Positions 1 through 64,000 of a stretch of DNA of 64,000 bases are shown piece by piece. The position numbers and the translations under genes were made by a program. The notes below the pieces were generated by a model. It ran no database searches and was not told the DNA's origin. It was given only the letters and a program-made list of their open reading frames with translations. The DNA comes from Bacillota bacterium. Lineage in GTDB: Bacteria > Bacillota_I > Bacilli_A > ML615J-28 > CAG-698. The DNA is taken from the NCBI GenBank assembly GCA_023410025.1, contig JAEYQM010000086.1, positions 966 to 64,965 on the forward strand. Direction: 5' to 3'. Positions within the stretch are counted from its first letter, which is position 1; each line of letters opens with the position of its first letter.

Positions 1-1
1 A

Positions 2-553
2 TTATTAAATATCTTAACAAATACTTTGATTGATGAAGCAAAAGTAATTATTAAGAAAAGAACAGGGTTTGTAGACATGTTAAATGAAATATTAAAGGTA
101 AAGCATTACCAAATATCATCTGGAACTGAAGAAGTCCAAATTGTGTATAAACCAAAGAATAATGTGGAAAACTTGTTGAAAGTTTCTAAAGAAAGACATT
201 CTTTTGATATTATTAACAAGACCACAACATGGGGACCATCAAGAGATGACTTTTCTTTTTATATGAATGGTCAAGATGCATCTACTTACTGCTCTCAAGG
301 GCAAATTAGAAGTATTTGCTTGTCCTTAAAACTAGCTTTAGTTGATTTGATTGAAAAATATAATGAAAAAATCATAGTTGTGCTTGATGATGTGTTCAGT
401 GAACTAGATGTTGTGAGACAAAACAAGTTATTAAATATGCTTTCTAACGAAAAACAGACTTTTATAACAACAACATCAATTGAAGCATTAACCGATGATG
501 TTAAAAGAGATAGCAATTTGATAGAAATAATAGGAGGAAAGACGAATGAGTGA
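2..553 (+). CDS. recF: DNA replication/repair protein RecF, 5'-truncated by window edge (C-terminal ~180 aa present)
   Basis: Open frame from nt 2 with no upstream stop. C-terminal region has RecF/SMC-like signature ([30 protein letters not shown] Walker B/D-loop). Stop overlaps gyrB start; canonical recF-gyrB-gyrA synteny. Confidence 0.85.
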
Positions 554-2510
554 GTTTGATGATGGAAAATTAATAGATAAAGATAATGATAAGGCCGTTA
601 AAGACCAAGGTAAATATGATGCTTCCAACATCACACTACTAGAAGGGCTTGAAGCTGTACGTAAAAGACCTGGTATGTACATCGGGTCAACAGGTTCTAG
701 AGGATTACACCATCTAGTATGGGAAATTGTAGATAACGCAATAGATGAAGCACTTGCTGGGTACTGTAATCACATTGAAGTAGAAATATTACCAGATAAT
801 TATATATGTGTTACAGATAATGGACGTGGTATCCCTGTCGGAATCCATAAGAAAACAGGTGAATCAGCTGCTGAAGCAGTATTTACAATCCTTCATGCCG
901 GAGGAAAGTTCGACTCTAACTCTTATAAAGTATCTGGGGGTCTACATGGTGTAGGTGCCTCTGTAGTTAATGCACTAAGTGAATATCTAAGAGTAGAAAT
1001 TCACCAAAATGGAAAGAAGTATGAACAAGAATTTAATCGAGGAACACGTCAATATAAGTTAAGAGAAATTGGTGAAACTGAAGATCACGGTACTAGAGTA
1101 AAATTTAAAGCAGATATTGAGATATTTAAAGAAGGTATAGCTTACGATTACGAAACATTAAGAGTAAGGTTACAACAATCAGCATTCTTAAATAGAGGTT
1201 TAAGAATGACATTAACCGATAGTAGAAATCCTGAAGCCCCTAAGAATGTATCATATTGCTATAATGGTGGTATTATCGAGTATGTAAGCTACTTAAATAA
1301 GGTAAAAACTCCAATTCACTCTAATGTTTGTTATGTAAGTGGAACTTTAGAAGATATTGAAGTTGAAATTGCCTTCCAATATACTGAAGATTATACAAGC
1401 AACATCTATTCGTTTATCAATAATATTTATACTCCTGAAGGTGGAACACATGAAGAAGGTTTTAGAACCAGTCTTACAAGAGTTTTAAATACATATGGTA
1501 AAGCAAATAACTTATTTAAGAAAGATGAAAGCTTTAGTGGGGATGACGTACGTGAAGGTTTAACTTCAATTATTAGTGTTAGACACCCAGACCCTCAATT
1601 TGAAGGACAAACAAAAGCCAAATTAGGTAATACAGAAGTAAGAAGAATTGTATCACAAATTTTCTCAGATGGTTTAGATAATTATTTAAAAGAAAATCCA
1701 CAATCTGCTAAGAACATTATTGAAAAAGCTGTCCTTGCTAGCCGTGCTAGACTTGCTGCAAAGAAAGCAAGAGAAGCAACAAGAAGAAAAAACCCACTTG
1801 AATCACTTGGGTTCGCATCAAAACTTGCAGATTGCCGTTCAAAAGATCCTTCAAGAAGTGAAATATACATAGTCGAAGGGGATTCTGCCGGAGGAAGTGC
1901 AAAACAAGGAAGAAACAGTGAGTTTCAAGCAATTTTACCTCTTCGTGGTAAAGTATTAAATGTTGAAAAAGCTAGACTTGATAAAGCCCTAGCAAATAAA
2001 GAAATTATTTCAATGATCCAAGCGTTTGGAACAGGTGTAGGTGAAGAATTTAATATTAATTCAGCAAGATATCATAAAATCGTCATTATGACCGATGCGG
2101 ATGTCGATGGAGCACATATTAGAACACTATTATTAACTTTCTTATATAGATTCTTAAGACCTATTATAGAAAAAGGTTATGTATATATTGCCCAACCACC
2201 TCTATACAAGGTTTCTCAGAATAAGAGAGTTGAATATGCTTATACGGATGAACAGTTACAAAAAATATTAGAAACATTTCCAAAAACAAGTAAACCAGTA
2301 TTACAAAGATATAAAGGGTTAGGGGAAATGAATCCAGAACAATTATGGGAAACAACAATGGACCCTTCTAGAAGAACTTTATTACAAGTAACATTAGATG
2401 ATGCAATTGAAGCAGATACAGTGTTCAGTATGTTAATGGGTGATGATGTTGAACCTAGACGTGAATTTATTGAAGAAAATGCAGTATATGTTGAAAATCT
2501 AGATATTTAG
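546..2510 (+). CDS. gyrB: DNA gyrase subunit B
   Basis: 654 aa. GHKL ATPase motifs ([29 protein letters not shown]), TOPRIM ([13 protein letters not shown]), [12 protein letters not shown] and C-terminal tail typical of GyrB. Confidence 0.97.
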
Positions 2511-2521
2511 GCGGTGAAATT

Positions 2522-5092
2522 TTGATAGACAATAAAGATGATATTGAATTAAAGGTAAATGAAGAACAACCAATACAACCTCAAACAGATAGAGTAAAAG
2601 AAGTTGACTTAGCAAAGGAAATGAAAACATCCTTCTTAAGTTATGCGATGAGTGTTATTGTTGCTCGTGCTTTACCAGATGTTCGAGATGGTATGAAACC
2701 AGTTCATCGCCGTATCATGTATGGTATGAATGAATTAGGGGTATATGCTGATAAGGCATATAAGAAATCTGCCAGAATTGTTGGGGAAGTAATGGGTAAA
2801 TTCCACCCACATGGTGATAGTGCAATCTATGACTCTATGGTAAGAATGGCCCAAGACTTCAGTTATAGATATCCATTAGTTGATGGACATGGTAACTTTG
2901 GATCAATTGATGGTGATGGTGCAGCAGCAATGCGTTATACTGAAGCAAGAATGAGTAAGATTGCCATGGAATTACTAAAAGACATTGGTAAAAATACAGT
3001 TGATTTTGGTGATAACTATGATGGTAGTGAACGTGAACCATTAGTATTACCTTGTAAGTTTCCAAATATATTAGTAAATGGTGCTACAGGTATAGCTGTA
3101 GGTATGGCAACAAATATTCCTCCACATAATATTGTAGAGGTTATTGATGGATTACTTGCCTTAACAAAAAATCCTGATATATCAATTGAAAAGTTAATGA
3201 CTTTCATAAAAGGCCCTGACTTCCCAACTGGTGGACTTGTAATGGGATTATCACAATTAAGAAAAGCATATCTTACAGGTAATGGAGCAATTACTGTTAG
3301 AGCTAAATGTGAAACAAAAGAACTTGAAAATGGTAAATATGAAATTATAGTTACAGAGATACCATATCAAGTTAATAAGACAAGGTTAATCGAAAGAATT
3401 GCTGAAACTGCAAAGAATAAAATCATTGAAGGTATTACAGATTTAAGAGATGAATCGAATAGAGAAGGTATTAAGATTGTTATAGAATTAAGAAGAGATG
3501 TTAATCCTAATGTTATTTTAAATAATCTATACAAACATACACAAATGCAAACAACATTTGGTATTAATATGCTAGCTCTAGTAAGAGGAGTACCAAAAGT
3601 CTTAAATATCAAAGAAGTACTTGAATATTACTTAGAACACCAAATTGAAGTAATTACAAGAAGAACAAAATTTGATTTAGAAAAAGCAGAAGCAAGAGCT
3701 CATGTGTTAGAAGGTTTATTAATTGCATTAGGTAATATTGATGCTGTAATCCAATTAATTAAAAAATCACAAACAACTGATGATGCAGTTGAAGGATTAA
3801 TGAAAACTTTTGGCTTAACAGAAATTCAATCTAAAGCAATTCTAGATATGAAATTACAAAGACTTACTGGTCTTGAAATTGATAAGATTAAAGAAGAAAT
3901 GGCAACACTTAAGAAATTTATTCAAGAGTGTAAAGAAATTTTAAAGAGCCATGATAAAAAATTAGGTATAATTATTAATGAATTACAAGAAACTAAAGAA
4001 AAGTTCGGAGATGAAAGAAGAACTGAAATTAGTTTAAGTGAAGAATTAGATATCGAAGATGAAGATTTAATACCAGTTGAAGATGTAATTATTACAATTA
4101 CTTCAAAAGGTTATGTAAAGAGAATGACAGTTGATACATATAAAGCTCAAAATCGTGGAGGTAAAGGAATAACTGGTGCTAAGATGACTGATGATGACTA
4201 TATCTGCCGTATGATTTATGCATCAAGTCATGATAATCTTCTATTCTTTAGTAATTTTGGTAAAGTATATCAATTGAGAGCATTTCAAATTCCATATGCA
4301 TCAAGAACTGCGAAAGGTCTTCCTATTGTAAATTTATTAAATTTTGAAGAAAACGAAAAATTATCAGCAGTATTAAATATTGATAAAGATCAAAGTAAGG
4401 ATGGATTCTTAATATTTGCCACTCGTAAGGGTATAATTAAGAAAACAGAAATATCAGCGTTCCAAAACATAAGAACAAATGGAATTAAAGCATTATTGCT
4501 AAATGATGGTGATGAATTATTTGATGTTGGATTAACAGATGGTGAAAAAGATATTATCATGGGTGCATCAAATGGTAAATCAATTAGATTTAGTGAAAGT
4601 GACATTAGACCAATGGGGCGTATATCTGCAGGTGTACGAGCAATTAAAGTAGAAGGTGAAGATAAAGTTGTCGGAATGGCAATCATCAACACTGATGCAG
4701 ATGAAATAATTATTGTAACTGAAAAAGGTTATGGTAAACGTACAAATGTTGAAGAGTTTAGAGTTCAAGTTCGTGGCGGTAAAGGTGTAAAAGCCTTAAA
4801 TATGACTGAAAAGAATGGAAAACTTGTAGCCTTAACTACCGTATTAGGTGATGAAGACTTAATTGTAATTACCGATAAGGGAATGATTATTCGTACACAT
4901 CTTGATCAAATATTAACTATTGGTCGCGATACACAAGGAGTTAAGTTAATTAACCTAAACGATGGTCATTTGGTTGCAAATATTGCAATAGTTCCTAGAA
5001 GTAATGATGAAGAAGAATTAGATGATTTAGAAGTTCAAGAAGAATTTCAATTAGACTTAGATTATGAATTTTTGGACGAAACAGATGAATAA
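2522..5092 (+). CDS. gyrA: DNA gyrase subunit A (TTG start)
   Basis: 856 aa. Quinolone-resistance-determining-region-like [10 protein letters not shown], active-site AAMRYTE, C-terminal beta-pinwheel repeats and acidic tail. Follows gyrB. Confidence 0.97.
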
Positions 5093-5109
5093 ATAACCTT
5101 TGATTAGAA

Positions 5110-5305
5110 TCAGTAAAAAAGAATAACATTTACAGAGAATTAGTGGTTGGTGAAAACTAATATGTTACTTTTTGAATCTCTCTATGAGGTAAAACTGCAA
5201 AACAGTTTTCGGTAATAGCCGTTATCTATAAAAGTGAGATTACATATCTAACTAGGGTGGTACCGCGGAACAAATTTCGTCCCTTTTTTTAGGGGCGATT
5301 TTTGC
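5110..5305 (+). promoter_or_regulatory. T-box riboswitch leader of serS with intrinsic terminator
   Basis: Conserved T-box sequence AACTAGGGTGGTACCGCGG at 5251-5269. GA/K-turn-like AGAGA in the stem I region. Terminator hairpin TTCGTCCC-TTTTTTT-AGGGGCGA followed by TTTTT at 5276-5305. Immediately upstream of serS. Confidence 0.8.
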
Positions 5306-5337
5306 GTATATAATACAAATAAAGGAGAATATTTATT

Positions 5338-6612
5338 ATGATTGATATTAAATTAATAAGAGAAAATGTTGATGATGTTATAGGAAGATTAAATAAAAGA
5401 GGAAAAGACTTTTCTTATTTAAAAGAGATAATTAAATATGATGAAGAAAGAAGAAAAATCCTTGTTAGGGTGGAAGAATTAAAAAACATCCGAAATGAAA
5501 AAAGTAAACTAATTGGTGTTTTAAAAAGAGAAAAGAAAGATGCAACCGAAGTACTAGCAAGTGTAAGTACAATAGGTGATGAAATTGCTGAATTAGATAA
5601 ACAAGTTGCTGAATTTGAAAATAAAATTAACAACATTTTATTATCAACACCAAATCTATTACATGAATCAGTTCCATATGGAAAAGATGAAAAAGATAAT
5701 GTTGAAATAAGAAAGTTTATGGAACCAACTAAATTTAATTTTGAACCAAAAGCCCATTATGAAATTGGTGAAAAATTAGATATCTTAGACTTTGATCGTG
5801 CTGCAAAGATTACTGGAAGTAGATTTGTTGTATATAAAGGATTGGGTGCAAGATTAGAAAGGGCATTAATAGCTTTCATGATGGACTTACATGCTAAAAA
5901 GGGATATACAGAAATCATTCCTCCATATATTGTTAATAGAGCAAGTATGACAGCAACTGGTCAACTTCCAAAATTTGAAGAAGATGCATTTAAATTAGTT
6001 AATGGAAATGGAGACTGGTTCTTGAATCCAACTGCTGAAGTTCCAACAATTAATATGTATCGTGATGAAGTAATTGATTTTGATAAATTACCATTAAAAT
6101 ATTGTAGTTATACAATGGCATTTAGAAGTGAAGCAGGAAGTGCTGGTAGGGATACTAGAGGATTAATTAGAACACATCAATTTAATAAAGTTGAATTAAT
6201 TAAATTTGCTTCAGCAGATAATTCATATGAAGAATTAGAAAAAATGTTACTTGACTCTGAAGAGGTATTAAAATTATTAAAACTTCCATATCATGTAATC
6301 TCATTATGTAGTGGAGATATGGGATTTGGAATGGCAAAAACATATGATATTGAAGTATGGCTACCATCTCAAAAAACATATCGTGAAATTGGTAGTATAA
6401 GTAATGCAGAAGACTATCAAGCAAGAAGAGGAAATATTAGAACTAGACGTACAAAAGACTCTAAATTAGAGTTTGTACATACATTAAATGGCTCAGGACT
6501 TGCGGTAGGTAGAACACTTGTTGCAATATTAGAAAACTATCAAAATGAAGATGGAACAGTTACAGTTCCAGAAGTATTAATCCCATATATGGGTGTAGAA
6601 GTTATTAAATAG
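5338..6612 (+). CDS. serS: Serine--tRNA ligase
   Basis: 424 aa. N-terminal coiled-coil tRNA-binding arm and class II aaRS core motifs ([40 protein letters not shown]). RBS AAGGAG upstream. Confidence 0.95.
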
Positions 6613-6621
6613 GAGGAAGAA

Positions 6622-8067
6622 ATGGAAATTCTAAAAAAAGGTTGCTTATGCACAGAAAACCCAATTGTTGTAGGTTTATTTAAAGGTGAAACAAAAGTAA
6701 ATGTAATAGAAAAACTTGATAAAAATATAGAATTATTATTAAATGATAATTTAATCAAAACTGAACTTGGAGAAGTTAATAAAATATATACTTTTGGAAT
6801 AATTGAAAGTAAAGAAGTGTATGTAATTGGTTTAGGTGAAAAACAAAATTATTCAATTAAAAATCTTGAAAAGGTAGCAAGAAAAATCACTAAAAAATTA
6901 GGTGAAAAAGTAACAATTTTAGTTGATACTTTTATCAATGATTTAGAGAAAAAAGAAGCATTAAAAACATTATTATTAACAGTTGATTACTATGATTATA
7001 ACTATGATGAATGTAAGAGCAAAAAAGATGAAAAAACATTTGAAATTAGTATAGTTTCTAAAGATGATTTTTCAAATGAAATCGAAGAATTTTATAATGT
7101 TGCAAATGCAATTAGCAACACAAGAGATCTAGTAAATAAACCTTATAATTACTTAAATGCAAATGACTTAGCAGTTTATGCACAAGAATTAGTTAAATCA
7201 TTAGATAGTGATTTAGTAAACATCAAAGTATTGGAAAAAGATGAAATTGAAGCTTTAGGAATGAATGCATTCTTAGGTGTAAATAAAGGGTCAACAGATG
7301 AACCAAAATTAATTCATATTACATATAAAGGTAAAGATGATTTTACAGATCCAATTGCCTTAATTGGTAAAGGTGTTATGTTTGATACTGGTGGATATAG
7401 CATCAAACAAACAATGAATAATATGAAAGATGATATGGGTGGAGCAGCAACTGTCCTTGGAGTATTAGAAGCTGCAGTTAAGAATAAATTAAAAGTTAAT
7501 CTACAAATCGTAATTTGTGCAACAGACAACCGCATTAGTGGTAATGCATACTTACCAGATGATGTATTAACAGCAATGAATAAGAAAACAATTGAAATTG
7601 TCTCTACAGATGCTGAAGGAAGATTAACATTAGCTGATGCATTATGCTATGCACAAAAGAATGGAAGTAAGAAATTAATTGACCTTGCAACATTAACTGG
7701 TGCAGTTGTTGTTGCCTTAGGTGAATATACAACTGGTATTTTTGGAAATAATAAAAAAATGGTTCAACAAATTATTGAATGTGGTGATAAGGAACTTGAA
7801 GAAGTTTGGGAATTACCAATTAATGATAATATTCGTGAAAAAGTACGTGGATCAAAAGTTGCTGACTTAACTAACTCAACAGGAAGATATATGGGTGCAT
7901 CAGGAGCCGCTGCATTCTTAGAAGAATTCGTTGAAGAAGGAAGCGACTGGGTACACTTAGATATAGCAGGAACATCATTTAGAACTGCTCCATCATATGG
8001 TGAATTCTATGGTGCTTCAGGTGTAATGATTAAAACATTATATAATTATTTAAAAAATTTAAATTAG
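6622..8067 (+). CDS. pepA: Leucyl/cytosol aminopeptidase, M17 family
   Basis: 481 aa. M17 signature NTDAEGRL (VSTDAEGRLTLADA) and metal-binding region GKGVMFDTGGYSIK. RBS AGGAGG. Confidence 0.9.
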   Translation: MEILKKGCLCTENPIVVGLFKGETKVNVIEKLDKNIELLLNDNLIKTELGEVNKIYTFGIIESKEVYVIGLGEKQNYSIKNLEKVARKITKKLGEKVTILVDTFINDLEKKEALKTLLLTVDYYDYNYDECKSKKDEKTFEISIVSKDDFSNEIEEFYNVANAISNTRDLVNKPYNYLNANDLAVYAQELVKSLDSDLVNIKVLEKDEIEALGMNAFLGVNKGSTDEPKLIHITYKGKDDFTDPIALIGKGVMFDTGGYSIKQTMNNMKDDMGGAATVLGVLEAAVKNKLKVNLQIVICATDNRISGNAYLPDDVLTAMNKKTIEIVSTDAEGRLTLADALCYAQKNGSKKLIDLATLTGAVVVALGEYTTGIFGNNKKMVQQIIECGDKELEEVWELPINDNIREKVRGSKVADLTNSTGRYMGASGAAAFLEEFVEEGSDWVHLDIAGTSFRTAPSYGEFYGASGVMIKTLYNYLKNLN

Positions 8068-8089
8068 TTAAATAAAAAGGGGGTTTAAT

Positions 8090-9478
8090 ATGCGTGAAAT
8101 ATTTATAATTAGTTCAGCAATAATACTATTATTTGTAATATTAATAGTTATTAGCATTATCAAAACCCTATTTATTAAAAATAAAAAAACTAGAATTTTA
8201 AATATAGAAAAAGTAAATAATGATAGATCTGACTTTTATTCACAAAGATTATTAGAACTTATCCAAATTAAAACAACTAGTTATGAAGAAGGTGAAGTAT
8301 ATCATATCTTTCGAGAAAAGATAAAGGAACAGTTTCCTCTAATTCATAAAAATTTTATAAAAGAAAAAATAGGACCAAATGCAATCTTTACATACAATGG
8401 GAACAATAGTACTAATAAATTACTAATTGTAACTCACATTGACACACTAAAAAAAGACAGTGTAGCTAAAATAGAAAATGATGAAATATATGGACCAGGA
8501 ACTTTTGATTCAAAAGCTTTATTGTTTACTGTGATGCAAGCAATTGAAGAACTACTTCAAGAAAAAAAAGATATTAATTTTAACCTTACATTTATGATAA
8601 CTGTTGATGATACAACCACAAAATCAGGAAATGAAAAAGTTGTTGATAAATTCTTACGCCAAGGTACTTTCTTTAAATTAGTTTTAGAGGAGGGAATTGG
8701 AATAATTGAACCAACATATCTAAATATGAAAAGCCACTATGCCTTATTAGGCATAGGGGTTACTGGAGAAGTTAAAATAAGATATAAAATTAATAAAAGT
8801 CGTAGTAAAAATGAATTAATTAATTTTGTTGAAGATATAAGAGTCAATAAAATATTTAAATCAGAAATAGATAAAAACTCATTTAGGGTTTTATCAGAAT
8901 TCTCGAAAGATATGCCATTTTTAAAACGATTATTGTTTGGAAATATTTGGTTATATAAATATTTTGTAAAAAGAATAGTTAATAATAATGTAGAATTTAG
9001 ATTAGCTAAATTATTACGAACATATATTATTTATAATCCAGTATTTGAAGATGAAGATTCGTATTATGTTGATTTTACATTTGAACTTGCTTCCCATGAT
9101 ACAACAGCTGAAATAATTGGTTTAATGAATCCATATGTAATTAAGCACAATGTAAATTTTGAAATTAAAAGTTTAAAAGATCCATCAAAAGTAACAGACA
9201 TAAAGCAATTAGGTTATAAGATTGTTGAAGATACAGTTAAAAAAACATATGATTCGGTATATTCATCACCTTATATAATTACTAAGATTTCCGAACAAAG
9301 AAACCTATCAAGAGTTAGTGATTGTGTTGTTAGATTTTCACCATTATATTATTCAAAAAAAGCATTACTTGATGCTGAAGTTGGAGAAGATCATGTTATG
9401 AAAAAAAGTATTACGCTTGGTGTCGATTTTTATAAAAACCTAATTCAAGATTTCAACATGAAATATAAAAACAAATAA
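8090..9478 (+). CDS. Membrane-anchored M20-family metallopeptidase-like protein
   Basis: 462 aa. N-terminal transmembrane helix. M20-like motifs: THIDT (HxD), GPGTFDSKA (Gly-x-x-Asp metal site), LEEGIG (catalytic/metal Glu-Glu). Family assignment from motifs only. Confidence 0.5.
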   Translation: MREIFIISSAIILLFVILIVISIIKTLFIKNKKTRILNIEKVNNDRSDFYSQRLLELIQIKTTSYEEGEVYHIFREKIKEQFPLIHKNFIKEKIGPNAIFTYNGNNSTNKLLIVTHIDTLKKDSVAKIENDEIYGPGTFDSKALLFTVMQAIEELLQEKKDINFNLTFMITVDDTTTKSGNEKVVDKFLRQGTFFKLVLEEGIGIIEPTYLNMKSHYALLGIGVTGEVKIRYKINKSRSKNELINFVEDIRVNKIFKSEIDKNSFRVLSEFSKDMPFLKRLLFGNIWLYKYFVKRIVNNNVEFRLAKLLRTYIIYNPVFEDEDSYYVDFTFELASHDTTAEIIGLMNPYVIKHNVNFEIKSLKDPSKVTDIKQLGYKIVEDTVKKTYDSVYSSPYIITKISEQRNLSRVSDCVVRFSPLYYSKKALLDAEVGEDHVMKKSITLGVDFYKNLIQDFNMKYKNK

Positions 9479-9503
9479 TTTAGAATAGTATTATATAACG
9501 TTT

Positions 9504-9593
9504 AAAAAAGCCTTAAATTTAACCTAGAATTTGTTTTTGATACTTGTCCAAGTATTTAAATTGACTCAAGGTGAAGTTGATTTAAGGCTTTTT
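9504..9593. terminator. Structured bidirectional terminator between convergent genes
   Basis: Perfect 14-bp inverted repeat AAAAAGCCTTAAAT (9505-9518) / ATTTAAGGCTTTTT (9580-9593) enclosing a 61-nt region with an inner hairpin ATACTTG..CAAGTAT. A-run on the left and T-run on the right. Confidence 0.5.
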
Positions 9594-9598
9594 ATTAT

Positions 9599-9991
9599 TT
9601 ATTGATTAATTTTTAAAAGTAATTCAGAAAATTCTTCTTTTGTTAATGTATTTGATTTAAAATTAATAGAAAAATTATCATTATTATATCTAGGAACAAT
9701 ATGAAAATGAAAGTGGTGAACAGTTTGTCCTGCAAGTTCCCCACAGTTGTTAATAATATTAAAATCTGTTATACCTAAAGTTTTACTAAGTTTTTTAGTA
9801 ACTAATGTTAAAATTCTAAAAATATCAGATTTTGGATCCATATCTAAAATATTACTATAATGATTTTTTGGAATAACTAAGGTATGTCCAATTGTAGCTT
9901 GAGAAATATCTAAGAAAGCTAAAAAGTTATTATCTTCATAAACCTTATATGATGGAATTTCATTATTAATTATCTTACAAAAAATACACAT
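9599..9991 (-). CDS. HIT (histidine triad) family nucleotide hydrolase
   Basis: 130 aa from the internal ATG at 9991 (MCIFCKIINNE...). Histidine triad HHFHFHIVPR. RBS AGGTGA 6 nt upstream. The longer track ORF (to 10390) runs through the divergent promoter and overlaps the + strand gene, so the short start is preferred. Confidence 0.85.
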   Translation of the reverse strand: MCIFCKIINNEIPSYKVYEDNNFLAFLDISQATIGHTLVIPKNHYSNILDMDPKSDIFRILTLVTKKLSKTLGITDFNIINNCGELAGQTVHHFHFHIVPRYNNDNFSINFKSNTLTKEEFSELLLKINQ

Positions 9992-10054
9992 TTTAATCAC
10001 CTCTATTAAATTATATATCAAAAAAGTAAAAATGTAAACTAGACTTTTTTGTCG

Positions 10055-10083
10055 TTGATATTTATACTTTCCTATGGTATAAT
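10055..10083 (+). promoter_or_regulatory. Sigma-A type promoter (TTGATA-17-TGgTATAAT)
   Basis: -35 TTGATA at 10055-10060, 17-nt spacer, extended -10 TGGTATAAT at 10075-10083. Upstream of the 10110 membrane-protein gene. Confidence 0.55.
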
Positions 10084-10109
10084 CAAAATATATAAAAGGG
10101 TATGGCGTT

Positions 10110-10613
10110 ATGAAAGACACAAAAAAAATTGTATTATTAGCGGTACTAACATCATTAGCTATAGTTTTAAGCCTTATTGATAAGGTAGTAACACCAATGG
10201 TTTTTCCATTCTTACCAACAGCGAAAATTGGTTTTGCTAATGTAATAGTAGTTTTAGTATTATACACATATAATTTTAAAGAAACATTAACACTTGTAAC
10301 TATAAAGATACTAATTGCAAATTTATTATTTGGTGGTATTACTTCTTTTATTATTGGTGGTAGTGCATCAATTACTAGTTTTCTTTCCATGTATGCAATA
10401 TATATAGTATTTAAAGATAAAGTCTCAGCAATTGGTATTAGTGCAGTTGGTGGTTTTGTTCATGTAATGGTACAACTTTTTGTTTCAAAATTCTATTATG
10501 GAATTAATGATGCAATTATGTATTATGGTTCTTTATTAATAGTTGTATCTTTAGTAAGTGGAGTAATAATTGGTTTTATTGGTAATAAACTAATAACTTA
10601 TTTAAAAATATAA
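10110..10613 (+). CDS. Small polytopic membrane protein, possibly Gx-transporter / heptaprenyl-diphosphate-synthase-component-I-like
   Basis: 167 aa, about 5 predicted transmembrane helices, Gly-rich helices (GGITSFIIGGSASITSF). Family guess from size and topology only. Confidence 0.4.
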   Translation: MKDTKKIVLLAVLTSLAIVLSLIDKVVTPMVFPFLPTAKIGFANVIVVLVLYTYNFKETLTLVTIKILIANLLFGGITSFIIGGSASITSFLSMYAIYIVFKDKVSAIGISAVGGFVHVMVQLFVSKFYYGINDAIMYYGSLLIVVSLVSGVIIGFIGNKLITYLKI

Positions 10614-10653
10614 AAAACTTGTCATTGCAATAAAATGCAAAGGCAAGTTTTTA
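10614..10653. terminator. Bidirectional intrinsic terminator
   Basis: AAAACTTG ... CAAGTTTT outer stem with inner TTGCA/TGCAA stem. Flanked by A-run and T-run. Lies between convergent gene ends. Confidence 0.55.
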
Positions 10654-10654
10654 T

Positions 10655-11044
10655 TTATTTTGCAAGTTTTCTAAATGGATAATCGTAATTAATTTCTTCA
10701 TCAAATGTAATGTAATCAAGGTAAATTGTAAGAAGTAAATAACGCATTTCTGAATTTAAATCTTTAAGAATAATATGGTCTTTTCCAGCAGCAAGTAATA
10801 CTCCTTTAAATATTTTTGATCCCCACTGACTATTCTCAAAATTCATATAAACACTAGCAACTTTTCCAATATTAAGCCTCAAAATGTTTTCAATATATGA
10901 TGATTCAGCTTGAGAGGCAATTTGTGCTAGCGGGTCAGTAATACCAGGTAACAATTGAGGCATCAATTGCGGAACCTGAGCAAGCATTTGTTGTTGACAT
11001 TGTGCAGGGTTATACCCCATATAATATGGTTGAAAATAATTCAT
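10655..11044 (-). CDS. gerQ: Spore coat protein GerQ
   Basis: Q/P-rich N-terminus and a conserved C-terminal GerQ-like block (YIENILRLNIGKVASVYMNFENSQWGSKIFKGVLLAAGKDHIILKD...YLDYITFDEEINY). Immediately downstream of cwlJ as in Bacillus. Start chosen at MNYFQ with RBS AGGAGG; the alternative start at 11062 overlaps cwlJ. Confidence 0.75.
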   Translation of the reverse strand: MNYFQPYYMGYNPAQCQQQMLAQVPQLMPQLLPGITDPLAQIASQAESSYIENILRLNIGKVASVYMNFENSQWGSKIFKGVLLAAGKDHIILKDLNSEMRYLLLTIYLDYITFDEEINYDYPFRKLAK

Positions 11045-11052
11045 AAATCCTC

Positions 11053-11481
11053 CTAATAACAATTTTCACTTTCAACAGGTGAATAAAAACAATGGGATTT
11101 AAATTTTCCCGAATTCCATTGATTAAACCATTGTGCTTGGCAATCGCCAGTTGTTGCATAAAACCAAAGTGATCTTTGGGCAGGTGAGAATTTCTCTCCT
11201 TTAATTACTCTACGAGCTAATTTAATATCAACTTCTCGTGCTGGTTGATAAAAATATGAGTAAAGAGTTGATTCAAATCCACCCGGTCTTTGAAACACCA
11301 TTTGCTCAATAGATCTTATATCAATAAAATCTAAACAATTTGCAAGAACTCTATTAATTCCAACATTACCCACTAAGAGCATTCCAAGTTGCCCATCACT
11401 TTCAGCTTCAGCACGCATAAGTCTAGCAAGTAGCTTAACTTCTGCCTCATTGTATTTCACAACGCTCATACCCCACCCCAT
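11053..11481 (-). CDS. cwlJ: Spore cortex-lytic cell wall hydrolase CwlJ/SleB family
   Basis: 142 aa Hydrolase_2-like domain (LARLMRAEAESDGQLGMLLVGNVGINRV...QRPGGFES). RBS GGGGTGGGGT. Forms cwlJ-gerQ pair. Confidence 0.85.
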   Translation of the reverse strand: MGWGMSVVKYNEAEVKLLARLMRAEAESDGQLGMLLVGNVGINRVLANCLDFIDIRSIEQMVFQRPGGFESTLYSYFYQPAREVDIKLARRVIKGEKFSPAQRSLWFYATTGDCQAQWFNQWNSGKFKSHCFYSPVESENCY

Positions 11482-11576
11482 TAAATTATATTAAGGCTTT
11501 TAATAAATATGTGTTAAAAATGAAAAATTTGTGATAGAATAAATATATAAAAATATATGGTAAAGTAGGGGATTAT

Positions 11577-12785
11577 ATGAAATTTGAATTTATACACTGT
11601 GGAGATTTACATCTAGGATGTTATCCAAATCATTTAGAAGAAAGATTTAATGACTTTTTTACTGCCTTTAATAATGTTATAGATTATGCAATTACTAACC
11701 AAATTTATGTTGTATTAATTGCTGGGGATTTATTTCATTTAAAAAATATAAATTCAAGAACATTACAAAGATCAATTGAGATTTTTAATAAAGCAAAAGA
11801 TCATAATATTGAAATTATAGCAATTGAAGGGAATCATGACAGGGCTTTTTATATTGATGAAGAAAGCTGGTTATATTTCTTAAATAAACAAAATTATATT
11901 AAATTACTACAAGTCGATGTAAATGATGGGAAAATTGAATATAATCCATATAATGGCATAAGCGGTAGTGTATTAGAAACAGATGATTACCGAATAGTTG
12001 GTTTAGGATATGTTGGTGGGTCAACAGAAACATATATAACAGAACTAAAAAAAGCATTAAAACCGTCTAAAAAATTTACAATAGTTATGATGCATGCAGC
12101 TGTAAATAGATTAGGTGGACAAGATATGGGTGATATCAAAAAAGAAGTCTTAAATAATCTAAAGGACTGTGTTAATTATATAGCTTTAGGACATATTCAT
12201 AATCGTTATGAATATGATAATTTTATCTATAACCCTGGATCTTTAGAAAATATAAGAATTAAAGATGGAATTAATTCTACACAAAAAGGATTCTATCATG
12301 TTAGTGTAGAAGATATGAAAAAAGAAATTAAATTTATTGAATCAAACCCAAGGAAAATTCATGATATTTCTATTAATGTTACCGGTATTAATACCCCAAC
12401 TGAAATTGAACAATTAGTACTAAATAAAGAATATGAGTTCAAAGATTTAGATATGGTATGTCTTAGATTATATGGAAAAGTAAACTTTAATCCATATCAA
12501 ATATCTACTGATATAGCAACAAAGATTAAAGAAAAATATAATCTATTACATATTGAATTTTCAAATAACATAAATATAGAAACAACAAATAAAAAAAGTG
12601 AAGAAACAATTAATGTTGATGAATTAATTAAAGATTATATTAAAGAAGATATAAATATTAATTTTCCTACTGTTGATGATCAAGATAAGATTGCAAAAGG
12701 GATGATTGATTTAGCTGATGAAATCATTGATGGAAAAAAAGAAGACTTAATTGAAAAATTATTAAAAATGGAAGTGAAATTATGA
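11577..12785 (+). CDS. sbcD: DNA repair exonuclease SbcD (Mre11-like metallophosphoesterase)
   Basis: Calcineurin-like motifs CGDLHLG, GDLFH, GNHD, HIHN. Translationally coupled to sbcC. Confidence 0.9.
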   Translation: MKFEFIHCGDLHLGCYPNHLEERFNDFFTAFNNVIDYAITNQIYVVLIAGDLFHLKNINSRTLQRSIEIFNKAKDHNIEIIAIEGNHDRAFYIDEESWLYFLNKQNYIKLLQVDVNDGKIEYNPYNGISGSVLETDDYRIVGLGYVGGSTETYITELKKALKPSKKFTIVMMHAAVNRLGGQDMGDIKKEVLNNLKDCVNYIALGHIHNRYEYDNFIYNPGSLENIRIKDGINSTQKGFYHVSVEDMKKEIKFIESNPRKIHDISINVTGINTPTEIEQLVLNKEYEFKDLDMVCLRLYGKVNFNPYQISTDIATKIKEKYNLLHIEFSNNINIETTNKKSEETINVDELIKDYIKEDININFPTVDDQDKIAKGMIDLADEIIDGKKEDLIEKLLKMEVKL

Positions 12786-15640
12786 TTATAAATAAAATCA
12801 TATTAGAAAATATAAAATCGTATAAATATGAAGAAATTGATTTTAGTGAAGGTATAAACTGTATTCTTGGCTTAAATGGTAGTGGAAAATCAACTATCAT
12901 TGAAAGTATTGGAATTGGTTTATTTAACTTTGTAAAAAGTTCAACAATATCCTCTGTTTTAAGATATAATGAAACTAAGGGAAGTATAGAAATAATCTTT
13001 ACAGCAAATGATGAAAGAATGTATAAAGTTGTAAGAACAATTAGACCAAAAGCTAATACAGTAAAGATATATGATTATGAAAAAAATATAGAATTATACA
13101 ACAATGTTAATGATGTATATTCCTTTATAAGAAATGTCTTAAAGATTAAAAAGACAAGAGATTTCAATCGTTTGTTTGAACAAGTTTTAGCCGTTCCTCA
13201 AGGGCAATATGTAAATTCATTTTTAGAGAAACCAAGTACAAGAAAAGAAACATTTGATAGACTATTTGACTTACATATTTACAAAGAAATATCAGACAAA
13301 GTTAAAGGTTTAAATGATGAAATCCAAAAAGAAAAAATTGCAAAAGTTAAAGAAGAAATCAAACTAATTGAAGGCCAAATTATTAACTTTGATGAAGAAA
13401 CTCAAAAGGGTAAAAAAATAGAGTTACAATTATTAGAATTAAATGAAAAACAAACAAGATTAGATAATGAATTTAATACAAATTTAATTTTTAAAAGAAA
13501 ATTAGAAGAGTTAAAATTTAATTTGGAAAATGCAAAAAATTCTAAAATAATTAATGAAACCAAACTTTCAAGTTATTTAAGTGAAAAATCAAGAGTAACT
13601 GAACTTTTAAATTCTTCTTTAAGATCGAAAGTTATTGTTGAAGAGAATTTATCTAAATATATGGAATATGAAAATAATATAGAGATAATTAGAGAACTTG
13701 AGATAAAAATAAAAAGAAATCAAAAACTTGAAGAAGAAAATCAAATAATTATTAAAAATATTGAATTAATTGAAAAAGATTTAGATAATATTTATTCAAA
13801 CAAACAAGATAAAGAAAAAATACTTGATCAATATAAAAAACAACTTGAAGAAATATTTAATGATACATATCTTCAAAAATTTAAACTTGAAGAAAATCAA
13901 AAAAAATACGAACTAGATAAAAAAGAATTTGAAAAAAATTTAGAAGATAATAACAAAATTATTTCGTTATTAAATGAAAAAATTAAAGATATTCAAATGT
14001 ATCAAGAAAGGTTAATTGATACAGATTATTTATTAATAGATAATGGCACAAATGATGTAAATCAATTAGAAAAAATTGATTTAGAATTAAAGCAAGTTGA
14101 TGGGATTATTGAACAAATTAATGAACTTAAAAAAGAATTAAATAAAGTTGAAAATCAAAGACAAATAAATTTTAATAATTCAAAAAGCACTCAAAATGGT
14201 TTATGTCCATTCTTAAATCAAAAGTGTAAGAATATTAATGAAGAATCTTTAAATTCCCATTTTGAAGATTTAATTAATGATAACGATATAAGAATTACTC
14301 AACTAGTTAATGAAATTGATTTTTTAGATAAAAAAACATTTAATAGAAAGCATTTAATTGAAGAAAAAAATAATATTCAAAATAAGATTAATTTGTATCA
14401 AAATGACTTAGATAGAAGAAACAAAATAATTAATCAGTTTAAATCTAAATATTTAGAATTGATGGATGAAGGTTTAACTATTAATGATAATATTAAAAAT
14501 ATATTAACTGATTTAGAAACTAAACTTAATCAAAAAAATAATTTAGCTTTAGAACTTAATTCAAAAAAAGATTATTTAATAAAACTAAGAACAGAAAATG
14601 ATTCACAAATTTTTCAAATCAATTTAAAAGAAAAGAATGCCAAGGATTTACAGTTAAAAATAAAAGATCTAGAAAAAGAAATTGATGAATTAACTTTAAA
14701 AATTAATCTATTAAAAAGAACAAAAGAAGAAACAATAAAATCAAAAAAAGTTATTGAAGAAAAACTATCAAGTAATAATAAAGATAAAGAAAGCCTTGAA
14801 AAACTTAAAACTGCAAATCAAAGTTTAATTCAATATCGAGACTTATATACAGTTAATTTTGAAAAATCCAAGGAAGTAGATAAATACGAAAAATCAGCTC
14901 AAGAATTTAATAAAATAACTTCAGAACTAGAAATAAAAATTGAGGAACTAAAAAATCAAATCGATGTATTAAATGCTGAGTATTCAATTGAAAAATATAA
15001 TGAAACATTAAAAATTCATGAAAATTTAATTAAAAACATTTCCGAAAACAAAGCAATAATGGAAGAAAAAAATAAGCAATTAAAAGAAATAAAAGAAAAA
15101 ATTGAATTTATGCTAATACTAAAAGAAGAGTTAAAAGTAAATCAAAACAAGTTAGATAGTTACCAAAATTCTGTAAAATTTCTTTCATATATGCGTGATA
15201 TTTATAATCGACTTCCTCAAGAATTATCAAAGAGATATCGTGAGTATGTAGCATATATGGCAACAAATTCATATAGAGCTATTTCAAATGAATTAGTACA
15301 TATTGAAATTCAAGATGATTATGGAATATCTCTAATTGATGATAAAAATCCAAAGAACATTAAAACTATAGATCAACTTAGTGGTGGTGAACAAATGAGT
15401 GTAGCTCTTTCTGTTAGATTTGCAATGCTTAAACAATTATCAGGATTAGATATATATTTCTTGGATGAACCAACAATAAACTTAGATTTTCAAAGAAGAA
15501 CAAATATAGCTGATGTAGTACTAGAGATATCTCAAGAGTTAAGTCAAATGTTTGTTATCAGTCATGATGATACATTTGATGATATAACCGAAAGAGTTAT
15601 TAAAATCGAAAAAGAGGAAAATATAAGTAGAGTTAAGTAA
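12782..15640 (+). CDS. sbcC: DNA repair ATPase SbcC (Rad50-like)
   Basis: 952 aa. Walker A LNGSGKST, long K/E/N-rich coiled coil with central Cys hook region (CPFLNQKCK), signature LSGGE, Walker B FLDEPT. Confidence 0.9.
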   Translation: MIINKIILENIKSYKYEEIDFSEGINCILGLNGSGKSTIIESIGIGLFNFVKSSTISSVLRYNETKGSIEIIFTANDERMYKVVRTIRPKANTVKIYDYEKNIELYNNVNDVYSFIRNVLKIKKTRDFNRLFEQVLAVPQGQYVNSFLEKPSTRKETFDRLFDLHIYKEISDKVKGLNDEIQKEKIAKVKEEIKLIEGQIINFDEETQKGKKIELQLLELNEKQTRLDNEFNTNLIFKRKLEELKFNLENAKNSKIINETKLSSYLSEKSRVTELLNSSLRSKVIVEENLSKYMEYENNIEIIRELEIKIKRNQKLEEENQIIIKNIELIEKDLDNIYSNKQDKEKILDQYKKQLEEIFNDTYLQKFKLEENQKKYELDKKEFEKNLEDNNKIISLLNEKIKDIQMYQERLIDTDYLLIDNGTNDVNQLEKIDLELKQVDGIIEQINELKKELNKVENQRQINFNNSKSTQNGLCPFLNQKCKNINEESLNSHFEDLINDNDIRITQLVNEIDFLDKKTFNRKHLIEEKNNIQNKINLYQNDLDRRNKIINQFKSKYLELMDEGLTINDNIKNILTDLETKLNQKNNLALELNSKKDYLIKLRTENDSQIFQINLKEKNAKDLQLKIKDLEKEIDELTLKINLLKRTKEETIKSKKVIEEKLSSNNKDKESLEKLKTANQSLIQYRDLYTVNFEKSKEVDKYEKSAQEFNKITSELEIKIEELKNQIDVLNAEYSIEKYNETLKIHENLIKNISENKAIMEEKNKQLKEIKEKIEFMLILKEELKVNQNKLDSYQNSVKFLSYMRDIYNRLPQELSKRYREYVAYMATNSYRAISNELVHIEIQDDYGISLIDDKNPKNIKTIDQLSGGEQMSVALSVRFAMLKQLSGLDIYFLDEPTINLDFQRRTNIADVVLEISQELSQMFVISHDDTFDDITERVIKIEKEENISRVK

Positions 15641-15705
15641 AATTATTTTACTTTTAAAGCATGGTTTGATATAATACTATGTTAATCTGTTAATCGAGGA
15701 AAGAT

Positions 15706-16653
15706 ATGTATAAAAAATTAAATGAAATAATTCAAAAGTACAACAGAATAATCATACATAGACATTATCGACCTGATGGAGATGCCATTGGAAGTCAGAT
15801 AGGTCTAAAAGAAATCCTAAAGGATAACTTTCCAAATAAAGAAATTTATGCCGTTGGTGATGAAAATGACTTATTCACATTTATTGGTAGAGTAGATGAA
15901 ATTTGCGATGATTTATATAAAGGATCATTAGTCATAGTAGTAGATTCTGGTGCTGAAAAACTAATAAGTGACCTGCGCTACAAAAATGCAGATTATTTAG
16001 TTAAAATAGATCACCATTCTTCAGGATCAAGCTATGGAGATTTAAACATTGTTGATACAAGTGAGATAAGTTGTGCTAGTTTGATAGCTAATATATTTTA
16101 TAGTTTAGGTTATAAAATAAATAAGCAAGCTTCATATGCATTATTTAGTGGACTTGTAAGTGATAGTAATCGTTTCTTTTATGCCGGGGTTAACCAAAAA
16201 ACATTTTTGGTGGCTTACAAATTAATGGAAACAGGGATAGATATTCAAGATATATATAGAAATTTATATACAGAAGATTATGAATTTGTTAAACTTAAAG
16301 CACAGTTCATATTATCTATTCAAAAGACTCAAAATGGTGTTGCTTATATAAAAACAACATATGAAAAATTTAAAGAATATAATATTGATTTCTTCTTTGT
16401 ATCAAGAGGATTAGTTAATTCAATGAGTGGAATAAAAGGAATTGATATTTGGGTTAACTTTACTGAAGATGAATCTGGAATAGTTCATGCGGAATTAAGA
16501 TCAACTAAATATAATATTAACCCTATTGCTGTAAAATATGGAGGTGGAGGTCACAAATTAGCAAGTGGTGCTGCACTAGTAGGTTTTGAGGCAGCCGATG
16601 CAATGCTTAATGATTTAGACCAATTAATAATGGAGGATAAAAATGGACGTTAA
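15706..16653 (+). CDS. nrnA: DHH/DHHA1 phosphoesterase, NrnA-like (nanoRNase/pAp phosphatase)
   Basis: Motifs IIIHRHYRPDGDAIGS, DHH (KIDHHSS), DHHA1 GGGH. Confidence 0.85.
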   Translation: MYKKLNEIIQKYNRIIIHRHYRPDGDAIGSQIGLKEILKDNFPNKEIYAVGDENDLFTFIGRVDEICDDLYKGSLVIVVDSGAEKLISDLRYKNADYLVKIDHHSSGSSYGDLNIVDTSEISCASLIANIFYSLGYKINKQASYALFSGLVSDSNRFFYAGVNQKTFLVAYKLMETGIDIQDIYRNLYTEDYEFVKLKAQFILSIQKTQNGVAYIKTTYEKFKEYNIDFFFVSRGLVNSMSGIKGIDIWVNFTEDESGIVHAELRSTKYNINPIAVKYGGGGHKLASGAALVGFEAADAMLNDLDQLIMEDKNGR

Positions 16654-17791
16654 AGAAACTATAAAAAAAATAAAAGACACAGTAACAAGTAGTGAAACAT
16701 ATGATCAAGTTACACAAGCAATTAATAGTGTAACAGATATAGCTAATAAAATTAAAGCAGAAGGGCTTCAAGATACAGTAACAGATATAATTAATGATTC
16801 TAATCTAAAAAAGGATGAATATTATGATATCAAAAAAGCAATTCTTGATAAAATAAAAGCATATAATACAATAATTATTCATCGTCATGTTAGTCCTGAT
16901 GGAGATGCTTTTGGAAGTGCATACGGATTAAGAGAAATGTTAAGAACGTCATTTCCTGAAAAGAAAGTATTAGCAGTTGGAAGTGATACTGTTGAATACT
17001 TAAAATTTATGGGTGAAGATGATCAAGTAACTGAAGAAGATTATAAAGATGCCTTAGTCATTATCTTAGATACTGCTGATTCAAAAAGAATTAGTGGAAA
17101 ACTATACAATACAGGTAAAGAAACAATTAAAATTGATCACCACTTAAGAGTTGAAGATTATGCAAATCTAAACTATGTAAGAGAAGAAATGCCAGCAACA
17201 GCAATTGTCTTAATAGACTTCTATAACACATTCCCTAAAGAATTAAAGATTTCTTCACAAGGAGCAATGTTTTTATATTTAGGTACAGTAACTGATACAG
17301 GCAGATTTAGATATAGTTCAGTGAATGGTCAAACATTAAGACTTGCTGGAACAATGTTAGATAAGGGCTTTGATACAGAAAGAATGTATGCAAATCTAAA
17401 CCTAAAAGAAAAAGAATCAATGAAGTTAACGGGATATGTACTAAATAACTTCAAAATGACTGAAAATGGTGTATGTTACATATATTTAAGTAAGAGAATT
17501 CAAAAGAAATTTAAAGTTGGTACTGAAGAAGCAACTGCTCAAGTAAATGTAATGGACAGTGTAAAAGGTGGGCTTATATGGATTTTATTTGTTGAATTCG
17601 ATAATATTATCAGGGTAAGACTTCGCTCACGATTCATTGGTGTAAATGACATTGCAAGACAATTCAATGGTGGTGGACATATGCAAGCAAGTGGTGCAAG
17701 TGTTAAGAATAAGAAAGAAATGAAAAAAATGATTGATATGGCTGATGAAGCTTTAAAAATATATAAAGAAGAACATAAGGATGTAAAGTGA
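16643..17791 (+). CDS. Second DHH/DHHA1 phosphoesterase (NrnA paralog) with ~70-aa N-terminal extension
   Basis: IIIHRHVSPDGDAFGS, KIDHH, GGGH. Overlaps the upstream gene by 11 nt and surE start by 1 nt. Confidence 0.85.
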   Translation: MDVKETIKKIKDTVTSSETYDQVTQAINSVTDIANKIKAEGLQDTVTDIINDSNLKKDEYYDIKKAILDKIKAYNTIIIHRHVSPDGDAFGSAYGLREMLRTSFPEKKVLAVGSDTVEYLKFMGEDDQVTEEDYKDALVIILDTADSKRISGKLYNTGKETIKIDHHLRVEDYANLNYVREEMPATAIVLIDFYNTFPKELKISSQGAMFLYLGTVTDTGRFRYSSVNGQTLRLAGTMLDKGFDTERMYANLNLKEKESMKLTGYVLNNFKMTENGVCYIYLSKRIQKKFKVGTEEATAQVNVMDSVKGGLIWILFVEFDNIIRVRLRSRFIGVNDIARQFNGGGHMQASGASVKNKKEMKKMIDMADEALKIYKEEHKDVK

Positions 17792-18492
17792 TGCGTATTT
17801 TAATTGCAAACGATGATGGAGTAAATTCAGAAGGTATTTTAATTCTTGCTAATGCGGCAAAAAAATTTGGGGAAGTTATAGTAGTTGCCCCACTAACAGA
17901 ACAGTCAGCAAAAAGTCATGCAATAACTATTAGAAGTGGAATGACTTATCATGAAATGTCTGATATTACTGAAGGTGTGAAAACATATGCACTAGAAGCA
18001 TCTCCCGCTGACTGTGTAAGATTTGCTAAATACTATTTAAATGATGAATATGATATTGTATTTTCAGGAATAAACAATGGATTTAACCTTGGAGAAGATA
18101 TCTTATATTCTGGAACAGTTGGAGCAGCAAGTGAAGGAGTATTAACTAAAGCAAAAGCTATTGCCTTTTCAACAAAACACAACAATTTTCAATATGCAAA
18201 AAATTGGATTGATCAAACTATTGAATATATATTTACAAATAAACTATTAGATAAAACTGATCTATTGAATGTAAATATTCCTTTAGAACCTAAAGGAATT
18301 AAAATTACTAAACAAGGTACAACAAACTTTCAAACTCACTTTACATATCAAGAAGGTATGGTATGGCAAAAAGGAAAACCGGACTTTTCATTAGATAAAG
18401 ATATTGATAGTGATGTAAAAGCGGTAAATGATGGATATATATCAATAAGTCCATTAACTGTTGATAGAACTGATCATAAGTTTTTTAGTTAA
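17791..18492 (+). CDS. surE: 5'/3'-nucleotidase SurE
   Basis: N-terminal MRILIANDDG signature of SurE. ATG at 17791 preferred over the track's GTG at 17788. Confidence 0.9.
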   Translation: MRILIANDDGVNSEGILILANAAKKFGEVIVVAPLTEQSAKSHAITIRSGMTYHEMSDITEGVKTYALEASPADCVRFAKYYLNDEYDIVFSGINNGFNLGEDILYSGTVGAASEGVLTKAKAIAFSTKHNNFQYAKNWIDQTIEYIFTNKLLDKTDLLNVNIPLEPKGIKITKQGTTNFQTHFTYQEGMVWQKGKPDFSLDKDIDSDVKAVNDGYISISPLTVDRTDHKFFS

Positions 18493-18538
18493 TACATAAT
18501 TTAAAATTCATACTCATATAATTATATGAGGTGGTAGC

Positions 18539-18718
18539 ATGAAATTTATTAAATGGTTATTTAAATCTTTACTTATATCCCTAGTATTAATATTTGTTAT
18601 TAATATAGTAGGTGTTTATATAGGTATCAATATTCCGGTAAATGTATGGACAATCTTAATCATAGCCTTATTTAGACTTCCCGGTGCAATTATACTAATA
18701 ATATTTTTCATGCTATAA
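18539..18718 (+). CDS. Small hydrophobic protein (59 aa, 2 predicted transmembrane helices), not in ORF track
   Basis: ATG preceded by RBS GAGGTGG at 18528-18534. Translation MKFIKWLFKSLLISLVLIFVINIVGVYIGINIPVNVWTILIIALFRLPGAIILIIFFML. Below the track's 60-aa cutoff. Confidence 0.45.
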   Translation: MKFIKWLFKSLLISLVLIFVINIVGVYIGINIPVNVWTILIIALFRLPGAIILIIFFML

Positions 18719-18725
18719 ATTTTTC

Positions 18726-18754
18726 TTGATAAATTTACAAATATAGGATACAAT
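18726..18754 (+). promoter_or_regulatory. Sigma-A promoter of rpoE (TTGATA-17-TACAAT)
   Basis: -35 TTGATA at 18726-18731, 17-nt spacer, -10 TACAAT at 18749-18754. 22 nt upstream of RBS GGAGG. Confidence 0.6.
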
Positions 18755-18776
18755 GTATACATATTGGAGGAATAAT

Positions 18777-19370
18777 ATGGGTGAAATAAACAATGAATCT
18801 TTATTAGAGATTGCAGTTAATTTGATGAAATCAAAGAAAAAACCTAAATCATTAAAAGAAATAACTAATGAAGTGTTCCAAGTAAAAGGTAATGAATCTT
18901 TAGATGATATCGCGGAACAAAAGGCGCAATTTCAAGTAGATTTTATGGTTAGTGGATTTTTTGTTTGCTGTGGCGAAAACACAAAAGGGCAAACATTATG
19001 GGATTTAAAATCACGTCAACCTTCAACACTAAATGATAAAGATGGAAACTATGATGATTTATATGCTGATGACGAAGATGTAATCAAAAACGAACTAAAA
19101 GAAGATATTTTCGAAGTCCCTGGATTTAAAGAATCTGTTAATTTGATTGATGATGACATTGAAGAAGATGATTTAGAACATGATGAAATCGAAGAAGAAT
19201 TGAATCTTGTTGATGATGCTGACGAAGAAATTGAACCAGATATCGAAATAGATGTTGATGCTGAAGAAGAAGATGAAATCACAGAAAAATTAGCATCGGA
19301 ATTATTATTAGATGATGAAGAAGATACTGAAGAAGAATTAGATGATATTGAAGAAGCATTAAAAAAATAA
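18777..19370 (+). CDS. rpoE: DNA-directed RNA polymerase subunit delta
   Basis: N-terminal HARE-HTH-like domain (LLEIAVNLMKSKKKPKSLKEI...) and long acidic D/E-rich C-terminal tail. Directly upstream of pyrG as in Bacillus. Start at ATG 18777 after GGAGG. Confidence 0.85.
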   Translation: MGEINNESLLEIAVNLMKSKKKPKSLKEITNEVFQVKGNESLDDIAEQKAQFQVDFMVSGFFVCCGENTKGQTLWDLKSRQPSTLNDKDGNYDDLYADDEDVIKNELKEDIFEVPGFKESVNLIDDDIEEDDLEHDEIEEELNLVDDADEEIEPDIEIDVDAEEEDEITEKLASELLLDDEEDTEEELDDIEEALKK

Positions 19371-19388
19371 GCAATAGCTTATTTTTTT
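19365..19388 (+). terminator. Intrinsic terminator after rpoE
   Basis: AAATAAGC-AATA-GCTTATTT stem-loop followed by TTTTT. Confidence 0.6.
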
Positions 19389-19404
19389 CAAATAAGGTGA
19401 TAAA

Positions 19405-19731
19405 ATGATAATTAATTTTAATGAAATAAAACCGAGTACAGTTGAAAAGATGCGTGGTGGTGAAAAACAAGCTTCGCTTAATCGATTAGATATCGATAAT
19501 AAGATGATAGCAAGAATAACTTTAGAACCATCATCTTCAATTGGTTATCACACACATGTTGAAGATGAAGAAATAATATATATTATTTCTGGTCAAGGAA
19601 AATGTATTGATAATGGAGTGGAAACACAAATTTATGAAGGACAAGTTAACTATATTCCAAGAGGAAAAAGTCACAGCATAATCAATAATTCAAATAAAGA
19701 TTTAGTATTATTAGCAATTATATATAAGTAA
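19405..19731 (+). CDS. Cupin-domain protein
   Basis: 108 aa. Cupin motifs G(Y)HTH(V)EDEE...G and a second conserved His (GKSHSIIN). RBS AAGGTGA. Confidence 0.6.
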   Translation: MIINFNEIKPSTVEKMRGGEKQASLNRLDIDNKMIARITLEPSSSIGYHTHVEDEEIIYIISGQGKCIDNGVETQIYEGQVNYIPRGKSHSIINNSNKDLVLLAIIYK

Positions 19732-19747
19732 AAAAATTAAAAAAAAC

Positions 19748-19819
19748 TTGATAAATATAAAATAAATGCTATAATAAACAAGAGCCCAAAAAGTTCTCTT
19801 TAAAAAGAGAACTTTTTTT
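19748..19819 (+). promoter_or_regulatory. pyrG promoter (TTGATA-16-TGcTATAAT) plus leader terminator/attenuator hairpin
   Basis: -35 at 19748-19753, extended -10 at 19767-19775. Perfect 11-bp stem AAAGTTCTCTT/AAGAGAACTTT (19790-19815) with a 4-nt loop and T-run, ending 3 nt before the RBS AGGAG. Confidence 0.55.
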
Positions 19820-19824
19820 ATTAG

Positions 19825-21423
<1,599 letters not shown>

Positions 21424-21428
21424 AGCAA

Positions 21429-21464
21429 AAGTAATATAGGCCTTGAGTTTATATTACTTTTTTT
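21429..21464 (+). terminator. Intrinsic terminator after pyrG
   Basis: 10-bp stem AAGTAATATA / TATATTACTT with an 11-nt loop, followed by TTTTTT. Confidence 0.65.
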
Positions 21465-21582
21465 AAAACATAATATTTAAAAAATTCATTACTGCAGAAT
21501 AATAAAATAAAAATACAAACATAAAAAAACATTAGTAATTTGTAAAAAAGTATTGTATAATATAAATAATAGGAGGGAAATT

Positions 21583-23250
21583 ATGCTAACTGATATTGAG
21601 ATTATTAGAAAAAGTAAAATGCAAAAAATTAGTGACATTATAAAGAAATATGATATTTTAGACGAAGAAGTTTTTAATTATGGTAATTACATTGGTAAAC
21701 TAGACTTAAATATTTTTAAGAGGCTAAAAGATCAAAAAGACGGCAAACTTATTTTAGTATCAGCGATTAATCCAACTCCTGCAGGTGAAGGTAAATCAAC
21801 CACAACTATTGGGTTAGTTGATGCTTTAAATAAAATAGGAGCTAAAGCAATTGGTGCTATTAGAGAGCCATCTTTAGGACCTGTTTTTGGAGTAAAGGGT
21901 GGAGCAGCTGGTGGAGGTTATGCCCAAGTAAATCCAATGGCTGATTTAAACTTACACTTCTCTGGTGATATCCATGCAATAACAACTGCTAATAATTTAG
22001 TTAGTGCAATAATTGATAATCACTTATTTCAAGGTAATGAATTAAATATTGATCCAGATAAAATATCATGGAAAAGATGTATGGATTTAAATGATCGTTC
22101 ATTAAGAAAAGTTCAAGTAGGACTTAGTAGTAAAAAAGAAACCCCAAGATTTGATTATTTTAATATATCTGTAGCTAGCGAAATAATGGCAATTATATGT
22201 TTATCAACTTCAATATCAGATCTAAGGGAAAGATTGGATAGAACTATAGTTGCTTATACATATGATGATAAACCTATTACAATAAAAGACTTTCAAATTA
22301 CAGGTTCACTATTAGTATTATTAAAGGATGCAATTAAACCAAACATAGTTCAAACATTAGAAAATAATATGATGTTTGTACATGGTGGACCATTTGCCAA
22401 TATTGCTCACGGATGTAATTCATTAATGGCAACAAGACTTGCATTAAAACTAGGTGATTATGTAGTAACTGAAGCTGGATTTGGTGCTGATTTAGGAGCA
22501 GAAAAATTTTTAGATATAAAGTGTCAAATTGGTAATTTAAAACCAAGTATGGTAGTATTAGTTGCAACAATAAGAGCTTTAAAGTATCATGGCAATATGA
22601 AACTAGAATCTATCAAACAAGAAAATATTGATGCTCTTAAAAAAGGTATATGTAATCTTGAAAAACATGTAGAAACAATAAAAAAATTTGGATTAGAAGT
22701 TGTAGTTGCTTTAAATAAATTTGAAACAGATACAGATAATGAGATTAATACATTACTTGAATGGGCTAAAGTTAATAATATAGAAATTTCTCTAAGTGAA
22801 CTATTTGCCAAGGGTTCAGATGGAGGTATTGATCTAGCAAATAAAGTAATAAAATTAACAGAAATTCAATATAATAAATATCAACCTTTATATAAAATAA
22901 ATGACTCTTTATTTACAAAAATTAACACAATTGCAACAACTTGTTATGGTGCAAATGGTGTAACATTTAGTAAAGACGCATTAACAAAACTAGAAAAATT
23001 AGATCAATCAGAATATAGAAATTCCTATATAGTAATGGCAAAAACACCAAATTCATTAACAGATGATCCAAAAATATTAGGTAGACCAACAAACTTTAAT
23101 ATTAATATTAAAGAGGTGAGAGTTGCCAGTGGCTGTAATTTTGTAATATGCCTAACAGGAGATATAATGACAATGCCTGGACTTGGTAAAGAGCCGCTAG
23201 CAATTAAAATAAATATGGATGAAGACTTTAATATATATGGTTTAATGTGA
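21583..23250 (+). CDS. fhs: Formate--tetrahydrofolate ligase
   Basis: Formate-tetrahydrofolate ligase signature PTPAGEGKSTTTIGL and full-length conservation. Start at ATG 21583 after RBS AGGAGGG. Promoter-like TTGTAAAAAAGTATTGTATAAT upstream. Confidence 0.93.
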   Translation: MLTDIEIIRKSKMQKISDIIKKYDILDEEVFNYGNYIGKLDLNIFKRLKDQKDGKLILVSAINPTPAGEGKSTTTIGLVDALNKIGAKAIGAIREPSLGPVFGVKGGAAGGGYAQVNPMADLNLHFSGDIHAITTANNLVSAIIDNHLFQGNELNIDPDKISWKRCMDLNDRSLRKVQVGLSSKKETPRFDYFNISVASEIMAIICLSTSISDLRERLDRTIVAYTYDDKPITIKDFQITGSLLVLLKDAIKPNIVQTLENNMMFVHGGPFANIAHGCNSLMATRLALKLGDYVVTEAGFGADLGAEKFLDIKCQIGNLKPSMVVLVATIRALKYHGNMKLESIKQENIDALKKGICNLEKHVETIKKFGLEVVVALNKFETDTDNEINTLLEWAKVNNIEISLSELFAKGSDGGIDLANKVIKLTEIQYNKYQPLYKINDSLFTKINTIATTCYGANGVTFSKDALTKLEKLDQSEYRNSYIVMAKTPNSLTDDPKILGRPTNFNINIKEVRVASGCNFVICLTGDIMTMPGLGKEPLAIKINMDEDFNIYGLM

Positions 23251-23258
23251 GGTATAAA

Positions 23259-24101
23259 ATGATTTTAGACGGAAAAGAAACAAGTAAAAAGATAAAAGAT
23301 AGAGTTAAAGAACAAATAAAAGATATAGAAGATAAAATCACATTATTAGTTATATTAGTAGGCGATGATCCAGCTAGTCAAATATATGTTCAAAACAAAG
23401 AAAAAGCCTGCAAATATGTTGGTATTAAACCAATAACTTGGATATTAAATAAAAACATAACTCAAAAAGAATTAATTGGTAAAATTAATGAAGCAAATAA
23501 TGATCCTTCAATTAATGGTATATTGGTTCAATTACCTTTACCAAGTCATTTGGAAGAAAATATTATTATTAATACAATTAATCCAGATAAAGATGTTGAT
23601 GGATTAACAATTGTTAATCAAGGAAAATTATTCAATAATCAAAAGACAATTGTTCCAGCAACACCGCTTGGAGTTATGAATTTATTTAGTGAATATAAGA
23701 TGGATATTTCAGGTAAAAATGCCATTGTTATTGGAAGAAGTAATCTAGTAAGTAAACCTCTTGCTATGCTTTTACTCCAAAAGAATGCTACAGTTACAAT
23801 AGCTCATTCAAAAACTGTAAACTTAAAAGAAATAGTAAAGACTATGGATATTGTAATAAGTTGTGTTGGTAAACCAAATTTAATTACTGCCGATATGATT
23901 AAAGATGATGCAATAGTAATCGATGTTGGAATCAACAGATTAAATACAAAAATAGTTGGTGATGTAAATTATGAAGAAGTTAAACAAATTGCTAGTGCCA
24001 TTACCCCAGTCCCTGGAGGAGTTGGACCAATGACAATTGCATCACTAATTGAAAATGTAGTAGCATGTTATAAAATACAAAAAAGTAAGGAAACAATATG
24101 A
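23259..24101 (+). CDS. folD: Bifunctional methylenetetrahydrofolate dehydrogenase/cyclohydrolase
   Basis: MILDGKETSKKIK N-terminus, SQIYVQNKEKAC, NADP-binding GRSNLVSKPLAMLL, PVPGGVGPMT motif. ATG 23259 after GAGGT. Confidence 0.93.
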   Translation: MILDGKETSKKIKDRVKEQIKDIEDKITLLVILVGDDPASQIYVQNKEKACKYVGIKPITWILNKNITQKELIGKINEANNDPSINGILVQLPLPSHLEENIIINTINPDKDVDGLTIVNQGKLFNNQKTIVPATPLGVMNLFSEYKMDISGKNAIVIGRSNLVSKPLAMLLLQKNATVTIAHSKTVNLKEIVKTMDIVISCVGKPNLITADMIKDDAIVIDVGINRLNTKIVGDVNYEEVKQIASAITPVPGGVGPMTIASLIENVVACYKIQKSKETI

Positions 24102-24655
24102 AGTTAATTATTGGATTAGGAAACCCAGGAAAGAAATATGAAAAAACTAGACACAATGTTGGGTTTATGTTTGTAGATAGTGTAGTAAATAAATTAAATG
24201 GTAAATTTACTCTTGATAAATCGAAAAAATGTGAATTGTTTGAAACAAGTATAAATAATGAAAAAGTAATATTTATCAAACCAATTACATATATGAATTT
24301 AAGTGGAGAAGCAGTATTTGAAGTAACAAAATTTTATAAAATACAACCTCAAGATATTTTAGTTGCATATGATGATTTAGATTTAGATGTTGCAAGAATA
24401 AAAATTAAACCAACTGGCTCAAGTGGTGGACATAAAGGAATGCAATCAATTATAGATCATTTACATACTAATGATATCAAAAGAGTAAGAATAGGAATAT
24501 CTAAATCAAGTGATATCCAAGTTGTTGATTATGTTTTGGGGAACTTCTCTAAGCAGGAGAAAAAAGATATTGATTTGTCTCTTGAAAAAGGGTATGATAT
24601 AGTTATGGATTTTATCTATTACTCGTTTGAAAAAGTAATGAATACATATAATTAA
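24098..24655 (+). CDS. pth: Peptidyl-tRNA hydrolase
   Basis: MKLIIGLGNPG...TRHNVGF signature. Overlaps folD stop. Followed by mfd as in Bacillus (spoVC-mfd). Confidence 0.95.
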   Translation: MKLIIGLGNPGKKYEKTRHNVGFMFVDSVVNKLNGKFTLDKSKKCELFETSINNEKVIFIKPITYMNLSGEAVFEVTKFYKIQPQDILVAYDDLDLDVARIKIKPTGSSGGHKGMQSIIDHLHTNDIKRVRIGISKSSDIQVVDYVLGNFSKQEKKDIDLSLEKGYDIVMDFIYYSFEKVMNTYN

Positions 24656-24668
24656 ATATATTAAATAA

Positions 24669-24698
24669 GGACTTGTAATCTATTTATAAGTCCATTTT
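24669..24698 (+). terminator. Weak terminator-like hairpin between pth and mfd
   Basis: 10-bp stem GGACTTGTAA/TTATAAGTCC (one G-U pair), 5-nt loop, followed by ATTTTG. Probably a partial terminator. Confidence 0.35.
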
Positions 24699-24717
24699 GA
24701 TATGTTAGGAGGAAAAA

Positions 24718-27700
24718 ATGTACAATGTTATAGATTTTTTTAAGAAAGAGTTAGTTATTCAAGAAATCTCTAAGAAAATAAAAAACAATAGTTATAATAT
24801 TCTTGTAAATAATACGACAAGTAATCATAACTATCTTTTAGCATACCTTTCCTTTCTTGAAACAAATGATTATATTATATATGTTACTCCTAATATATAT
24901 AAAGCAACTTTAGCGTATGAAAATTTATGTCAGTTAGTAGGATATGAAAATGTAAATTTTTATGCCAATGATGAAATTGTAGCTAGTGAATTATTAGCTG
25001 TAAGTAGTGAATTTAGATTTGAAAGATTACATACTGTAAATTCAATAATTAGACAGAAAAAAAAGATTATTGTTACTCATGTTGGTGCCTTAACAAGAAA
25101 ACTAATGAGTAAAGATGATATTTTAAAAAATGTAATTAATCTTAAAAAAGGACAAACAATTGTTGTAAAAGAAATTATAAATACTTTAATTAGAAGTGGA
25201 TATAAAAGAGTTCCATTAACAACAAAAGTTGGAGAATTTTCTGTACGTGGAGAAATCATAGATATATTTGCCGTTAATGCAAATGTTCCATATCGTATTG
25301 ACTTATTTGATGATGAAATAGAATATATTAAATCATTTGATACAATAACTCAAAAAACAGTTGAAAATATAAATGATATTGAAATATTCCCAATCAATGA
25401 ATTAATATATGGTAATCCAGATGAAATAATTGAAAAGATAAAAAAAGCATGCGGAAATACGATAACAAATTCAATACTAAATGATTTAGATGATATTAAA
25501 AATTATAACAATATTGAAAGAATTCATAAGTATATTGATTACTTTACAGATAACACTTCAACATTAATTGACTATATAGATAACAAAATTGTATTATATG
25601 AAGAAATAAAAAGAATTGAAGAAAATTATGAAAAAACTATTGTTGAATTAAATAGTTATATTGAATCAAAAAATACCCCTCAAAATTTAGTTTTAAACTA
25701 TATTAGTGATTATAACGATATCTTTACAAATGTTAATAAAAAGATATATCTAACAGAATTTCGTCAATCAATTAACAATATTTTAATTGATGATATAATT
25801 GATTTAAATGGTTATATGGTTGTTGATTATCAAAATGATGTTAAGAGTTTTATTCAAGATTTAAAGTTAAACAAGAAAACATATATTGTTGCTCCAAGCA
25901 CTGATCAATATATATCATTGCTTGAAGAGATGTTAAATAGTAATGAAATAAAATATAATAAATCTTTAGATATTGTTACGAATGGAATTAATTTAATACC
26001 ATTAAAAAATGCTATAAGTTTTGGTTTTATTGGTGGAATTGAAGTAATATCAGATCAAAATATTTTTAAAAAATTAAAGTTTAAACAAACAAAATATAGA
26101 AGTGCATATCAAAATACACAAAAGATAAATTCTAAGGAAGATATTACGCCAGGAGAATATGTAGTTCATTATGATTATGGAATTGGTCAATATTTAGGTA
26201 TTAAAACTGTTGAATTACAAAACATAAAAAATGACTATATTGTATTAAGATTTGAAAATATGGAATTGTATATTCCAGTTGAAAATATTAACCTTTTAGA
26301 GAAATATCAAGGTACTGAAGGAACAGTACCAAAACTTACATCTATTGGTACAAATGAGTGGGAAAAGAAAAAGAAGAAAGTTCGTGAAAAACTTGAAAGT
26401 ATTGCTCGTGAATTAATAGAAATTCAAGCTATAAGACAAGAAAAAAAAGGATTTACTTACAAAGAAGATGATTATATTCAAGAATCATTTGAAAATGACT
26501 TTGAATACAATGAAACAGTCGACCAACTAAAAGCCATAGATGAAATCAAAAAAGATATGGAAGAAGGTTTAATTGTTGATAGACTTGTATGTGGTGATGT
26601 AGGATATGGTAAAACTGAGGTTGCCATGAGAATTGCTATGAAAACTGTTCTTAACGGAAGGCAAGTAGCATATCTTGCACCAACAACAATTTTGAGTCGT
26701 CAACATTATTTATCTTTTAAAGAAAGATTTGATAAATATGGGATTAGAATTGAACTTGTAAATCGTTTTGTAAGTCCGAAAAAACAAGATGAAATAATTG
26801 CAAAATTAAAAACCCAAGATGTAGATATTGTAATTGGTACACATAGATTATTAAATGAAGAAATTAAATATAAAAACTTAGGTTTATTAATTGTCGATGA
26901 AGAGCAAAGATTTGGTGTTATCCACAAAGAAAAGATTAAAAAATATAAAAATAATATTAATGTCTTAACTCTAACAGCAACACCAATCCCAAGAACTTTA
27001 CAAATGTCATTAATGGGAGTAAGACAATTAAGTTTAATTGAAACACCACCTCAAAATAGATATCCAGTTCAAACATATGTTGTTGAGGAAAATGATGTAA
27101 TTATTAAAGAAGCTATATATCGAGAACTTGGTCGAAATGGTCAAGTATTCTATTTACATAATCGCGTTTCAACATTAGAAAAAACATTTAGACGTCTAAA
27201 AAGATTAGTGCCCGAAGCTAAAATTTTAATAGCTCATGGACAAATGGATAAAGACACTTTAGAAAATGCCATTCAATCATTTATTGATAAAGAATACGAT
27301 GTCTTATTATGTACAACAATAATTGAAACAGGTATTGACATTCCTAACACAAATACACTAATAGTTGATATGGCTGATAGATTAGGTCTAGCGCAAATGT
27401 ATCAAATTAGAGGTCGTGTTGGTCGTGGAGATAGAGTTAGTTATGCATATTTTATGTATGAAGAAGATAAGGTATTAACTGATACTTCTAGTAAACGTCT
27501 CAGTGCAATTAAAGAATTTACTACTCTAGGTAGTGGATATAAAATAGCTCTAAGGGATTTGGCAATAAGAGGTGCTGGAGATATCTTAGGTCAAGAACAA
27601 TCAGGATTTATAGATAGTATTGGCCTAGAAATGTATATGAAAATGCTAAATGAAGCAATTCAAAAATTAAAAGGAATTGAAGTAAATGATGATAAACCAA

Positions 27701-28140
27701 AGAATTGGAATATTGAAGTTTCAAAGCATGTTAGTGACAAATATGTTAATGATGATGATGTAAAAATATATATTCATAAATCAATTACTAAGATTAAATC
27801 AAAACAAGAAAAAGAAGAAATTATTAATGAATTAACAGATCGCTTTGGTAAATTAAATGAAGATATTCTCCTTTATATTGATAAAGTATATTTGGAATCT
27901 TTGCTTACAAAAGTTGGAATTGAAGATATTAAAGAAACAAGTAATAATGTAAAAATGGTATTTGGTCTTGAAGTAAGTTCAACAATAGATGCTTCTGTAA
28001 TATTTAAAAAAGCATATCAAATTTCAAGAGAATTTAGCTTTGAATATAAGAGTAAAAGGATAATTATATATCTAAATAAAATAAACAAAGATAAGACATG
28101 GATTAAAAAAATTATTGAACTATTGGAAAGCTTTGTATAA
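24718..28140 (+). CDS. mfd: Transcription-repair coupling factor
   Basis: 1140 aa. UvrB-homology N-terminus, RNA-polymerase-interaction domain, superfamily-2 helicase motifs (GDVGYGKTEVA, DEEQRFG, TATPIPRT, QIRGRVGR), TRCF C-terminal domain. Confidence 0.95.
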   Translation: MYNVIDFFKKELVIQEISKKIKNNSYNILVNNTTSNHNYLLAYLSFLETNDYIIYVTPNIYKATLAYENLCQLVGYENVNFYANDEIVASELLAVSSEFRFERLHTVNSIIRQKKKIIVTHVGALTRKLMSKDDILKNVINLKKGQTIVVKEIINTLIRSGYKRVPLTTKVGEFSVRGEIIDIFAVNANVPYRIDLFDDEIEYIKSFDTITQKTVENINDIEIFPINELIYGNPDEIIEKIKKACGNTITNSILNDLDDIKNYNNIERIHKYIDYFTDNTSTLIDYIDNKIVLYEEIKRIEENYEKTIVELNSYIESKNTPQNLVLNYISDYNDIFTNVNKKIYLTEFRQSINNILIDDIIDLNGYMVVDYQNDVKSFIQDLKLNKKTYIVAPSTDQYISLLEEMLNSNEIKYNKSLDIVTNGINLIPLKNAISFGFIGGIEVISDQNIFKKLKFKQTKYRSAYQNTQKINSKEDITPGEYVVHYDYGIGQYLGIKTVELQNIKNDYIVLRFENMELYIPVENINLLEKYQGTEGTVPKLTSIGTNEWEKKKKKVREKLESIARELIEIQAIRQEKKGFTYKEDDYIQESFENDFEYNETVDQLKAIDEIKKDMEEGLIVDRLVCGDVGYGKTEVAMRIAMKTVLNGRQVAYLAPTTILSRQHYLSFKERFDKYGIRIELVNRFVSPKKQDEIIAKLKTQDVDIVIGTHRLLNEEIKYKNLGLLIVDEEQRFGVIHKEKIKKYKNNINVLTLTATPIPRTLQMSLMGVRQLSLIETPPQNRYPVQTYVVEENDVIIKEAIYRELGRNGQVFYLHNRVSTLEKTFRRLKRLVPEAKILIAHGQMDKDTLENAIQSFIDKEYDVLLCTTIIETGIDIPNTNTLIVDMADRLGLAQMYQIRGRVGRGDRVSYAYFMYEEDKVLTDTSSKRLSAIKEFTTLGSGYKIALRDLAIRGAGDILGQEQSGFIDSIGLEMYMKMLNEAIQKLKGIEVNDDKPKNWNIEVSKHVSDKYVNDDDVKIYIHKSITKIKSKQEKEEIINELTDRFGKLNEDILLYIDKVYLESLLTKVGIEDIKETSNNVKMVFGLEVSSTIDASVIFKKAYQISREFSFEYKSKRIIIYLNKINKDKTWIKKIIELLESFV

Positions 28141-28185
28141 TTTAACCAGTTTGTTGAATAATATAAACAAGCGAGGTGGAAAAAA

Positions 28186-28716
28186 ATGAAAGCTACAGGT
28201 GTTGTGAGACGAATTGATGATTTAGGTCGAATTGTAATTCCAAAGGAAATACGAAGAAGTCTAAGAATTAGAGAAGGAGACTCACTTGAAATATATTCAG
28301 AAGGAAATGATTCAATAGTTTTAAAAAAGTACTCGCCTGTCCAATCAATTGAGAATTTCGCAATCCAATTTGCTGAAGCAATTTACGCAACTTCTAAAAG
28401 GGAAGTTATTATTACTGATAATGAAAAAGTAATTGCATGTGCAGGTGGATTTAGAAAAGACATTATTGGTAAGAAAATTGATATCAGGTTAGATGAAAAA
28501 GTTCAAAAAAGAACATTACAGATATTTAACAAAAATGACAATGTAGAGATAACTGACAATTTAATAATTAAATCTGCTGTTGTTTTAAAACCAATTTCAG
28601 TGTATGGCGATCTAATTGGTTGTGTTATTGTCATTGGTGATAATCAAATTACGGACGTAGAAAAAGCATTAGTGGAATCCTCCGCTACCTTCTTATCCAA
28701 ATATTTAGAATCATAA
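28186..28716 (+). CDS. spoVT: Stage V sporulation protein T (AbrB-N plus GAF-like)
   Basis: N-terminal AbrB/MazE swapped-hairpin motif MKATGVVRRIDDLGRIVIPKEIRRSLRI. 176 aa. Position immediately after mfd reproduces B. subtilis pth-mfd-spoVT synteny. Confidence 0.85.
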   Translation: MKATGVVRRIDDLGRIVIPKEIRRSLRIREGDSLEIYSEGNDSIVLKKYSPVQSIENFAIQFAEAIYATSKREVIITDNEKVIACAGGFRKDIIGKKIDIRLDEKVQKRTLQIFNKNDNVEITDNLIIKSAVVLKPISVYGDLIGCVIVIGDNQITDVEKALVESSATFLSKYLES

Positions 28717-28738
28717 GTTAAATACTTATGATTTTTTT
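28712..28738 (+). terminator. Intrinsic terminator after spoVT
   Basis: CATAAGT-TAAAT-ACTTATG followed by ATTTTTTT. Confidence 0.6.
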
Positions 28739-28815
28739 GTAAATGCTTTATATTAATAATAAAATATTGAAAAATATTTATAATATGATATAATAAATAT
28801 AAAGAGGAGAAAAAT

Positions 28816-29676
28816 ATGGAAAAGATTGCTATTATCTCGGACGTAAATGCCGGTTTGGACTATATCGGATACGACCCTGGAATTCCAGTCCTTCGTTCAA
28901 TAATTAATTTTGGCGATGAACATCTTGTTGATGGAAAAGAAATAATGGCTGATGAGTTTTACAAAAGACTTGAAAAAAGCCCATTAATTCCTTCTACATC
29001 AGCTCCAACGGTTGGAGAGGCAATGGAACTAATTGAAAAATTAATTGATAAAAAATACACTGATGTTATCATGTATTCTATATCTTACAAATTAAGTTCA
29101 ATTGGTCAAATGGTGGAAACATTAATTGATGAGTATAAAAATCAAATTAACATTCACGTGGTAGACACAAAACATGCGGCATACATGCAAGGCTACCTTG
29201 CTATTAATGCCAAAAAGATGGTAGATGTTGGAAAATCAGTAAAAGAGATTTTAGATAGATCTTATCAACTTATTGAACATTCTCATGCATATTTTGTTGT
29301 TGATAATCTAAACTATTTAGTGAAGAATGGTCGTATTACAGGAGCTGCTGGATTCCTTGGTGGACTTCTAAAAATTAAACCAGTTCTTGAAATTACTAAA
29401 GACGGCAGAATTGTTAGTTTTGAGAAAATCAAAACACATAGAAAAGCAGTTGAACGAGCAATTGAATTAATTGAAAGTGAAATAAAAGGTGCAAACAAAA
29501 TTGCATTATTTGTATTTCATACAGTAAGAGAAGATGATGCTAAGAAGATTGCTAATTATTTTAGTGAAAAAATAAAATCTGAGAAATCAATTGAAATACA
29601 TATGATAACTCCAGCTGTAGGCGCTCATATTGGATTAGGAGTGCTTGGAATTGGATATTTCATATTAGAAAAATAG
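28816..29676 (+). CDS. DegV-family fatty-acid-binding protein (FakB-like)
   Basis: 286 aa DegV/EDD fold signature (IAIISDVNAG...STSAPTVGE...FVFHT). RBS AGAGGAG. Promoter-like TTGAAA...TATAAT upstream. Confidence 0.8.
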   Translation: MEKIAIISDVNAGLDYIGYDPGIPVLRSIINFGDEHLVDGKEIMADEFYKRLEKSPLIPSTSAPTVGEAMELIEKLIDKKYTDVIMYSISYKLSSIGQMVETLIDEYKNQINIHVVDTKHAAYMQGYLAINAKKMVDVGKSVKEILDRSYQLIEHSHAYFVVDNLNYLVKNGRITGAAGFLGGLLKIKPVLEITKDGRIVSFEKIKTHRKAVERAIELIESEIKGANKIALFVFHTVREDDAKKIANYFSEKIKSEKSIEIHMITPAVGAHIGLGVLGIGYFILEK

Positions 29677-29685
29677 GAGGCTATC

Positions 29686-29973
29686 TTGAATTTAAAATTT
29701 TTAAAAATTTGGTTAATAACCGCTTATAGTTTTTGTGGTCTTGGTGCAATTTACTATCTAATTAGATTAGGAGATTTAATCTTTAACGAAAATGAAACTC
29801 CAAAATTATTATTAAGTTTAAATTTATATGCTATTATTTCTTTTGGTATAGCAATTATTATGTTTATACTAGTAATTCCTATGTCAAAAAAAGTTGAAAG
29901 CAAAGTAAATAATAACAAAGATAGTAAACAAATTGAGTCTGAAATATTAAATAAATATAAGTCTAAAAAATAA
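29686..29973 (+). CDS. Small membrane protein (95 aa, TTG start)
   Basis: Two hydrophobic helices and a basic C-terminus. RBS AGGAGG 5 nt upstream of TTG. Confidence 0.4.
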   Translation: MNLKFLKIWLITAYSFCGLGAIYYLIRLGDLIFNENETPKLLLSLNLYAIISFGIAIIMFILVIPMSKKVESKVNNNKDSKQIESEILNKYKSKK

Positions 29974-29990
29974 AATAGGAGGAATAGACA

Positions 29991-30851
29991 ATGTTAGTAA
30001 GTATGAAAAATATGCTTGAAAAAGCAAAGGAAGGAAAATATGCCGTAGGCCAATTCAATATTAACAATCTTGAATGGACTAAGACAATATTAACTGTAGC
30101 TGAAGAAGCTAATTCACCAGTAATTCTTGGTGTTAGTGAAGGTGCTGCACGCTATATGGGTGGATTCAACACAGTTGTTGGTATGGTAAAAGGTTTAATG
30201 CAAGACCTTAAGATTACAGTAGATGTTGCAATTCATTTAGATCATGGATCAACATTTGAAAACTGTAAAAAGGCAATTGATGCTGGATTTACATCAGTTA
30301 TGATTGACGGAAGTCATCATCCATTACAAGAAAACATTGCATTAACAAAACAAGTTGTTGATTATGCACATTCTAAAGGTGTAAGCGTAGAAGCTGAACT
30401 TGGAACTGTTGGTGGTCAAGAAGATGATGTTATTGGTGATGGTATCAAATATGCAGATAAAGATGAATGCGTATTATTATGTAAAGAAACAGGAATTGAT
30501 TTCTTAGCACCAGCTTTAGGAAGCGTTCATGGACCTTACAAAGGCGAACCAGTATTAGGTTTTAAAGAAATGGAAGAAATCAAAAACGCTACTAACAAAC
30601 CACTAGTATTACATGGTGGAACAGGTATCGATGATGAAAAAATCAAGAGAGCAATTAGCTGTGGAACTGCTAAGATTAATGTTAACACAGAATGCCAAAT
30701 TTTCTTTACACGTGAATTAAGAAAAGCATTAGATGCAAACGCAGAAGTTTACGATCCTCGTAAATATTTAGGCCCTGCTGCTAAAGGAATTGCTGAAGCT
30801 GTTAAAGCTAAAATCGCAATCTTTGGTTCAGCTGGTAAAGCAACTAAATAA
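29991..30851 (+). CDS. fba: Fructose-bisphosphate aldolase, class II
   Basis: 286 aa. Class II aldolase motifs ([21 protein letters not shown]). RBS AGGAGG. Confidence 0.92.
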
Positions 30852-30857
30852 TATAAT

Positions 30858-30890
30858 AAAAAGACTCAGTTTTGAGTCTTTTTAATTTTT
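30858..30890 (+). terminator. Intrinsic terminator after fba
   Basis: AAAGACTCA-GTTT-TGAGTCTTT followed by a T-run. Confidence 0.7.
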
Positions 30891-30937
30891 TTATTGAGAA
30901 TTTAGTATTCTGGTGTTATAATAATAAAGGTGATTTA

Positions 30938-31669
30938 ATGGAAAGACATGTATGCCCATACTGCAAGAAGAATACATTTAATAATTTATGTGAGTTTTGT
31001 AATTTAAAATTTGATGAATTTAATGAAACAAACAAATTAATGTATGATTTAAAAATAGCAATTATTAATGATGATAAATTTAATATTAGGAGATGTGCAA
31101 ATGAACTTCCTAAAACTAATCTAATTAATTACTATCTTTCATATTCCAATAATGAAGAGTGTAATTTTAAACACTTTAGTGATTTAGAATTAATTGAAGT
31201 TGGATTACATAAAAAAGATGATAACTTTATAAAAACACATGTAAAGAACAAGGAACTTTTAAATCATGATGGTAACTTTGATATCAAATTATTAGAAAAC
31301 GTGGAAATACAAACTGAGAATAGATATATTGATATAAGAAGTTTTGGTAAAGCTTTACTTATACTAAGTGGAGTACTGAGTGTTATATTTATCCTTATAA
31401 CATTTCTAATTACCCAAAACATAAGATTATACTATCAAGTGATTTTATTAATATTTCCGGGAATATTATTTACAACGGGATTATTCAAATTCTTTAAAAA
31501 GAAAACAATTAAACTAGTCCATGTATTAATAACTATTTTATTTATATATCTAATAACCTATTTATTAAATATAAAATATAATACAAACATTATAACTCAT
31601 ACTAAAGAAGTATTTTTTAGTATATATAATTTACTAAAGTATTATGTAAATAGAGGTATTAATTTATGA
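30938..31669 (+). CDS. Zinc-ribbon (CPYC...CEFC) protein with C-terminal multi-helix membrane domain, unknown function
   Basis: Start at ATG 30938 after AAAGGTGA; the track start at 30872 lies inside the fba terminator. Promoter TTGAGA-17-TGTTATAAT at about 30895-30923. N-terminal CxxC-x8-CxxC, about 4 C-terminal transmembrane helices. Very AT-rich coding sequence. Confidence 0.6.
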   Translation: MERHVCPYCKKNTFNNLCEFCNLKFDEFNETNKLMYDLKIAIINDDKFNIRRCANELPKTNLINYYLSYSNNEECNFKHFSDLELIEVGLHKKDDNFIKTHVKNKELLNHDGNFDIKLLENVEIQTENRYIDIRSFGKALLILSGVLSVIFILITFLITQNIRLYYQVILLIFPGILFTTGLFKFFKKKTIKLVHVLITILFIYLITYLLNIKYNTNIITHTKEVFFSIYNLLKYYVNRGINL

Positions 31670-32247
31670 AAATATATGGAAGACATGAATTAGAAAAATT
31701 AATTATTAAAAGAGATTTATTAAGAAAACAATACGTTGAGCAAGCAGAAGAAATTGGTTTTAAATATAATATAAAAAAATTACAAGCTAAAAGGCAAGCA
31801 AAAAAATTTAATATTTTTATAGATCTAAACTTTGTGGCTATTTTATTATATTGTTTAATTACCTACAAATATTTTAATAATATTTTTATATTAATTTTTT
31901 TAGGATTATTAATTGCTTCAATGGGATTTTTAATATATATGTATATTATGAAAAATAATATATATCAAAAATTAGAAGAAGAATTTACTAAAGAAAATGA
32001 ATCTAATAATCAATTTGGTAAACAAATTGTTGATGCTAATTACCAAGTAGCTAAATGTGCTATTGGTGTAATAATATATTCTGAAAACTTTTTATTGCTT
32101 GATAACTTAAGTGAAATAGAAAAAAACAAAAAATTTCAAGAATTATTCTATACTTATGTTAGAGCAATTGATAAAGTACATGGTAATAAAGCAACAGTAG
32201 AAGATTATATAAGTTACTATTATAATTGGGAAAGAAAGTTTTTATGA
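31666..32247 (+). CDS. Hypothetical membrane protein (193 aa)
   Basis: Start overlaps the upstream stop (ATGA). Two central transmembrane helices. Confidence 0.5.
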   Translation: MKIYGRHELEKLIIKRDLLRKQYVEQAEEIGFKYNIKKLQAKRQAKKFNIFIDLNFVAILLYCLITYKYFNNIFILIFLGLLIASMGFLIYMYIMKNNIYQKLEEEFTKENESNNQFGKQIVDANYQVAKCAIGVIIYSENFLLLDNLSEIEKNKKFQELFYTYVRAIDKVHGNKATVEDYISYYYNWERKFL

Positions 32248-32310
32248 TTATTTTAAGAATAATATAGTATAAATAGTATACCAAATTAATATTTTATAGT
32301 GGTGAACTAA

Positions 32311-32601
32311 ATGGCAATTATTATGTTTATATCTTTGCTATGCTGTTTCCTGCTATTTTGGTTATTTGGAGATTTTCTATTATTTATCGTTTTTATATGT
32401 GTAATAAGTACAGTATTATTTTTAAAATTCAGGAGACGTCATTGCTTTATTTTTTTAGAGATTTTCTTAATCTCTTGTTACATACTTGCAGTCTTAACAT
32501 GTTTAATTTTTCCAGTATTTAGGACTCTTAAAATATTAATAATAATCTTAGGAGTATGGTTTGAATTGATTATATTTAAGTTGGGTAGATTTATAAGATA
32601 A
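32311..32601 (+). CDS. Hypothetical small membrane protein (96 aa)
   Basis: Three hydrophobic helices and a basic C-terminus. An alternative overlapping frame (32340-32522) is rejected. Confidence 0.4.
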   Translation: MAIIMFISLLCCFLLFWLFGDFLLFIVFICVISTVLFLKFRRRHCFIFLEIFLISCYILAVLTCLIFPVFRTLKILIIILGVWFELIIFKLGRFIR

Positions 32602-32755
32602 TACATATTATTTTATTACTCTTATACAAAACCCAAAATAAGGGGTAAAAAATCGCGTATAATTTACTTTTGATATCTGTTCAACTATATTTATTAATTA
32701 TAGTAATAAAATATTACAGACGATATATTTGATAAATATAAATATTTATTAAATC

Positions 32756-32785
32756 TTGAAAAAATCGCTATATAAATGATATAAT
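32756..32785 (+). promoter_or_regulatory. Sigma-A promoter TTGAAA-17-TGATATAAT
   Basis: -35 TTGAAA, extended -10 TGATATAAT. Upstream of the GNAT gene. Confidence 0.55.
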
Positions 32786-32828
32786 AGTGTATGTTATAAA
32801 CTAATTACAACCATGAAGGGTAATTAAT

Positions 32829-33389
32829 ATGTTTGATAAAAATATAAATGATAGTTACATTTATTTTAAACCCATTATTACAGAAAGACTAATAATTAGA
32901 GAATTAAAGCTTGAAGATTGTTATGACTATTTTGAGTTTTCTAAAAACGGAAAAGTATTTACATATATGAATTCAAGTGCTTTAGTTGATATAAACGAAG
33001 CAAGACAAAAAATTTTAAATGCAATTAAAGAATATGAACTAGGATTAATATTTAGATTAGGAATTGCTTTAAAAGAATCAAATAAAATAATTGGTTTTAT
33101 CGGTTTAAGTAAATATGATTTGTCTATATATAGTTGTCAGATTATATATGCAGTTGGTGAAGATTATTGGAATAAAGGATATGTATCCGAATCAGTAAGC
33201 CACTTTGTAAATTATTTAAAGAGCATTGGGAAAACTTTAATAATAGCTGGACATGTTGAAGATAATATTAACTCAGGAAAAGTATTATTGAAAAATGGAT
33301 TTAAACGAGATCCTAGACGTGACACTCAAATGATAATTCATGGACAATTAAAAAATATTATAAATTATTCAATAGATGAAAGGAATTAG
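32829..33389 (+). CDS. GNAT family N-acetyltransferase (RimJ/RimL-like)
   Basis: 186 aa. Acetyltransf_3-like fold: conserved IGFIGL region, AVGEDYWNKGY acetyl-CoA binding loop. Confidence 0.6.
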   Translation: MFDKNINDSYIYFKPIITERLIIRELKLEDCYDYFEFSKNGKVFTYMNSSALVDINEARQKILNAIKEYELGLIFRLGIALKESNKIIGFIGLSKYDLSIYSCQIIYAVGEDYWNKGYVSESVSHFVNYLKSIGKTLIIAGHVEDNINSGKVLLKNGFKRDPRRDTQMIIHGQLKNIINYSIDERN

Positions 33390-33392
33390 ATT

Positions 33393-33881
33393 ATGAAAAA
33401 ATTTATAACATTATTTGTATTTGTATTTATCCTAATTGGATTAACAGGCTGTAAAGGCAACGGACCAAAGGAAATTACTAAGGATGAAATCTTCAACCAA
33501 GAAGGTAAATATTTAGTATATTTCTCTAAAGACAATTGTGAAGATTGCAAAAACACAAATTCAATTATTAAAGAATACTTAAAAGAAGTTAACAGTGGCG
33601 AATACGAAAAAGCTAAAACAATTTACAAAGTAAATTTAAGTAAAGAAGAAAATGCTTCAATTTTTCGTACATATGATAAAGTAGCTGTAGGTTTAGGTGA
33701 TGGTCAAGGCGATGGAACATTCTTTGTTGATGGAGTAACATCTGCAGATAAATTATATATTGGCGCAACAGCTTCATTAATTTTAATAGCTACAGATTCA
33801 AGTGGTAAAAAGTTTGCAACATTTGTAGCTTCAGGTTATGAAGATATTACAACATACCTTCAAAATCAATTAACAAAATAG
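33393..33881 (+). CDS. Lipoprotein with CxxC motif (possibly thioredoxin-like)
   Basis: Signal peptide plus lipobox LTGC. CEDC motif at residues about 49-52. Confidence 0.5.
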   Translation: MKKFITLFVFVFILIGLTGCKGNGPKEITKDEIFNQEGKYLVYFSKDNCEDCKNTNSIIKEYLKEVNSGEYEKAKTIYKVNLSKEENASIFRTYDKVAVGLGDGQGDGTFFVDGVTSADKLYIGATASLILIATDSSGKKFATFVASGYEDITTYLQNQLTK

Positions 33882-33904
33882 TCTTACATATGTAAGACTT
33901 TTTT
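33880..33904 (+). terminator. Intrinsic terminator
   Basis: Perfect palindrome AGTCTTACATATGTAAGACT followed by TTTTTT. Confidence 0.65.
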
Positions 33905-33916
33905 AAAGGAGTAATT

Positions 33917-34618
33917 ATGATTATACTATTTGCACCAGCAAAAACATTTAAGGAAGGAAATATTAGTAGTAATACAAATTTAAGATTTAATGAAACAAAT
34001 AAGTTAATAGATATTGTTAAAACATGGGATAAAGATACATATATTAATAACTTTATGATATCAGATTCTGTATATAATGAAGTTAAGTCATATTACGATA
34101 ATTTTTATGTTAACCCAAGTTATGAAGCATTTACTATGTTTATTGGTCAATCTTATATTGGGCTTGATTATGAATCATTAGATGTTGAATCAAAAAAATA
34201 TATACAAGATAAGGTATATGTAATAGATGCTCTATATGGAATTATTAAACCAAATGACGCTATTAAAATGTATCGATTAGACTTCACAGTTAAAAATTTA
34301 AATTTAAAAAAGATATGGAAGGAACAAATTAATGATTATTTTGATAATATTCAAGATAAAGAAATATTATCATTATCATCTACTGAATTTTCCTCAATTT
34401 TAAGTAAAGATAAAACTGTATATAATATTTCATTTGTAAATATTGTTAATGGAAAGAAAAAAAAGATATCTGTTTTTAATAAACAGATGCGTGGAAAACT
34501 CCTAAGATATCTATCACAAAATAAAATAAACTGTGTTGATGAATTGCCTCTTATATTTGAAGGATATAAACTTTATAAAGAAGGTTATGAATTAATATAT
34601 GAAGAAATATGTGAATAA
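33917..34618 (+). CDS. yaaA: YaaA-like peroxide stress protein (UPF0246/DUF328)
   Basis: N-terminal MIILFAPAKTF matches the YaaA family start (MLIxxSPAKxL). 233 aa. Confidence 0.65.
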   Translation: MIILFAPAKTFKEGNISSNTNLRFNETNKLIDIVKTWDKDTYINNFMISDSVYNEVKSYYDNFYVNPSYEAFTMFIGQSYIGLDYESLDVESKKYIQDKVYVIDALYGIIKPNDAIKMYRLDFTVKNLNLKKIWKEQINDYFDNIQDKEILSLSSTEFSSILSKDKTVYNISFVNIVNGKKKKISVFNKQMRGKLLRYLSQNKINCVDELPLIFEGYKLYKEGYELIYEEICE

Positions 34619-34657
34619 AAAAAACTAAATTCCTATATTGGAAATTTAGTTTTTTTA
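34617..34657. terminator. Bidirectional intrinsic terminator
   Basis: AAAACTAAATT / AATTTAGTTTT 11-bp stem flanked by A-run and T-run. Between convergent yaaA-like and nfnB genes. Confidence 0.65.
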
Positions 34658-34678
34658 TTTGTAATTTTGCTATATAAG

Positions 34679-36046
34679 TTAGTTTTTAAGAGATTTTATA
34701 TAGTTATCAATACTAATACTTGCTTTTTTACCTGCACCCATTGCGCCAATTACTGTAGCTGCACCAGTTACGATATCGCCACCAGCAAAAACAAACGGGA
34801 TTGATGTTTGCATATTTTCATTAACAATAATTGTTTGATTTTTATTTGTATTTAAATTAGGAAGGGAATTACTTATAATTGGATTAGGAGTATTACCTAA
34901 AGCCATGATTACTGTATCACAATCGATAAAAAAATTACTTCCTTCAATTGGTATTGGTTGCTTTCTTCCTGATTCATCAATATTATCAAGTTGCATTTTT
35001 ACACATTCTATTTTTAAAACTTTATGATCTAAATCCCCATGAATTTTAATAGGATTTGTTTCAAATATAAATTCAACGCCTTCTTCCATAGCATGACGTA
35101 TTTCTTCTTTTCTTGCTGGCATATCTTCTAAAGTACGTCTATATACAACATATACTTTATTGACATTTGTTCTAATTGCACATCTTGCAGCATCCATAGC
35201 CACATTTCCACCCCCAACAACGACAACATTCTTTGATGGGAATAATGGTGTATGAGAACTTTCAAGATATGCTTTCATAAGATTGATTCTTGTTAAGTAT
35301 TCATTTGCTGAAAAAACACCAACTAAGTTTTCACCAGGAATGTCCATAAACTTAGGTAGGCCTGCTCCAGCAGCTATGTAAAAAGCTTGATAACCTTCTT
35401 TTTGTAATTGCTCAATTGTTATGGTTTTACCTATAATTGTATTAGTTATAATCTTTACTTTTATATCAGTTAATTTTTTGATTTCATCATTTAACTTGTT
35501 CTTTGGTAATCTAAATTCAGGAATACCATAGGCTAATACACCTCCAGGTGTATGTAGTCCTTCAAAAATGGTTACATCATATCCCATTCGTCTTAGCTCA
35601 TAAGCACAAGTTAATCCAGAAGGGCCAGATCCTATAATTCCTACCTTTATATTGTTTTCAATAATTTCGGGAAAAATAGGAGTAGGGGCATTATCACCAA
35701 TATATCTTTCAAGTTTACCAATGGCAACAGGTACACCTTTTTTAGCACGAATACAAAGTGACTCACATTGTAATTCTTGCGGACATACACGGCCACAAAT
35801 AGAAGGGAATAAACTATTTTCATTAATAATTTGTAATCCTTTATCTAAATCATCATTTAGTATTTCTTTGATAAAGGCGGGTATATTTAAATTTACAGGG
35901 CATCCTTCAACGCAGAATGGCTTTTTACATTGTAAGCATCTTCTAGCTTCTTCCATAGCCATTTCACGATTATAGCCCTTTGAAACCTCATCGAATTTAT
36001 GCAGTCTTTCTTGTAAATCCAGAGATGTAAGTTCTATTCGATTCAT
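34679..36046 (-). CDS. nfnB: NADH-dependent reduced ferredoxin:NADP+ oxidoreductase subunit B (GltD-like, 2x[4Fe-4S], FAD, NADPH)
   Basis: 455 aa. Cys clusters CLQCKKPFCVEGCP and CGRVCPQELQCESLC. Dinucleotide-binding GIIGSGPSG and VVVGGGNVAMD. Translationally coupled to nfnA. Confidence 0.8.
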   Translation of the reverse strand: MNRIELTSLDLQERLHKFDEVSKGYNREMAMEEARRCLQCKKPFCVEGCPVNLNIPAFIKEILNDDLDKGLQIINENSLFPSICGRVCPQELQCESLCIRAKKGVPVAIGKLERYIGDNAPTPIFPEIIENNIKVGIIGSGPSGLTCAYELRRMGYDVTIFEGLHTPGGVLAYGIPEFRLPKNKLNDEIKKLTDIKVKIITNTIIGKTITIEQLQKEGYQAFYIAAGAGLPKFMDIPGENLVGVFSANEYLTRINLMKAYLESSHTPLFPSKNVVVVGGGNVAMDAARCAIRTNVNKVYVVYRRTLEDMPARKEEIRHAMEEGVEFIFETNPIKIHGDLDHKVLKIECVKMQLDNIDESGRKQPIPIEGSNFFIDCDTVIMALGNTPNPIISNSLPNLNTNKNQTIIVNENMQTSIPFVFAGGDIVTGAATVIGAMGAGKKASISIDNYIKSLKN

Positions 36047-36049
36047 TAA

Positions 36050-36874
36050 TTAACTCCTTAATAAATTACATACATGTTCATAGTTGTTTTTCTCAATATC
36101 CACATATGTCTTGTTTCTATAAATTGCAACATCAAAATCAACTTTGTGACCATCAAAATCAGGGCCATCAACACATGCAAATTTTGATTTTCCATCAACA
36201 CTAATTCTACAGCCACCACACATACCTGTTCCGTCAATCATAATTGGATTCATACTTACGATTGTTGGGACATTATATTTCTTAGTTATTAATGAGACAT
36301 ATTTCATCATAGGAAGAGGACCAATTGCGAATACTTTATCATATTTATTTAATTTTAATAGTTCTTCAAGTTTTTCAGTAACTAATCCTTTGTTCTTATA
36401 AGAACCATCATCGGTCATTAAATATAAATGATCAGAATAAGTATTAAAATCATCTTCTAAAATAACATAATCTATATTTCTAAAACCCATAATAGAAGTA
36501 ACATTTATATTGTTTTCTTTCATAGATTTTACAACAGGAAAAGCAACTCCACATCCAACTCCACCTGCGATGACAATAGCATTTTTAATGTTTGAAATAT
36601 CAGTAGGTTTACCAAGTGGGCCTACTATATCTAAAATATAGTCGCCAGTTTGCAATTTGTCAAGAAATGTCGTACCTTCACCAACAATTTGGTAAAGAAT
36701 AAAAATGGAATTTTGTGTATTATTAAAAATTGTAAATGGTAATCTTTCATGAAATTCATCAACCCTAAGTATAATAAACTGCCCAGGTAAACAATTTGTT
36801 GCAATGTTTTGTGCTTCAATTTCAATAATTTTAATTTTCTCATTTAAGGAAACCTTGTTTAGGATTTTAAACAT
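36050..36874 (-). CDS. nfnA: NfnA / sulfide dehydrogenase SudB-like subunit (FAD, [2Fe-2S])
   Basis: PyrK-like ferredoxin-reductase fold with C-terminal 2Fe-2S motif MCGGCRISVDGKSKFACVDGPDFDGHKVDF. ATG at 36874 after AGGTGAGGTGA preferred over the GTG at 36883. Confidence 0.8.
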   Translation of the reverse strand: MFKILNKVSLNEKIKIIEIEAQNIATNCLPGQFIILRVDEFHERLPFTIFNNTQNSIFILYQIVGEGTTFLDKLQTGDYILDIVGPLGKPTDISNIKNAIVIAGGVGCGVAFPVVKSMKENNINVTSIMGFRNIDYVILEDDFNTYSDHLYLMTDDGSYKNKGLVTEKLEELLKLNKYDKVFAIGPLPMMKYVSLITKKYNVPTIVSMNPIMIDGTGMCGGCRISVDGKSKFACVDGPDFDGHKVDFDVAIYRNKTYVDIEKNNYEHVCNLLRS

Positions 36875-36950
36875 AAAAATCACCTCACCTTTAAAATTAT
36901 AGCATATATTAGATTACAATAAAAGTAAATATTTATAATTTATAAATCTA

Positions 36951-36980
36951 TTGAATATTAATTAAGTTTATTGTAAAATA
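36951..36980 (+). promoter_or_regulatory. Putative msrA promoter TTGAAT-18-TAAAAT
   Basis: Hexamers at 36951-36956 and 36975-36980. Confidence 0.35.
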
Positions 36981-37000
36981 CAATAGAAAGGAAAATAAAT

Positions 37001-37501
37001 ATGGAAAAAAGAATATTATTAGGTGGCGGATGCTTTTGGGGTGTTGAGGAATATTTCAAAAGATTAAATGGTGTTATTAATACATCTGTAGGGTATGCCA
37101 ATGGAAATTTTAAAAACCCTACATATGAAGATTTAAAAAAGCATATAGCAACGCATGCTGAAGCATGTGAAATTATATATGATGATGAAGTAATAAGTCT
37201 TGAAAAATTACTTGAACATATGTTTAGATTTATTGATCCCTTTGCAGTAAATAAACAAGGTGGAGATGTTGGTATTCAATATCGTACGGGAGTATATTAT
37301 AAAACATTAGAAGATAAAGAAGTCATTTTATCATTTATGCATAAAAAAGAAAAATATTATAATAGAAAATTAGCAGTAGAAGTTGAAGAAGAAAGGGAAT
37401 ATTATTTGGCAGAAGAATATCATCAAGATTATTTAACAAAAAATCCATATGGATATTGTCATGTAAATATGAATTTAATAAAAGAAGATGAAAAAAAATA
37501 A
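37001..37501 (+). CDS. msrA: Peptide methionine sulfoxide reductase MsrA
   Basis: GGGCFWGVE active-site motif. 166 aa. Confidence 0.93.
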   Translation: MEKRILLGGGCFWGVEEYFKRLNGVINTSVGYANGNFKNPTYEDLKKHIATHAEACEIIYDDEVISLEKLLEHMFRFIDPFAVNKQGGDVGIQYRTGVYYKTLEDKEVILSFMHKKEKYYNRKLAVEVEEEREYYLAEEYHQDYLTKNPYGYCHVNMNLIKEDEKK

Positions 37502-37524
37502 CAGATTGAATCTGTTATTTTTTT
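37501..37524. terminator. Bidirectional terminator
   Basis: ACAGAT-TGA-ATCTGT hairpin followed by a T-run. Abuts convergent msrA and LRR gene stops. Confidence 0.5.
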
Positions 37525-38581
37525 AATTATTACTTGTAACAATTTTATTAAAATTATTAATATAAATTAATGTAATATTTGATATCATATTTTGTACTTT
37601 AGATACATTATCAACATCAGTTGAAAGTGTTGTAAATTTCTGGCACCATGATATAAAATGATCACCAATTGAATTAACACTTAATGGAATATTAAGACTG
37701 ATTAAATCTGTCGCAGCAAAAAATGCATATGAACTAATTATTTCAACATCATTTGTTAACGTAATATCATATAATCTATTACAATTTAAGAATGCTGACT
37801 CACCAATATTTTTTGCAGCAATATTAACTTTTGTTAAAGAAGAACAATCGCTAAAAGCTTCTTGCCCAATAGTTAATACTGAACTGGGAATACTAATTTG
37901 TGATAGAAAACGACACTCACTAAAAGCATTATTACCAATAATTGTAATTGAACTAGGAATCTTAACTGATTCAATATCTTTTTTATAAAAAGCTTTTTGA
38001 TTAATTTCAGTAACTGGTAAGCCATTAAAATTAGTTGGAATAACAACATTCTCACTTGTTCCATTATAACCTGTAACTATATAATACTCATTATCAACAA
38101 GTTTAAATTCTAATCCTTGTGTTGATTCTTCATATATCGCTTTTACAACAATATCTTTTGATATTTTTGTAAATTCTATATCCCAACCAACAAAACTATA
38201 TCCTACTTTTATTGGATTTTCTGGTTTGGTTGCATCTTCTAAATATTCAATGAATTGTTCTTCAATTAATTTATCATCAAAATCAACAAATTTAACACTA
38301 TATTTAGCTTTAGACCAATATGCATATAATGTTATATCTTGTGTAAACTTTACTTTTCCACTATAAACAGTAGAATTAGAATCCTTCCAATGAAGAAATA
38401 CATAACCTACTCTATTAAGTATAGGTAACTCAAATTCCTTATCAGCTTCAATTTTAAGATTTTCTATATGTTCACCGCTATTTGTAACATAACTAATAGT
38501 AATCATTTTTGGTGAAGCATTAGTACATCCAACTATAATAAATCCAATAATCAAAAGTATTAAAATTTTTAAATTACGCAT
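37523..38581 (-). CDS. Surface lipoprotein with Listeria-Bacteroides repeat domain and BspA-type leucine-rich repeats (LRR_5)
   Basis: Lipobox IVGC. Flg_new-like segment (GYVFLHWKD...ITLYAYW). Repeating IP(S)SVxxIGxxAFxxCxxL units. Confidence 0.7.
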   Translation of the reverse strand: MRNLKILILLIIGFIIVGCTNASPKMITISYVTNSGEHIENLKIEADKEFELPILNRVGYVFLHWKDSNSTVYSGKVKFTQDITLYAYWSKAKYSVKFVDFDDKLIEEQFIEYLEDATKPENPIKVGYSFVGWDIEFTKISKDIVVKAIYEESTQGLEFKLVDNEYYIVTGYNGTSENVVIPTNFNGLPVTEINQKAFYKKDIESVKIPSSITIIGNNAFSECRFLSQISIPSSVLTIGQEAFSDCSSLTKVNIAAKNIGESAFLNCNRLYDITLTNDVEIISSYAFFAATDLISLNIPLSVNSIGDHFISWCQKFTTLSTDVDNVSKVQNMISNITLIYINNFNKIVTSNN

Positions 38582-38639
38582 GTTTTAACCTCGCACATAG
38601 ACAATTATATCATAAAGTTAATAGATTACAATAATAATT

Positions 38640-39077
38640 TTAATTACCAATTGCAAACATAATTTGGCATTCACATACAATTGTTTCATCGACTTTTGCA
38701 ATGCAATCACATATACCAATTTTCCCCTTTATGTTTAATAGATTTGTATAAAGATAAAGGGTATCTCCAGGAATCACTTTTTTTCTGAATTTTGCCTTTT
38801 TAATACCTGCAAAGTACACCATTTTACCTTTGTTATTTTCACAAGATAAAATTGATACGGCACCAACTTGTGCTAAAGATTCAATAATTAAAACTCCAGG
38901 CATTATATGTTCAGAAGGAAAATGCCCCATAAAGAAATAATCATTGACAGAAACATTTTTTAAACCAACAGCACTCCTGCCAGGAGATAAATTAATTATT
39001 TTATCAACAAGTAAGAATGGATAGCGATGGGGTATAATTTCCTGAATTTGATTACTGTTTAATATCATTTTATTCAC
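38640..39077 (-). CDS. fabZ: 3-hydroxyacyl-ACP dehydratase FabZ
   Basis: EIIPHRYPFLLVDKI and HFPxxPxxPG hot-dog fold motifs. Confidence 0.93.
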   Translation of the reverse strand: MNKMILNSNQIQEIIPHRYPFLLVDKIINLSPGRSAVGLKNVSVNDYFFMGHFPSEHIMPGVLIIESLAQVGAVSILSCENNKGKMVYFAGIKKAKFRKKVIPGDTLYLYTNLLNIKGKIGICDCIAKVDETIVCECQIMFAIGN

Positions 39078-40305
39078 CTTGATATTTTTTAAAAATTAAT
39101 ACGGCGTTTTGTCCACCAAATCCATAGTTATTGCTCATAGCGTAATCTACATTACGATTTACACTAATGTCCTTTGTATAGTTTAGGTCACAATCTGGAT
39201 CATCATTTCTTAAATTAATAGTCGGTGGAATAATACTTTCATTAATAGCTTTTACACAAATAATTGATTCAATAGCCCCAATAGCCCCAAGTGCATGTCC
39301 AGTCATTGATTTTGTTCCACTTAAATTAATGTTGTAAGCATGTTCGCCAAATACTTGTTTAATTGCATATGTCTCAATTTTATCATTGTAATATGTCGAT
39401 GTAGCGTGAGGATTAATATAATCAATTTTATCAGGTGATATGTTAGCATCTTCTAGAGCTAATTGCATACATTTAATAATTGCTTCTGCAGTTTCATCAG
39501 GAGTAGTAATATGATATGCATCACAAGTTGAAGCATAACCAACTAATTCAGCATATATATGGGCATTTCTTTTTTTAGCGTGTTCTAACTCTTCTAAAAT
39601 TAATATTCCGCTGCCTTCAGCCATAACAAATCCATTTCTTTCTTTATCAAATGGAATTGAAGCATTATTTGGATTATCAGAAATACTGATAGCACGCATA
39701 GAAGTAAATCCACCAACACTTAAAGCATTTATAGAAGATTCACTTCCACCAGCAAATGCAATATCAACATATCCATCTCTTATATATCTAAAGGCTTCAC
39801 CAATTGCATTTGTTCCAGCACTACATGCCGTAACAACGGGAATTGATGGACCCTTAGCTTTGTACTTAATAGCGATATTTCCACCAACAAGGTTAACAAT
39901 TGAATTAGTAACAAAGAATGGTGAAACTCTATCAGTTGATTTATCAATTGTTTTTAATGCTTCATCATAAATGGTATTAATTCCACCAATACCACTAGTT
40001 ACAAATGTGCCCATTCGATAACTATCATAATCTTTTAGTTTACTATCATTAAATGCTTGTGTTGCAGCAATTAACGATAGTAACATTACTCTATCTAATC
40101 TTTTATATTCTTTTGGATCTAAGTATAATGAAGGATCTAAATTTTTTACTTCACCAGCAAGTTTAACTTTGTTCTTTGATGTATCAAATTGGGTAATAAA
40201 ATCAATTCCATTTTTACCATTTATTAGTGATTCCCACATTGAATTAACATCATTACCAACAGAAGTAACTGCTCCCATTCCTGTAATAACAACTCGTCTT
40301 TTCAT
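39070..40305 (-). CDS. fabF: 3-oxoacyl-ACP synthase II
   Basis: 411 aa. Active-site ACSAG (Cys), HATST and GHALGAIG His motifs. Confidence 0.93.
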   Translation of the reverse strand: MKRRVVITGMGAVTSVGNDVNSMWESLINGKNGIDFITQFDTSKNKVKLAGEVKNLDPSLYLDPKEYKRLDRVMLLSLIAATQAFNDSKLKDYDSYRMGTFVTSGIGGINTIYDEALKTIDKSTDRVSPFFVTNSIVNLVGGNIAIKYKAKGPSIPVVTACSAGTNAIGEAFRYIRDGYVDIAFAGGSESSINALSVGGFTSMRAISISDNPNNASIPFDKERNGFVMAEGSGILILEELEHAKKRNAHIYAELVGYASTCDAYHITTPDETAEAIIKCMQLALEDANISPDKIDYINPHATSTYYNDKIETYAIKQVFGEHAYNINLSGTKSMTGHALGAIGAIESIICVKAINESIIPPTINLRNDDPDCDLNYTKDISVNRNVDYAMSNNYGFGGQNAVLIFKKYQGE

Positions 40306-40316
40306 ATAAACCCCTA

Positions 40317-41060
40317 TTACATTACCATTCCGCCGTCAACATTAAAAGTTTGACCAGTAATATAATCTGATAATGAACTAGCAAGGAATAAAACTAAATT
40401 AGCAACATCTTCAGGTTCCCCTAATTTTTGAAGTGGAATATTTGCTAAGGCAGCCTCAACTAAGTTTTCATCTAATCCATTTGTCATTTTTGTTTTAATA
40501 AAACCAGGACATACAACATTACATGTTACATTTCTTTTTGCAAGTTCCTTAGCAAGTGATTTAGATAAACCTATAATACCTGCTTTAGATGCTGCATAAT
40601 TAGATTGTCCAGCATTCCCTACTAAACCAACTACAGAAGATATGTTAATAATCTTACCTGAACGTTGTTTTGTCATATATTTTGAAGCATGTTTTGAACA
40701 GTTCCAAGTACCTTTTAAATTCGTATTTATAACACTATCAAATTCTTCTTCACTCATTCTCATAATTAAATTGTCTTTAGTAACACCGGCATTGTTTACT
40801 AATATATCAACTTTACCATATTTAGTAAATGCAAAGTCAATTAATTTTTGAGATTCTTCAAATTTTGATATATTTGCTTGAATATATTCACATTTTTGAC
40901 CCTTTGAAGTTATTTCTTCACATAAAGCCATTGCATCATTTTGACTTGAATTATAATTAACAATAACAACAGCTCCAGCTTCAGCTAATTTTAAAGAAAT
41001 AGCTTTTCCAATTCCTGTTGCTCCCCCAGTTATTATTGCAACCTTATTTACTAGATTCAT
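40317..41060 (-). CDS. fabG: 3-oxoacyl-ACP reductase
   Basis: Short-chain dehydrogenase/reductase: TGGATGIGKA, NNAG, YAASKAG. Confidence 0.93.
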   Translation of the reverse strand: MNLVNKVAIITGGATGIGKAISLKLAEAGAVVIVNYNSSQNDAMALCEEITSKGQKCEYIQANISKFEESQKLIDFAFTKYGKVDILVNNAGVTKDNLIMRMSEEEFDSVINTNLKGTWNCSKHASKYMTKQRSGKIINISSVVGLVGNAGQSNYAASKAGIIGLSKSLAKELAKRNVTCNVVCPGFIKTKMTNGLDENLVEAALANIPLQKLGEPEDVANLVLFLASSLSDYITGQTFNVDGGMVM

Positions 41061-41061
41061 T

Positions 41062-41979
41062 TTATTCCTCCATATGTAATTTAGAAAAATCAGTTAATTT
41101 ATCTAAATTAATTAATTTAATTTCTGAATTAACTTTTTTAATTAAATTAGTTAATACAGTTCCTGGACCAATTTCAATAACACAATCTAATTTGTACTCA
41201 TTTACTAGTTTATAAATGATATGTTCAAATAAAACAGGATGTGTAATTTGATCCCTCATTGCCTCTTTTATGGTTTTAATATCTAATAACTCGCTATTTA
41301 CATTTAATAAAACATCAACTTTGTTTTGTTTTGGTTCAATATTTTGTAAATATGCATAAACTTCTTCACTCGCATTTTTCATAAATTTAGTATGGAAAGC
41401 ACCACTTACATTAAGTGGAAGAATGCGTCTTGCTCCATTTGCTTTTAAAATTTCCATACCAATTAATACAGACTCAACTTTTCCAGAAATTACAACTTGA
41501 TTAATTGTATTATAGTTTGCAACATATAAATCTTCAATAGAAGAACAAATATGACTAACAACATCCTTATCTAGTCCTAAAACAGCAGCCATCATTCCTG
41601 GTACTTTTTGACTATCATCTTGCATAGCACGACTACGAATATTAATTAAACTAATTATTTCATCAAAATTAAATACTCCACTAGCATATAATGCTCCATA
41701 TTCCCCTAATGAAAAACCAGCCATAACAGAAGGATTAATGTCATAAAACTTTTTTAAAACTTCATATATAGCAATTTCAGTAAGAAGCATTGATGGTTGT
41801 GTATAAATTGTTTGATTTAATAAATCATTTTCTTCAAAACATATCTTGGCTATATCATAACCTAAGATATCACTAGCCCTATTATATAGATCTCTAATAA
41901 AACTATATTCAGTATAGAGATCATATCCCATTTTTAAATATTGACTTCCTTGACCGGAAAAAACAAATCCATATTTCAT
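41062..41979 (-). CDS. fabD: Malonyl-CoA:ACP transacylase
   Basis: GQGSQ and GFSLGEY active-site motifs. Confidence 0.93.
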   Translation of the reverse strand: MKYGFVFSGQGSQYLKMGYDLYTEYSFIRDLYNRASDILGYDIAKICFEENDLLNQTIYTQPSMLLTEIAIYEVLKKFYDINPSVMAGFSLGEYGALYASGVFNFDEIISLINIRSRAMQDDSQKVPGMMAAVLGLDKDVVSHICSSIEDLYVANYNTINQVVISGKVESVLIGMEILKANGARRILPLNVSGAFHTKFMKNASEEVYAYLQNIEPKQNKVDVLLNVNSELLDIKTIKEAMRDQITHPVLFEHIIYKLVNEYKLDCVIEIGPGTVLTNLIKKVNSEIKLINLDKLTDFSKLHMEE

Positions 41980-41983
41980 ATTA

Positions 41984-42916
41984 TCACATTATAGAAATTT
42001 TGTTTTTGATTTCATCAATATTATTGAATAAATCAAAAATAATTTCTTCGACCGTTTTTATTTCTTTTATCATTCCTGCAACTTGTCCTGCCATTAAAGA
42101 GCCGTTTACAGTATCTCCTTCAACAACAGCTTTTCTTAATGAACCTAAAGTCATCTTTTCAAGTTCCTCAAGAGTCGCGCCTTCATCGCTTAGACGAATA
42201 TATTCTTTTGCCATTTGATTTTTTAGTACTCGAACTGGAGCACCCGTTTTTCTTCCGGTAACAATAGTATCCGTATCTTTTGCTTCAAGTATTTTTTGTT
42301 TGTAATTTTCATGAATTGGGCATTCTTTACTCGCAAGCATAATTGTTCCAACTTGAACTCCCTTAGCACCTAAGGCAAAACAAGCAATGACCTGTCTTAC
42401 ATCAGCAATACCACCGGCGGCAATAACTGGAATACTTACAGCATCAACTACTTGAGGAACCAATGCCATAGTAGTAAGTTCACCTATATGTCCACCCGAT
42501 TCAGTTCCTTCAACAATAACGGCATCAGCTCCATATTTTTCAACACGTTTTGCAAGAGCAACGCTTGGAACAACAGGAATAACTTTTATACCTGCTTCTT
42601 TAAATCTTTCCATATATGGTATAGGGTTTCCCGCTCCAGTAGTGACAACTGGAACCTTTTCCTCAATAACAACATTAACAATTTCCGAAGCAAATGGACT
42701 AATTAGTAATATATTAACGCCAAAGGGGTTAGATGTTAACTCTTTGGTTTTTCTAATTTCATTCCTAATAAATTCACCATTATTGCCACCTGAAGCAATC
42801 AATCCTAGACCCCCTGCGTTTGATACAGCACTAGCAAGAATATGATTTGCAATATTAGCCATTCCTCCTTGAATTATTGGATATTTAATATTTAAAAGTT
42901 CTGTAATATTTTTCAT
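41984..42916 (-). CDS. fabK: Enoyl-ACP reductase II (FMN, nitronate monooxygenase fold)
   Basis: 310 aa. FabK-type N-terminus (PIIQGGMA...) and conservation throughout. Confidence 0.88.
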   Translation of the reverse strand: MKNITELLNIKYPIIQGGMANIANHILASAVSNAGGLGLIASGGNNGEFIRNEIRKTKELTSNPFGVNILLISPFASEIVNVVIEEKVPVVTTGAGNPIPYMERFKEAGIKVIPVVPSVALAKRVEKYGADAVIVEGTESGGHIGELTTMALVPQVVDAVSIPVIAAGGIADVRQVIACFALGAKGVQVGTIMLASKECPIHENYKQKILEAKDTDTIVTGRKTGAPVRVLKNQMAKEYIRLSDEGATLEELEKMTLGSLRKAVVEGDTVNGSLMAGQVAGMIKEIKTVEEIIFDLFNNIDEIKNKISIM

Positions 42917-42972
42917 TTATTCTCCTTTTAGAGTAAAAGTGGAGGAGACAACCTCCAACTACCTTAATATAA

Positions 42973-43503
42973 TTATTCATCCTCATCATCAATTAATTCA
43001 CCATCAATTTGTAACGCTTCATCATCACTAACATCTTCAATTTCTAAACCTTCATAAAAATTAGTCTCAATTAATTTATTTAGTTCCTCCATAACTTCTG
43101 ATAAATGAAGCATTCTTTCGGTATCAAATTTTCTAATTAAATTTGCAACTAATGTAAAGTAAAACTTACTATAATGTTTTACAATTTTTATACTTTTCTT
43201 TGTAAGATATACTATAATAACTCTTCTATCTTGTTTATGTCTAGTTCTAATGACATATCCCTTTTTCACAAGGCTATTAACAGAAATTGATAATGTACCT
43301 TTTGTAACTTTTAATTGACTAGCAATATCTGACATTGACTTAGTATTTGAGGTTCCAATAATATACAAAACTTTTACTTCATTAGGTGTAACATCGATAA
43401 TATCATAATGTTTTAAATATTCACGTTCAAAAAATTGTAGTTTTGATTGGAACTCAAAAAATGATTCACCGATATTATTTATATAATTATCAATATTCTT
43501 CAT
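42973..43503 (-). CDS. fabT: MarR-family fatty-acid biosynthesis repressor FabT-like
   Basis: Winged-helix region DVTPNEVKVL...KGYVIRTRHKQDRRVIIVYLT resembles streptococcal FabT. Embedded in acc/fab operon. Acidic C-terminal tail. Confidence 0.65.
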   Translation of the reverse strand: MKNIDNYINNIGESFFEFQSKLQFFEREYLKHYDIIDVTPNEVKVLYIIGTSNTKSMSDIASQLKVTKGTLSISVNSLVKKGYVIRTRHKQDRRVIIVYLTKKSIKIVKHYSKFYFTLVANLIRKFDTERMLHLSEVMEELNKLIETNFYEGLEIEDVSDDEALQIDGELIDDEDE

Positions 43504-44299
43504 ATGTTCCAGTCCTTCTATATTTCATATAGCGCTTTTTAATTAATTCTTTTTTATCTATTTTTTTTAATTCATTAATAGTAGTAACTAATTTTTCTTT
43601 AATAATAGAAAAAGAAAAATTAGGGTTTAAATGAAGTCCTCCCTCAACCTCAGGAATTATCATATCAATAATACCAAAACTATATAAATCCTCTGATGTA
43701 AGTTTCATAACAACTGAAGCTTCTTTTGCTCTTGAGGCATCTTTATATAGAATAGAAGCAAAGCCTTCAGGAGATAGAATTGAGTATATTGAGTTTTCAA
43801 ACATCCAAATTTGGTCACTTACACCAATTCCTAAGGCACCACCACTACCACCTTCTCCAAGAACAATTGATATTATTGGTACTTCAAGACCAACCATCTC
43901 TTTTAAGTTATTAGCAATTGCATTAGCTTGTCCTCTTTGTTCAGCACCAACTCCTGGATATGCTCCCGGAGTATCAATAATAGATATGATTGGACGATTA
44001 AATTTTTCTGCTTGTTTCATAATTCTTAGAGCTTTACGATATCCTTCAGGATTAGACATTCCAAAATTATGATATATCTTTTCTTCCGTTGTTGTTCCTT
44101 TTTGTTGGGCAATTATTGTAACAGGAATATTATTTAAAAGTCCAATTCCACAAATTATACTTTTATCATCACCAGATAAACGATCACCTTGTAGCTCAAT
44201 AAAATCAGTAAATAAGAAGTTAATTAATTTTAAAGCATTTGGACGTCTTATATGACGTGCAAGTAGAACTTTATTGAAAACTTGATCAACGTTATTCAT
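43490..44299 (-). CDS. accA: Acetyl-CoA carboxylase carboxyltransferase alpha
   Basis: 269 aa. ClpP/crotonase-like carboxyltransferase motifs (GAYPGVGAEQRGQ). Confidence 0.92.
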   Translation of the reverse strand: MNNVDQVFNKVLLARHIRRPNALKLINFLFTDFIELQGDRLSGDDKSIICGIGLLNNIPVTIIAQQKGTTTEEKIYHNFGMSNPEGYRKALRIMKQAEKFNRPIISIIDTPGAYPGVGAEQRGQANAIANNLKEMVGLEVPIISIVLGEGGSGGALGIGVSDQIWMFENSIYSILSPEGFASILYKDASRAKEASVVMKLTSEDLYSFGIIDMIIPEVEGGLHLNPNFSFSIIKEKLVTTINELKKIDKKELIKKRYMKYRRTGTYEEY

Positions 44300-45171
44300 T
44301 ATTTATCCTCCGAGTGAAGTTTAATTAATCTAGATAATATATCTTTTATTTCATGTCTAGAAACCACCATATCAACAAAACCATGTTGTAACTGGAATTG
44401 TTCAGTTTGGAATCCTTCTGGAAGATCTTGATTAATTGTTTGTTTGATTACCCTTTGACCAGCAAAGCCAATTAAGGAATCTTTTTCAGCAATTATTATA
44501 TCTCCTAAAGAGGCATAACTTGCAAGAACTCCACCAGTTGTAGGATTTGTTAGAATACTAATAAATAATAGTTTTTCCATGTCATGTAGTTTGATAGCGG
44601 CACTTGTTTTAGCCATTTGCATTAGTGAATAAATACCTTCTTGCATTCTAGCACCACCCGATGCTGAAAAGATAATTAAGGGAAGTCGATGTTCAATTGA
44701 ATATTCAATTAATTTAGTTACTTTTTCACCAACAACTGTTCCCATACTTCCCATCATAAAGAAACTATCTAATACACCAATTGCAACTTTTTGTTTATTA
44801 ATTAATCCTGTTCCACAAATAAAAGCTTCAAATTCATTTGTCATTTGTTGGTATTTTTGAATCTTTTCATCATAATCAGGAAAATTAAGTGGATTGTTTG
44901 CTTTAATATTTGCAAATAATTCACAAAAACTATTATTATCTAAAGTTATAGTAAGTCTTTTTATTGCATTAATTTTAAAATGATATGAACACTTAGGACA
45001 TACATCAAGATTTTTTTCTAAGTCTTCGTTAAAGATAAGTTCATTACAATTTTCACACTTTATAAAAAGCCCTATTGGAATATCTTTTTTAGTAACTTCA
45101 GTTGTTTTATTGCGGAAGAGTTTTTTAAAGTACTCGACTCTTTCCTTCCTATCATCGATGAAGTTGCTCAT
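44299..45171 (-). CDS. accD: Acetyl-CoA carboxylase carboxyltransferase beta
   Basis: N-terminal zinc ribbon CENCNELIF...CPKCSYH followed by carboxyltransferase domain. Confidence 0.92.
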   Translation of the reverse strand: MSNFIDDRKERVEYFKKLFRNKTTEVTKKDIPIGLFIKCENCNELIFNEDLEKNLDVCPKCSYHFKINAIKRLTITLDNNSFCELFANIKANNPLNFPDYDEKIQKYQQMTNEFEAFICGTGLINKQKVAIGVLDSFFMMGSMGTVVGEKVTKLIEYSIEHRLPLIIFSASGGARMQEGIYSLMQMAKTSAAIKLHDMEKLLFISILTNPTTGGVLASYASLGDIIIAEKDSLIGFAGQRVIKQTINQDLPEGFQTEQFQLQHGFVDMVVSRHEIKDILSRLIKLHSEDK

Positions 45172-46528
45172 ATTTATTTGCCCTCACTATTTCAAAAAAA
45201 CTATTTACAAAATTTGTATCATATAATCCACGAACAAAATTTGTATTAAACATAATTAGATATAAAAATTCAACATTTGTTATTATTCCATCTATCATAA
45301 ATTCTTCTAATGCTACACGCATTTTTCTAATTGCTTCACGTCTAGTGGGAGCATAAACAATTAATTTTGCAAGCATTGAATCATAATATGGAGATACTGT
45401 GTAGTTTCCATATATATGAGTATCAATTCTAACTCCAGGTCCACCAGGGAAAATAACATTGTTTATTAATCCAGGTGATGGTCTAAAAAAATTATCTGGA
45501 TCTTCAGCATTTATCCTACATTCAATGGCATGACCTTTAATTGTTATATCTTCTTGCTTGAAACTAAGAGGGTTTTTGAAAGCAATTTTAATTTGCTCTT
45601 TAACAATATCAATGCCTGTAACCATTTCTGTCACGGGATGTTCTACTTGAATACGAGTATTTACTTCAATAAAGAAGTAATTGTTGTTTTTATCAACAAT
45701 AAACTCTACTGTTCCTGCACTACGATAGTTACTAATTTTAGCAATTCTAATTGCTGCCTCACCTAGTTCTTTTCTTAATTCATTTGATATAAAAGGTGAT
45801 GGTGATTCTTCAATCATTTTTTGATTTCTTCTTTGAATTGAACAATCTCTTTCCCCAAAATGAACAATATTACCAAAATTATCGGCAAGAAATTGAATCT
45901 CAATATGTCTAGGATTTTCAATATATTTTTCTATATATACAGAGTCATCACTAAAATTAACTAAAGCTTCTTGCTTTGTTTGAAAGAACAAGTGTCTTAG
46001 TTCTTCAGAATTATTAATAATACTAATTCCTTTTCCACCACCACCAGATACAGCTTTAATTAATATAGGGTAACCGATTTGTTCAGATACCTTAATAGCT
46101 TCTTCAATACTTTCAACCGTTCCATTAGATCCAGCAACTACCGGAACATTTGCTTTTTTTGCAATTTCTTTTGCAGTTGCTTTATTACCTAATAATTTAA
46201 TTGTTTGACTAGTTGGTCCAATAAAATTTATATTACACTTTTCAACAATACTAACAAATTTATCATTTTCAGATAAAAAACCATAACCAGGATGAATAGC
46301 ATCAGCACCAGTTGCAATAGCAGCACTAATAATATTAGTAATATTTAGGTAACTATCTGAACTTTTTTCTCCACCAATACAAATTGATTCATCCGCAAGC
46401 TTTACATGTAAACTATTTATATCTGCTTTTGAATAAACAGCTACAGTTGAAATTCCCAATTCTTTACAGGCCCTAATAATACGAATGGCAATTTCTCCAC
46501 GATTGGCAATTAATACTTTGTTTGACAT
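45152..46528 (-). CDS. accC: Biotin carboxylase
   Basis: 458 aa. ATP-grasp, MSNKVLIANRGEIAIRIIRA, GGGGKG. Confidence 0.95.
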   Translation of the reverse strand: MSNKVLIANRGEIAIRIIRACKELGISTVAVYSKADINSLHVKLADESICIGGEKSSDSYLNITNIISAAIATGADAIHPGYGFLSENDKFVSIVEKCNINFIGPTSQTIKLLGNKATAKEIAKKANVPVVAGSNGTVESIEEAIKVSEQIGYPILIKAVSGGGGKGISIINNSEELRHLFFQTKQEALVNFSDDSVYIEKYIENPRHIEIQFLADNFGNIVHFGERDCSIQRRNQKMIEESPSPFISNELRKELGEAAIRIAKISNYRSAGTVEFIVDKNNNYFFIEVNTRIQVEHPVTEMVTGIDIVKEQIKIAFKNPLSFKQEDITIKGHAIECRINAEDPDNFFRPSPGLINNVIFPGGPGVRIDTHIYGNYTVSPYYDSMLAKLIVYAPTRREAIRKMRVALEEFMIDGIITNVEFLYLIMFNTNFVRGLYDTNFVNSFFEIVRANKYEQLHR

Positions 46529-46945
46529 TTATTCAATTACCATCAAAACTTGATCAAAGCCTACTGCTTCACCATTTGCTACTTTAATTTCAGTAACTAC
46601 ACCATCGATAGGAGAAGTAATCTCATTCATAATTTTCATTGCTTCAATGATGCAAAGTGTTTGTTTTGCAGATACTTTGTCTCCCACTTTTACAAATGGT
46701 GGTTGATTAGGGCCACTAGCAGTATAGAATGTTCCTACAATTGGGCTTTTTAAACAGAATTTGTTTTTTTCACAATCTTCATCATGTTTTTGATTGTTTT
46801 GTAATTCAACATACTCTTTTTTCAAAATGGTTGGGTTTGTTAATTTACTAAGCCTGATATGAAAACCTTCGTTAGTTAATTCAAGTTCAGTTAAGTTTGA
46901 TTTCTCAAAATTTTTAATAATAGTTTGTACTTCTTTTAGATTCAT
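46529..46945 (-). CDS. accB: Biotin carboxyl carrier protein
   Basis: Biotinylation motif EAMKIMNEI. 138 aa. RBS AGGAGGG. Confidence 0.93.
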   Translation of the reverse strand: MNLKEVQTIIKNFEKSNLTELELTNEGFHIRLSKLTNPTILKKEYVELQNNQKHDEDCEKNKFCLKSPIVGTFYTASGPNQPPFVKVGDKVSAKQTLCIIEAMKIMNEITSPIDGVVTEIKVANGEAVGFDQVLMVIE

Positions 46946-46962
46946 GTTCCCTCCTATAAAAA

Positions 46963-47014
46963 AATGACGATTATATCGTCATTAAATTTCGTTTGTAAAG
47001 TGACGACATCACTT
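46963..47014 (-). promoter_or_regulatory. acc-fab operon promoter (TTTACA-18-TATAAT) with two TGACGA-containing palindromes
   Basis: On the minus strand, -35 TTTACA (46994-46999) and -10 TATAAT (46970-46975). The -10 is the exact centre of the perfect 9-3-9 palindrome AATGACGAT-ATA-ATCGTCATT (46963-46983). A second palindrome AAGTGA-TGTCG-TCACTT (46998-47014) abuts the -35. Confidence 0.55.
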
Positions 47015-47079
47015 AGTAAAAAGATTGTATAAGTAATTTTGTATTAATTAAAATCGGTATTAAAAATATTATAAAAAAT

Positions 47080-47931
47080 TTAGTAATTAATATATCCAAC
47101 ACCAATAACCGATAAACCTAAGTGAGCTACTACAGTTGCTGGAATATTAAAAACTTCTATTTTTATATTAGGTAATTTATCTTTTATTATCTCTAATACA
47201 AATTCTAAATCTTTAGTATTATCAGTATATGATACATGTACCACACCAGTATTTACATTAACTTTCCCAACTAACATATCAACAATTTTAATTAAAGCCT
47301 TTTTATAAGTTCTAACTGTTTCAGTTGAAATAAGTTTTCCATCCCTACTAAATTCAATTACAGGTTTGATTTTTAAGATATTTGCAACTAATCCTTTCGC
47401 ATTTGATAGTCTCCCATTTTTAATTAGATATGTAAGATTATCAACTGTTAAAAAATATTGCCAGTTCTGCTTTATAAAATCAATGTGCTTTAAGATATCT
47501 GCAACTGTTCCACCATTATTAGAAATTCTAGCAGCATCTAATACCATACTAGTTAGAATAGAAACAGTAGTTAAGGTATCAACAATTTCAATATTTATAT
47601 CATCTATCATCTCTTTTGCAATCATTGCATTTTGATATGTTCCACTTAATTCTTTAGAAATACATAGGAACACAATATCAGTATAACCAAGATCTTTGAT
47701 CATTTCAAAGGTAGTAAGTACTTCCCCCATTGATGGTTGAGAAGTTTTTGGTACATCTACCGAACTTTTAAGCGCATTATAAAATTGTTCATTACCAAAT
47801 TTTTCAAAATCAGTATATACATCACTACCTAAAAAACATGGAAGATTTATCATAAAAATATTGTTATATTCATGTTTTATATTATATATTGATGATGAAC
47901 TGTCTGTAAGAATCGCAATTTTTGTCTTCAT
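47080..47931 (-). CDS. DegV-family fatty-acid-binding protein (FakB-like), second paralog
   Basis: DegV signature (KIAILTDSSSS). Start at ATG 47931 after AGAGAGGA. Directly upstream of the acc operon promoter, same strand. Confidence 0.8.
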   Translation of the reverse strand: MKTKIAILTDSSSSIYNIKHEYNNIFMINLPCFLGSDVYTDFEKFGNEQFYNALKSSVDVPKTSQPSMGEVLTTFEMIKDLGYTDIVFLCISKELSGTYQNAMIAKEMIDDINIEIVDTLTTVSILTSMVLDAARISNNGGTVADILKHIDFIKQNWQYFLTVDNLTYLIKNGRLSNAKGLVANILKIKPVIEFSRDGKLISTETVRTYKKALIKIVDMLVGKVNVNTGVVHVSYTDNTKDLEFVLEIIKDKLPNIKIEVFNIPATVVAHLGLSVIGVGYINY

Positions 47932-47950
47932 AATATCCTCTCTTAAAATT

Positions 47951-47983
47951 AATTTGAAATACAAATAATTTGAATTTCAAATT
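47951..47983. promoter_or_regulatory. Tandem FabT-box-like palindromes
   Basis: AATTTGA-ATT-TCAAATT (47967-47983) matches the streptococcal FabT palindrome ANTTTGA-N3-TCAAATT. An adjacent imperfect copy AATTTGA-AAT-ACAAATA lies at 47951-47967. Both are embedded in a perfect 16-bp inverted repeat AAAATTAATTTGAAAT (47945-47960 / 47974-47989). Confidence 0.55.
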
Positions 47984-48034
47984 AATTTTAACATATAATA
48001 CATTAATTTGTCAATGCATATAATAAATTAAGTA

Positions 48035-48063
48035 TTGGAAATTAATGTTTTATGAAGTATAAT
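48035..48063 (+). promoter_or_regulatory. Sigma-A promoter TTGGAA-17-TATAAT
   Basis: Hexamers at 48035-48040 and 48058-48063, 19 nt before the start codon of the 48082 gene. Confidence 0.55.
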
Positions 48064-48081
48064 TAAAATAGGTGATTAGTT

Positions 48082-48852
48082 ATGAAAGCATATCAATGTG
48101 TCAATTGTAAGTTCTTAACATATGAAAAAAACAAAATCTGTCCTATTTGTGAGGATAATGTGGAAGAAGTAAATGTTCCAAATAGGAATGAAAAAACTTT
48201 TTCTAATCCAATAAGAATAAAAAAATTGAATCAAGATGTAAACTTTAATTACTATTGTTATAAATGCAAGAAATACGGAATAAATAAAATCTGTATGGAT
48301 TGTAATGTTAATTGTTATTTAGGTATTGAAATCAAGGAAAAAAGATATGTTTTAAGTAGAATTAGAAGTCTATCTGAAGTTTATTCCCCAAGTGAAGTAA
48401 AAAAAATAGTTGATGAAACATCAACTGATGATAAAGAATTGATATATAGAAATTTAGAAGAACCTAGTAGATTTTTTTATCGTAAGGATAAAGGTAAATC
48501 ATATACTTGTATATTTATAGGAATATTAATATATATAGCGGGGTTTGCTATTTCAACACAAAATTATAATGATGGATTGCTATCAAGTATTGCTAATGCA
48601 GTTGGTAATGGCGTATTTACAATTTTTTTAGCGTTAGGGATTGGCTATTTAGATAATGCTTATATGATTGAAGAAGAGCATGTACCAATTGTTTTTAGTG
48701 TAATTACACTTGTATTAATGTTGATATATCTAGGAATAGCTGTTGGATTTGATTTGTCATATACAGTAAGCTATTTAATTGGACTTGGATTAATGATAAT
48801 TGCGCTTATTTCTAATTTAATTTATTATTTAGTATTGAGGAAGTTAAAATGA
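48082..48852 (+). CDS. Double zinc-ribbon protein with C-terminal membrane domain, unknown function
   Basis: CVNC-x13-CPIC and CYKC-x9-CMDC motifs, then about 4 transmembrane helices. Same overall architecture as the 30938 gene. Confidence 0.6.
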   Translation: MKAYQCVNCKFLTYEKNKICPICEDNVEEVNVPNRNEKTFSNPIRIKKLNQDVNFNYYCYKCKKYGINKICMDCNVNCYLGIEIKEKRYVLSRIRSLSEVYSPSEVKKIVDETSTDDKELIYRNLEEPSRFFYRKDKGKSYTCIFIGILIYIAGFAISTQNYNDGLLSSIANAVGNGVFTIFLALGIGYLDNAYMIEEEHVPIVFSVITLVLMLIYLGIAVGFDLSYTVSYLIGLGLMIIALISNLIYYLVLRKLK

Positions 48853-49295
48853 AAAAATATTTACTGGCTATAGCAACCTTTATGTGGATTGCCTTTATTT
48901 TTATGAATTCATTACAAACAGGTGTAGAATCTGGTGAAGTAAGTTCAAAGATAACAGAAGTTGTAATTAAAGTATTAAATTTAATTAATATTAATTTAGA
49001 TTTTAACACAACAGCAATTTTTATTAGAAAGTGTGCTCATGTATTCGAATATTTTATTTTAGGAATACTATTTGCATTGACATATATTAATATGATAGGT
49101 AATCTAAATTACCGAATTATATATACTTTTTTATCAGCATTAGTTGTTAGTATATCAGATGAAATCATTCAACTATATGTACCAGGAAGAGTTGGTGCAG
49201 TAACTGATGTATTAATTGATACAATCGGGATAGTTTTAGGAATTATTATAATATTACTAATTATAAAAATTAGAAAAAAGAGAACAGAAGTTTAA
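48849..49295 (+). CDS. VanZ-like family membrane protein
   Basis: 148 aa. VanZ motif region RKCAHVFEYFILGILF. 4 transmembrane helices. Overlaps the upstream stop (translational coupling). Confidence 0.7.
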   Translation: MKKYLLAIATFMWIAFIFMNSLQTGVESGEVSSKITEVVIKVLNLININLDFNTTAIFIRKCAHVFEYFILGILFALTYINMIGNLNYRIIYTFLSALVVSISDEIIQLYVPGRVGAVTDVLIDTIGIVLGIIIILLIIKIRKKRTEV

Positions 49296-49320
49296 CTACT
49301 TGGATAACAAGTAGTTTTTT
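49294..49320 (+). terminator. Intrinsic terminator after VanZ-like gene
   Basis: AACTACTTG-GATAA-CAAGTAGTT followed by TTTTTT. Confidence 0.7.
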
Positions 49321-49321
49321 A

Positions 49322-49349
49322 ATGAAAAAAAGTGCTAAAAAGCACTTTA
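49322..49349 (-). terminator. Intrinsic terminator of pepF
   Basis: On the minus strand: AAGTGCT-TTTT-AGCACTT followed by TTTTTTT. Overlaps the pepF stop codon. Confidence 0.65.
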
Positions 49350-51101
49350 TTTTGTTAGTTCTAAGAATAATTCGATATCTTCTTTAATTACATCAATTGA
49401 ACTTTTCCAGAAATTTGGATCAGTAATATCTATACCAATACTACTTGCAACGTCCATTAGATTTGCCTTACCAGTAATTGATAATAATTTTCTGATGTCA
49501 TTAACAAAGCTTGCTCCTTTTTCAACATATTTTGCATAAATCCCTTTAGAGAATAGAAGACCAAATGCATAAGGGAAATTATAAAAACTTCTACCAGTTG
49601 AATAGTAATGGCTCTTATTTATCCACATGCCACTATTTAAAAATTCAGTATCAAGTCCATCTCCATATGTTTTAAGTTGAGCATCAATCATCATTTTATT
49701 TAATGTTTCTTCATTTAAGAATTCATTTTGAACTCGCTCAAAGACTTCAGTTTCAAATAAATAGCGGCTTAAAATATCGACAATTAATTGTGTTGCATCT
49801 TGTAATTCTTGTTCAACAAGACCTAATATTTCTACACTATCTGTTGCTTCTTTTAAAACAGCTTTCTTAACTATAGTTTCACATAATATTGAAGCTGTTT
49901 CAGCAATAGGCATTGGATAGCTAGAGTTTAGGATTCTTTCATTAAAGACAATTGAGTTATGATAAGCATGGCCAAGTTCGTGAGCTACAGTTGAAATATC
50001 TCCAATAGAACCATCATAATTTGTCATTACTCTGCTTTCTTTAAGTGGGAAAATTCTTGAACAGAATGCTCCACCACGTTTACCTTGACGAGGTAACCAG
50101 TCAATCCAATTTTCTTCAAAAGCTCTCTTGGCAAGATCAGCTAAGTCATCTGAAAATGTTTTAAAGTTTTTATAGATAAATGCTTTAGCTTCATCAATTG
50201 TATACTTTGAATCACTTTTACCCATTGGTGCAAATAAGTCATAAAATGGCAAACCATTTTTATGATTTAACATTTCAGCTTTTCTCTTTAAGTATTTTCT
50301 GAAGTCAGGTAATGAATCAGTCATTGCTTTAATTAAGGCATCTAATACATCTTTATTAATACGGCATTGTTTTAGGGTTTCTTCAAGTGGTGAAGAATAT
50401 TTTCTTTTTTTAGCCATAGTAACAACATGCTTTTTAACACCGTTTAAAGCAAAAGCTGTGGCTTTATCAATTTTTTTATAAGTTGCAAGTTCTGCTTCAT
50501 AAGCATTTTTTCTAATTTCTGGATTTCCTTCATATGCTAAGTTTCTAACCTTTGCTAGATTAATAATAGTTCCATCATATTCCACTTCAACTGTTGATGT
50601 TAGGTCATTTTGAAGTTTAGAGAATAGTGAACCTCCACTTTGGTTAAGTTGAGCAGCTAACTCTTCCTCTTGTTCACTAAGAAGATGAATACTACTTTCT
50701 TTAATTTCCTTAAGCATAAATTCGTATTCTTTTAGTAATGAATCACTTTCAATTATTTCATCTAAATTATCAATACTTGATACATATTTTTCAAATAATG
50801 TATCTGGTATTGTTATTTGAACGAATTTTTGTTGAATTTTAACCATCATGTTATTAAATTCTAGGTTACGTGAATCAACAGCAAGTGTTAGACTTAAAAA
50901 TGACATTAGTCTACCTGCTACCATATTGATTTCTTCTTGTAATTTAATTAGTTCTACTAGTTTTGTTTTTGGATCATCAATTGTAAGATTTTCTGTATAA
51001 ACAGTAAACTTTTTAATTAATTCATCTAAAAGAACAGTATCTTTTGAAAAATTAGGATCATCAAGTCCTAAGTATAATTTATTTAAGTTCCAATTGCTCA
51101 T
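49347..51101 (-). CDS. pepF: Oligoendopeptidase F (M3B)
   Basis: 584 aa. HELGHAYH zinc-binding motif. M3B family length. Confidence 0.9.
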   Translation of the reverse strand: MSNWNLNKLYLGLDDPNFSKDTVLLDELIKKFTVYTENLTIDDPKTKLVELIKLQEEINMVAGRLMSFLSLTLAVDSRNLEFNNMMVKIQQKFVQITIPDTLFEKYVSSIDNLDEIIESDSLLKEYEFMLKEIKESSIHLLSEQEEELAAQLNQSGGSLFSKLQNDLTSTVEVEYDGTIINLAKVRNLAYEGNPEIRKNAYEAELATYKKIDKATAFALNGVKKHVVTMAKKRKYSSPLEETLKQCRINKDVLDALIKAMTDSLPDFRKYLKRKAEMLNHKNGLPFYDLFAPMGKSDSKYTIDEAKAFIYKNFKTFSDDLADLAKRAFEENWIDWLPRQGKRGGAFCSRIFPLKESRVMTNYDGSIGDISTVAHELGHAYHNSIVFNERILNSSYPMPIAETASILCETIVKKAVLKEATDSVEILGLVEQELQDATQLIVDILSRYLFETEVFERVQNEFLNEETLNKMMIDAQLKTYGDGLDTEFLNSGMWINKSHYYSTGRSFYNFPYAFGLLFSKGIYAKYVEKGASFVNDIRKLLSITGKANLMDVASSIGIDITDPNFWKSSIDVIKEDIELFLELTK

Positions 51102-51210
51102 ATTTACCTCCGCTTTTTAATATTATATCACTAAAACTTAAAAAATAAAAATAAAAAGTTTTTTTCACAAATATCTACATTATGTGGTAAAATATACGTT
51201 GGTGATAAAA

Positions 51211-53070
51211 ATGTATGACGTAATCGTTATCGGAGCTGGACATGCTGGGGTTGAGGCCGCATTAGCATCCGCCCGTTTAAATAAAAAAACTCTGCTAGTA
51301 GCAGGAAACTTAAATAGAATTGCAAGTATGCCATGTAATCCATCAATAGGTGGACCAGCAAAAGGTATAATTGTTCGTGAAATAGATGCCCTAGGTGGGG
51401 AAATGGCTAGAGCAATTGATGCTACTTTATTACAAGTAAAGATGCTTAATAGTTCAAAAGGCCCTGCTGTTAGAGCATTAAGAGCTCAAGCTGATAAAAC
51501 AACTTATCCAGCATATATGAGAAAAGTCGTTTTTGAAACAGAAAATCTAGAAACTCTAGAGGATTTTGTTGAAGAACTAATTGTTGAAAATAATGTTATT
51601 AAAGGTATTAAAACTGCAAGTGGTGATATTATCAACTCTAAAACTGTTGTAATTGCTGCAGGAACATATATGAAGAGTAATATTTTGGTTGGTAAATCAA
51701 AAACTGTATCAGGACCAGATAATCAAAAAACTTCTGAAGGTTTAAGTAAATCTTTAAGAGAAATTGGATTTAAACTAATAAGACTTAAAACAGGGACACC
51801 ACCACGTATTAAGAAAGATTCTATCGATTATGATAAGACGACTATTCAATATGGTGATAAACAAAAATGGTGTTTTAGTAATGAAACTAAAAACCCTATT
51901 TCACTAGAAAATCAAGTACCATGTTACTTAACTTATACAAGTCCAGAAACTCATAGAATTATTAAAGAAAACTTACATGAATCAAGTATGTATTCAGGTC
52001 TTGTTGAAGGAGTTGGACCAAGATATTGTCCATCTATTGAAGATAAGATTGTTCGTTTTTCTGATAAAGAAAGACATCAAATCTTTATTGAACCAGAAGG
52101 ATTGCAAATTGATGAAATGTATATCCAAGGTTTATCAACAAGTTTCCCACATCACATACAAGAACAACTTGTTCATTCTATTGCAGGACTTGAAAATGCG
52201 GTAATTACGAAATACGCATATGCAATTGAATATGATGCCATTGATCCTATGCAACTTAAAAAATCTTTAGAATCAAAACATATTGAGAACTTATTTTTTG
52301 CTGGACAAGTTAATGGTACAAGTGGATATGAAGAAGCGGCATGTCAAGGATTAATGGCTGGAATTAATGCATCAAGAAAAGTGGATAACTTAGAACCATT
52401 AGTATTAAGAAGAGATGAAGCTTATATTGGAGTTCTAGTTGATGACTTAATTACTAAAGGTGTAAAAGATCCATATCGTCTGCTTACATCACGTGCTGAA
52501 TTTAGATTATTATTAAGAAATGATAATTCTGAAGAAAGACTATTAGAGTATGGATACCAAATTGGTTTAATAAATGAAGAAAGATATCAAAGATTCAAAG
52601 CTAAAGAAGAATTTATTGAAAAAACATTACAAGAATTAGATAATTTATATATTAATCCAAAAAATAATGTTAATGAATATTTAGCTCAAAATAATAAATC
52701 AGTTATAAATACAAAAGTAAGTTACAGAGAATTCTTAAAGAGACCAGAAATTGATTTTGATGATCTTGAATATATTACTGATTTCAAATTAGAAACTGAT
52801 GACACAACAAAAGATCAAATATTAATTGCAATTAAGTATGAAGGATATATTCAAAAAGAATTTAAGAATGCTAAGAAGTTACAATTGATGGAATCAAAAG
52901 TAATTCCAGATGATATTAATTATGATTTAATTCCTAATATAGCTTTAGAAGCAAAGGATAAACTAAAAAGAGTTAAACCTTCAACAATTTCTCAAGCTTC
53001 AAGAATTAGTGGAGTTAATCCAAGTGATATATCAATTTTATTAGTATATTTAGAAAGTAGAAAAAGATAA
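51211..53070 (+). CDS. mnmG: tRNA uridine-5-carboxymethylaminomethyl synthesis enzyme MnmG (GidA)
   Basis: FAD-binding YDVIVIGAGHAGVEAA N-terminus. ATG at 51211 after GGTGA; the track start at 51184 is less likely. Confidence 0.95.
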   Translation: MYDVIVIGAGHAGVEAALASARLNKKTLLVAGNLNRIASMPCNPSIGGPAKGIIVREIDALGGEMARAIDATLLQVKMLNSSKGPAVRALRAQADKTTYPAYMRKVVFETENLETLEDFVEELIVENNVIKGIKTASGDIINSKTVVIAAGTYMKSNILVGKSKTVSGPDNQKTSEGLSKSLREIGFKLIRLKTGTPPRIKKDSIDYDKTTIQYGDKQKWCFSNETKNPISLENQVPCYLTYTSPETHRIIKENLHESSMYSGLVEGVGPRYCPSIEDKIVRFSDKERHQIFIEPEGLQIDEMYIQGLSTSFPHHIQEQLVHSIAGLENAVITKYAYAIEYDAIDPMQLKKSLESKHIENLFFAGQVNGTSGYEEAACQGLMAGINASRKVDNLEPLVLRRDEAYIGVLVDDLITKGVKDPYRLLTSRAEFRLLLRNDNSEERLLEYGYQIGLINEERYQRFKAKEEFIEKTLQELDNLYINPKNNVNEYLAQNNKSVINTKVSYREFLKRPEIDFDDLEYITDFKLETDDTTKDQILIAIKYEGYIQKEFKNAKKLQLMESKVIPDDINYDLIPNIALEAKDKLKRVKPSTISQASRISGVNPSDISILLVYLESRKR

Positions 53071-53711
53071 TGGATTTTTTAGAAAGTTATTATGAATTTT
53101 TAATAAGTGAAAATCAAAAATATAATTTAACTTCGATTACTAATAAAGAAGAAGTTTATATAAAACATTTTGAAGATTCAATGAGTGTTGATTTAGTAAT
53201 TGATTTTAATAGTATTAAAGAAGTTTGTGATGTTGGTAGTGGAGCAGGATTTCCAGGAATTCCTTTAAAAATTAAATATCCACATATCAAATTAACAATA
53301 ATTGAACCAACTTTAAAAAGATGTAACTTTTTAACACAACTTGTTTTGAAATTAGGATTAAAAGATGTTATAATAATAAATGACAGAGCTGAAAACATGA
53401 AAGACTTAAGATCAAAGTTTGATCTTGTTGTCGCTAGAGCAGTTTCACCATTACCAATGCTACTTGAATTATGTATGCCTTTAGTAAAAGTAGGAAGTTA
53501 TTTTGTTTCTATGAAAGGCCCATCATTTCAAAGTGAAATTGATATAGCAAATAATGCATTAAATGAATTGAATTCAGTAATTGATAAAGTTAAAACTTAT
53601 GAATTATCAAAAGGCTATGGAGAACATAGTTTAATAAAAATAAAAAAAATAAAGGAAGTAAGCAGCAAGTATCCAAGATTATATAAGGATATCAAAAACA
53701 ATCCTTTATAA
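53070..53711 (+). CDS. rsmG: 16S rRNA (guanine527-N7)-methyltransferase RsmG (GidB)
   Basis: SAM-binding VCDVGSGAGFPGIPL. Overlaps mnmG stop. Confidence 0.93.
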   Translation: MDFLESYYEFLISENQKYNLTSITNKEEVYIKHFEDSMSVDLVIDFNSIKEVCDVGSGAGFPGIPLKIKYPHIKLTIIEPTLKRCNFLTQLVLKLGLKDVIIINDRAENMKDLRSKFDLVVARAVSPLPMLLELCMPLVKVGSYFVSMKGPSFQSEIDIANNALNELNSVIDKVKTYELSKGYGEHSLIKIKKIKEVSSKYPRLYKDIKNNPL

Positions 53712-53723
53712 GGAGGTTAAATT

Positions 53724-54494
53724 GTGGGAAAGATTATTGCAATTGTAAATCAAAAGGGTGGAGTAGGAAAAACAACAACAGCTATTAATTTAGGGGCTGC
53801 TCTTTGTAATGATAAAAAGAAAGTATTACTTGTTGATTTAGATGAACAAGCTAATGCAACAATTGGACTTGGATTATCACGTGAACTACTTGACCTAACT
53901 AGTTATGATTTATTATCAACAGACTTAGAAATTGATAACACTATTTATGCTTCTATTGATAGTAATTTTCATATAATTCCCGCATCATCAAAACTTGCAA
54001 ATATTGAAAAAGATTTATTGAATATTGAAAATTATAATTTAATACTTTCAAGAAAGTTAATATCTGTAGTTGATGAATATGATTATATATTACTTGATTG
54101 CCCACCATCAATTGGTATGGTAATTGATAATGCATTATTTGCATGTGATTCGGTAATTATTCCTGTTGAATGTGATTTCTTTGCATATGATGCCTTAACA
54201 CAAATTGTTAATAAGATTAATCAAATTCAAAAACAAAAGAAAATAACAAATGGATCATTAACGATAGAAGGAATATTACTAACAAAATTAGATAATAGAA
54301 ATTTATTTGGATATAATATAATTGATAGAGTAAGGGATTTATTTCCTTCAAAAACATTTAAAACCATTATAAGTAGATCAAGTCATTTACAAGAAGCACC
54401 AATGCATGGAAAAAGCGTATTAAAATTTGCATATAATTCTCGTGCTAGTAAAGAATATCGTGAATTAGCAAAAGAAATAATAAGAAATAATTAG
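53724..54494 (+). CDS. soj: ParA/Soj chromosome-partitioning ATPase (GTG start)
   Basis: Deviant Walker A KGGVGKTTTAINL. 256 aa. RBS AAGGAGG. Confidence 0.88.
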   Translation: MGKIIAIVNQKGGVGKTTTAINLGAALCNDKKKVLLVDLDEQANATIGLGLSRELLDLTSYDLLSTDLEIDNTIYASIDSNFHIIPASSKLANIEKDLLNIENYNLILSRKLISVVDEYDYILLDCPPSIGMVIDNALFACDSVIIPVECDFFAYDALTQIVNKINQIQKQKKITNGSLTIEGILLTKLDNRNLFGYNIIDRVRDLFPSKTFKTIISRSSHLQEAPMHGKSVLKFAYNSRASKEYRELAKEIIRNN

Positions 54495-54504
54495 GAGTAT
54501 TATT

Positions 54505-55305
54505 ATGGGAGAAACTGTTAAAGAGTTCTTAAAGATTAATACAACAAGACTTATATCAACAGGTGTTGTTATTTTTGTAACTATTTTACTACTTACAGCT
54601 GTAAGAATATTTACTAATAAATTAGTAAAAAAAGGTAAAAATAAAAGATCAATTACTGTTTCAAAATTAGTTAATAGCGTCTTAAAATATGTAATAGCTA
54701 TAATTCTTTTAATTTCACTATTAGGTATATGGGGTTATGATATTAGCACCCTACTAGCCGGTGCTGGAATTATGGGACTTATAATTGGATTAGGTGCCCA
54801 AAATCTTGTATCTGATTTATTAAGTGGTATGAGTATTGTTTTTGAAGATGTTTACGAAGTCGATGAAGTTGTTAATATAAATGGCTTTAAGGGAAGAGTT
54901 GTTGATATTGGAATTAGATCAACAAAACTTCTAAATTGGAAAGGTGAATTAAAAATAATTACTAATGGAGAAATAAAAGAAGTTATTAATTATTCAAGAA
55001 ACTTTGCAATATCTGAAGTTGTCTTTTCAATAAAACACAAAGAAAATGTATCTAAAACCATAGCTTTATTAGATGAGAAATTACCAAATATAAAAGAATT
55101 TTTCTCACAGATTATTGAAGGTCCAAATGTATTAGGGGTATCTAATATTACTTCTATTGGTACAGAAATTACAGTTATAGCTAAGACTTTACCTGAAAAA
55201 CATATATCAGTAACAATGGCCTTAAGAAAGATGATTAAAGAAATACTAGATGAAAAGGGAATAGAATTCTCAATTACACAAGTGGAGTTAATCAATGAAC
55301 GCTAA
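54505..55305 (+). CDS. Small-conductance mechanosensitive channel (MscS family)
   Basis: Three transmembrane helices, then the conserved MscS beta-domain (GAQNLVSDLLSGMSIVFEDVYEVDEVVNINGFKGRVVDIGIRSTKL). Confidence 0.85.
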   Translation: MGETVKEFLKINTTRLISTGVVIFVTILLLTAVRIFTNKLVKKGKNKRSITVSKLVNSVLKYVIAIILLISLLGIWGYDISTLLAGAGIMGLIIGLGAQNLVSDLLSGMSIVFEDVYEVDEVVNINGFKGRVVDIGIRSTKLLNWKGELKIITNGEIKEVINYSRNFAISEVVFSIKHKENVSKTIALLDEKLPNIKEFFSQIIEGPNVLGVSNITSIGTEITVIAKTLPEKHISVTMALRKMIKEILDEKGIEFSITQVELINER

Positions 55306-55480
55306 TATATTTGAAGTAGGACAAATTCTTGAACTTAAAAAAGAACATCCATGTGGATCAAAACAATGGAAAGTTGTTAAGACAGGAATAGATTATAAAT
55401 TAGAATGTGTAGGTTGTAATCGTGTTGTTATAGTTCCAAGAGTTGAACTAAAGAAAAAAGTAAAGAAAGTTATTCAATAA
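55295..55480 (+). CDS. DUF951-family small protein (YyzM-like)
   Basis: 61 aa. CxxC...CxxC arrangement (HPCGS...CVGCN). Family typical of the origin-proximal parAB neighbourhood in Firmicutes. Confidence 0.55.
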   Translation: MNANIFEVGQILELKKEHPCGSKQWKVVKTGIDYKLECVGCNRVVIVPRVELKKKVKKVIQ

Positions 55481-55557
55481 AATCCACAAATGTGGATTTT
55501 TTTTAAATTTACAAATATATTATGGTATAATCATTAGTATGGTTAAGGAGATTATGA

Positions 55558-57312
55558 ATGAAGTCGCTTATTTTACTACTAAAAAAATACCCTTTCATGA
55601 TACTAATTGAAATAGTAAATACAATTATTGGGGTATTATTAACAATTATCCCGATTAATACCGTAAAAGATATTATTCAAATTTACGAGAAAAACAAGAA
55701 TATTAAGGAAATGCTTTATACACTTTTAATGTATTCAGCAATATGGTTATTATGTAATCTTATCTTAGTTTTAACTGGTTACTTTAGAACCTATATTGAG
55801 AGAAATTTTAAAGTCTATATAGCTGTTCTTTTATATAAGAAACTAGATAGTATTGATTATGATTTCCATGAAAGTCCTAAGTTTTTAAATGACTATACAA
55901 GAGCATTAGAGCAAGGACCAGAAAGAATATATCTAAGTGCCAATGGAGTAATTGTTATAATTAAAACAATTATTCAAAGTATTTCTATTTTTTCTATTAT
56001 TTTTAATATGCACTATTTAGCAGTAGTATATGCTTTAGTAATTGGATTAATTTATGCTGTATTAAGATTTAGAGTTGGTAAACTTGATTATATTTCTTTA
56101 TCAAAACAAAGATTATTTATGCGTCAAAGGGGATATGTAAATAGAACCTTCTTTATAAAAGACTCAATGGCTGATTTAAAAACAAGTAGTATTGAAGGAA
56201 TACTTCTTGAAAATAATGCCAAGGCAAATCAAGGAATATTAAGTGTAATAGATACAATTGGATTAAAGAAAACAATACTTACCTATATAGGCGATGTATT
56301 AATTACTTCCATTTATCCAGTAACTTTAGCTGTATTAGCATACGTTACAATTGATAATATATCATTTAGTGACTTTTCAGCGTTAACAGTTGCAGCTACA
56401 ACTCTTTCAACACTAGTATCACAAATTGTAGTATCAATTGGAGACTTGCAAAATAATGCTGTTGAAACAAGAATTCCATATGAAGTTTTAGATATGACCT
56501 CAACAATTGAAGGTGTAGAATATAAACCATTAGATACAGAATTTAAAACATTAGAATTAAAAGATGTATGTTTCTCCTATGGTGATAAGAAAATTTTAAA
56601 AAATATTAATTTAAAAATTAATAAGGGTGAAAAAGTAGCAATTGTTGGTTCAAATGGGGCTGGAAAAACGACACTTGTAAAACTTCTACTAAGACTATAT
56701 GATACTTTTGAAGGAAGCATATTAATAAATGGGGAAGCTTATAAAACCCTAAATGCCATGAGTATTAGAAAGCAAGTAGGGGCAGTATTCCAAAATGTTG
56801 AAGTATATGCTGGAAGCATTGCTGAAAACATTATATTTAAAAAACCAACAACAGAAAATGATTTTATTGTTTTAGAACAAGCTTTAAAATTTAGTGGGCT
56901 TGATGAAGTTGTCAGTAATTTAAAAGATGGTATCAATACATTAGTTACCAGAGAATTTGATAAAGACGGAATCGTACTAAGTGGTGGTCAAAAACAAAGA
57001 ATTGCTATCGCTAGAGGGGTTGCCCAAAGTTATAATCTATTTGTACTTGATGAACCATCAAGTGCTTTAGACCCATTATCAGAAGCAATAATATATCAAA
57101 ATATGCTAGAAATGGGAAAAGACAAAACAATTATTTTTATATCACATCGCTTAACTACAACAGTTAATGCTGACAAAATTTTCTTGTTTGAAAATGGTGA
57201 AATTATTGAATCAGGAAATCACGAAGAGTTATTAAAACTTAATGGTGTATATAAGAAAATGTTTAACTCACAAGCAAGCAAATACTTAGGTGGAAATTAT
57301 GAAGACAATTAA
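55558..57312 (+). CDS. ABC exporter, fused permease/ATPase (type I exporter half-transporter)
   Basis: Six transmembrane helices plus nucleotide-binding domain: GSNGAGKTT, LSGGQKQRIAIARG, VLDEPSSALD. Extended -10 TGGTATAAT at 55521-55531, RBS AAGGAG. Confidence 0.85.
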   Translation: MKSLILLLKKYPFMILIEIVNTIIGVLLTIIPINTVKDIIQIYEKNKNIKEMLYTLLMYSAIWLLCNLILVLTGYFRTYIERNFKVYIAVLLYKKLDSIDYDFHESPKFLNDYTRALEQGPERIYLSANGVIVIIKTIIQSISIFSIIFNMHYLAVVYALVIGLIYAVLRFRVGKLDYISLSKQRLFMRQRGYVNRTFFIKDSMADLKTSSIEGILLENNAKANQGILSVIDTIGLKKTILTYIGDVLITSIYPVTLAVLAYVTIDNISFSDFSALTVAATTLSTLVSQIVVSIGDLQNNAVETRIPYEVLDMTSTIEGVEYKPLDTEFKTLELKDVCFSYGDKKILKNINLKINKGEKVAIVGSNGAGKTTLVKLLLRLYDTFEGSILINGEAYKTLNAMSIRKQVGAVFQNVEVYAGSIAENIIFKKPTTENDFIVLEQALKFSGLDEVVSNLKDGINTLVTREFDKDGIVLSGGQKQRIAIARGVAQSYNLFVLDEPSSALDPLSEAIIYQNMLEMGKDKTIIFISHRLTTTVNADKIFLFENGEIIESGNHEELLKLNGVYKKMFNSQASKYLGGNYEDN

Positions 57313-59065
57313 AAATAATCTATATGTATTAAAATATGTCATCATATTTTGTCCAGTAATGTTTGTGTGGGCATTGTTTCAAATTGCTTCATCAGTCGTA
57401 ATTGCGGTATCAAAAGTTGAATTAATTAAAGAAACAATTAATTTAGTTATAAATGGTGAAGATATAAAAATTATATTTAATGCAATAGCTTTATATTTAA
57501 TTATAATTGTAGTTACATCACTATTTAGAATGTTTTACACTTATTATATATACCCAAGATATAGAGTTATATATACAAAAAAAATGCAACATTTTTTATT
57601 TACTAAAGTAAAACATATTGATATGGAAATGTTTGATAATCCACAATTCTATGATAATTACTCAAGGGCTTTAAGGGATGGAACTTGGATGGGTCTAAGA
57701 GTATATGAGACTTTAATTAGATTTTTAACATCAACAGCTATTGTTATAGCACTTGGTTTTATGATATCAAAAGACCTAGTTTTACTTGTTATCATTTTAG
57801 CATCATCCATTATTAATGTATTAGTTGTTAATAAAATTAATAAGAGTTGGTATCTATGGGGTAAGGAAACTGAAAAAGAAAAAAGAATGTATGACTATGT
57901 TAATAGAACATTCTATCGTCAACAATTTGCAGGTGAGATTAAAACAACCAATATTTCAAGTTTATTAATTAATAAATATACTGAAAGTGCAGATATTATT
58001 AATGATAAATATGCTAAGACATATAAGAAACTTACTGTATATAATGTTTTATTAAATGTAATTAAGGTTATTATTGAGAGGGGATTAATTAATTTTTATC
58101 TTGCATTTCAATTATTTAAAGATATTATTAGTATTGCAACATTTACTTCAACATTAAATGCCACTTTACAGTTTTCATCAAACTTTGTTGATGCCATGAA
58201 TTTACTAACAACTTTAAAAGAAAATTCATTATTTATTGATGATTTTAGATGGTTAGTAAATTATAAGGGTAATATTGAAAATCGTGATGGTATATTAGTA
58301 GAAGATTTTGAAAAGGTTAGTGTTGAAAACATTAGTTTTAAATATGAAAATACTGAATATTTTAGTATTAATGATTTAAGTCTAAGTATTAAAAAGGGAG
58401 AGAAAGTTGCAATTGTTGGACTTAATGGTTCGGGTAAAACAACTCTTACAAAATTAATTCTTGATTTTTATCTTCCATCAATGGGTTATTTAAAATTAAA
58501 TGATATTGAATATCAAAAAATAAATCAAAGAAATTTGCGTAATAAATATGCGGTTGTATTTCAAGATTTTCAAATATATGCTTTATCAATTGGTGAAAAT
58601 ATATTAATGAGAAAAGTTGAAAATCAAGAAGATGAACAAAAAGTTTGGAATGCTTTAGAAATGGTCGGAATGAGTGAAAAAATAAAATCATTAGAAAAAG
58701 GTATTCATACAGAAGTAACTAGAGAATTTAATCGAAATGGAGCTGTATTTAGTGGTGGGGAAATTCAAAGAATTGCAATAGCGAGAGTATTTGCAAGTAA
58801 TGCTGATTTATATATATTAGATGAACCAACTAGTGCACTTGATCCTTTAAGCGAAGAAAGAATAAATAAATTAATAATTAAAAACACACAAAAAGCAATG
58901 ATTATTATTGCTCACAGGTTATCAACAGTGGTTGATTGTGATAGAATTTATTTAATGAATAAGGGTAAAATTGAAGAATGTGGTACACATGAAGAGTTAA
59001 TTGCTAGTAATGGTTTATATGCTAAGATGTTTAATACCCAAAAGAGTCTATACCAAAAACAATAG
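57290..59065 (+). CDS. ABC exporter, fused permease/ATPase; partner of preceding gene
   Basis: GLNGSGKTT, FSGGEIQRIAIARV, ILDEPTSALD. Overlaps upstream gene by 23 nt. Confidence 0.85.
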   Translation: MEIMKTIKNNLYVLKYVIIFCPVMFVWALFQIASSVVIAVSKVELIKETINLVINGEDIKIIFNAIALYLIIIVVTSLFRMFYTYYIYPRYRVIYTKKMQHFLFTKVKHIDMEMFDNPQFYDNYSRALRDGTWMGLRVYETLIRFLTSTAIVIALGFMISKDLVLLVIILASSIINVLVVNKINKSWYLWGKETEKEKRMYDYVNRTFYRQQFAGEIKTTNISSLLINKYTESADIINDKYAKTYKKLTVYNVLLNVIKVIIERGLINFYLAFQLFKDIISIATFTSTLNATLQFSSNFVDAMNLLTTLKENSLFIDDFRWLVNYKGNIENRDGILVEDFEKVSVENISFKYENTEYFSINDLSLSIKKGEKVAIVGLNGSGKTTLTKLILDFYLPSMGYLKLNDIEYQKINQRNLRNKYAVVFQDFQIYALSIGENILMRKVENQEDEQKVWNALEMVGMSEKIKSLEKGIHTEVTREFNRNGAVFSGGEIQRIAIARVFASNADLYILDEPTSALDPLSEERINKLIIKNTQKAMIIIAHRLSTVVDCDRIYLMNKGKIEECGTHEELIASNGLYAKMFNTQKSLYQKQ

Positions 59066-59143
59066 AAAATGTTGTCATTTATTAAAAAAGTTTACTATCT
59101 TTAATAGTTTTATGTTATAATATCAAATAAGGATGGTGAGTTG

Positions 59144-60067
59144 ATGAAGAAACGCAATAAATTTTGGATTATGATTGGCATTGGTGTATGCATTGTATTA
59201 TTACTAATGATTATTAGTAGTGTTATTTCTGTAGGTGAAAGACTGAGAAATATTAGTAAATACGTTGAATATGGTTTTTATATATTAAGTCTAATATTAT
59301 TATGGGTCTTAATTATTAATCCAGTAAGAATTATTCTATTCTCACCGGCATTTTCAATTATTACGGTATTAGATAATGTTGAAAGTAAAGATTATCGTGT
59401 ATATCAAAAAGTAGCCAGTAACATGCTGAAAAATGAAATATTAACTGATGTAGAAAAAGATAATATTAGAGCAAACTTAAATAAAAAAGATGAGCTTGTC
59501 GGTATTATGAATAAAGTATTTGATACTACAATTAAAAAAGAAATAAATGATATTATTTTTAAAAATGCGAAAACAGTTATGATATCTACAGCTATTTCTC
59601 AAAATGGCAGACTGGATATGTTAACTGTTTTAACAGTAAATTTAAAAATGATTAAAGATATTGTTTTAAAATGTGGATTTCGTCCGAGTTATCCTAAACT
59701 TGGAAAATTATCAGTTAATGTATTAACAACTGCAATAATTGCTGAGAGCCTTGAAGGATTAGATGTAAATGATCTATTCCCGCAATCAACTGCTAATTTA
59801 CTTGCGGAAATACCACTTGTAAAGCCAGTTATGAATAGTTTTGTTCAAGGGATATCTAATGCATTACTGACAATGCGTGTTGGTTTTGTTACAAGAAAAT
59901 ATTTATTTAGTGATGCAAAACATCCATCTAAAGCAGAGATTAGAAAAGGTGCAATTAAAGAATCAATTAAGATGTTACCAAGTGTTGTTAGTGATGTAAT
60001 AGCGTATTTTCCTAACAAATTATTAAAATTATTCACTAAGAAAGACAAGGAAGTTTTAGAGGATTAA
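59144..60067 (+). CDS. Hypothetical membrane protein (two N-terminal transmembrane helices plus about 220-aa cytoplasmic domain), possibly DUF697/YcjF-like
   Basis: ATG 59144 after AAGGATGGTGAG. Extended -10 TGTTATAAT at about 59115. Family guess is low confidence. Confidence 0.45.
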   Translation: MKKRNKFWIMIGIGVCIVLLLMIISSVISVGERLRNISKYVEYGFYILSLILLWVLIINPVRIILFSPAFSIITVLDNVESKDYRVYQKVASNMLKNEILTDVEKDNIRANLNKKDELVGIMNKVFDTTIKKEINDIIFKNAKTVMISTAISQNGRLDMLTVLTVNLKMIKDIVLKCGFRPSYPKLGKLSVNVLTTAIIAESLEGLDVNDLFPQSTANLLAEIPLVKPVMNSFVQGISNALLTMRVGFVTRKYLFSDAKHPSKAEIRKGAIKESIKMLPSVVSDVIAYFPNKLLKLFTKKDKEVLED

Positions 60068-60085
60068 TATAGATGTTAGTAAAAA

Positions 60086-60108
60086 GGATACGCATGTGTC
60101 CTTTTTTA
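60086..60108 (+). terminator. Intrinsic terminator
   Basis: GGATAC-GCAT-GTGTCC (one G-U pair) followed by TTTTTT. Confidence 0.5.
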
Positions 60109-60137
60109 TCACATTTAAGAAAGAGGTGGTTATTTTC

Positions 60138-61892
60138 ATGAAAGCTCTATTAAATATTTATAAAAGAGCATATAGTAAAGGATATCTAAAATATGCAATT
60201 TTTGCTATTGTTTGTATAGCAATAGATATTATGGTTGCATTATTTATTCCATATATATCAAGAATCATTATTGATGAGGCCATCCCTAATCACGATTTAA
60301 ATTTAGTAATTAGGGTTGGAATAATAGTTATAAGTATTGCCATTGCATCAGTCTTCTCAACAATTTTTAATAATATATGTGCTCAATATATTGCAACAAG
60401 TGTTGCTAGCGATATTAGAATTGAAATGTTTGAAAAGATTCAAGAACTATCATTATCGAATGTAGATAAAGTAACAACAGGTAAATTAATTACAGTTGTT
60501 ACAAATGATATAAACCAAATCCAACAAATTATAGTATTTAGTTTTAGAGGGATAATTAGAGCGCCAATAACTTTAATTGGTTCACTTGTAATGGCTTATA
60601 TTACTAATCAAAATCTATTCTTAACAGTTATAATAGGTGTTGTTTCCTTAACTATTGCATTAGTGTTTGTATTTAAAACAGCTGCACCATTATTTAGTAA
60701 AATACAAAATCGTGTTGATGATTTAAATACAAAATTATCCGAAACTATTGGCGGAGCAAGAGAAGTTAAAGCTTTTGTTAATGAAGTAAGTGAAGAAGAA
60801 AAGTTTAATGATGTAAATGAAAAATATTATAAAGCCAATCTTGTTGCTAATAGAGTAATTGTGTTAGTAAATCCATTAGTATTGTTAGTATCTAATATTC
60901 TTATTGGACTAGTTTTATATATTGCATCTAAATTAATAATGGGTGGGCAATCGCAATTAACAGGAACAGTAATGACATATGTATCCTACATCCAACAAAT
61001 TATTAATAGTTTAATGCTAATATCAACAATATCAATTTCAATATCAAGAGCAATAGTAAGTTCAGAAAGATATCAAATGATTATGGATGTTAAAGTTGAT
61101 GTAGAAAACTCTACTGAAGAATCAAGAGTTATTGAAGGTAATATTAGATTTGAAAATGTAAATTTTGCTTATACCGAAGATGATGGCACAAGTGAAGGAA
61201 TAACTTTAAATAATATTAACTTAGATATCAAAGCTGGAGAAATGATTGGAGTAATTGGTTCAACTGGTAGTGGTAAATCATCACTTATTAGTTTAATTCC
61301 AAGACTATATGATGTAACGGATGGGACTTTATATATTGATGATATCAACATAAAAGGATATAATTTAAAAGATTTAAGAAATCAAATATCTTTAGTAACT
61401 CAAGAAGCTATTATTTTCTCGGGAACAATTCTAGACAATATCAAACAAGGTAATGAAATGGCTACAATTGATGAAGTAAATGAGGCTGCAGCATTAGCTT
61501 GTGCATTAGAATTTATTGATTCAATGCCAGAAAAATATAATACAAGAATTACTCAAGGAGGAACTAGTTTAAGTGGTGGACAAAGACAAAGAATATCAAT
61601 TGCTAGAGGTCTTGTAAGAAAACCAAAAGTCCTAATCCTAGATGATTCAACAAGTGCAGTTGATGCAAAAACCGAAAAAAAGATAAAACAAAATTTAAGA
61701 ACAATTACGGGGACTACAAAAATAATTGTTGCACAAAAGATTAGTTCAATTATTGATTGTGATCGTATTATTGTTTTAGGTAATGGTGGATATATTGATG
61801 GTTTTGATACTCATAAAGAATTATTAAAATCAAGTAGAGTATATAAAGAAATATATGCATCTCAATATGGAGGTGATGTCCATGAATTCTAG
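60138..61892 (+). CDS. ABC exporter, fused permease/ATPase
   Basis: Start at ATG 60138 after AAGAGGTGG. GSTGSGKSS, LSGGQRQRISIARG, ILDDSTSAVD. Confidence 0.85.
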   Translation: MKALLNIYKRAYSKGYLKYAIFAIVCIAIDIMVALFIPYISRIIIDEAIPNHDLNLVIRVGIIVISIAIASVFSTIFNNICAQYIATSVASDIRIEMFEKIQELSLSNVDKVTTGKLITVVTNDINQIQQIIVFSFRGIIRAPITLIGSLVMAYITNQNLFLTVIIGVVSLTIALVFVFKTAAPLFSKIQNRVDDLNTKLSETIGGAREVKAFVNEVSEEEKFNDVNEKYYKANLVANRVIVLVNPLVLLVSNILIGLVLYIASKLIMGGQSQLTGTVMTYVSYIQQIINSLMLISTISISISRAIVSSERYQMIMDVKVDVENSTEESRVIEGNIRFENVNFAYTEDDGTSEGITLNNINLDIKAGEMIGVIGSTGSGKSSLISLIPRLYDVTDGTLYIDDINIKGYNLKDLRNQISLVTQEAIIFSGTILDNIKQGNEMATIDEVNEAAALACALEFIDSMPEKYNTRITQGGTSLSGGQRQRISIARGLVRKPKVLILDDSTSAVDAKTEKKIKQNLRTITGTTKIIVAQKISSIIDCDRIIVLGNGGYIDGFDTHKELLKSSRVYKEIYASQYGGDVHEF

Positions 61893-63687
61893 AATGATGG
61901 TTGGTGGAAAAAAGTTTAATTTTGATAAAGTAAATATTGAAAAAGGAACAACATTAAAAGTTATAAAAAGACTTTGGAAGTATTTAAAAAAACATCCTTG
62001 GTATCTAGTGTTTATTGCATTTTCTTCAGTATTATTAATATGTTTTAATTTATCGGTTCCATTAGTATTAAAATATGCAATTGATAAATATATTGATGTA
62101 ACAAGCATTGATATGTATGCAATATCAATAATTACTTTAGCTATAATATTTGGAAGTATAGTTGTAAGTATTTCAAACTATATCGAACAAATATTAGTAA
62201 CCAAACTTGCAACAAAAATAGCAACGGAAATAAGAAGAGATGCTTTTAATAATTTAATAAAACTGCCTATAAAATATTTTGATCAAAATGCTCATGGTGT
62301 AATTATGAGTAATCTAACAAACGATGTTGAAGCGGTAAGTAATGCTTTATCCCAAGTAGTTCCACAATTACTTGTTGCTGGACTAACAATAACTGGTGCT
62401 TTAATACTTATGTTTATTACTTCATGGCAGCTTGCTTTAGTAGTTGTTGCTATAATTCCTTTAATGATTTTCTCAACAGTGTTTATTTCTAAAAAATCAG
62501 CAAAACATTATCAAGCCCAACAAGAAAAAGTTGGTGCTATTAATGGTATTGTAAAGGAAAATATAACAGGATTAAAAGTTGTAAAACTATATAATCAAGA
62601 AGAAAAGTTTAAAGAAAAGTTTGCCAAAGCAAATAATGAATTAAAACGCGCAACATTTAAAGGTCAAATATATTCTGGGATGTTAATGCCTGTAATTAGG
62701 CTTGTTGATAATATTATATATGGATTAGTTGTTACAATTGGGGCAATATTATTTATAAATGGTAGTGCTGTATCAGTTGGTATGATACAAGCAATAACCA
62801 ATTATGCAAGAATGGCAACAAGACCAATTAACTCAATTGCTCAAGTATATAATATATTACAAATTGCAATTGTTGGTGCTGATCGAGTATTTCGATTAAT
62901 AGATCAAGATAGTGAATTTAGTAGTTCAAATGGTGTAACTGTATCAAAACTTAATGGTGAAATTAAGTTTGATGATGTTAGTTTTGGGTATAATGAAAAT
63001 CAATTAGTATTAAAAAATATTAACTTTGATGTCTTACCAGGTCAAACAATTGCAATTGTTGGTCCTACTGGTGGAGGAAAAACAACTATTATAAATTTAT
63101 TAATGAGATATTATGATATTTCTAAAGGAAATATTCTGATTGATGGAATTAATATTATGGACTTGCCTAAACCATTTTTAAGAAAACAAATTGGTATTGT
63201 ACTTCAAACTACATATCTCTTTAAAGGTACAGTATTAGAGAATATTCGATATGGTAAAAGTGATGCCACAATAGAAGATGTAATAGAGGCTTGTAAGAGA
63301 GCCCAAGTTCATGATATAATTGAAAGACTTCCTAAGAAATATAATACAAAAGTTAAGGAAGGTGGAATTAATTTTAGCCATGGTGAACGACAATTAATGT
63401 CGATTGCTAGGGCAATTCTTGCAAATCCCGCAATATTAATTCTTGATGAAGCTACTTCATCGGTTGATACAAGAACAGAAATTAATATTCAAAAAGGAAT
63501 TCAAGAAATATTAAAGAATAGAACAAGTTTTGTAATTGCCCATAGATTACAAACTATTAAAAATGCTGACATGATTTTAGTAATAAAAAATGGTCAAATT
63601 ATAGAATCTGGAGATCATAAAGAACTTTTAAACTTAAAAGGATTCTATTATGAAATGTATACAACACAATTTGCAATAGATAATTAG
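61882..63687 (+). CDS. ABC exporter, fused permease/ATPase; partner of preceding gene
   Basis: Start ATG 61882 after GGAGGTGA. GPTGGGKTT, FSHGERQLMSIARA, ILDEATSSVD. 11-nt overlap with upstream gene. Confidence 0.85.
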   Translation: MNSRMMVGGKKFNFDKVNIEKGTTLKVIKRLWKYLKKHPWYLVFIAFSSVLLICFNLSVPLVLKYAIDKYIDVTSIDMYAISIITLAIIFGSIVVSISNYIEQILVTKLATKIATEIRRDAFNNLIKLPIKYFDQNAHGVIMSNLTNDVEAVSNALSQVVPQLLVAGLTITGALILMFITSWQLALVVVAIIPLMIFSTVFISKKSAKHYQAQQEKVGAINGIVKENITGLKVVKLYNQEEKFKEKFAKANNELKRATFKGQIYSGMLMPVIRLVDNIIYGLVVTIGAILFINGSAVSVGMIQAITNYARMATRPINSIAQVYNILQIAIVGADRVFRLIDQDSEFSSSNGVTVSKLNGEIKFDDVSFGYNENQLVLKNINFDVLPGQTIAIVGPTGGGKTTIINLLMRYYDISKGNILIDGINIMDLPKPFLRKQIGIVLQTTYLFKGTVLENIRYGKSDATIEDVIEACKRAQVHDIIERLPKKYNTKVKEGGINFSHGERQLMSIARAILANPAILILDEATSSVDTRTEINIQKGIQEILKNRTSFVIAHRLQTIKNADMILVIKNGQIIESGDHKELLNLKGFYYEMYTTQFAIDN

Positions 63688-63701
63688 TCAAGGGGGATAC
63701 T

Positions 63702-64000
63702 ATGTTAATATCAAAAACTATTTTTAAAGAATATACAAGATGCCCAAGAGTATGTGCATTAGATGATATTTATATTAAAAAAACACAAACTAATACGTCA
63801 ATTTTTAGTGATGATTATGAAACATTTTATGATATATTAGGATCAATGTTTGACTTAGAGACTGGTGAAAATAATATTGACATAGTTAATCCGCAACTTG
63901 AAGCATTATTACCATATTACAATAGTTTTGAAGAGTATGCGATGAAAATTGCAAAGAGTAAATTTGGAGAAAATATTACTTATAGTTTAAAAACAAAAGA
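63702..64000 (+). CDS. Hypothetical protein, 3'-truncated by window edge; N-terminus resembles DUF2779/RecB-like nuclease-family starts (low confidence)
   Basis: ATG 63702 after RBS AAGGGGGA. Open to the end of the window (MLISKTIFKEYTRCPRVCALDD...). Not in the ORF track because there is no stop. Confidence 0.4.
   Translation, partial: MLISKTIFKEYTRCPRVCALDDIYIKKTQTNTSIFSDDYETFYDILGSMFDLETGENNIDIVNPQLEALLPYYNSFEEYAMKIAKSKFGENITYSLKTK

Follow-up and report, generated by a model that had tools for sequence, protein, structure and literature searches.

Five consecutive genes on the + strand, at positions 11577–18492 of the window (the whole stretch of 64,000 nucleotides that was analysed), raise the question of whether one operon may carry a DNA end all the way to nucleosides. 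The original prediction read them as sbcD, sbcC, two tandem nrnA genes and surE, joined in a single module. Such an SbcCD-to-nucleoside pipeline, if true, would connect DNA-end processing with nucleotide salvage in a new way. The reading preferred here, to which a probability of roughly 0.7 is assigned, is that of two adjacent transcription units, the second of which, composed of NrnA-type paralogs and SurE, would break short oligonucleotides down to nucleosides.

The layout of the locus is as predicted. All five open reading frames were found at the expected positions, with the order, spacing and domain content confirmed (Table 1), and reading the sequence bore out every overlap described for them as well as the 65-nt gap. 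The Mre11-like and Rad50-like genes overlap by 4 nt in ATGA (12782–12785). Between the Rad50-like gene and the first DHH gene (DHH1) lie 65 nt (15641–15705). DHH1 and DHH2 overlap by 11 nt (16643–16653), with a GGAGG ribosome-binding site, and DHH2 shares one nucleotide with surE, at 17791, in TGATG. The bofA gene starts 46 nt after surE, occupies the equivalent position in relative L090, and is followed by an rpoE promoter-like site at 18726–18754 (promoter scan); it is possibly the last gene of the DHH1-DHH2-surE unit, or else a separate gene. Contig ERZ27268920 k141_15372 represents a near-identical strain (L001), whose proteins are 99–100% identical to those of the window.

Table 1. Features of the locus, in window coordinates.
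Feature	Position	Strand	Remark
Candidate extended -10 (TGaTAGAAT) 5' of the Mre11-like gene	11532..11540	+	Inferred by eye; missed by the promoter scan
Mre11-family metallophosphoesterase nuclease, 402 aa ("SbcD" of the original prediction)	11577..12785	+	Pfam Metallophos
Rad50/SbcC-family ABC ATPase, 952 aa, long coiled coil	12782..15640	+	Pfam AAA_23, SMC_N
Weak AT-rich hairpin across the Rad50 stop codon	15622..15656	+	-4.8 kcal/mol; unconvincing as a terminator
Predicted sigma-70 promoter of the DHH1-DHH2-surE operon	15647..15675	+	TTTACT, 17 nt, TGaTATAAT
DHH1, stand-alone DHH-DHHA1 phosphoesterase, NrnA paralog	15706..16653	+	Pfam DHH, DHHA1
DHH2, canonical-looking NrnA-type DHH-DHHA1 enzyme	16643..17791	+	Pfam DHH, DHHA1
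SurE 5'/3'-nucleotidase, 233 aa (start codon ATG at 17791)	17791..18492	+	Pfam SurE, 6.8e-51
BofA-family small membrane protein, 59 aa	18539..18718	+	Pfam PF07441, 1.1e-11

The names sbcD and sbcC hold at the level of the Mre11/Rad50 superfamily but not at that of the SbcD and SbcC families. Phosphoesterase motifs I–V of Mre11 are present in the first protein, whose catalytic residues D10/H12, D51, N86/H87, H173 and H206/H208 are invariant among 22 homologs. In the second, the Walker A motif (GLNGSGKST), the signature motif (LSGGE) and the Walker B motif (YFLDEP) are readable. Against the family models, the Mre11-like protein reached 43 bits for SbcD (TIGR00619, cut-off 77.65) and the Rad50-like protein 66.9 bits for SbcC (TIGR00618, cut-off 478.5). 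The NCBIfam models of archaeal Mre11 and Rad50 were the top matches for the pair, yet the scores also remained under the equivalog cut-offs. The top PDB sequence matches were Pyrococcus furiosus Mre11 (1ii7) and Methanocaldococcus jannaschii Rad50, respectively; Escherichia coli SbcD and SbcC were not among the PDB sequence matches of the pair. A PDB fold search with the AF2 model of the Mre11-like protein (pLDDT 87.3) ranked archaeal Mre11 best, at 26–27% identity, the SbcD proteins of Staphylococcus aureus and E. coli being at 18–19% and 14%, respectively; the match to Mre11 had a probability of 1.00 and TM-scores of 0.63–0.75. At the tip of its coiled coil, the Rad50-like protein carries G-x-C-P-[FIL]-L-x3-C in place of a CxxC zinc hook. 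The hook reads CPFLNQKC (C-x6-C) in the window, and C-P-x-L-x3-C is kept in eight of nine Rad50-like homologs, the ninth (L094) having C-F-I-L-x3-C. Judged from these comparisons, "SbcCD" is a loose name for the pair, which is nearer to the Mre11/Rad50 proteins of archaea than to SbcCD of E. coli. Its presumed role, going by the family, is the processing of DNA ends and hairpins.

Two further roles for the locus were considered and rejected. Regulation by the SOS response, as for Bacillus subtilis yhaONM, found no basis upstream of the pair, where no LexA box (CGAACN4GTTCG, up to two mismatches) was detected near 11482–11576. An anti-phage defence system was rejected after PADLOC gave no specific match: the Rad50-like protein showed generic ABC-ATPase similarity only (mad3, LmuB, AriA), and no meaningful match was obtained for the DHH proteins and SurE.

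The last three genes are, to go by gene order and junctions, a strongly conserved, translationally coupled operon. Among 80 loci from species-level genomes, a sample of Bacilli MAGs and many Clostridia, 74 keep the order and strand of this triad. Of the remaining six, three are truncated at the end of a contig and three have no adjacent surE, a gene that follows the DHH pair in 74 of the 77 evaluable loci and usually overlaps DHH2 by 4 nt. Spacing at both junctions is mostly -4, -1, -8 or -11 nt. The SurE assignment is firm, with 174.8 bits for TIGR00087 (cut-off 135.1) and an N-terminus, MRILIANDDG, that includes the DD metal-binding motif (NDDG). Patterns specific to DHH1 were matched in at least 584 species-level genomes, and DHH1-type matches in metagenomes amount to thousands of protein clusters; a protein search that started from a Christensenellaceae DHH1 gave no cultured organism with the triad among its matches. 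In Clostridia, an HD dNTPase-like gene lies -20 to +20 nt from the triad in 12 of 73 loci and a PNP/UDP nucleoside phosphorylase gene 1–6 nt from it in four. In the literature searched, which comprised open-access papers, neither the triad nor its linkage to the Mre11/Rad50 pair was found described.

Whether the pair belongs with the triad is a question of how far their linkage extends. In the rival reading, a single module would be co-transcribed, with the internal promoter as an extra: Mre11/Rad50 would cut DNA ends or hairpins to yield oligonucleotides, the DHH pair would convert these to mononucleotides, thereby playing the part that YhaM plays downstream of SbcF/SbcE, and SurE would release nucleosides. 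All five genes do share a strand, with a gap of 65 nt only, and B. subtilis yhaONM, an operon of the SOS regulon in which DNA 5-mers are the preferred substrate of YhaM, offers a precedent (PMC2731908, PMC2811018). In other lineages, the neighbours of the triad are also nucleic-acid enzymes, namely a FEN-like exonuclease and an SNase-like lipoprotein. Across species, however, the linkage is rare. While the nrnA-nrnA-surE part of the predicted neighbourhood is conserved as described above, the sbcC part is not: Rad50 is upstream of the triad in one of the 80 species-level loci (L010) and absent from the other 79, close relatives included. In three of these relatives (L008, L011 and L013), cwlJ/gerQ directly adjoin DHH1, without Rad50 upstream. 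Linked loci were also found in the metagenome relatives L003, L088, L090 and L093, which together with L010 make up one Bacilli MAG clade, and in L088 a gene for a 687-aa GH18 protein is inserted between Rad50 and DHH1. A metagenome scan with the Mre11 alignment supplied a negative control of about 75 distant Mre11-like loci, mostly from distant relatives, none of which has an adjacent DHH or SurE gene; outside the clade, Mre11/Rad50 homologs never adjoin either.

Within the clade, the linkage persists among relatives that are 43–60% identical in Mre11 (L003, L010, L090 and L093), a persistence beyond that usual for random adjacency. The original prediction held that absence of the linkage from all relatives would indicate chance adjacency; since it is present in one clade, that case does not apply. 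The whole neighbourhood is syntenic in this clade, from gyrBA, serS and HIT on to rpoE and a cupin gene, so the retained adjacency needs no functional reason.

The gap between the Rad50-like gene and DHH1 points in the same direction. It contains a predicted promoter with a -35 element, TTTACT, at 15647–15652 and an extended -10 element, TGATATAAT, at 15667–15675, separated by a 17-nt spacer; the promoter scan gave 10 of 12 consensus matches and the TG. The motif TGNTATAAT, situated 20–35 nt 5' of DHH1, is exact in 13 of the 14 loci compared (the window and 13 relatives, with or without Rad50 upstream) and has a single mismatch in the remaining one. In the window, this motif is a good promoter indicator: 10 of its 19 sites fall within non-coding sequence, which makes up 5.7% of the total, and each of these 10 is 13–53 nt 5' of a start codon on the same strand. 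Terminators are less uniform. Predicted canonical ones follow Rad50 in L010, L090 and L093 (-11.9 to -14.4 kcal/mol), three of the five linked relatives with the window not counted, whereas the hairpins after Rad50 are weak in the window (-4.8 kcal/mol) and in L003 (-3.2 kcal/mol). The separating signals that the original prediction had named as evidence against itself are thus predicted in part, the promoter everywhere examined and the canonical terminator in three relatives only. The weakness of the window hairpin implies that some read-through may take place in this genome, and the lack of a convincing terminator after Rad50 in the window and L003 that co-transcription of the five genes may occur here. 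The remark that no terminator is visible until after surE proved uninformative, as a consensus terminator scan of the + strand from 10300 to 20000 found none at all, not even after surE. That the gap might encode a leader RNA or riboswitch was rejected, the Rfam search of 9000–21000 at permissive thresholds having returned one chance lncRNA match only.

The five-gene module is consequently judged unlikely. The conserved gap promoter, the terminators in three relatives, the GH18 gene at the junction in another, the linkage in one of 80 loci and the absence of a LexA box upstream all count against it, and synteny of the whole neighbourhood would suffice to account for the adjacency. Comparative data show that the two predicted units are separable. 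According to the preferred reading, unit 1 (11577–15640) would be a translationally coupled Mre11/Rad50-family nuclease-ATPase pair, and unit 2 (15706–18492, possibly extending to bofA) would be expressed from its own conserved extended -10 promoter. Their adjacency would reflect synteny that is conserved in a single Bacilli MAG clade. The evidence favours such synteny, and the pipeline claim has to be marked down for that reason. Of the predicted route to nucleosides, the step in which SbcCD feeds the downstream enzymes finds no support; the oligonucleotide-to-nucleoside part, carried by the last three genes, is plausible. What remains as a result is a widespread DHH1-DHH2-surE operon, which is modest but useful.

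Both DHH proteins share the catalytic motifs of NrnA. DHH motifs I–IV and the DHHA1 motif GGGH are present in each, and H20, D24, D26, D80, D102, H103, H104, D156 and G281–H284 (B. subtilis NrnA numbering, as used throughout for the DHH motifs) are invariant in 85 DHH1 and 83 DHH2 orthologs. In the PDB, DHH1 is matched best by 5j21 (B. subtilis NrnA) and DHH2 by the NrnA entries 8iu7, 3dev and 5j21. With the NrnA model NF053633 (cut-off 350), DHH1 scored 239.4 and DHH2 223.4 bits. The two proteins differ in the R-x-R-x-R motif, the residues of which touch the backbone and the 5'-phosphate of the substrate (PMC9779919, PMC9757072). DHH2 retains it, with R262, R264 and R266 each found in 83 of 83 orthologs and R-V-R-L-R in the window. 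DHH1 does not: position 264 is Glu and position 266 Arg in 85 of 85 orthologs, position 262 being L, V, I or A; the window motif is H-A-E-L-R, with His at 262. The invariance of this Glu motif marks DHH1 as a diverged NrnA paralog, of which no description was found in the literature searched. In the window, DHH1 and DHH2 are 36% identical. Identity statistics and average-linkage clustering of 169 DHH sequences, which say nothing on the root or timing of the duplication, yielded two clean groups (about 58% identity inside each, 36% across), with B. subtilis NrnA clustering weakly with the DHH2 group. The N-terminal extension of DHH2, about 55 aa long, is lineage-specific and absent in L005 (protein of 327 aa).

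These features suggest how unit 2 might work. The two DHH paralogs would be old and diverged. Family functions and gene neighbours suggest that DHH2 would be the canonical 5'-3' nanoRNase, acting on 2–4-mers to give 5'-NMPs. DHH1, with its motifs intact and Glu in place of the central Arg, might take another small substrate, either a phosphodiester or a phosphomonoester; candidates would include pAp, pApA, deoxy-oligonucleotides and oligonucleotides that lack a 5'-phosphate. SurE would then convert the resulting 5'/3'-NMPs to nucleosides.

The idea that the triad serves mainly in the turnover of nucleotides that are signals or by-products, and not of bulk oligonucleotides, has a slim chance of being correct. 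One DHH paralog would then cleave c-di-AMP/pApA, as CnpB, Pde2 and TmPDE do, or pAp, as CysQ does, and SurE would remove the AMP formed. TmPDE (TM1595) indeed scores higher for DHH1 (112.7 bits) than for DHH2 (94.2 bits) and is also without the first two motif arginines, the three residues being H, S and R, and specialised NrnA-like paralogs are known in CnpB and the pGpG-specific PggH (PMC12709177, PMC9757072). Nevertheless, the similarity of DHH1 and DHH2 is highest to B. subtilis NrnA, an enzyme that leaves c-di-AMP uncleaved (PMC9757072). Against about 200 bits for that enzyme, CnpB/Rv2837c reached 62 and 54 bits and the PDB entries named "Phosphodiesterase acting on cyclic dinucleotides" (5xsi, 5xt3) 53 and 35 bits; the cyclic-di-AMP phosphodiesterase 9n0l scored 31 bits with DHH2. 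The operonic partners of the triad in Clostridia also belong to general nucleotide catabolism (dNTPase-like, nucleoside phosphorylase), and no cyclase or receptor gene was seen among them.

It is conceivable, if doubtful, that DHH1 stands for a functional class that is new among stand-alone DHH-DHHA1 enzymes, perhaps an obligate partner of DHH2, possibly in a heterodimer, with a substrate outside the ordinary NrnA range. The hallmarks of this class would be the invariant Glu for the central Arg and a gene that is strictly paired with one of canonical NrnA type, surE following in 74 of 77 evaluable loci; candidate substrates could be 5'-OH oligonucleotides, deoxy-oligonucleotides or a specific dinucleotide. 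If the class is real, the triad would be an unrecognised, widespread operon for terminal nucleic-acid degradation in Clostridia and basal Bacilli. Reviews of nanoRNases consider that specialised NrnA paralogs are probably still to be discovered and that annotation is unreliable (PMC12709177, PMC9757072). Databases name both DHH genes "NrnA", though DHH1 is consistently without two of the three arginines with a presumed role in substrate recognition. As members of one operon with a defined motif difference, DHH1 and DHH2 form a naturally controlled pair with respect to the role of R-x-R-x-R in substrate choice.

Among known systems, the pair shares with archaeal and Thermotoga Mre11-Rad50 and with E. 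coli SbcCD the nuclease motifs, the capping domain and the C-terminal helical Rad50-binding region of the Mre11-like protein, along with the ATPase motifs, the long coiled coil and the overlapping genes. It differs from them in the hook, which is C-P-x-L-x3-C and not CxxC. In its length of about 950 aa and lack of CxxC, the Rad50-like protein shows an indirect agreement with the SbcE/SbcF (YhaN/YhaO) type, a comparison made at the level of published descriptions (PMC2811018). In B. subtilis, yhaO (sbcF), yhaN (sbcE) and yhaM form an SOS operon, in which the Mre11/Rad50-like pair is followed by a 5-mer-degrading exonuclease (PMC2731908, PMC2811018). The original prediction called the arrangement different from the textbook one, with addAB-sbcDC as the sole comparison; the yhaO-yhaN-yhaM precedent was overlooked, and its existence means that coupling a nuclease pair to an oligonucleotide exonuclease is not without parallel. 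Common to both loci are an Mre11/SbcD-like nuclease, a roughly 950-aa SMC-like ATPase without CxxC and a short-oligonucleotide exonuclease on the same strand (PMC2811018, PMC2731908). The downstream enzyme is the HD/OB-fold protein YhaM in B. subtilis and a DHH protein pair in the window; yhaONM is LexA-regulated, whereas no LexA box was found for the window pair; and in the window locus, a predicted promoter, plus a predicted terminator in relatives, parts the two units.

The SurE protein of the window does not itself differ from its family. Unusual is its conserved place directly after two NrnA paralogs, an operon position for which no report was found in the literature searched. The dinucleotide-preferring TmPDE of Thermotoga maritima (TM1595, 5o25) is likewise a stand-alone DHH-DHHA1 protein, and its H-x-S-x-R motif lacks the same two arginines as DHH1. 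It has Ser where DHH1 has the invariant Glu, and its similarity to DHH1 (113 bits) is lower than that of B. subtilis NrnA (204 bits). The latter (YtqI; 5j21, 5ipp), a nanoRNase/pAp phosphatase with the DHH+DHHA1 architecture common to both window proteins, is their best or near-best solved relative, at about 200–225 bits. R-x-R-x-R is common to NrnA and DHH2, whereas DHH1 differs in having hydrophobic-x-Glu-x-Arg. Further contrasts are the N-terminal extension of DHH2, about 55 aa long, and the scores of both window proteins, which do not reach the NCBIfam cut-off for NrnA. In place of the one gene of B. subtilis, the lineage of the window has tandem paralogs, 36% identical, in an operon with surE.

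The five plus-strand genes of the locus (see the table) most probably form two units. The first is the Mre11-like and Rad50-like pair, and the second, consisting of DHH1, DHH2 and surE (the triad), would be an oligonucleotide-to-nucleoside operon whose adjacency to the pair reflects clade-level synteny; a probability of about 0.7 is assigned to this reading. The coordinates in the original prediction agreed exactly with the ORF list, and its junction spacings are those read in the sequence. The genes of the pair overlap by 4 nt (ATGA), and a 65-nt gap separates the Rad50-like gene from DHH1. DHH1 and DHH2 overlap by 11 nt, with a GGAGG ribosome-binding site before the overlap, while DHH2 and surE share 1 nt (TGATG). 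The G+C content of the region is low (~22-30%).

Features of the window and of related loci (L-numbers denote numbered loci of relatives, from species-level genomes or metagenome contigs)
Feature	Position	Strand	Length	Remark
HIT ORF	9599-10390	-	263 aa	overlaps the next feature
Heptaprenyl diphosphate synthase component I gene	10110-10613	+
Mre11-like gene	11577-12785	+	402 aa	Metallophos
Rad50-like ATPase gene	12782-15640	+	952 aa	AAA_23/SMC_N
Coiled-coil apex of the Rad50-like protein	14150-14260			motif GLCPFLNQKCKN
Predicted gap promoter	15647-15675			TTTACT, 17-nt spacer, TGaTATAAT
DHH1	15706-16653	+	315 aa	DHH+DHHA1
DHH2	16643-17791	+	382 aa	DHH+DHHA1
N-terminal extension of DHH2	16643-16835		~55 aa	Lys/Asp/Thr-rich
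surE	17791-18492	+	233 aa	score above the TIGR00087 cut-off
bofA	18539-18718	+	59 aa	PF07441, 1.1e-11; missing from the ORF list
L088, GH18 glycoside hydrolase gene	13062-15125	+	687 aa	between the Rad50-like gene and DHH1
L093, Rad50-DHH1 gap	5506-5633		126 nt	terminator, two TGNTATAAT elements
L048, convergent cluster	7143-8552	-		downstream of surE

The locus lies near gyrBA and serS and is surrounded by the sporulation genes gerQ, a cwlJ-like gene and bofA. The bofA ORF is located between surE and rpoE, and a BofA gene occupies the same position in the related locus L090. The ORF may belong to the triad's transcript, and its ribosome-binding site is overlapped by an 18-nt AT palindrome in the window. 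BofA is an inhibitor of pro-sigma-K processing. Further upstream, the 263-aa HIT ORF is an upstream-extension artefact: on the ENA metagenome contig ERZ27268920 k141_15372, which represents a near-identical strain, gene callers place the start ~133 codons later, giving a protein of 130 aa.

The conservation of this neighbourhood was investigated by a scan with an alignment of DHH1 homologs, using one genome per GTDB species. It yielded at least 584 confirmed relatives, the best 80 of which were searched with all window proteins by tblastn. Among these best 80, order and strand of DHH1, DHH2 and surE are kept in 74 loci; three others are cut by contig ends, and three (L056, L058 and L076) have no adjacent SurE. 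The hosts include Bacilli, "Acholeplasmataceae" and "Mollicutes" MAGs as well as many Clostridia (Oscillospiraceae, Acutalibacteraceae, Christensenellaceae, Faecousia and others). Across 87 loci, DHH1 and DHH2 most commonly overlap by 4 nt (32 loci), spacings of -1, -8 or -11 nt also being frequent, and DHH2 and surE overlap by 4 nt in 53 loci and by 1 nt in 19. Of the best 80 loci, L010 alone has a Rad50-like gene upstream of DHH1, and cwlJ and gerQ directly adjoin DHH1 in the close relatives L008, L011 and L013. When the nuclease is taken as the starting point, homologs sharing 43-60% identity with it prove to be linked to the triad (L003, L090/L091 and L093), and their entire gene surroundings are conserved, beginning with gyrB, gyrA, serS and HIT, continuing with gerQ and cwlJ, and ending with bofA, rpoE and a cupin gene; the two units are separated by a GH18 gene in L088. 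At identities of 39% or less, represented by L092 (a 4.3-Mb genome) and ~75 metagenome loci, DHH or SurE genes are never adjacent. Judged from gene order, the triad is the conserved unit, and the Mre11/Rad50 pair is a cassette that only some members of one clade carry at the triad's upstream border. Of the proposed sbcC-nrnA-surE linkage, the triad part is widely conserved, and the Rad50 part is kept only within that clade.

The 65-nt gap contains a promoter predicted by a promoter scan, 31 nt upstream of the DHH1 start codon. Its extended -10 element, TGNTATAAT, occurs 19 times in the window, ten times in non-coding sequence, which makes up 5.7% of the window. All ten non-coding sites (e.g., at 10075, 15667, 19767, 28786, 32777, 55523 and 59113) are followed at 13-53 nt by a start codon on the same strand, and TGNTATAAT is a good predictive marker of promoters in this genome. 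When 130 nt upstream of DHH1 were aligned for the window and 13 related loci, the element was found exactly and at equal distance in 13 of 14, with a single mismatch in the other, regardless of whether the gene further upstream is Rad50, cwlJ, heptaprenyl diphosphate synthase component I, HIT or GH18. Where Rad50 is upstream in L010, L090 and L093, a predicted canonical terminator (G+C-containing stem, -11.9 to -14.4 kcal/mol, then a T-run) lies after the Rad50 stop codon and before the promoter. The longer gap of L093 carries two TGNTATAAT elements after its strong terminator, TGTTATAAT and TGGTATAAT, suggesting tandem promoters for the triad. In L003, a hairpin of -3.2 kcal/mol is followed by eight U residues. 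An Rfam search found no element in the Rad50-DHH1 gap.

The original prediction regarded the five genes as a single operon that takes a DNA end through oligonucleotides and mononucleotides to nucleosides. The window itself has no good terminator after Rad50, and read-through into DHH1 is possible in this genome because its hairpin is weak and AT-rich (-4.8 kcal/mol). The adjacency also persists within the clade, and B. subtilis offers an example of such coupling in yhaO-yhaN-yhaM (PMC2731908, PMC2811018). A single transcription unit is nevertheless at odds with the predicted conserved promoter in the gap and with the terminators of the three relatives; since the triad is also conserved without Rad50, the pipeline is largely not borne out and remains an unlikely explanation.

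Other neighbours of the triad were surveyed in 73 Clostridia-type loci. Most downstream genes point towards the triad, so surE is the last gene of the operon. Directly upstream and on the same strand, 12 loci (L029, L035, L040, L041, L045, L055, L062, L068, L072, L074, L076 and L082) carry an HD/HD_assoc dNTP-triphosphohydrolase-like gene at -20 to +20 nt, and four (L016, L042, L066 and L081) a PNP_UDP_1 nucleoside phosphorylase at 1-6 nt. Unlike the promoter-separated Mre11/Rad50 pair, these partners are tightly joined to the triad, and they fit a role in nucleotide or nucleoside catabolism or salvage. That one DHH paralog acts on a signalling nucleotide or pAp is not favoured by these neighbours and is improbable. 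Several phosphorylase loci have a second copy ~2.3 kb upstream. Other frequent neighbours are a divergently oriented FEN-like 5'-3' exonuclease and, downstream and convergent, an SNase-like lipoprotein with an ABC transporter. Such a convergent cluster occurs in ~27 Clostridia loci, 1.4-6 kb downstream of surE, where an SNase-domain lipoprotein and an ABC transporter (permease and solute-binding protein) are encoded together with a very large surface protein; the cluster may serve extracellular degradation and uptake of nucleic acids or reflect only lineage synteny.

For the proposed oligonucleotide-to-nucleoside operon, family membership and gene context suggest that DHH2 would act as a canonical nanoRNase, DHH1 as a diverged paralog with another substrate preference, and SurE as the nucleotidase of the final step to nucleosides. 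The best solved-structure matches of both DHH proteins are B. subtilis NrnA and close homologs (~200-225 bits), and both score below the NCBIfam NrnA cut-off. In an alignment of 85 DHH1 and 83 DHH2 orthologs, numbered after B. subtilis NrnA, all DHH catalytic motifs and GGGH are invariant. The R-x-R-x-R motif (R262/R264/R266) contacts the substrate backbone and 5'-phosphate (PMC9779919, PMC9757072). All three arginines are present in every DHH2, while DHH1 has Leu, Val, Ile or Ala (His in the window) at 262, Glu at 264 in 85/85 and Arg at 266 in 85/85. The first two arginines are likewise absent from T. maritima TmPDE (H-x-S-x-R), so variation at this motif is already known, but the invariant Glu is specific to DHH1. 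Identity is ~58% within each group and 36% between them, as between the two window proteins; the groups are clean, so this is an old duplication. The clustering of B. subtilis NrnA with DHH2 is weak. DHH2 immediately follows every sampled DHH1 with enough flanking sequence. The presumably helical extension of DHH2 is lineage-specific: only the window lineage and L003 have it in full (382 aa), L010 has part of it (352 aa), and the usual ortholog length is 326-328 aa. No description of the operon or of the Glu-containing paralog was found in the open-access literature searched, and recent papers expect NrnA paralog classes still to be discovered (PMC12709177). Both represent variation within a known enzyme family and will chiefly concern workers on RNA and nucleotide turnover.

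The proteins of the first unit, originally named SbcD and SbcC, are a nuclease/ATPase pair with intact catalytic motifs, of Mre11/Rad50 type and not clearly SbcCD. Neither reaches its curated SbcD or SbcC cut-off, and archaeal Mre11 and Rad50 models give them higher scores. Among the solved-structure sequences searched, P. furiosus Mre11 and M. jannaschii Rad50 are the closest, and neither E. coli SbcD nor SbcC was matched. An AlphaFold2 model of the nuclease (pLDDT 87.3) matches archaeal Mre11 best (26-27% identity), followed by SbcD of S. aureus (18-19%) and E. coli (14%). No LexA box was found upstream of the Mre11-like gene. The coiled-coil apex of the Rad50-like protein carries G-x-C-P-[FIL]-L-x3-C (C-x6-C) instead of a CxxC zinc hook. 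C-P-x-L-x3-C is kept in eight of nine homologs, down to ~25-28% identity, with Phe replacing Pro in L094. The second such pair of B. subtilis, SbcF/SbcE (YhaO/YhaN), shares the absence of CxxC (PMC2811018), and the C-x6-C hook may mark a distinct Rad50/SbcC subfamily, possibly related to SbcE.

Follow-up and report, generated by a model that had tools for sequence, protein, structure and literature searches.

A probable Rho-independent terminator-type hairpin from the acpP-accB junction precedes accB in the acc-fab operon of an uncultured bacterial lineage

Introduction

Transcription attenuators of the classical kind, with 1:2, 2:3 and 3:4 pairings, are the trp-type leaders. An intra-operon attenuator is formed in Escherichia coli by a partial terminator that separates rplL from rpoB. 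For genes of fatty acid synthesis, the sites published for the repressor FabT were, to our knowledge, described as single palindromes. The published FabT palindrome is ANTTTGACTGTNAAATT (PMC8406281), and FabT binds fab promoters in Enterococcus faecalis (PMC9083066).

The locus compared with these systems here is the spacer between fakB and accB on a stretch of 64,000 nucleotides (the window; G+C content 27.8%). A preliminary description had found a palindrome in this spacer, named P1 below, and had proposed it as the operator of an additional regulator of the acc-fab operon or as a divergent second type of FabT site.

Materials and methods

The relatives used for comparison were Mollicutes-like Bacilli MAGs. 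In all, 177 loci (numbered with the prefix L) were fetched, and 24 distinct junctions were compared. A metagenome scan gained few close relatives; exact-protein look-ups yielded more. For L172 and L173, the junction lies outside the fetched loci. Hairpins were scored by MFE folding of the sequence before each T-run. Coordinates given without a locus number are those of the window.

Results and discussion

Genomic context

The genes flanking the spacer and the operon downstream of it are the following:

47080..47931, minus strand: fakB/DegV fatty-acid-binding protein gene (ATG at 47931), upstream of the hairpin
46529..46945, minus strand: accB, encoding the biotin carboxyl carrier protein
38640-46945, minus strand: accBCDA-marR-fabK-fabD-fabG-fabF-fabZ, of which accB is the first gene

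The spacer between fakB and accB measures 134 nt. The gene order fakB-(acpP)-accBCDA-marR-(fabH)-fabKDGFZ is kept in the relatives, and neither acpP nor fabH was found within the 64-kb window. As in the window, absence of acpP from the junction coincides with absence of fabH in L005, L006, L008, L168 and L170. The presence of acpP between fakB and accB likewise goes with the presence of fabH between marR and fabK, when L001-L003, L007, L010, L015, L081, L164, L166 and L171 are compared with L005, L006, L008 and L168-L170. Either the two genes were moved, as in L009 and L172, or FASII runs without its usual initiation enzyme.

At the other end of the operon, a gene for the biotin transporter BioY follows fabZ in L164 (11782-12291), L166 (11793-12320) and L168 (10874-11404). 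In the window (38582-38640), fabZ is directly followed by an LRR/Flg_new surface-protein gene with no bioY between them. Across the whole window, a single Rfam family attained its gathering score, a T-box leader (RF00230; 5091-5287, plus strand; 136.7 bits, full length).

Anatomy of the fakB-accB spacer

Read on the minus strand, the fakB-accB region is ...CTAAGTGATGTCGTCACTTTACAAACGAAATTTAATGACGATATAATCGTCATTTTTTTATAGGAGGGAACATG. Before the start codon of accB (ATG at 46945), it contains these elements:

46983-46963, minus strand: P1, a perfect 9-3-9 inverted repeat, AATGACGAT-ATA-ATCGTCATT
46963..46983, minus strand: the RNA form of P1, AAUGACGAU-AUA-AUCGUCAUU, folded as a 9-bp stem with a 3-nt loop and a dG of -8.2 kcal/mol
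46956..46962, minus strand: T-run (UUUUUAU) directly 3' of the P1 stem, evident from the sequence and from the terminator-scan tail TTTTTATAGG
46955-46949, minus strand: accB ribosome binding site (RBS), AGGAGGG

The perfect palindrome centred on TATAAT, on which the preliminary description was built, is present: the hexamer (46975-46970) takes in the entire 3-nt loop together with the adjoining bases of the stem, one from the 5' arm and two from the 3' arm. Key to the interpretation is a feature absent from that description, namely the T-run beside P1 on the coding strand, where seven consecutive T's (46964-46958) start with the last two stem positions and extend beyond the 3' arm.

A perfect inverted repeat with arms of ≥ 9 bp was reached by 1.9% of the shuffles of the 134-nt spacer, and the core TGACGA-N(3-11)-TCGTCA occurs once in the window versus 0 times in 100 shuffles. 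Folding of the whole 141-nt region was no better than that of shuffles (z = -0.6) and showed only two local hairpins. In the Rfam scan at gathering scores, no family and no riboswitch was found at the junction; a leader peptide is likewise absent there.

P1 and the intrinsic terminators of the window

The terminator scan called P1 on the minus strand with nine pairs, three of them G-C, a loop of 3 nt and the tail listed above. It was the sole hairpin called in the 1.7-kb region, once per strand (2 calls vs. 0.3 expected). Judged against what is usual for intrinsic terminators, P1 is a G-C-containing stem-loop on the transcribed strand with a U-run immediately 3' of the stem; it lies downstream of the end of a same-strand gene (fakB in the window, and in the relatives 0-20 nt past the acpP stop codon), and at orthologous sites the hairpin persists in spite of changes in its sequence and loop.

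Besides P1, the window has eight intergenic perfect inverted repeats whose arms measure ≥ 9 bp, at 19362, 19790, 21459, 28709, 30858, 37496, 49294 and 55479. All eight precede T-runs, seven of them lie at the 3' end of a called ORF, and their stems are similarly short and A+T-rich; P1 is built alike.

As to their form, the repeats at 19362-19387, 19790-19815, 28709-28733, 30858-30883, 37496-37520, 49294-49316 and 55479-55500 are perfect 9-11-bp hairpins with T-runs, which, by their sequence, are typical intrinsic terminators of the source genome. The hairpin at 55479-55500 is the only one listed that lies away from the 3' end of a called ORF, and those at 37496-37520 and 49294-49316 are situated between convergent genes and look bidirectional.

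We consider it likely that P1 is a Rho-independent terminator-type RNA hairpin derived from the acpP-accB junction, probably acting as a partial intra-operon attenuator. Several points speak against a terminator. The stem, with three G-C pairs and -8.2 kcal/mol, is weak, the loop is as short as 3 nt, and the 141-nt region as a whole folds like its shuffles. Neither arm varies between the window, L001, L161 and L166, although these lineages are fairly diverged and their flanks and loop differ, which hints at some constraint on the sequence itself. Furthermore, P1 lies 97 nt from the fakB stop codon, versus -8 to +59 nt for the other terminators of the window. This distance is explained by a relic of acpP lying in between (see below), which also implies that the hairpin may be a mere leftover.

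The same position in relatives

A hairpin with a dG of -8 or lower abutting a T-run was found at 12 of the 24 distinct junctions, compared to 0.9% of shuffles. This count is conservative, since the MFE method misses the hairpin of L002, in which the T-run is interrupted (TTTAATTTTT). The hairpin usually stands right behind acpP. By lineage, the junctions are as follows:

Window: no acpP at the junction; AATGACGAT-ATA-ATCGTCATT followed by the T-run
L001, L161: acpP present, its stop codon TAA inside the 5' arm; AATGACGAT-ATC-ATCGTCATT followed by T6-7, the loop now giving TATCAT
L166: acpP present; arms as in the window, 13-nt loop
L164: acpP present; AAATGACA-ATC-TGTCATTT, arms shortened
L081, L083: acpP present; GAGACGAAT(A)…(T)ATTCGTCTT, long loops
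L168, L170: no acpP; AAGACGAAT… and AAAGACGAAT…, respectively, long loops
L002, L003, L010, L087: acpP present; (A)AAGCGATA…TATCGCTT(T), then a FabT box
L012, L014: acpP present; AAACAGTT…AACTGTTT, then a FabT box
L005-L008, L015, L171: acpP varies; no hairpin, and the stop codon upstream adjoins the accB RBS

What is conserved is structure, not sequence. The arms differ between junctions (AATGACGAT, AAATGACA, GAGACGAAT, AAAGCGATAA, AAACAGTT), and the folded loops range from 3 to ~13 nt. A T-run stands next to the hairpin in every relative having one, and the distance from the 3' end of the hairpin to the accB ATG is 17-29 nt, or 47-55 nt with a FabT box in between. The hexamer TATAAT occurs in the loop in the window's species only. 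Covariation of the arms cannot separate an operator from an RNA hairpin, because both remain symmetric. The stems of L081, L168 and L014 include G·U pairs; these make sense only in an RNA with the coding-strand sequence and would be mismatches in duplex DNA. Three features favour a terminator-type hairpin over a dimeric operator: loops vary freely in length, G·U pairs occur, and a T-run always stands on one side.

These comparisons also bear on the proposal that P1, together with the second palindrome P2 described below, is an operator that occludes the accB promoter and is bound either by a further repressor or, as another type of site, by the FabT-like MarR regulator. In addition to the perfect palindrome centred on a good -10 hexamer, such a reading can call on the identity of the arms in the window, L001, L161 and L166 despite differing flanks, and on the loop of L166, which is longer by 10 nt, i.e., about one helical turn. 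Nevertheless, neither half-sites nor spacing are conserved at orthologous promoters: the loops between the half-sites measure 3, 3, 13 and more nt, and the arms of L164 are shortened. The constant feature is an asymmetric T-run, which a dimeric operator would not need, and the overlap with a core promoter exists only in the window's species (L001 and L161 have TATCAT and no -35).

Moreover, further copies at other regulated genes were absent from the 64 kb and from the 177 loci (~1.9 Mb by a rough estimate). In the latter, TGACGA-N3-17-TCGTCA was found only at this junction, namely in the window's species, L001/L089, L161 and L166/L167. A search of the window for degenerate copies (≤ 3 mismatches, or a shorter core with one mismatch) returned only P1. 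Two of the checks that the preliminary description had named for the operator, further copies (looked for in the window and the 177 loci) and conservation among relatives, turned out against it: the P1 sequence is restricted to the closest relatives, and elsewhere a different hairpin with a T-run, or none, is seen.

P2 and a relic of acpP

Directly upstream of P1, two further elements overlap:

47014-46998, minus strand: P2, a near-palindrome of 17 bp, AAGTGATGTCGTCACTT
46984..47030, minus strand: acpP 3'-end relic of 47 nt, frame-disrupted, which holds P2

P2 (AAGTGA-TGTCG-TCACTT) is a perfect 6-5-6 palindrome or an 8-1-8 palindrome with one mismatch, shares TGACG with P1 and is able to form a 7-bp RNA hairpin. 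The preliminary description had placed this second palindrome over the -35 hexamer. The palindrome exists (46998-47014), but its overlap with the -35 amounts to 2 nt, so that "over" was an overstatement.

With the hairpin as anchor, the 47 nt of the relic, directly upstream of P1, were aligned with the final 50 nt of the L161 and L001 acpP genes. The alignment scored 11 with three small indels, compared to -1.5 ± 3.3 for shuffles, of which 3-4 in 2000 reached this value. Without the anchor, a local alignment of the window spacer with the whole fakB-accB interval of L161 fell short of significance (149 of 1000 shuffles). In acpP, the counterpart of P2 is the run of codons for ...R-D-I-V-T-F.... 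From the anchored alignment, the relic appears to be the remainder of an acpP deleted in the window's lineage. The closest relatives L001, L161, L164 and L166 carry an intact acpP of 74-75 codons at the position of the relic.

The TCGTCA common to P2 and P1 is accounted for in two ways: the relatives use ATC-GTC codons at this place, and the 5' arm of the terminator complements those codons in several lineages. The TCGTCA of P2 can go back to the codon usage of an ancestor. The G/C changes in P2 relative to acpP of L161 had been considered as a sign of selection for another TCGTCA site, but this is unneeded, as L166, L081 and L083 use ATC-GTC. For an operator, the shared TGACG would be a further argument; its offset from the centre, however, differs between P1 and P2 (by 3 bp per side, read from the sequence), and P2 is a relic of coding sequence.

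Complementarity of the terminator 5' arm to the acpP D-I-V codons ~25-35 nt upstream was observed in L161 (2470-2530), L166 (2420-2500), L081, L083, L002 and L168, and in the window at 46973-47009. It is a possible antiterminator or a possible trace of the origin of the hairpin.

FabT-type boxes and the fakB promoter

The regulator gene of the operon and the sites resembling FabT operators are located as follows:

42973..43503, minus strand: FabT-like MarR-family regulator of 176 aa (PF01047)
47981-47969: FabT-type box, perfect, TTTGAAATTCAAA
47965-47953: FabT-type box with one mismatch, TTTGTATTTCAAA
47985..48014, minus strand: TTGACA-N18-TAAAAT, preceded at its -10 by a TG extension; among promoter matches of the region, the best in the scan

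The best NCBIfam model for the MarR protein was NF050133 (FabT), at 86 bits and hence below the equivalog cutoff of 200 bits, and its best PDB match was FabT of Streptococcus pneumoniae (6JBX, E = 9e-14). Homologues were found in MAGs of uncultured Bacilli, Haloplasmataceae and Acholeplasmatales. The promoter match is likely the principal promoter of the fakB-acc-fab unit. Both boxes (47953-47981) are situated directly downstream of it, 16 bp apart from start to start, over the predicted transcription start of fakB and ~1 kb upstream of P1.

The motif TTTGAAnTTCAAA is conserved: two or three boxes with an exact 16-bp period precede fakB in ~20 related loci. In one group of relatives, an extra box lies between acpP and accB; the window, L001, L161, L164, L166 and L081 have boxes only before fakB. 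In the window's operon, FabT-type boxes stand nowhere but before fakB; for the FabT-like repressor to control the fab genes and itself, transcription therefore has to pass P1. This need for read-through from the fakB promoter favours a leaky terminator, i.e., an attenuator.

Tested for the FabT box (6-1-6, TTTGAc-N-gTCAAA), P1 does not match; the matching sites are those at 47953-47981. The preliminary description was correct in stating that P1 is not a FabT box. Its suggestion of a second type of FabT site does not hold, as the FabT-like MarR has a different and strongly conserved box, TTTGAAnTTCAAA, upstream of fakB; the existence of a conserved box at another place for the FabT-like protein, the operon's sole regulator, also argues against P1 as an operator in general.

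Tandem TTTGAAnTTCAAA boxes just downstream of the fakB -10 were seen, among others, in L001 (3378-3406), L166 (1290-1334), L015 (3218-3262) and L087 (1209-1253). Judged by sequence, a tandem array at 1.5 helical turns before the gene of a fatty-acid-kinase binding protein may be a distinct operator architecture. Many relatives, the window not included, furthermore carry a one-mismatch copy of the regulator's own box within marR, where the F-E-F-Q codons near the N-terminus read TTTGAATTTCAAT/G (L001 8046, L003 8025, L007 8046, L161 6046, L164 6049, L173 1218). This copy could have arisen by chance from codon usage, or it could serve autoregulation from within the gene.

A candidate internal promoter of accB

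The reading that competes most seriously with a terminator takes P1 mainly as DNA. It concerns this element:

46970..46999, minus strand: candidate sigma-70-type promoter TTTACA-N18-TATAAT, 11/12 matches

According to this reading, P1 supplies the -10 of a functional accB promoter which arose after the loss of acpP; its palindromy would be an inherited by-product and its terminator activity little. We hold this to be a genuine possibility, although we lean against it. It is compatible with P1 being a terminator, and both functions may coexist.

The promoter sequence reported in the preliminary description is present, and it is statistically unusual. The TTTACA (46999-46994) is separated from TATAAT by 18 nt, and both hexamers and their spacing (16-18 nt) are of the sigma-70 type. 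A match of ≥ 11/12 was reached in 0.9% of the shuffles of the 134-nt spacer, and 12 such sites occur per 128 kb of strand. Given this 0.9% chance level, the DNA of P1 may act as a promoter instead of a terminator. Promoter-like sites before accB were confined to the window, L168/L169, L170 and L009, all of them lineages whose junction has no acpP; an internal promoter may hence date from after the loss of this gene. In L170, TGcTATAAT directly precedes the hairpin, and a single loop change from ATC to ATA converts TATCAT to TATAAT. On the other side, the 18-nt spacer is suboptimal, a TG extension is absent, and the closest relatives (L001, L161, L164 and L166) do not share the site. Furthermore, a promoter here would be without a FabT-type box, so that acc-fab and the regulator gene would escape the conserved FabT-like control.

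An internal accB promoter using the TATAAT of the loop is possible. Its transcripts would be expected to start ~7 nt past the -10, near 46963. This is the end of the 3' arm and beyond the stem; such transcripts would thus be without the hairpin.

The locus L168 (2353-2551; identical in L169), which has no acpP at the junction, contains a promoter-like site of its own, TTTGCA-N18-TAAAAT with a TG extension (by eye also readable as TTGCAT-N17), and a FabT-type box right past the fakB stop codon. They are followed by a leader of ~140 nt ending in the hairpin with its T-run. By eye only, the loop of this hairpin (CTTATGATG) exactly complements the 9 nt before the accB Shine-Dalgarno sequence (CATCATAAG).

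A switchable attenuator

Another explanation extends the terminator to a switch. The acpP "D-I-V-T" codons, or their relic, would pair either with the 5' arm of the terminator or with their own partner in P2, and translation of acpP or a factor would set the read-through into acc-fab. Indeed, once the 3' arm of P1 is made unavailable, its 5' arm forms a duplex with the P2 3' half; the energy of -10.9 kcal/mol was reached by none of 500 shuffles. In 7 of 14 lineages, pairing with the upstream segment is better than in shuffles (p < 0.05), and the acpP stop codon is within the 5' arm in L001 and L161. The same pairing is absent in the other 7 lineages (L164, L170, L010, L087, L003, L012 and L014), however, and the acpP codons GAT-ATC-GT are nearly palindromic, so that the complementarity may be a by-product or due to common origin. 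There is also no leader peptide and no known riboswitch (Rfam gave nothing), and the relic is untranslated in the window. Such a switch is unlikely in our view.

If it were true, a second, RNA-level layer above FabT-type repression would exist at the acpP-accB junction of these Mollicutes-related Bacilli. In that case, the conserved acpP D-I-V codons would serve as the antiterminator strand, and translation of acpP (in the window, the P2 hairpin of the relic) would set the amount of transcription into the genes for acetyl-CoA carboxylase and the fab genes.

The least probable explanation is the operator: with conservation, copy number and the origin of P2 all against it, we regard P1 and P2 as sites of an additional regulator as very unlikely.

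Proposed mechanism and implications

In the preferred reading, that of a terminator-type hairpin, P1 would have been inherited from the acpP-accB junction, where it follows the acpP stop codon in most relatives. Deletion of acpP in the window's lineage would have left its last ~47 nt, including P2, and the hairpin. RNA polymerase starting from the FabT-controlled fakB promoter would transcribe fakB (and acpP in the relatives). Part of this transcription, we infer, probably stops at the hairpin and its U-run, and the remainder would read through into accB. Such a partial stop would result in higher expression of the upstream gene or genes than of acc-fab, as expected for an intra-operon attenuator. 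In addition, a new internal promoter, with its -10 arisen by chance in the loop, may fire and add accB transcripts which start past the stem and escape termination.

With this, a candidate for an extra regulator of fatty acid synthesis is removed, and beyond correct annotation P1 is of little significance: it appears to be of the ordinary intrinsic terminator or intra-operon attenuator type, now seen in an uncultured lineage, with no conserved operator. The annotation that follows places the main promoter and the repressor sites upstream of fakB, the unit being fakB-(acpP)-accBCDA-marR-fab. For a palindrome with a one-sided T-run, a terminator should be considered first and an operator only afterwards. 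More noteworthy are two by-products of the analysis, i.e., the tandem FabT-type boxes with their 16-bp period and the joint absence of acpP and fabH in several lineages.

Comparison with known systems

The trp-type attenuators fit the layout of the spacer in so far as a P2 hairpin, an alternative pairing of the P2 3' half with the P1 5' arm, and the putative P1 terminator can be drawn in the same arrangement. They differ in that the spacer has no leader peptide, the pairing is found in half of the relatives, and segment 2 is acpP coding sequence or its relic.

With the FabT operator of Streptococcus pneumoniae and Enterococcus (PMC8406281, PMC9083066), the box TTTGAAATTCAAA of the window shares the 6-1-6 arrangement TTTGA…TCAAA, and the operon of the window encodes a FabT-like MarR, as in FabT systems. 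P1 (AATGACGAT-N3-ATCGTCATT), in contrast, shares neither half-site nor spacing with that operator, and the boxes of the window are unlike those of FabT systems in being tandem at a 16-bp period and in preceding fakB rather than fabT or fabK.

The closest likeness is to intrinsic terminators and intra-operon attenuators. P1 is a G-C-containing stem-loop with a U-run at once behind it on the sense strand, its structure is retained while its sequence drifts, and the hairpin follows a gene whose product is expected in larger amounts (acpP in the relatives) and precedes genes of the same unit. It departs from typical intrinsic terminators in its short, A+U-rich stem, its 3-nt loop and the -10-like hexamer in that loop, and from other intra-operon attenuators in that the gene originally preceding the putative P1 terminator was lost in the window.

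Follow-up and report, generated by a model that had tools for sequence, protein, structure and literature searches.

A predicted FabT-type tandem operator in the promoter of a degV/fakB gene adjoining a fatty-acid synthesis cluster in a relative of Haloplasma/Acholeplasma-like Bacilli

Introduction

FabT is of interest because it decides whether pathogens can bypass inhibitors of fatty-acid synthesis by means of host lipids. FapR of Bacillus and Staphylococcus, a malonyl-CoA sensor with a DeoR-like N-terminal domain and a thioesterase-like fold, represses FASII and phospholipid genes globally in low-GC Gram-positive bacteria, and its operators overlap promoters. For MarR operators that take up several dimers, cooperative binding has reportedly been seen with CdmR of C. 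difficile.

FabT of streptococci, enterococci and lactococci binds a TTTGA-N3-TCAAA palindrome, for which the consensus sequences 5'-ANTTTGATTATCAAATT (PMC11452403) and ANTTTGACTGTNAAATT (PMC8406281) have been published; acyl-ACP enhances the binding, and binding to a single site is weak. FabT boxes have been described as single or, ahead of S. pyogenes fabK, as a pair separated by 238 bp, and repression by the streptococcal and enterococcal proteins is weak (2- to 5-fold). The FabT regulon of S. pyogenes includes fakB4, with the other fak genes outside it, and published work questions the existing FabT co-crystal structure. Among the papers listed by a literature search on FabT in Acholeplasma, Haloplasma, Mollicutes or Turicibacter, none mentioned FabT.

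Here we analysed a pair of FabT-type boxes in the window, that is, the whole stretch of 64,000 nucleotides under study (G+C 27.8%). A preliminary description had read the pair as a FabT operator at a fakB gene, with the regulator encoded in the adjoining FASII cluster. The half-sites are those of the known FabT systems, and the gene arrangement and the phased arrangement of the boxes differ from them.

Results

A tandem pair of FabT-type boxes lies in the degV leader

With gyrB-gyrA at its start and mnmG-rsmG-parA also present, the window is apparently close to the replication origin. Among named relatives, those nearest to its organism are Haloplasmataceae/Acholeplasmataceae-like MAGs. Genes of sporulation or germination type (Spore_GerQ, a CwlJ/SleB-like cell-wall hydrolase and SpoVT) are found at 10655-11481 and 28186-28716.

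The degV/fakB gene (47080-47931, minus strand) encodes a predicted fatty-acid-binding subunit of fatty acid kinase, with 247.6 bits against TIGR00762 DegV and 201.5 bits against the FakB1 model, under the cut-off of 350. Translation starts at the ATG at 47931; the TTG at 47964, further upstream, is not the start. The homologues have 283 aa, and a ribosome-binding site AGAGAGGA (47936-47943, minus strand) follows directly after the second box. Because of this start codon, ribosome-binding site and homologue length, the boxes are assigned to the leader and not to coding sequence, which agrees with the position in the 5' leader of a DegV/FakB gene given in the preliminary description. A sigma-70-type promoter is predicted for the gene at 47985-48014 on the minus strand, with TTGACA (48014-48009), N18 and TG-n-TAAAAT (47990-47985). 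It has 11 of 12 matches plus the TG and is the best promoter-like site on the gene strand, and its TTGACA is invariant in the alignment of orthologous loci.

Box 1, AATTTGAATTTCAAATT (47967-47983, unstranded), is a perfect palindrome of 17 bp with 8-nt arms around one central base, and it agrees exactly with ANTTTGA-N3-TCAAATT. It abuts the predicted -10 element, with its first base 1 nt past the hexamer, and the predicted transcription start falls within it. Box 2, AATTTGAAATACAAATA (47951-47967, unstranded; TATTTGTATTTCAAATT on the gene strand), has two mismatches to AATTTGA-N3-TCAAATT and a single change within the 10-base core, and is offset from box 1 by exactly 16 bp. The PWM scores were 19.7 and 15.8, respectively, and the two boxes together fill the stretch from the predicted transcription start to the ribosome-binding site. 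The exact box and its two-mismatch neighbour were thus as first reported. The inverted repeat that encloses them had been given as 16 bp (47945-47960 / 47974-47989); it is perfect, but its arms are 18 nt long (47943-47960 / 47974-47991, unstranded) and consist of the outer half of each box plus flanks. The closest relative, L085, retains part of this repeat and L001, L022 and L024 have none of it, a distribution by which we take it to be clade-specific and not the functional or conserved unit.

Two other features of the window were recorded. A direct repeat, CATATAATA(C/A)ATTAA, occurs at 47992-48006 and 48017-48031, 25 bp apart, flanking the degV -35 element. Each copy holds a plus-strand TATAAT, and these could be alternative plus-strand promoters or chance occurrences in AT-rich DNA. 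A second DegV/FakB paralogue, 31% identical to the first, lies at 28816-29676, directly downstream of the SpoVT-like gene (28186-28716); its upstream region, used as a specificity control, is equally AT-rich, and no FabT-type box was found there.

The exact pattern ANTTTGANNNTCAAATT occurred at one site in the window, counted as two strand-matches since the site is a palindrome, versus 0.03 in shuffled sequences. With up to two mismatches there were 4 matches versus 4.6 expected, that is, no enrichment, and generic 7-3-7 palindromes were common (19 in the window). Because of these two results the evidence from the window by itself is no more than suggestive, and the comparative evidence is decisive. 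The two-mismatch count has too little power in DNA of 28% GC, and comparative tests were used instead. A further PWM match at 1597 (score 12.5) was discarded as a site; it lies inside gyrB and is at shuffle expectation.

The boxes form a phased array in orthologous degV promoters

Proteins on metagenome contigs match the DegV protein with 100% identity, and those of MAGs labelled Bacilli, Haloplasmataceae and Acholeplasmataceae match it with 48-77%. The comparative set comprised 25 genome loci of Haloplasma/Acholeplasma-like Bacilli with a degV orthologue (48-66% protein identity, GC 28-54%). All 25 have one to four TTTGA-N3-TCAAA boxes in the degV upstream region, directly 3' of the -10 of a TTGACA-N17/18-TAnAAT promoter and ahead of the ribosome-binding site, and an equivalent of box 1 is present in every one of them. 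The box consensus in these loci is (A/T)(A/G)TTTGAA-N-TTCAAA(C/T)(T/A). Matches to the exact 10-base core were found at 32 of 3,700 upstream positions versus 11 of 300,248 positions elsewhere in the 25 loci, a 236-fold enrichment; most of the boxes elsewhere are a second operator just upstream of accB, after the terminator hairpin that follows acpP, in loci of Haloplasma type. The concern that such palindromes arise at random in AT-rich DNA held for generic palindromes, which are common, and for two-mismatch matches, which are at expectation, but not for the exact core, which is concentrated upstream of degV.

The spacing of the boxes was equally regular. Neighbouring boxes in orthologous promoters were 16 bp apart in 28 of 28 cases, and the distance from the -35 TTGAC to the first box core was 31-33 nt in 22 of 23 loci. 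Since the spacer between boxes is also 3 nt, the array amounts to a lattice of half-sites, one every 8 bp in alternating orientation. These comparisons indicate that what is conserved is the array of TTTGA-N3-TCAAA boxes with its 16-bp phase. Several loci have near-matches at about +2140-2240, for example ATATTGAAGTTCAAATT; these lie inside the accC coding sequence and were set aside as coding conservation.

Boxes were also observed beside other DegV paralogues. At L025 6947-6977 and, in a Turicibacter MAG, at L030 4772-4802, two boxes overlap with 14-bp spacing (AATTTGATTATCAAAGT then AGTTTGAA); they precede more distant DegV paralogues, in a different phase and a different lineage. At L057 6843-6998 a DegV paralogue and a divergent CDP-alcohol phosphatidyltransferase gene flank a box scoring 18.4, a hint that phospholipid head-group genes may belong to the regulon of some Haloplasmataceae.

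Tandem arrays precede lipid and MarR genes in metagenomes

A blind scan of metagenomes with the tandem pattern TTTGAANTTCAAANNNTTTGANNNTCAAA returned 69 stretches from organisms of 28-58% G+C. In 53 of the 69 the array lies at most 400 nt upstream of a degV, fabH, acpP, fabK, accB or MarR gene; 52 of these were recognised by tblastn with the proteins of the window, and one, L146, by its Pfam MarR gene. The remaining arrays are mostly at contig ends. Arrays lie directly upstream of a MarR gene in L107, L108 and L146. The MarR gene is fabT-like by tblastn in L107 and L108, with 32-37% identity to S. pneumoniae FabT, and not fabT-like in L146. The enrichment at lipid genes that the preliminary description had proposed to look for was in this way found across many genomes, as the 236-fold excess in the 25 loci and as the 53 of 69 arrays at FASII, fakB or MarR genes.

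On human-gut contigs of about 49% GC the boxes lie 31 nt upstream of a fabH-acpP-fabK-fabD-fabG-fabF-accB-fabZ-accCDA cluster, and the promoter has the same grammar, namely TTGACA, a 17-nt spacer and TGcAATAT, with two boxes behind it. The phased array thus occurs beyond the lineage of the window. Human-gut-type loci with this promoter-plus-tandem-box grammar include L112 3030-3120, L103, L141 and L154, and the same grammar was seen upstream of acpP-fabK in other contigs. The sequence of the boxes, their position at promoters, their conservation and their association with FASII, fakB and fabT-like genes are direct observations.

A FabT-like MarR regulator is encoded in the cluster

The proposed binder of the boxes is a MarR-family regulator encoded at 42973-43503 (minus strand), between accA and fabK. 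Its best NCBIfam match is FabT (NF050133), at 86.3 bits versus a cut-off of 200, so it is FabT-like and not a certified member of that equivalog. The best PDB match is 6jbx, S. pneumoniae FabT (E 9e-14), to which it is 36% identical over 87 aa of the DNA-binding region. With the qualification set by the equivalog cut-off, these matches bear out the earlier statement that the operon encodes a FabT-like MarR regulator. The winged helix-turn-helix is nearly invariant among the orthologues, in line with the invariant half-sites. The gene is syntenic in every locus long enough to show it and lies inside the FASII cluster, between accA and fabK here and between accA and fabH in most relatives. All orthologues also have a C-terminal extension of about 30 aa (42973-43065 in the window), with a conserved (I/L)(I/L)ETNFYEG motif and then an acidic tail, which is absent from the aligned S. 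pneumoniae FabT fragment.

A conserved hairpin separates degV from a reduced FASII cluster

Downstream of degV on the minus strand lie accB, accC, accD and accA for acetyl-CoA carboxylase (43490-46945; NCBIfam/Pfam), then marR, then fabK, fabD, fabG, fabF and fabZ (38640-42916), of which fabG, fabF and fabZ were assigned by ORF size and synteny. The order degV-(acpP)-accBCDA-marR-(fabH)-fabK-fabD-fabG-fabF is conserved among the 25 loci. A protein with BspA-type leucine-rich repeats and a Listeria-Bacteroides repeat (37523-38581) follows fabZ; L121 has a homologue at the corresponding position, and L002 and L014 have one near degV.

Between degV and accB lies a hairpin, AATGACGAT-ATA-ATCGTCATT, followed by a T-run (46963-46983, minus strand). 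With a 9-bp stem, a 3-nt loop, seven T and -8.7 kcal/mol it has the features of an intrinsic terminator. It is kept in L001 and L085, and 25 of 26 nt are identical to L001, where it stands directly after the acpP stop codon. Because of this near-identity at that position we regard the hairpin as a conserved predicted terminator or attenuator and not as an operator. The palindrome AATGACGATATAATCGTCATT at 46963-46983 had been considered as an alternative MarR operator and was rejected, since it is kept with L001 and L085 as a hairpin plus T-run after acpP and other relatives have different stem sequences at the same place. A promoter-like TATAAT in the hairpin loop is not conserved, being TATTAT in L085 and TATCAT in L001.

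The preliminary description had degV running into the accB operon. The cluster does adjoin degV, but the conserved hairpin and T-run intervene, and a single degV-acc-marR-fab operon is therefore likely only. No box was found upstream of accB, marR or fabK within the window, and the only boxes of the cluster are those at degV. Because the hairpin and T-run separate degV from accB, control of FASII and autoregulation of marR would depend on read-through. Relatives have a second box after the hairpin, and in L107 and L108 the arrays lie directly upstream of the fabT-like gene.

The cluster of the window also appears to have lost two genes. In L001, the closest well-assembled relative, and in most other orthologous loci, acpP separates degV from accB, and fabH separates marR from fabK (Pfam; 7862-8086 and 12090-13028 in L001, respectively). 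Both are absent at the corresponding places of the window (46946-47079 and 42917-42972) and were found by tblastn nowhere else in the 64 kb. L085 is likewise without both, and L011 and L015 have the same reduced layout. The only retained trace is the terminator hairpin that follows acpP in L001. Comparison with these relatives suggests that acpP and fabH were lost from the FASII operon in the genome of the window; if they were missing genome-wide, FASII could elongate imported fatty acids only.

Discussion

Control of degV by the FabT-like MarR protein

The boxes are very probably a tandem operator for the FabT-like MarR protein encoded 4.4 kb downstream in the same cluster. The earlier reading, of a FabT-type operator pair in the degV/fakB promoter with a cluster-encoded FabT-like MarR regulator, is supported by the identity of the half-sites, the conservation in 25 of 25 loci, the metagenome arrays and the database matches of the MarR protein. 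We infer the identity of the binder, its ligand and the direction of regulation. The mechanism would most likely be classic promoter occlusion by a FabT-type MarR repressor, in which dimers on the boxes at -10/+1 block open-complex formation or promoter escape. Repression would shut off degV (fakB) and, as far as transcripts pass the hairpin at 46963-46983, the acc-marR-fab genes, in which case the regulator would control its own expression. If streptococcal and enterococcal FabT are a guide, long-chain acyl-ACP would strengthen the binding, and an ample supply of fatty acid, whether exogenous or endogenous, would then reduce synthesis as well as the FakB of the degV locus. Counted against the reading are the score of the MarR protein below the FabT cut-off, the absence of boxes at accB, marR and fabK in the window, the hairpin between degV and accB, and the fact that acpP and fabH are not in the cluster or the window, so that the source of the presumed acyl-ACP ligand is not visible there.

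Alternative readings

The operator might also serve as a bidirectional switch for the divergent gene pair at 48082-49295, which encodes a zinc-ribbon membrane protein (256 aa, no Pfam or NCBIfam match) and a VanZ-family protein. The pair recurs in this clade as divergent neighbour of the lipid operon, namely in L001, L022, L024, L085, L090, L092, L099, L121, L147 and L149, with mostly about 91-102 nt between the array and the start codon of the zinc-ribbon gene, and a weaker plus-strand promoter-like site, TTGAAT-N18-TATAAT (47970-47999), overlaps box 1. However, the zinc-ribbon gene has a promoter of its own, TTGGAA-N17-TATAAT (48035-48063), about 50 nt beyond the boxes, with a -10 that is invariant in 7 aligned loci. 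The boxes are near -95 and -111 of this promoter, and hence not placed for repression. In most orthologous degV loci the boxes occur with no zinc-ribbon neighbour, and they accompany degV or acpP irrespective of that gene. The co-regulation of the 48082 gene from the same site that had been suggested is thus not borne out, and we consider a switch of this kind unlikely.

A conserved operator could be real and yet be bound by a transcription factor other than the MarR protein of the cluster. The identity of the regulator comes from motif similarity, neighbourhood and homology, with the protein scoring below the FabT cut-off, and several array loci of human-gut type have no detected MarR gene within the flanks examined. 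On the other side, the half-sites equal the published FabT half-sites, marR is syntenic wherever the locus is long enough, and in L107 and L108 the arrays are directly 5' of fabT-like genes. To our knowledge none of the FapR, CodY, Rex and CRP/FNR motifs has the TTTGA-N3-TCAAA half-site and spacing, which also counts against another binder, and no FapR-like gene or motif was found to be involved at the degV-FASII cluster. Another binder is in our judgement quite improbable.

The inverted repeat might instead act as an RNA hairpin in the degV leader and affect stability or translation. The boxes would be transcribed if the predicted promoter is right, and the leader folds with -9.6 kcal/mol (z-score -2.15), a modest energy that is due to the inverted repeat. 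Compensated pair changes were nevertheless seen in none of 54 boxes, and pair 7-11 was broken in 18, figures to be read with the selection of the boxes at no more than one mismatch. It is as sequence that the half-site bases are conserved, the long inverted repeat is not kept beyond the closest relative, and the same boxes precede accB, fabH and acpP in other leader contexts. A search of 46800-48200 against Rfam gave as sole match a chance miRNA inside degV (E 0.69) and none in the degV leader. With neither covariation nor an Rfam match, the RNA element was rejected and has very little probability left. A chance origin of the palindrome in AT-rich intergenic DNA, for which the 19 generic palindromes of the window and the two-mismatch count at expectation speak, is refuted by the comparative data (position, phase and sequence kept in 25 of 25 loci, 236-fold enrichment, 53 of 69 arrays at lipid genes) and is hardly credible.

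An operator lattice outside Lactobacillales

The phased arrays suggest a further and more tentative proposal, which may well prove wrong. Outside Lactobacillales the native FabT operator would be not a single palindrome but a half-site lattice, (TTTGA-N3-TCAAA-N3)n with n = 2-4, locked on the -10 and occupied by several dimers, possibly cooperatively. This architecture is common to Haloplasma/Acholeplasma-like Bacilli, Turicibacter-like organisms and human-gut Firmicutes of about 49% GC. If this were true, the arrays would be bound by several dimers on alternate sides of the helix, with repression that could be cooperative and far stronger than 2- to 5-fold, and in the lineage of the window a dedicated FakB and the entire FASII operon would be held in check by one array. 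The operator grammar, with its 16-bp phase and fixed offset from the -10, could improve regulon prediction and help settle how the FabT dimer reads DNA.

Significance and comparison with known systems

The FabT switch itself is already known, as is FabT control of a fakB gene in S. pyogenes. New are the lineage, an operon that fakB heads and that has the regulator gene midway, and the strict, widespread 16-bp array abutting the -10, of which we found no description in the FabT literature consulted. With this finding the FabT switch reaches beyond lactic acid bacteria to uncultured relatives of wall-less bacteria (Haloplasma/Acholeplasma-like Bacilli) and, through the metagenome scan, to gut Firmicutes, and it yields a testable prediction as to which FakB paralogue is tied to de novo synthesis in Haloplasma/Acholeplasma-like Bacilli. 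The known mechanism of FabT is unchanged by it, and the phased arrays are a modest extra.

The operator half-sites are the same as those of FabT in S. pneumoniae, S. pyogenes, E. faecalis and L. lactis, within ANTTTGA-N3-TCAAATT. As in the known FabT systems, the MarR protein is encoded inside the FASII cluster and FASII promoters are targeted, and like fabT the marR gene directly precedes fabH in most relatives. The restriction to one fakB also has its counterpart in S. pyogenes, where only fakB4 belongs to the regulon; here only the FASII-linked DegV paralogue carries boxes. Unlike S. pneumoniae FabT, to which it is about 36% identical, the regulator has an extra C-terminal extension of about 30 aa with the ETNFYEG motif and acidic tail, and unlike the 'perfectly coupled' arrangement of Lactobacillales, where the regulator is the first gene, marR stands in the middle of the cluster, after accA; that fakB heads the operon is a further difference. 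FapR differs in protein family, ligand and operator, the cluster regulator here being a MarR protein. The described FabT boxes have no counterpart of the contiguous 16-bp-phased arrays of two to four boxes that directly abut the -10. Multi-dimer MarR operators such as that of CdmR resemble these arrays in having adjacent palindromes over a promoter, which implies more than one dimer, whereas the arrays stand apart from such operators generally in their strict 16-bp phase, with half-sites every 8 bp in alternating orientation, kept across many lineages.
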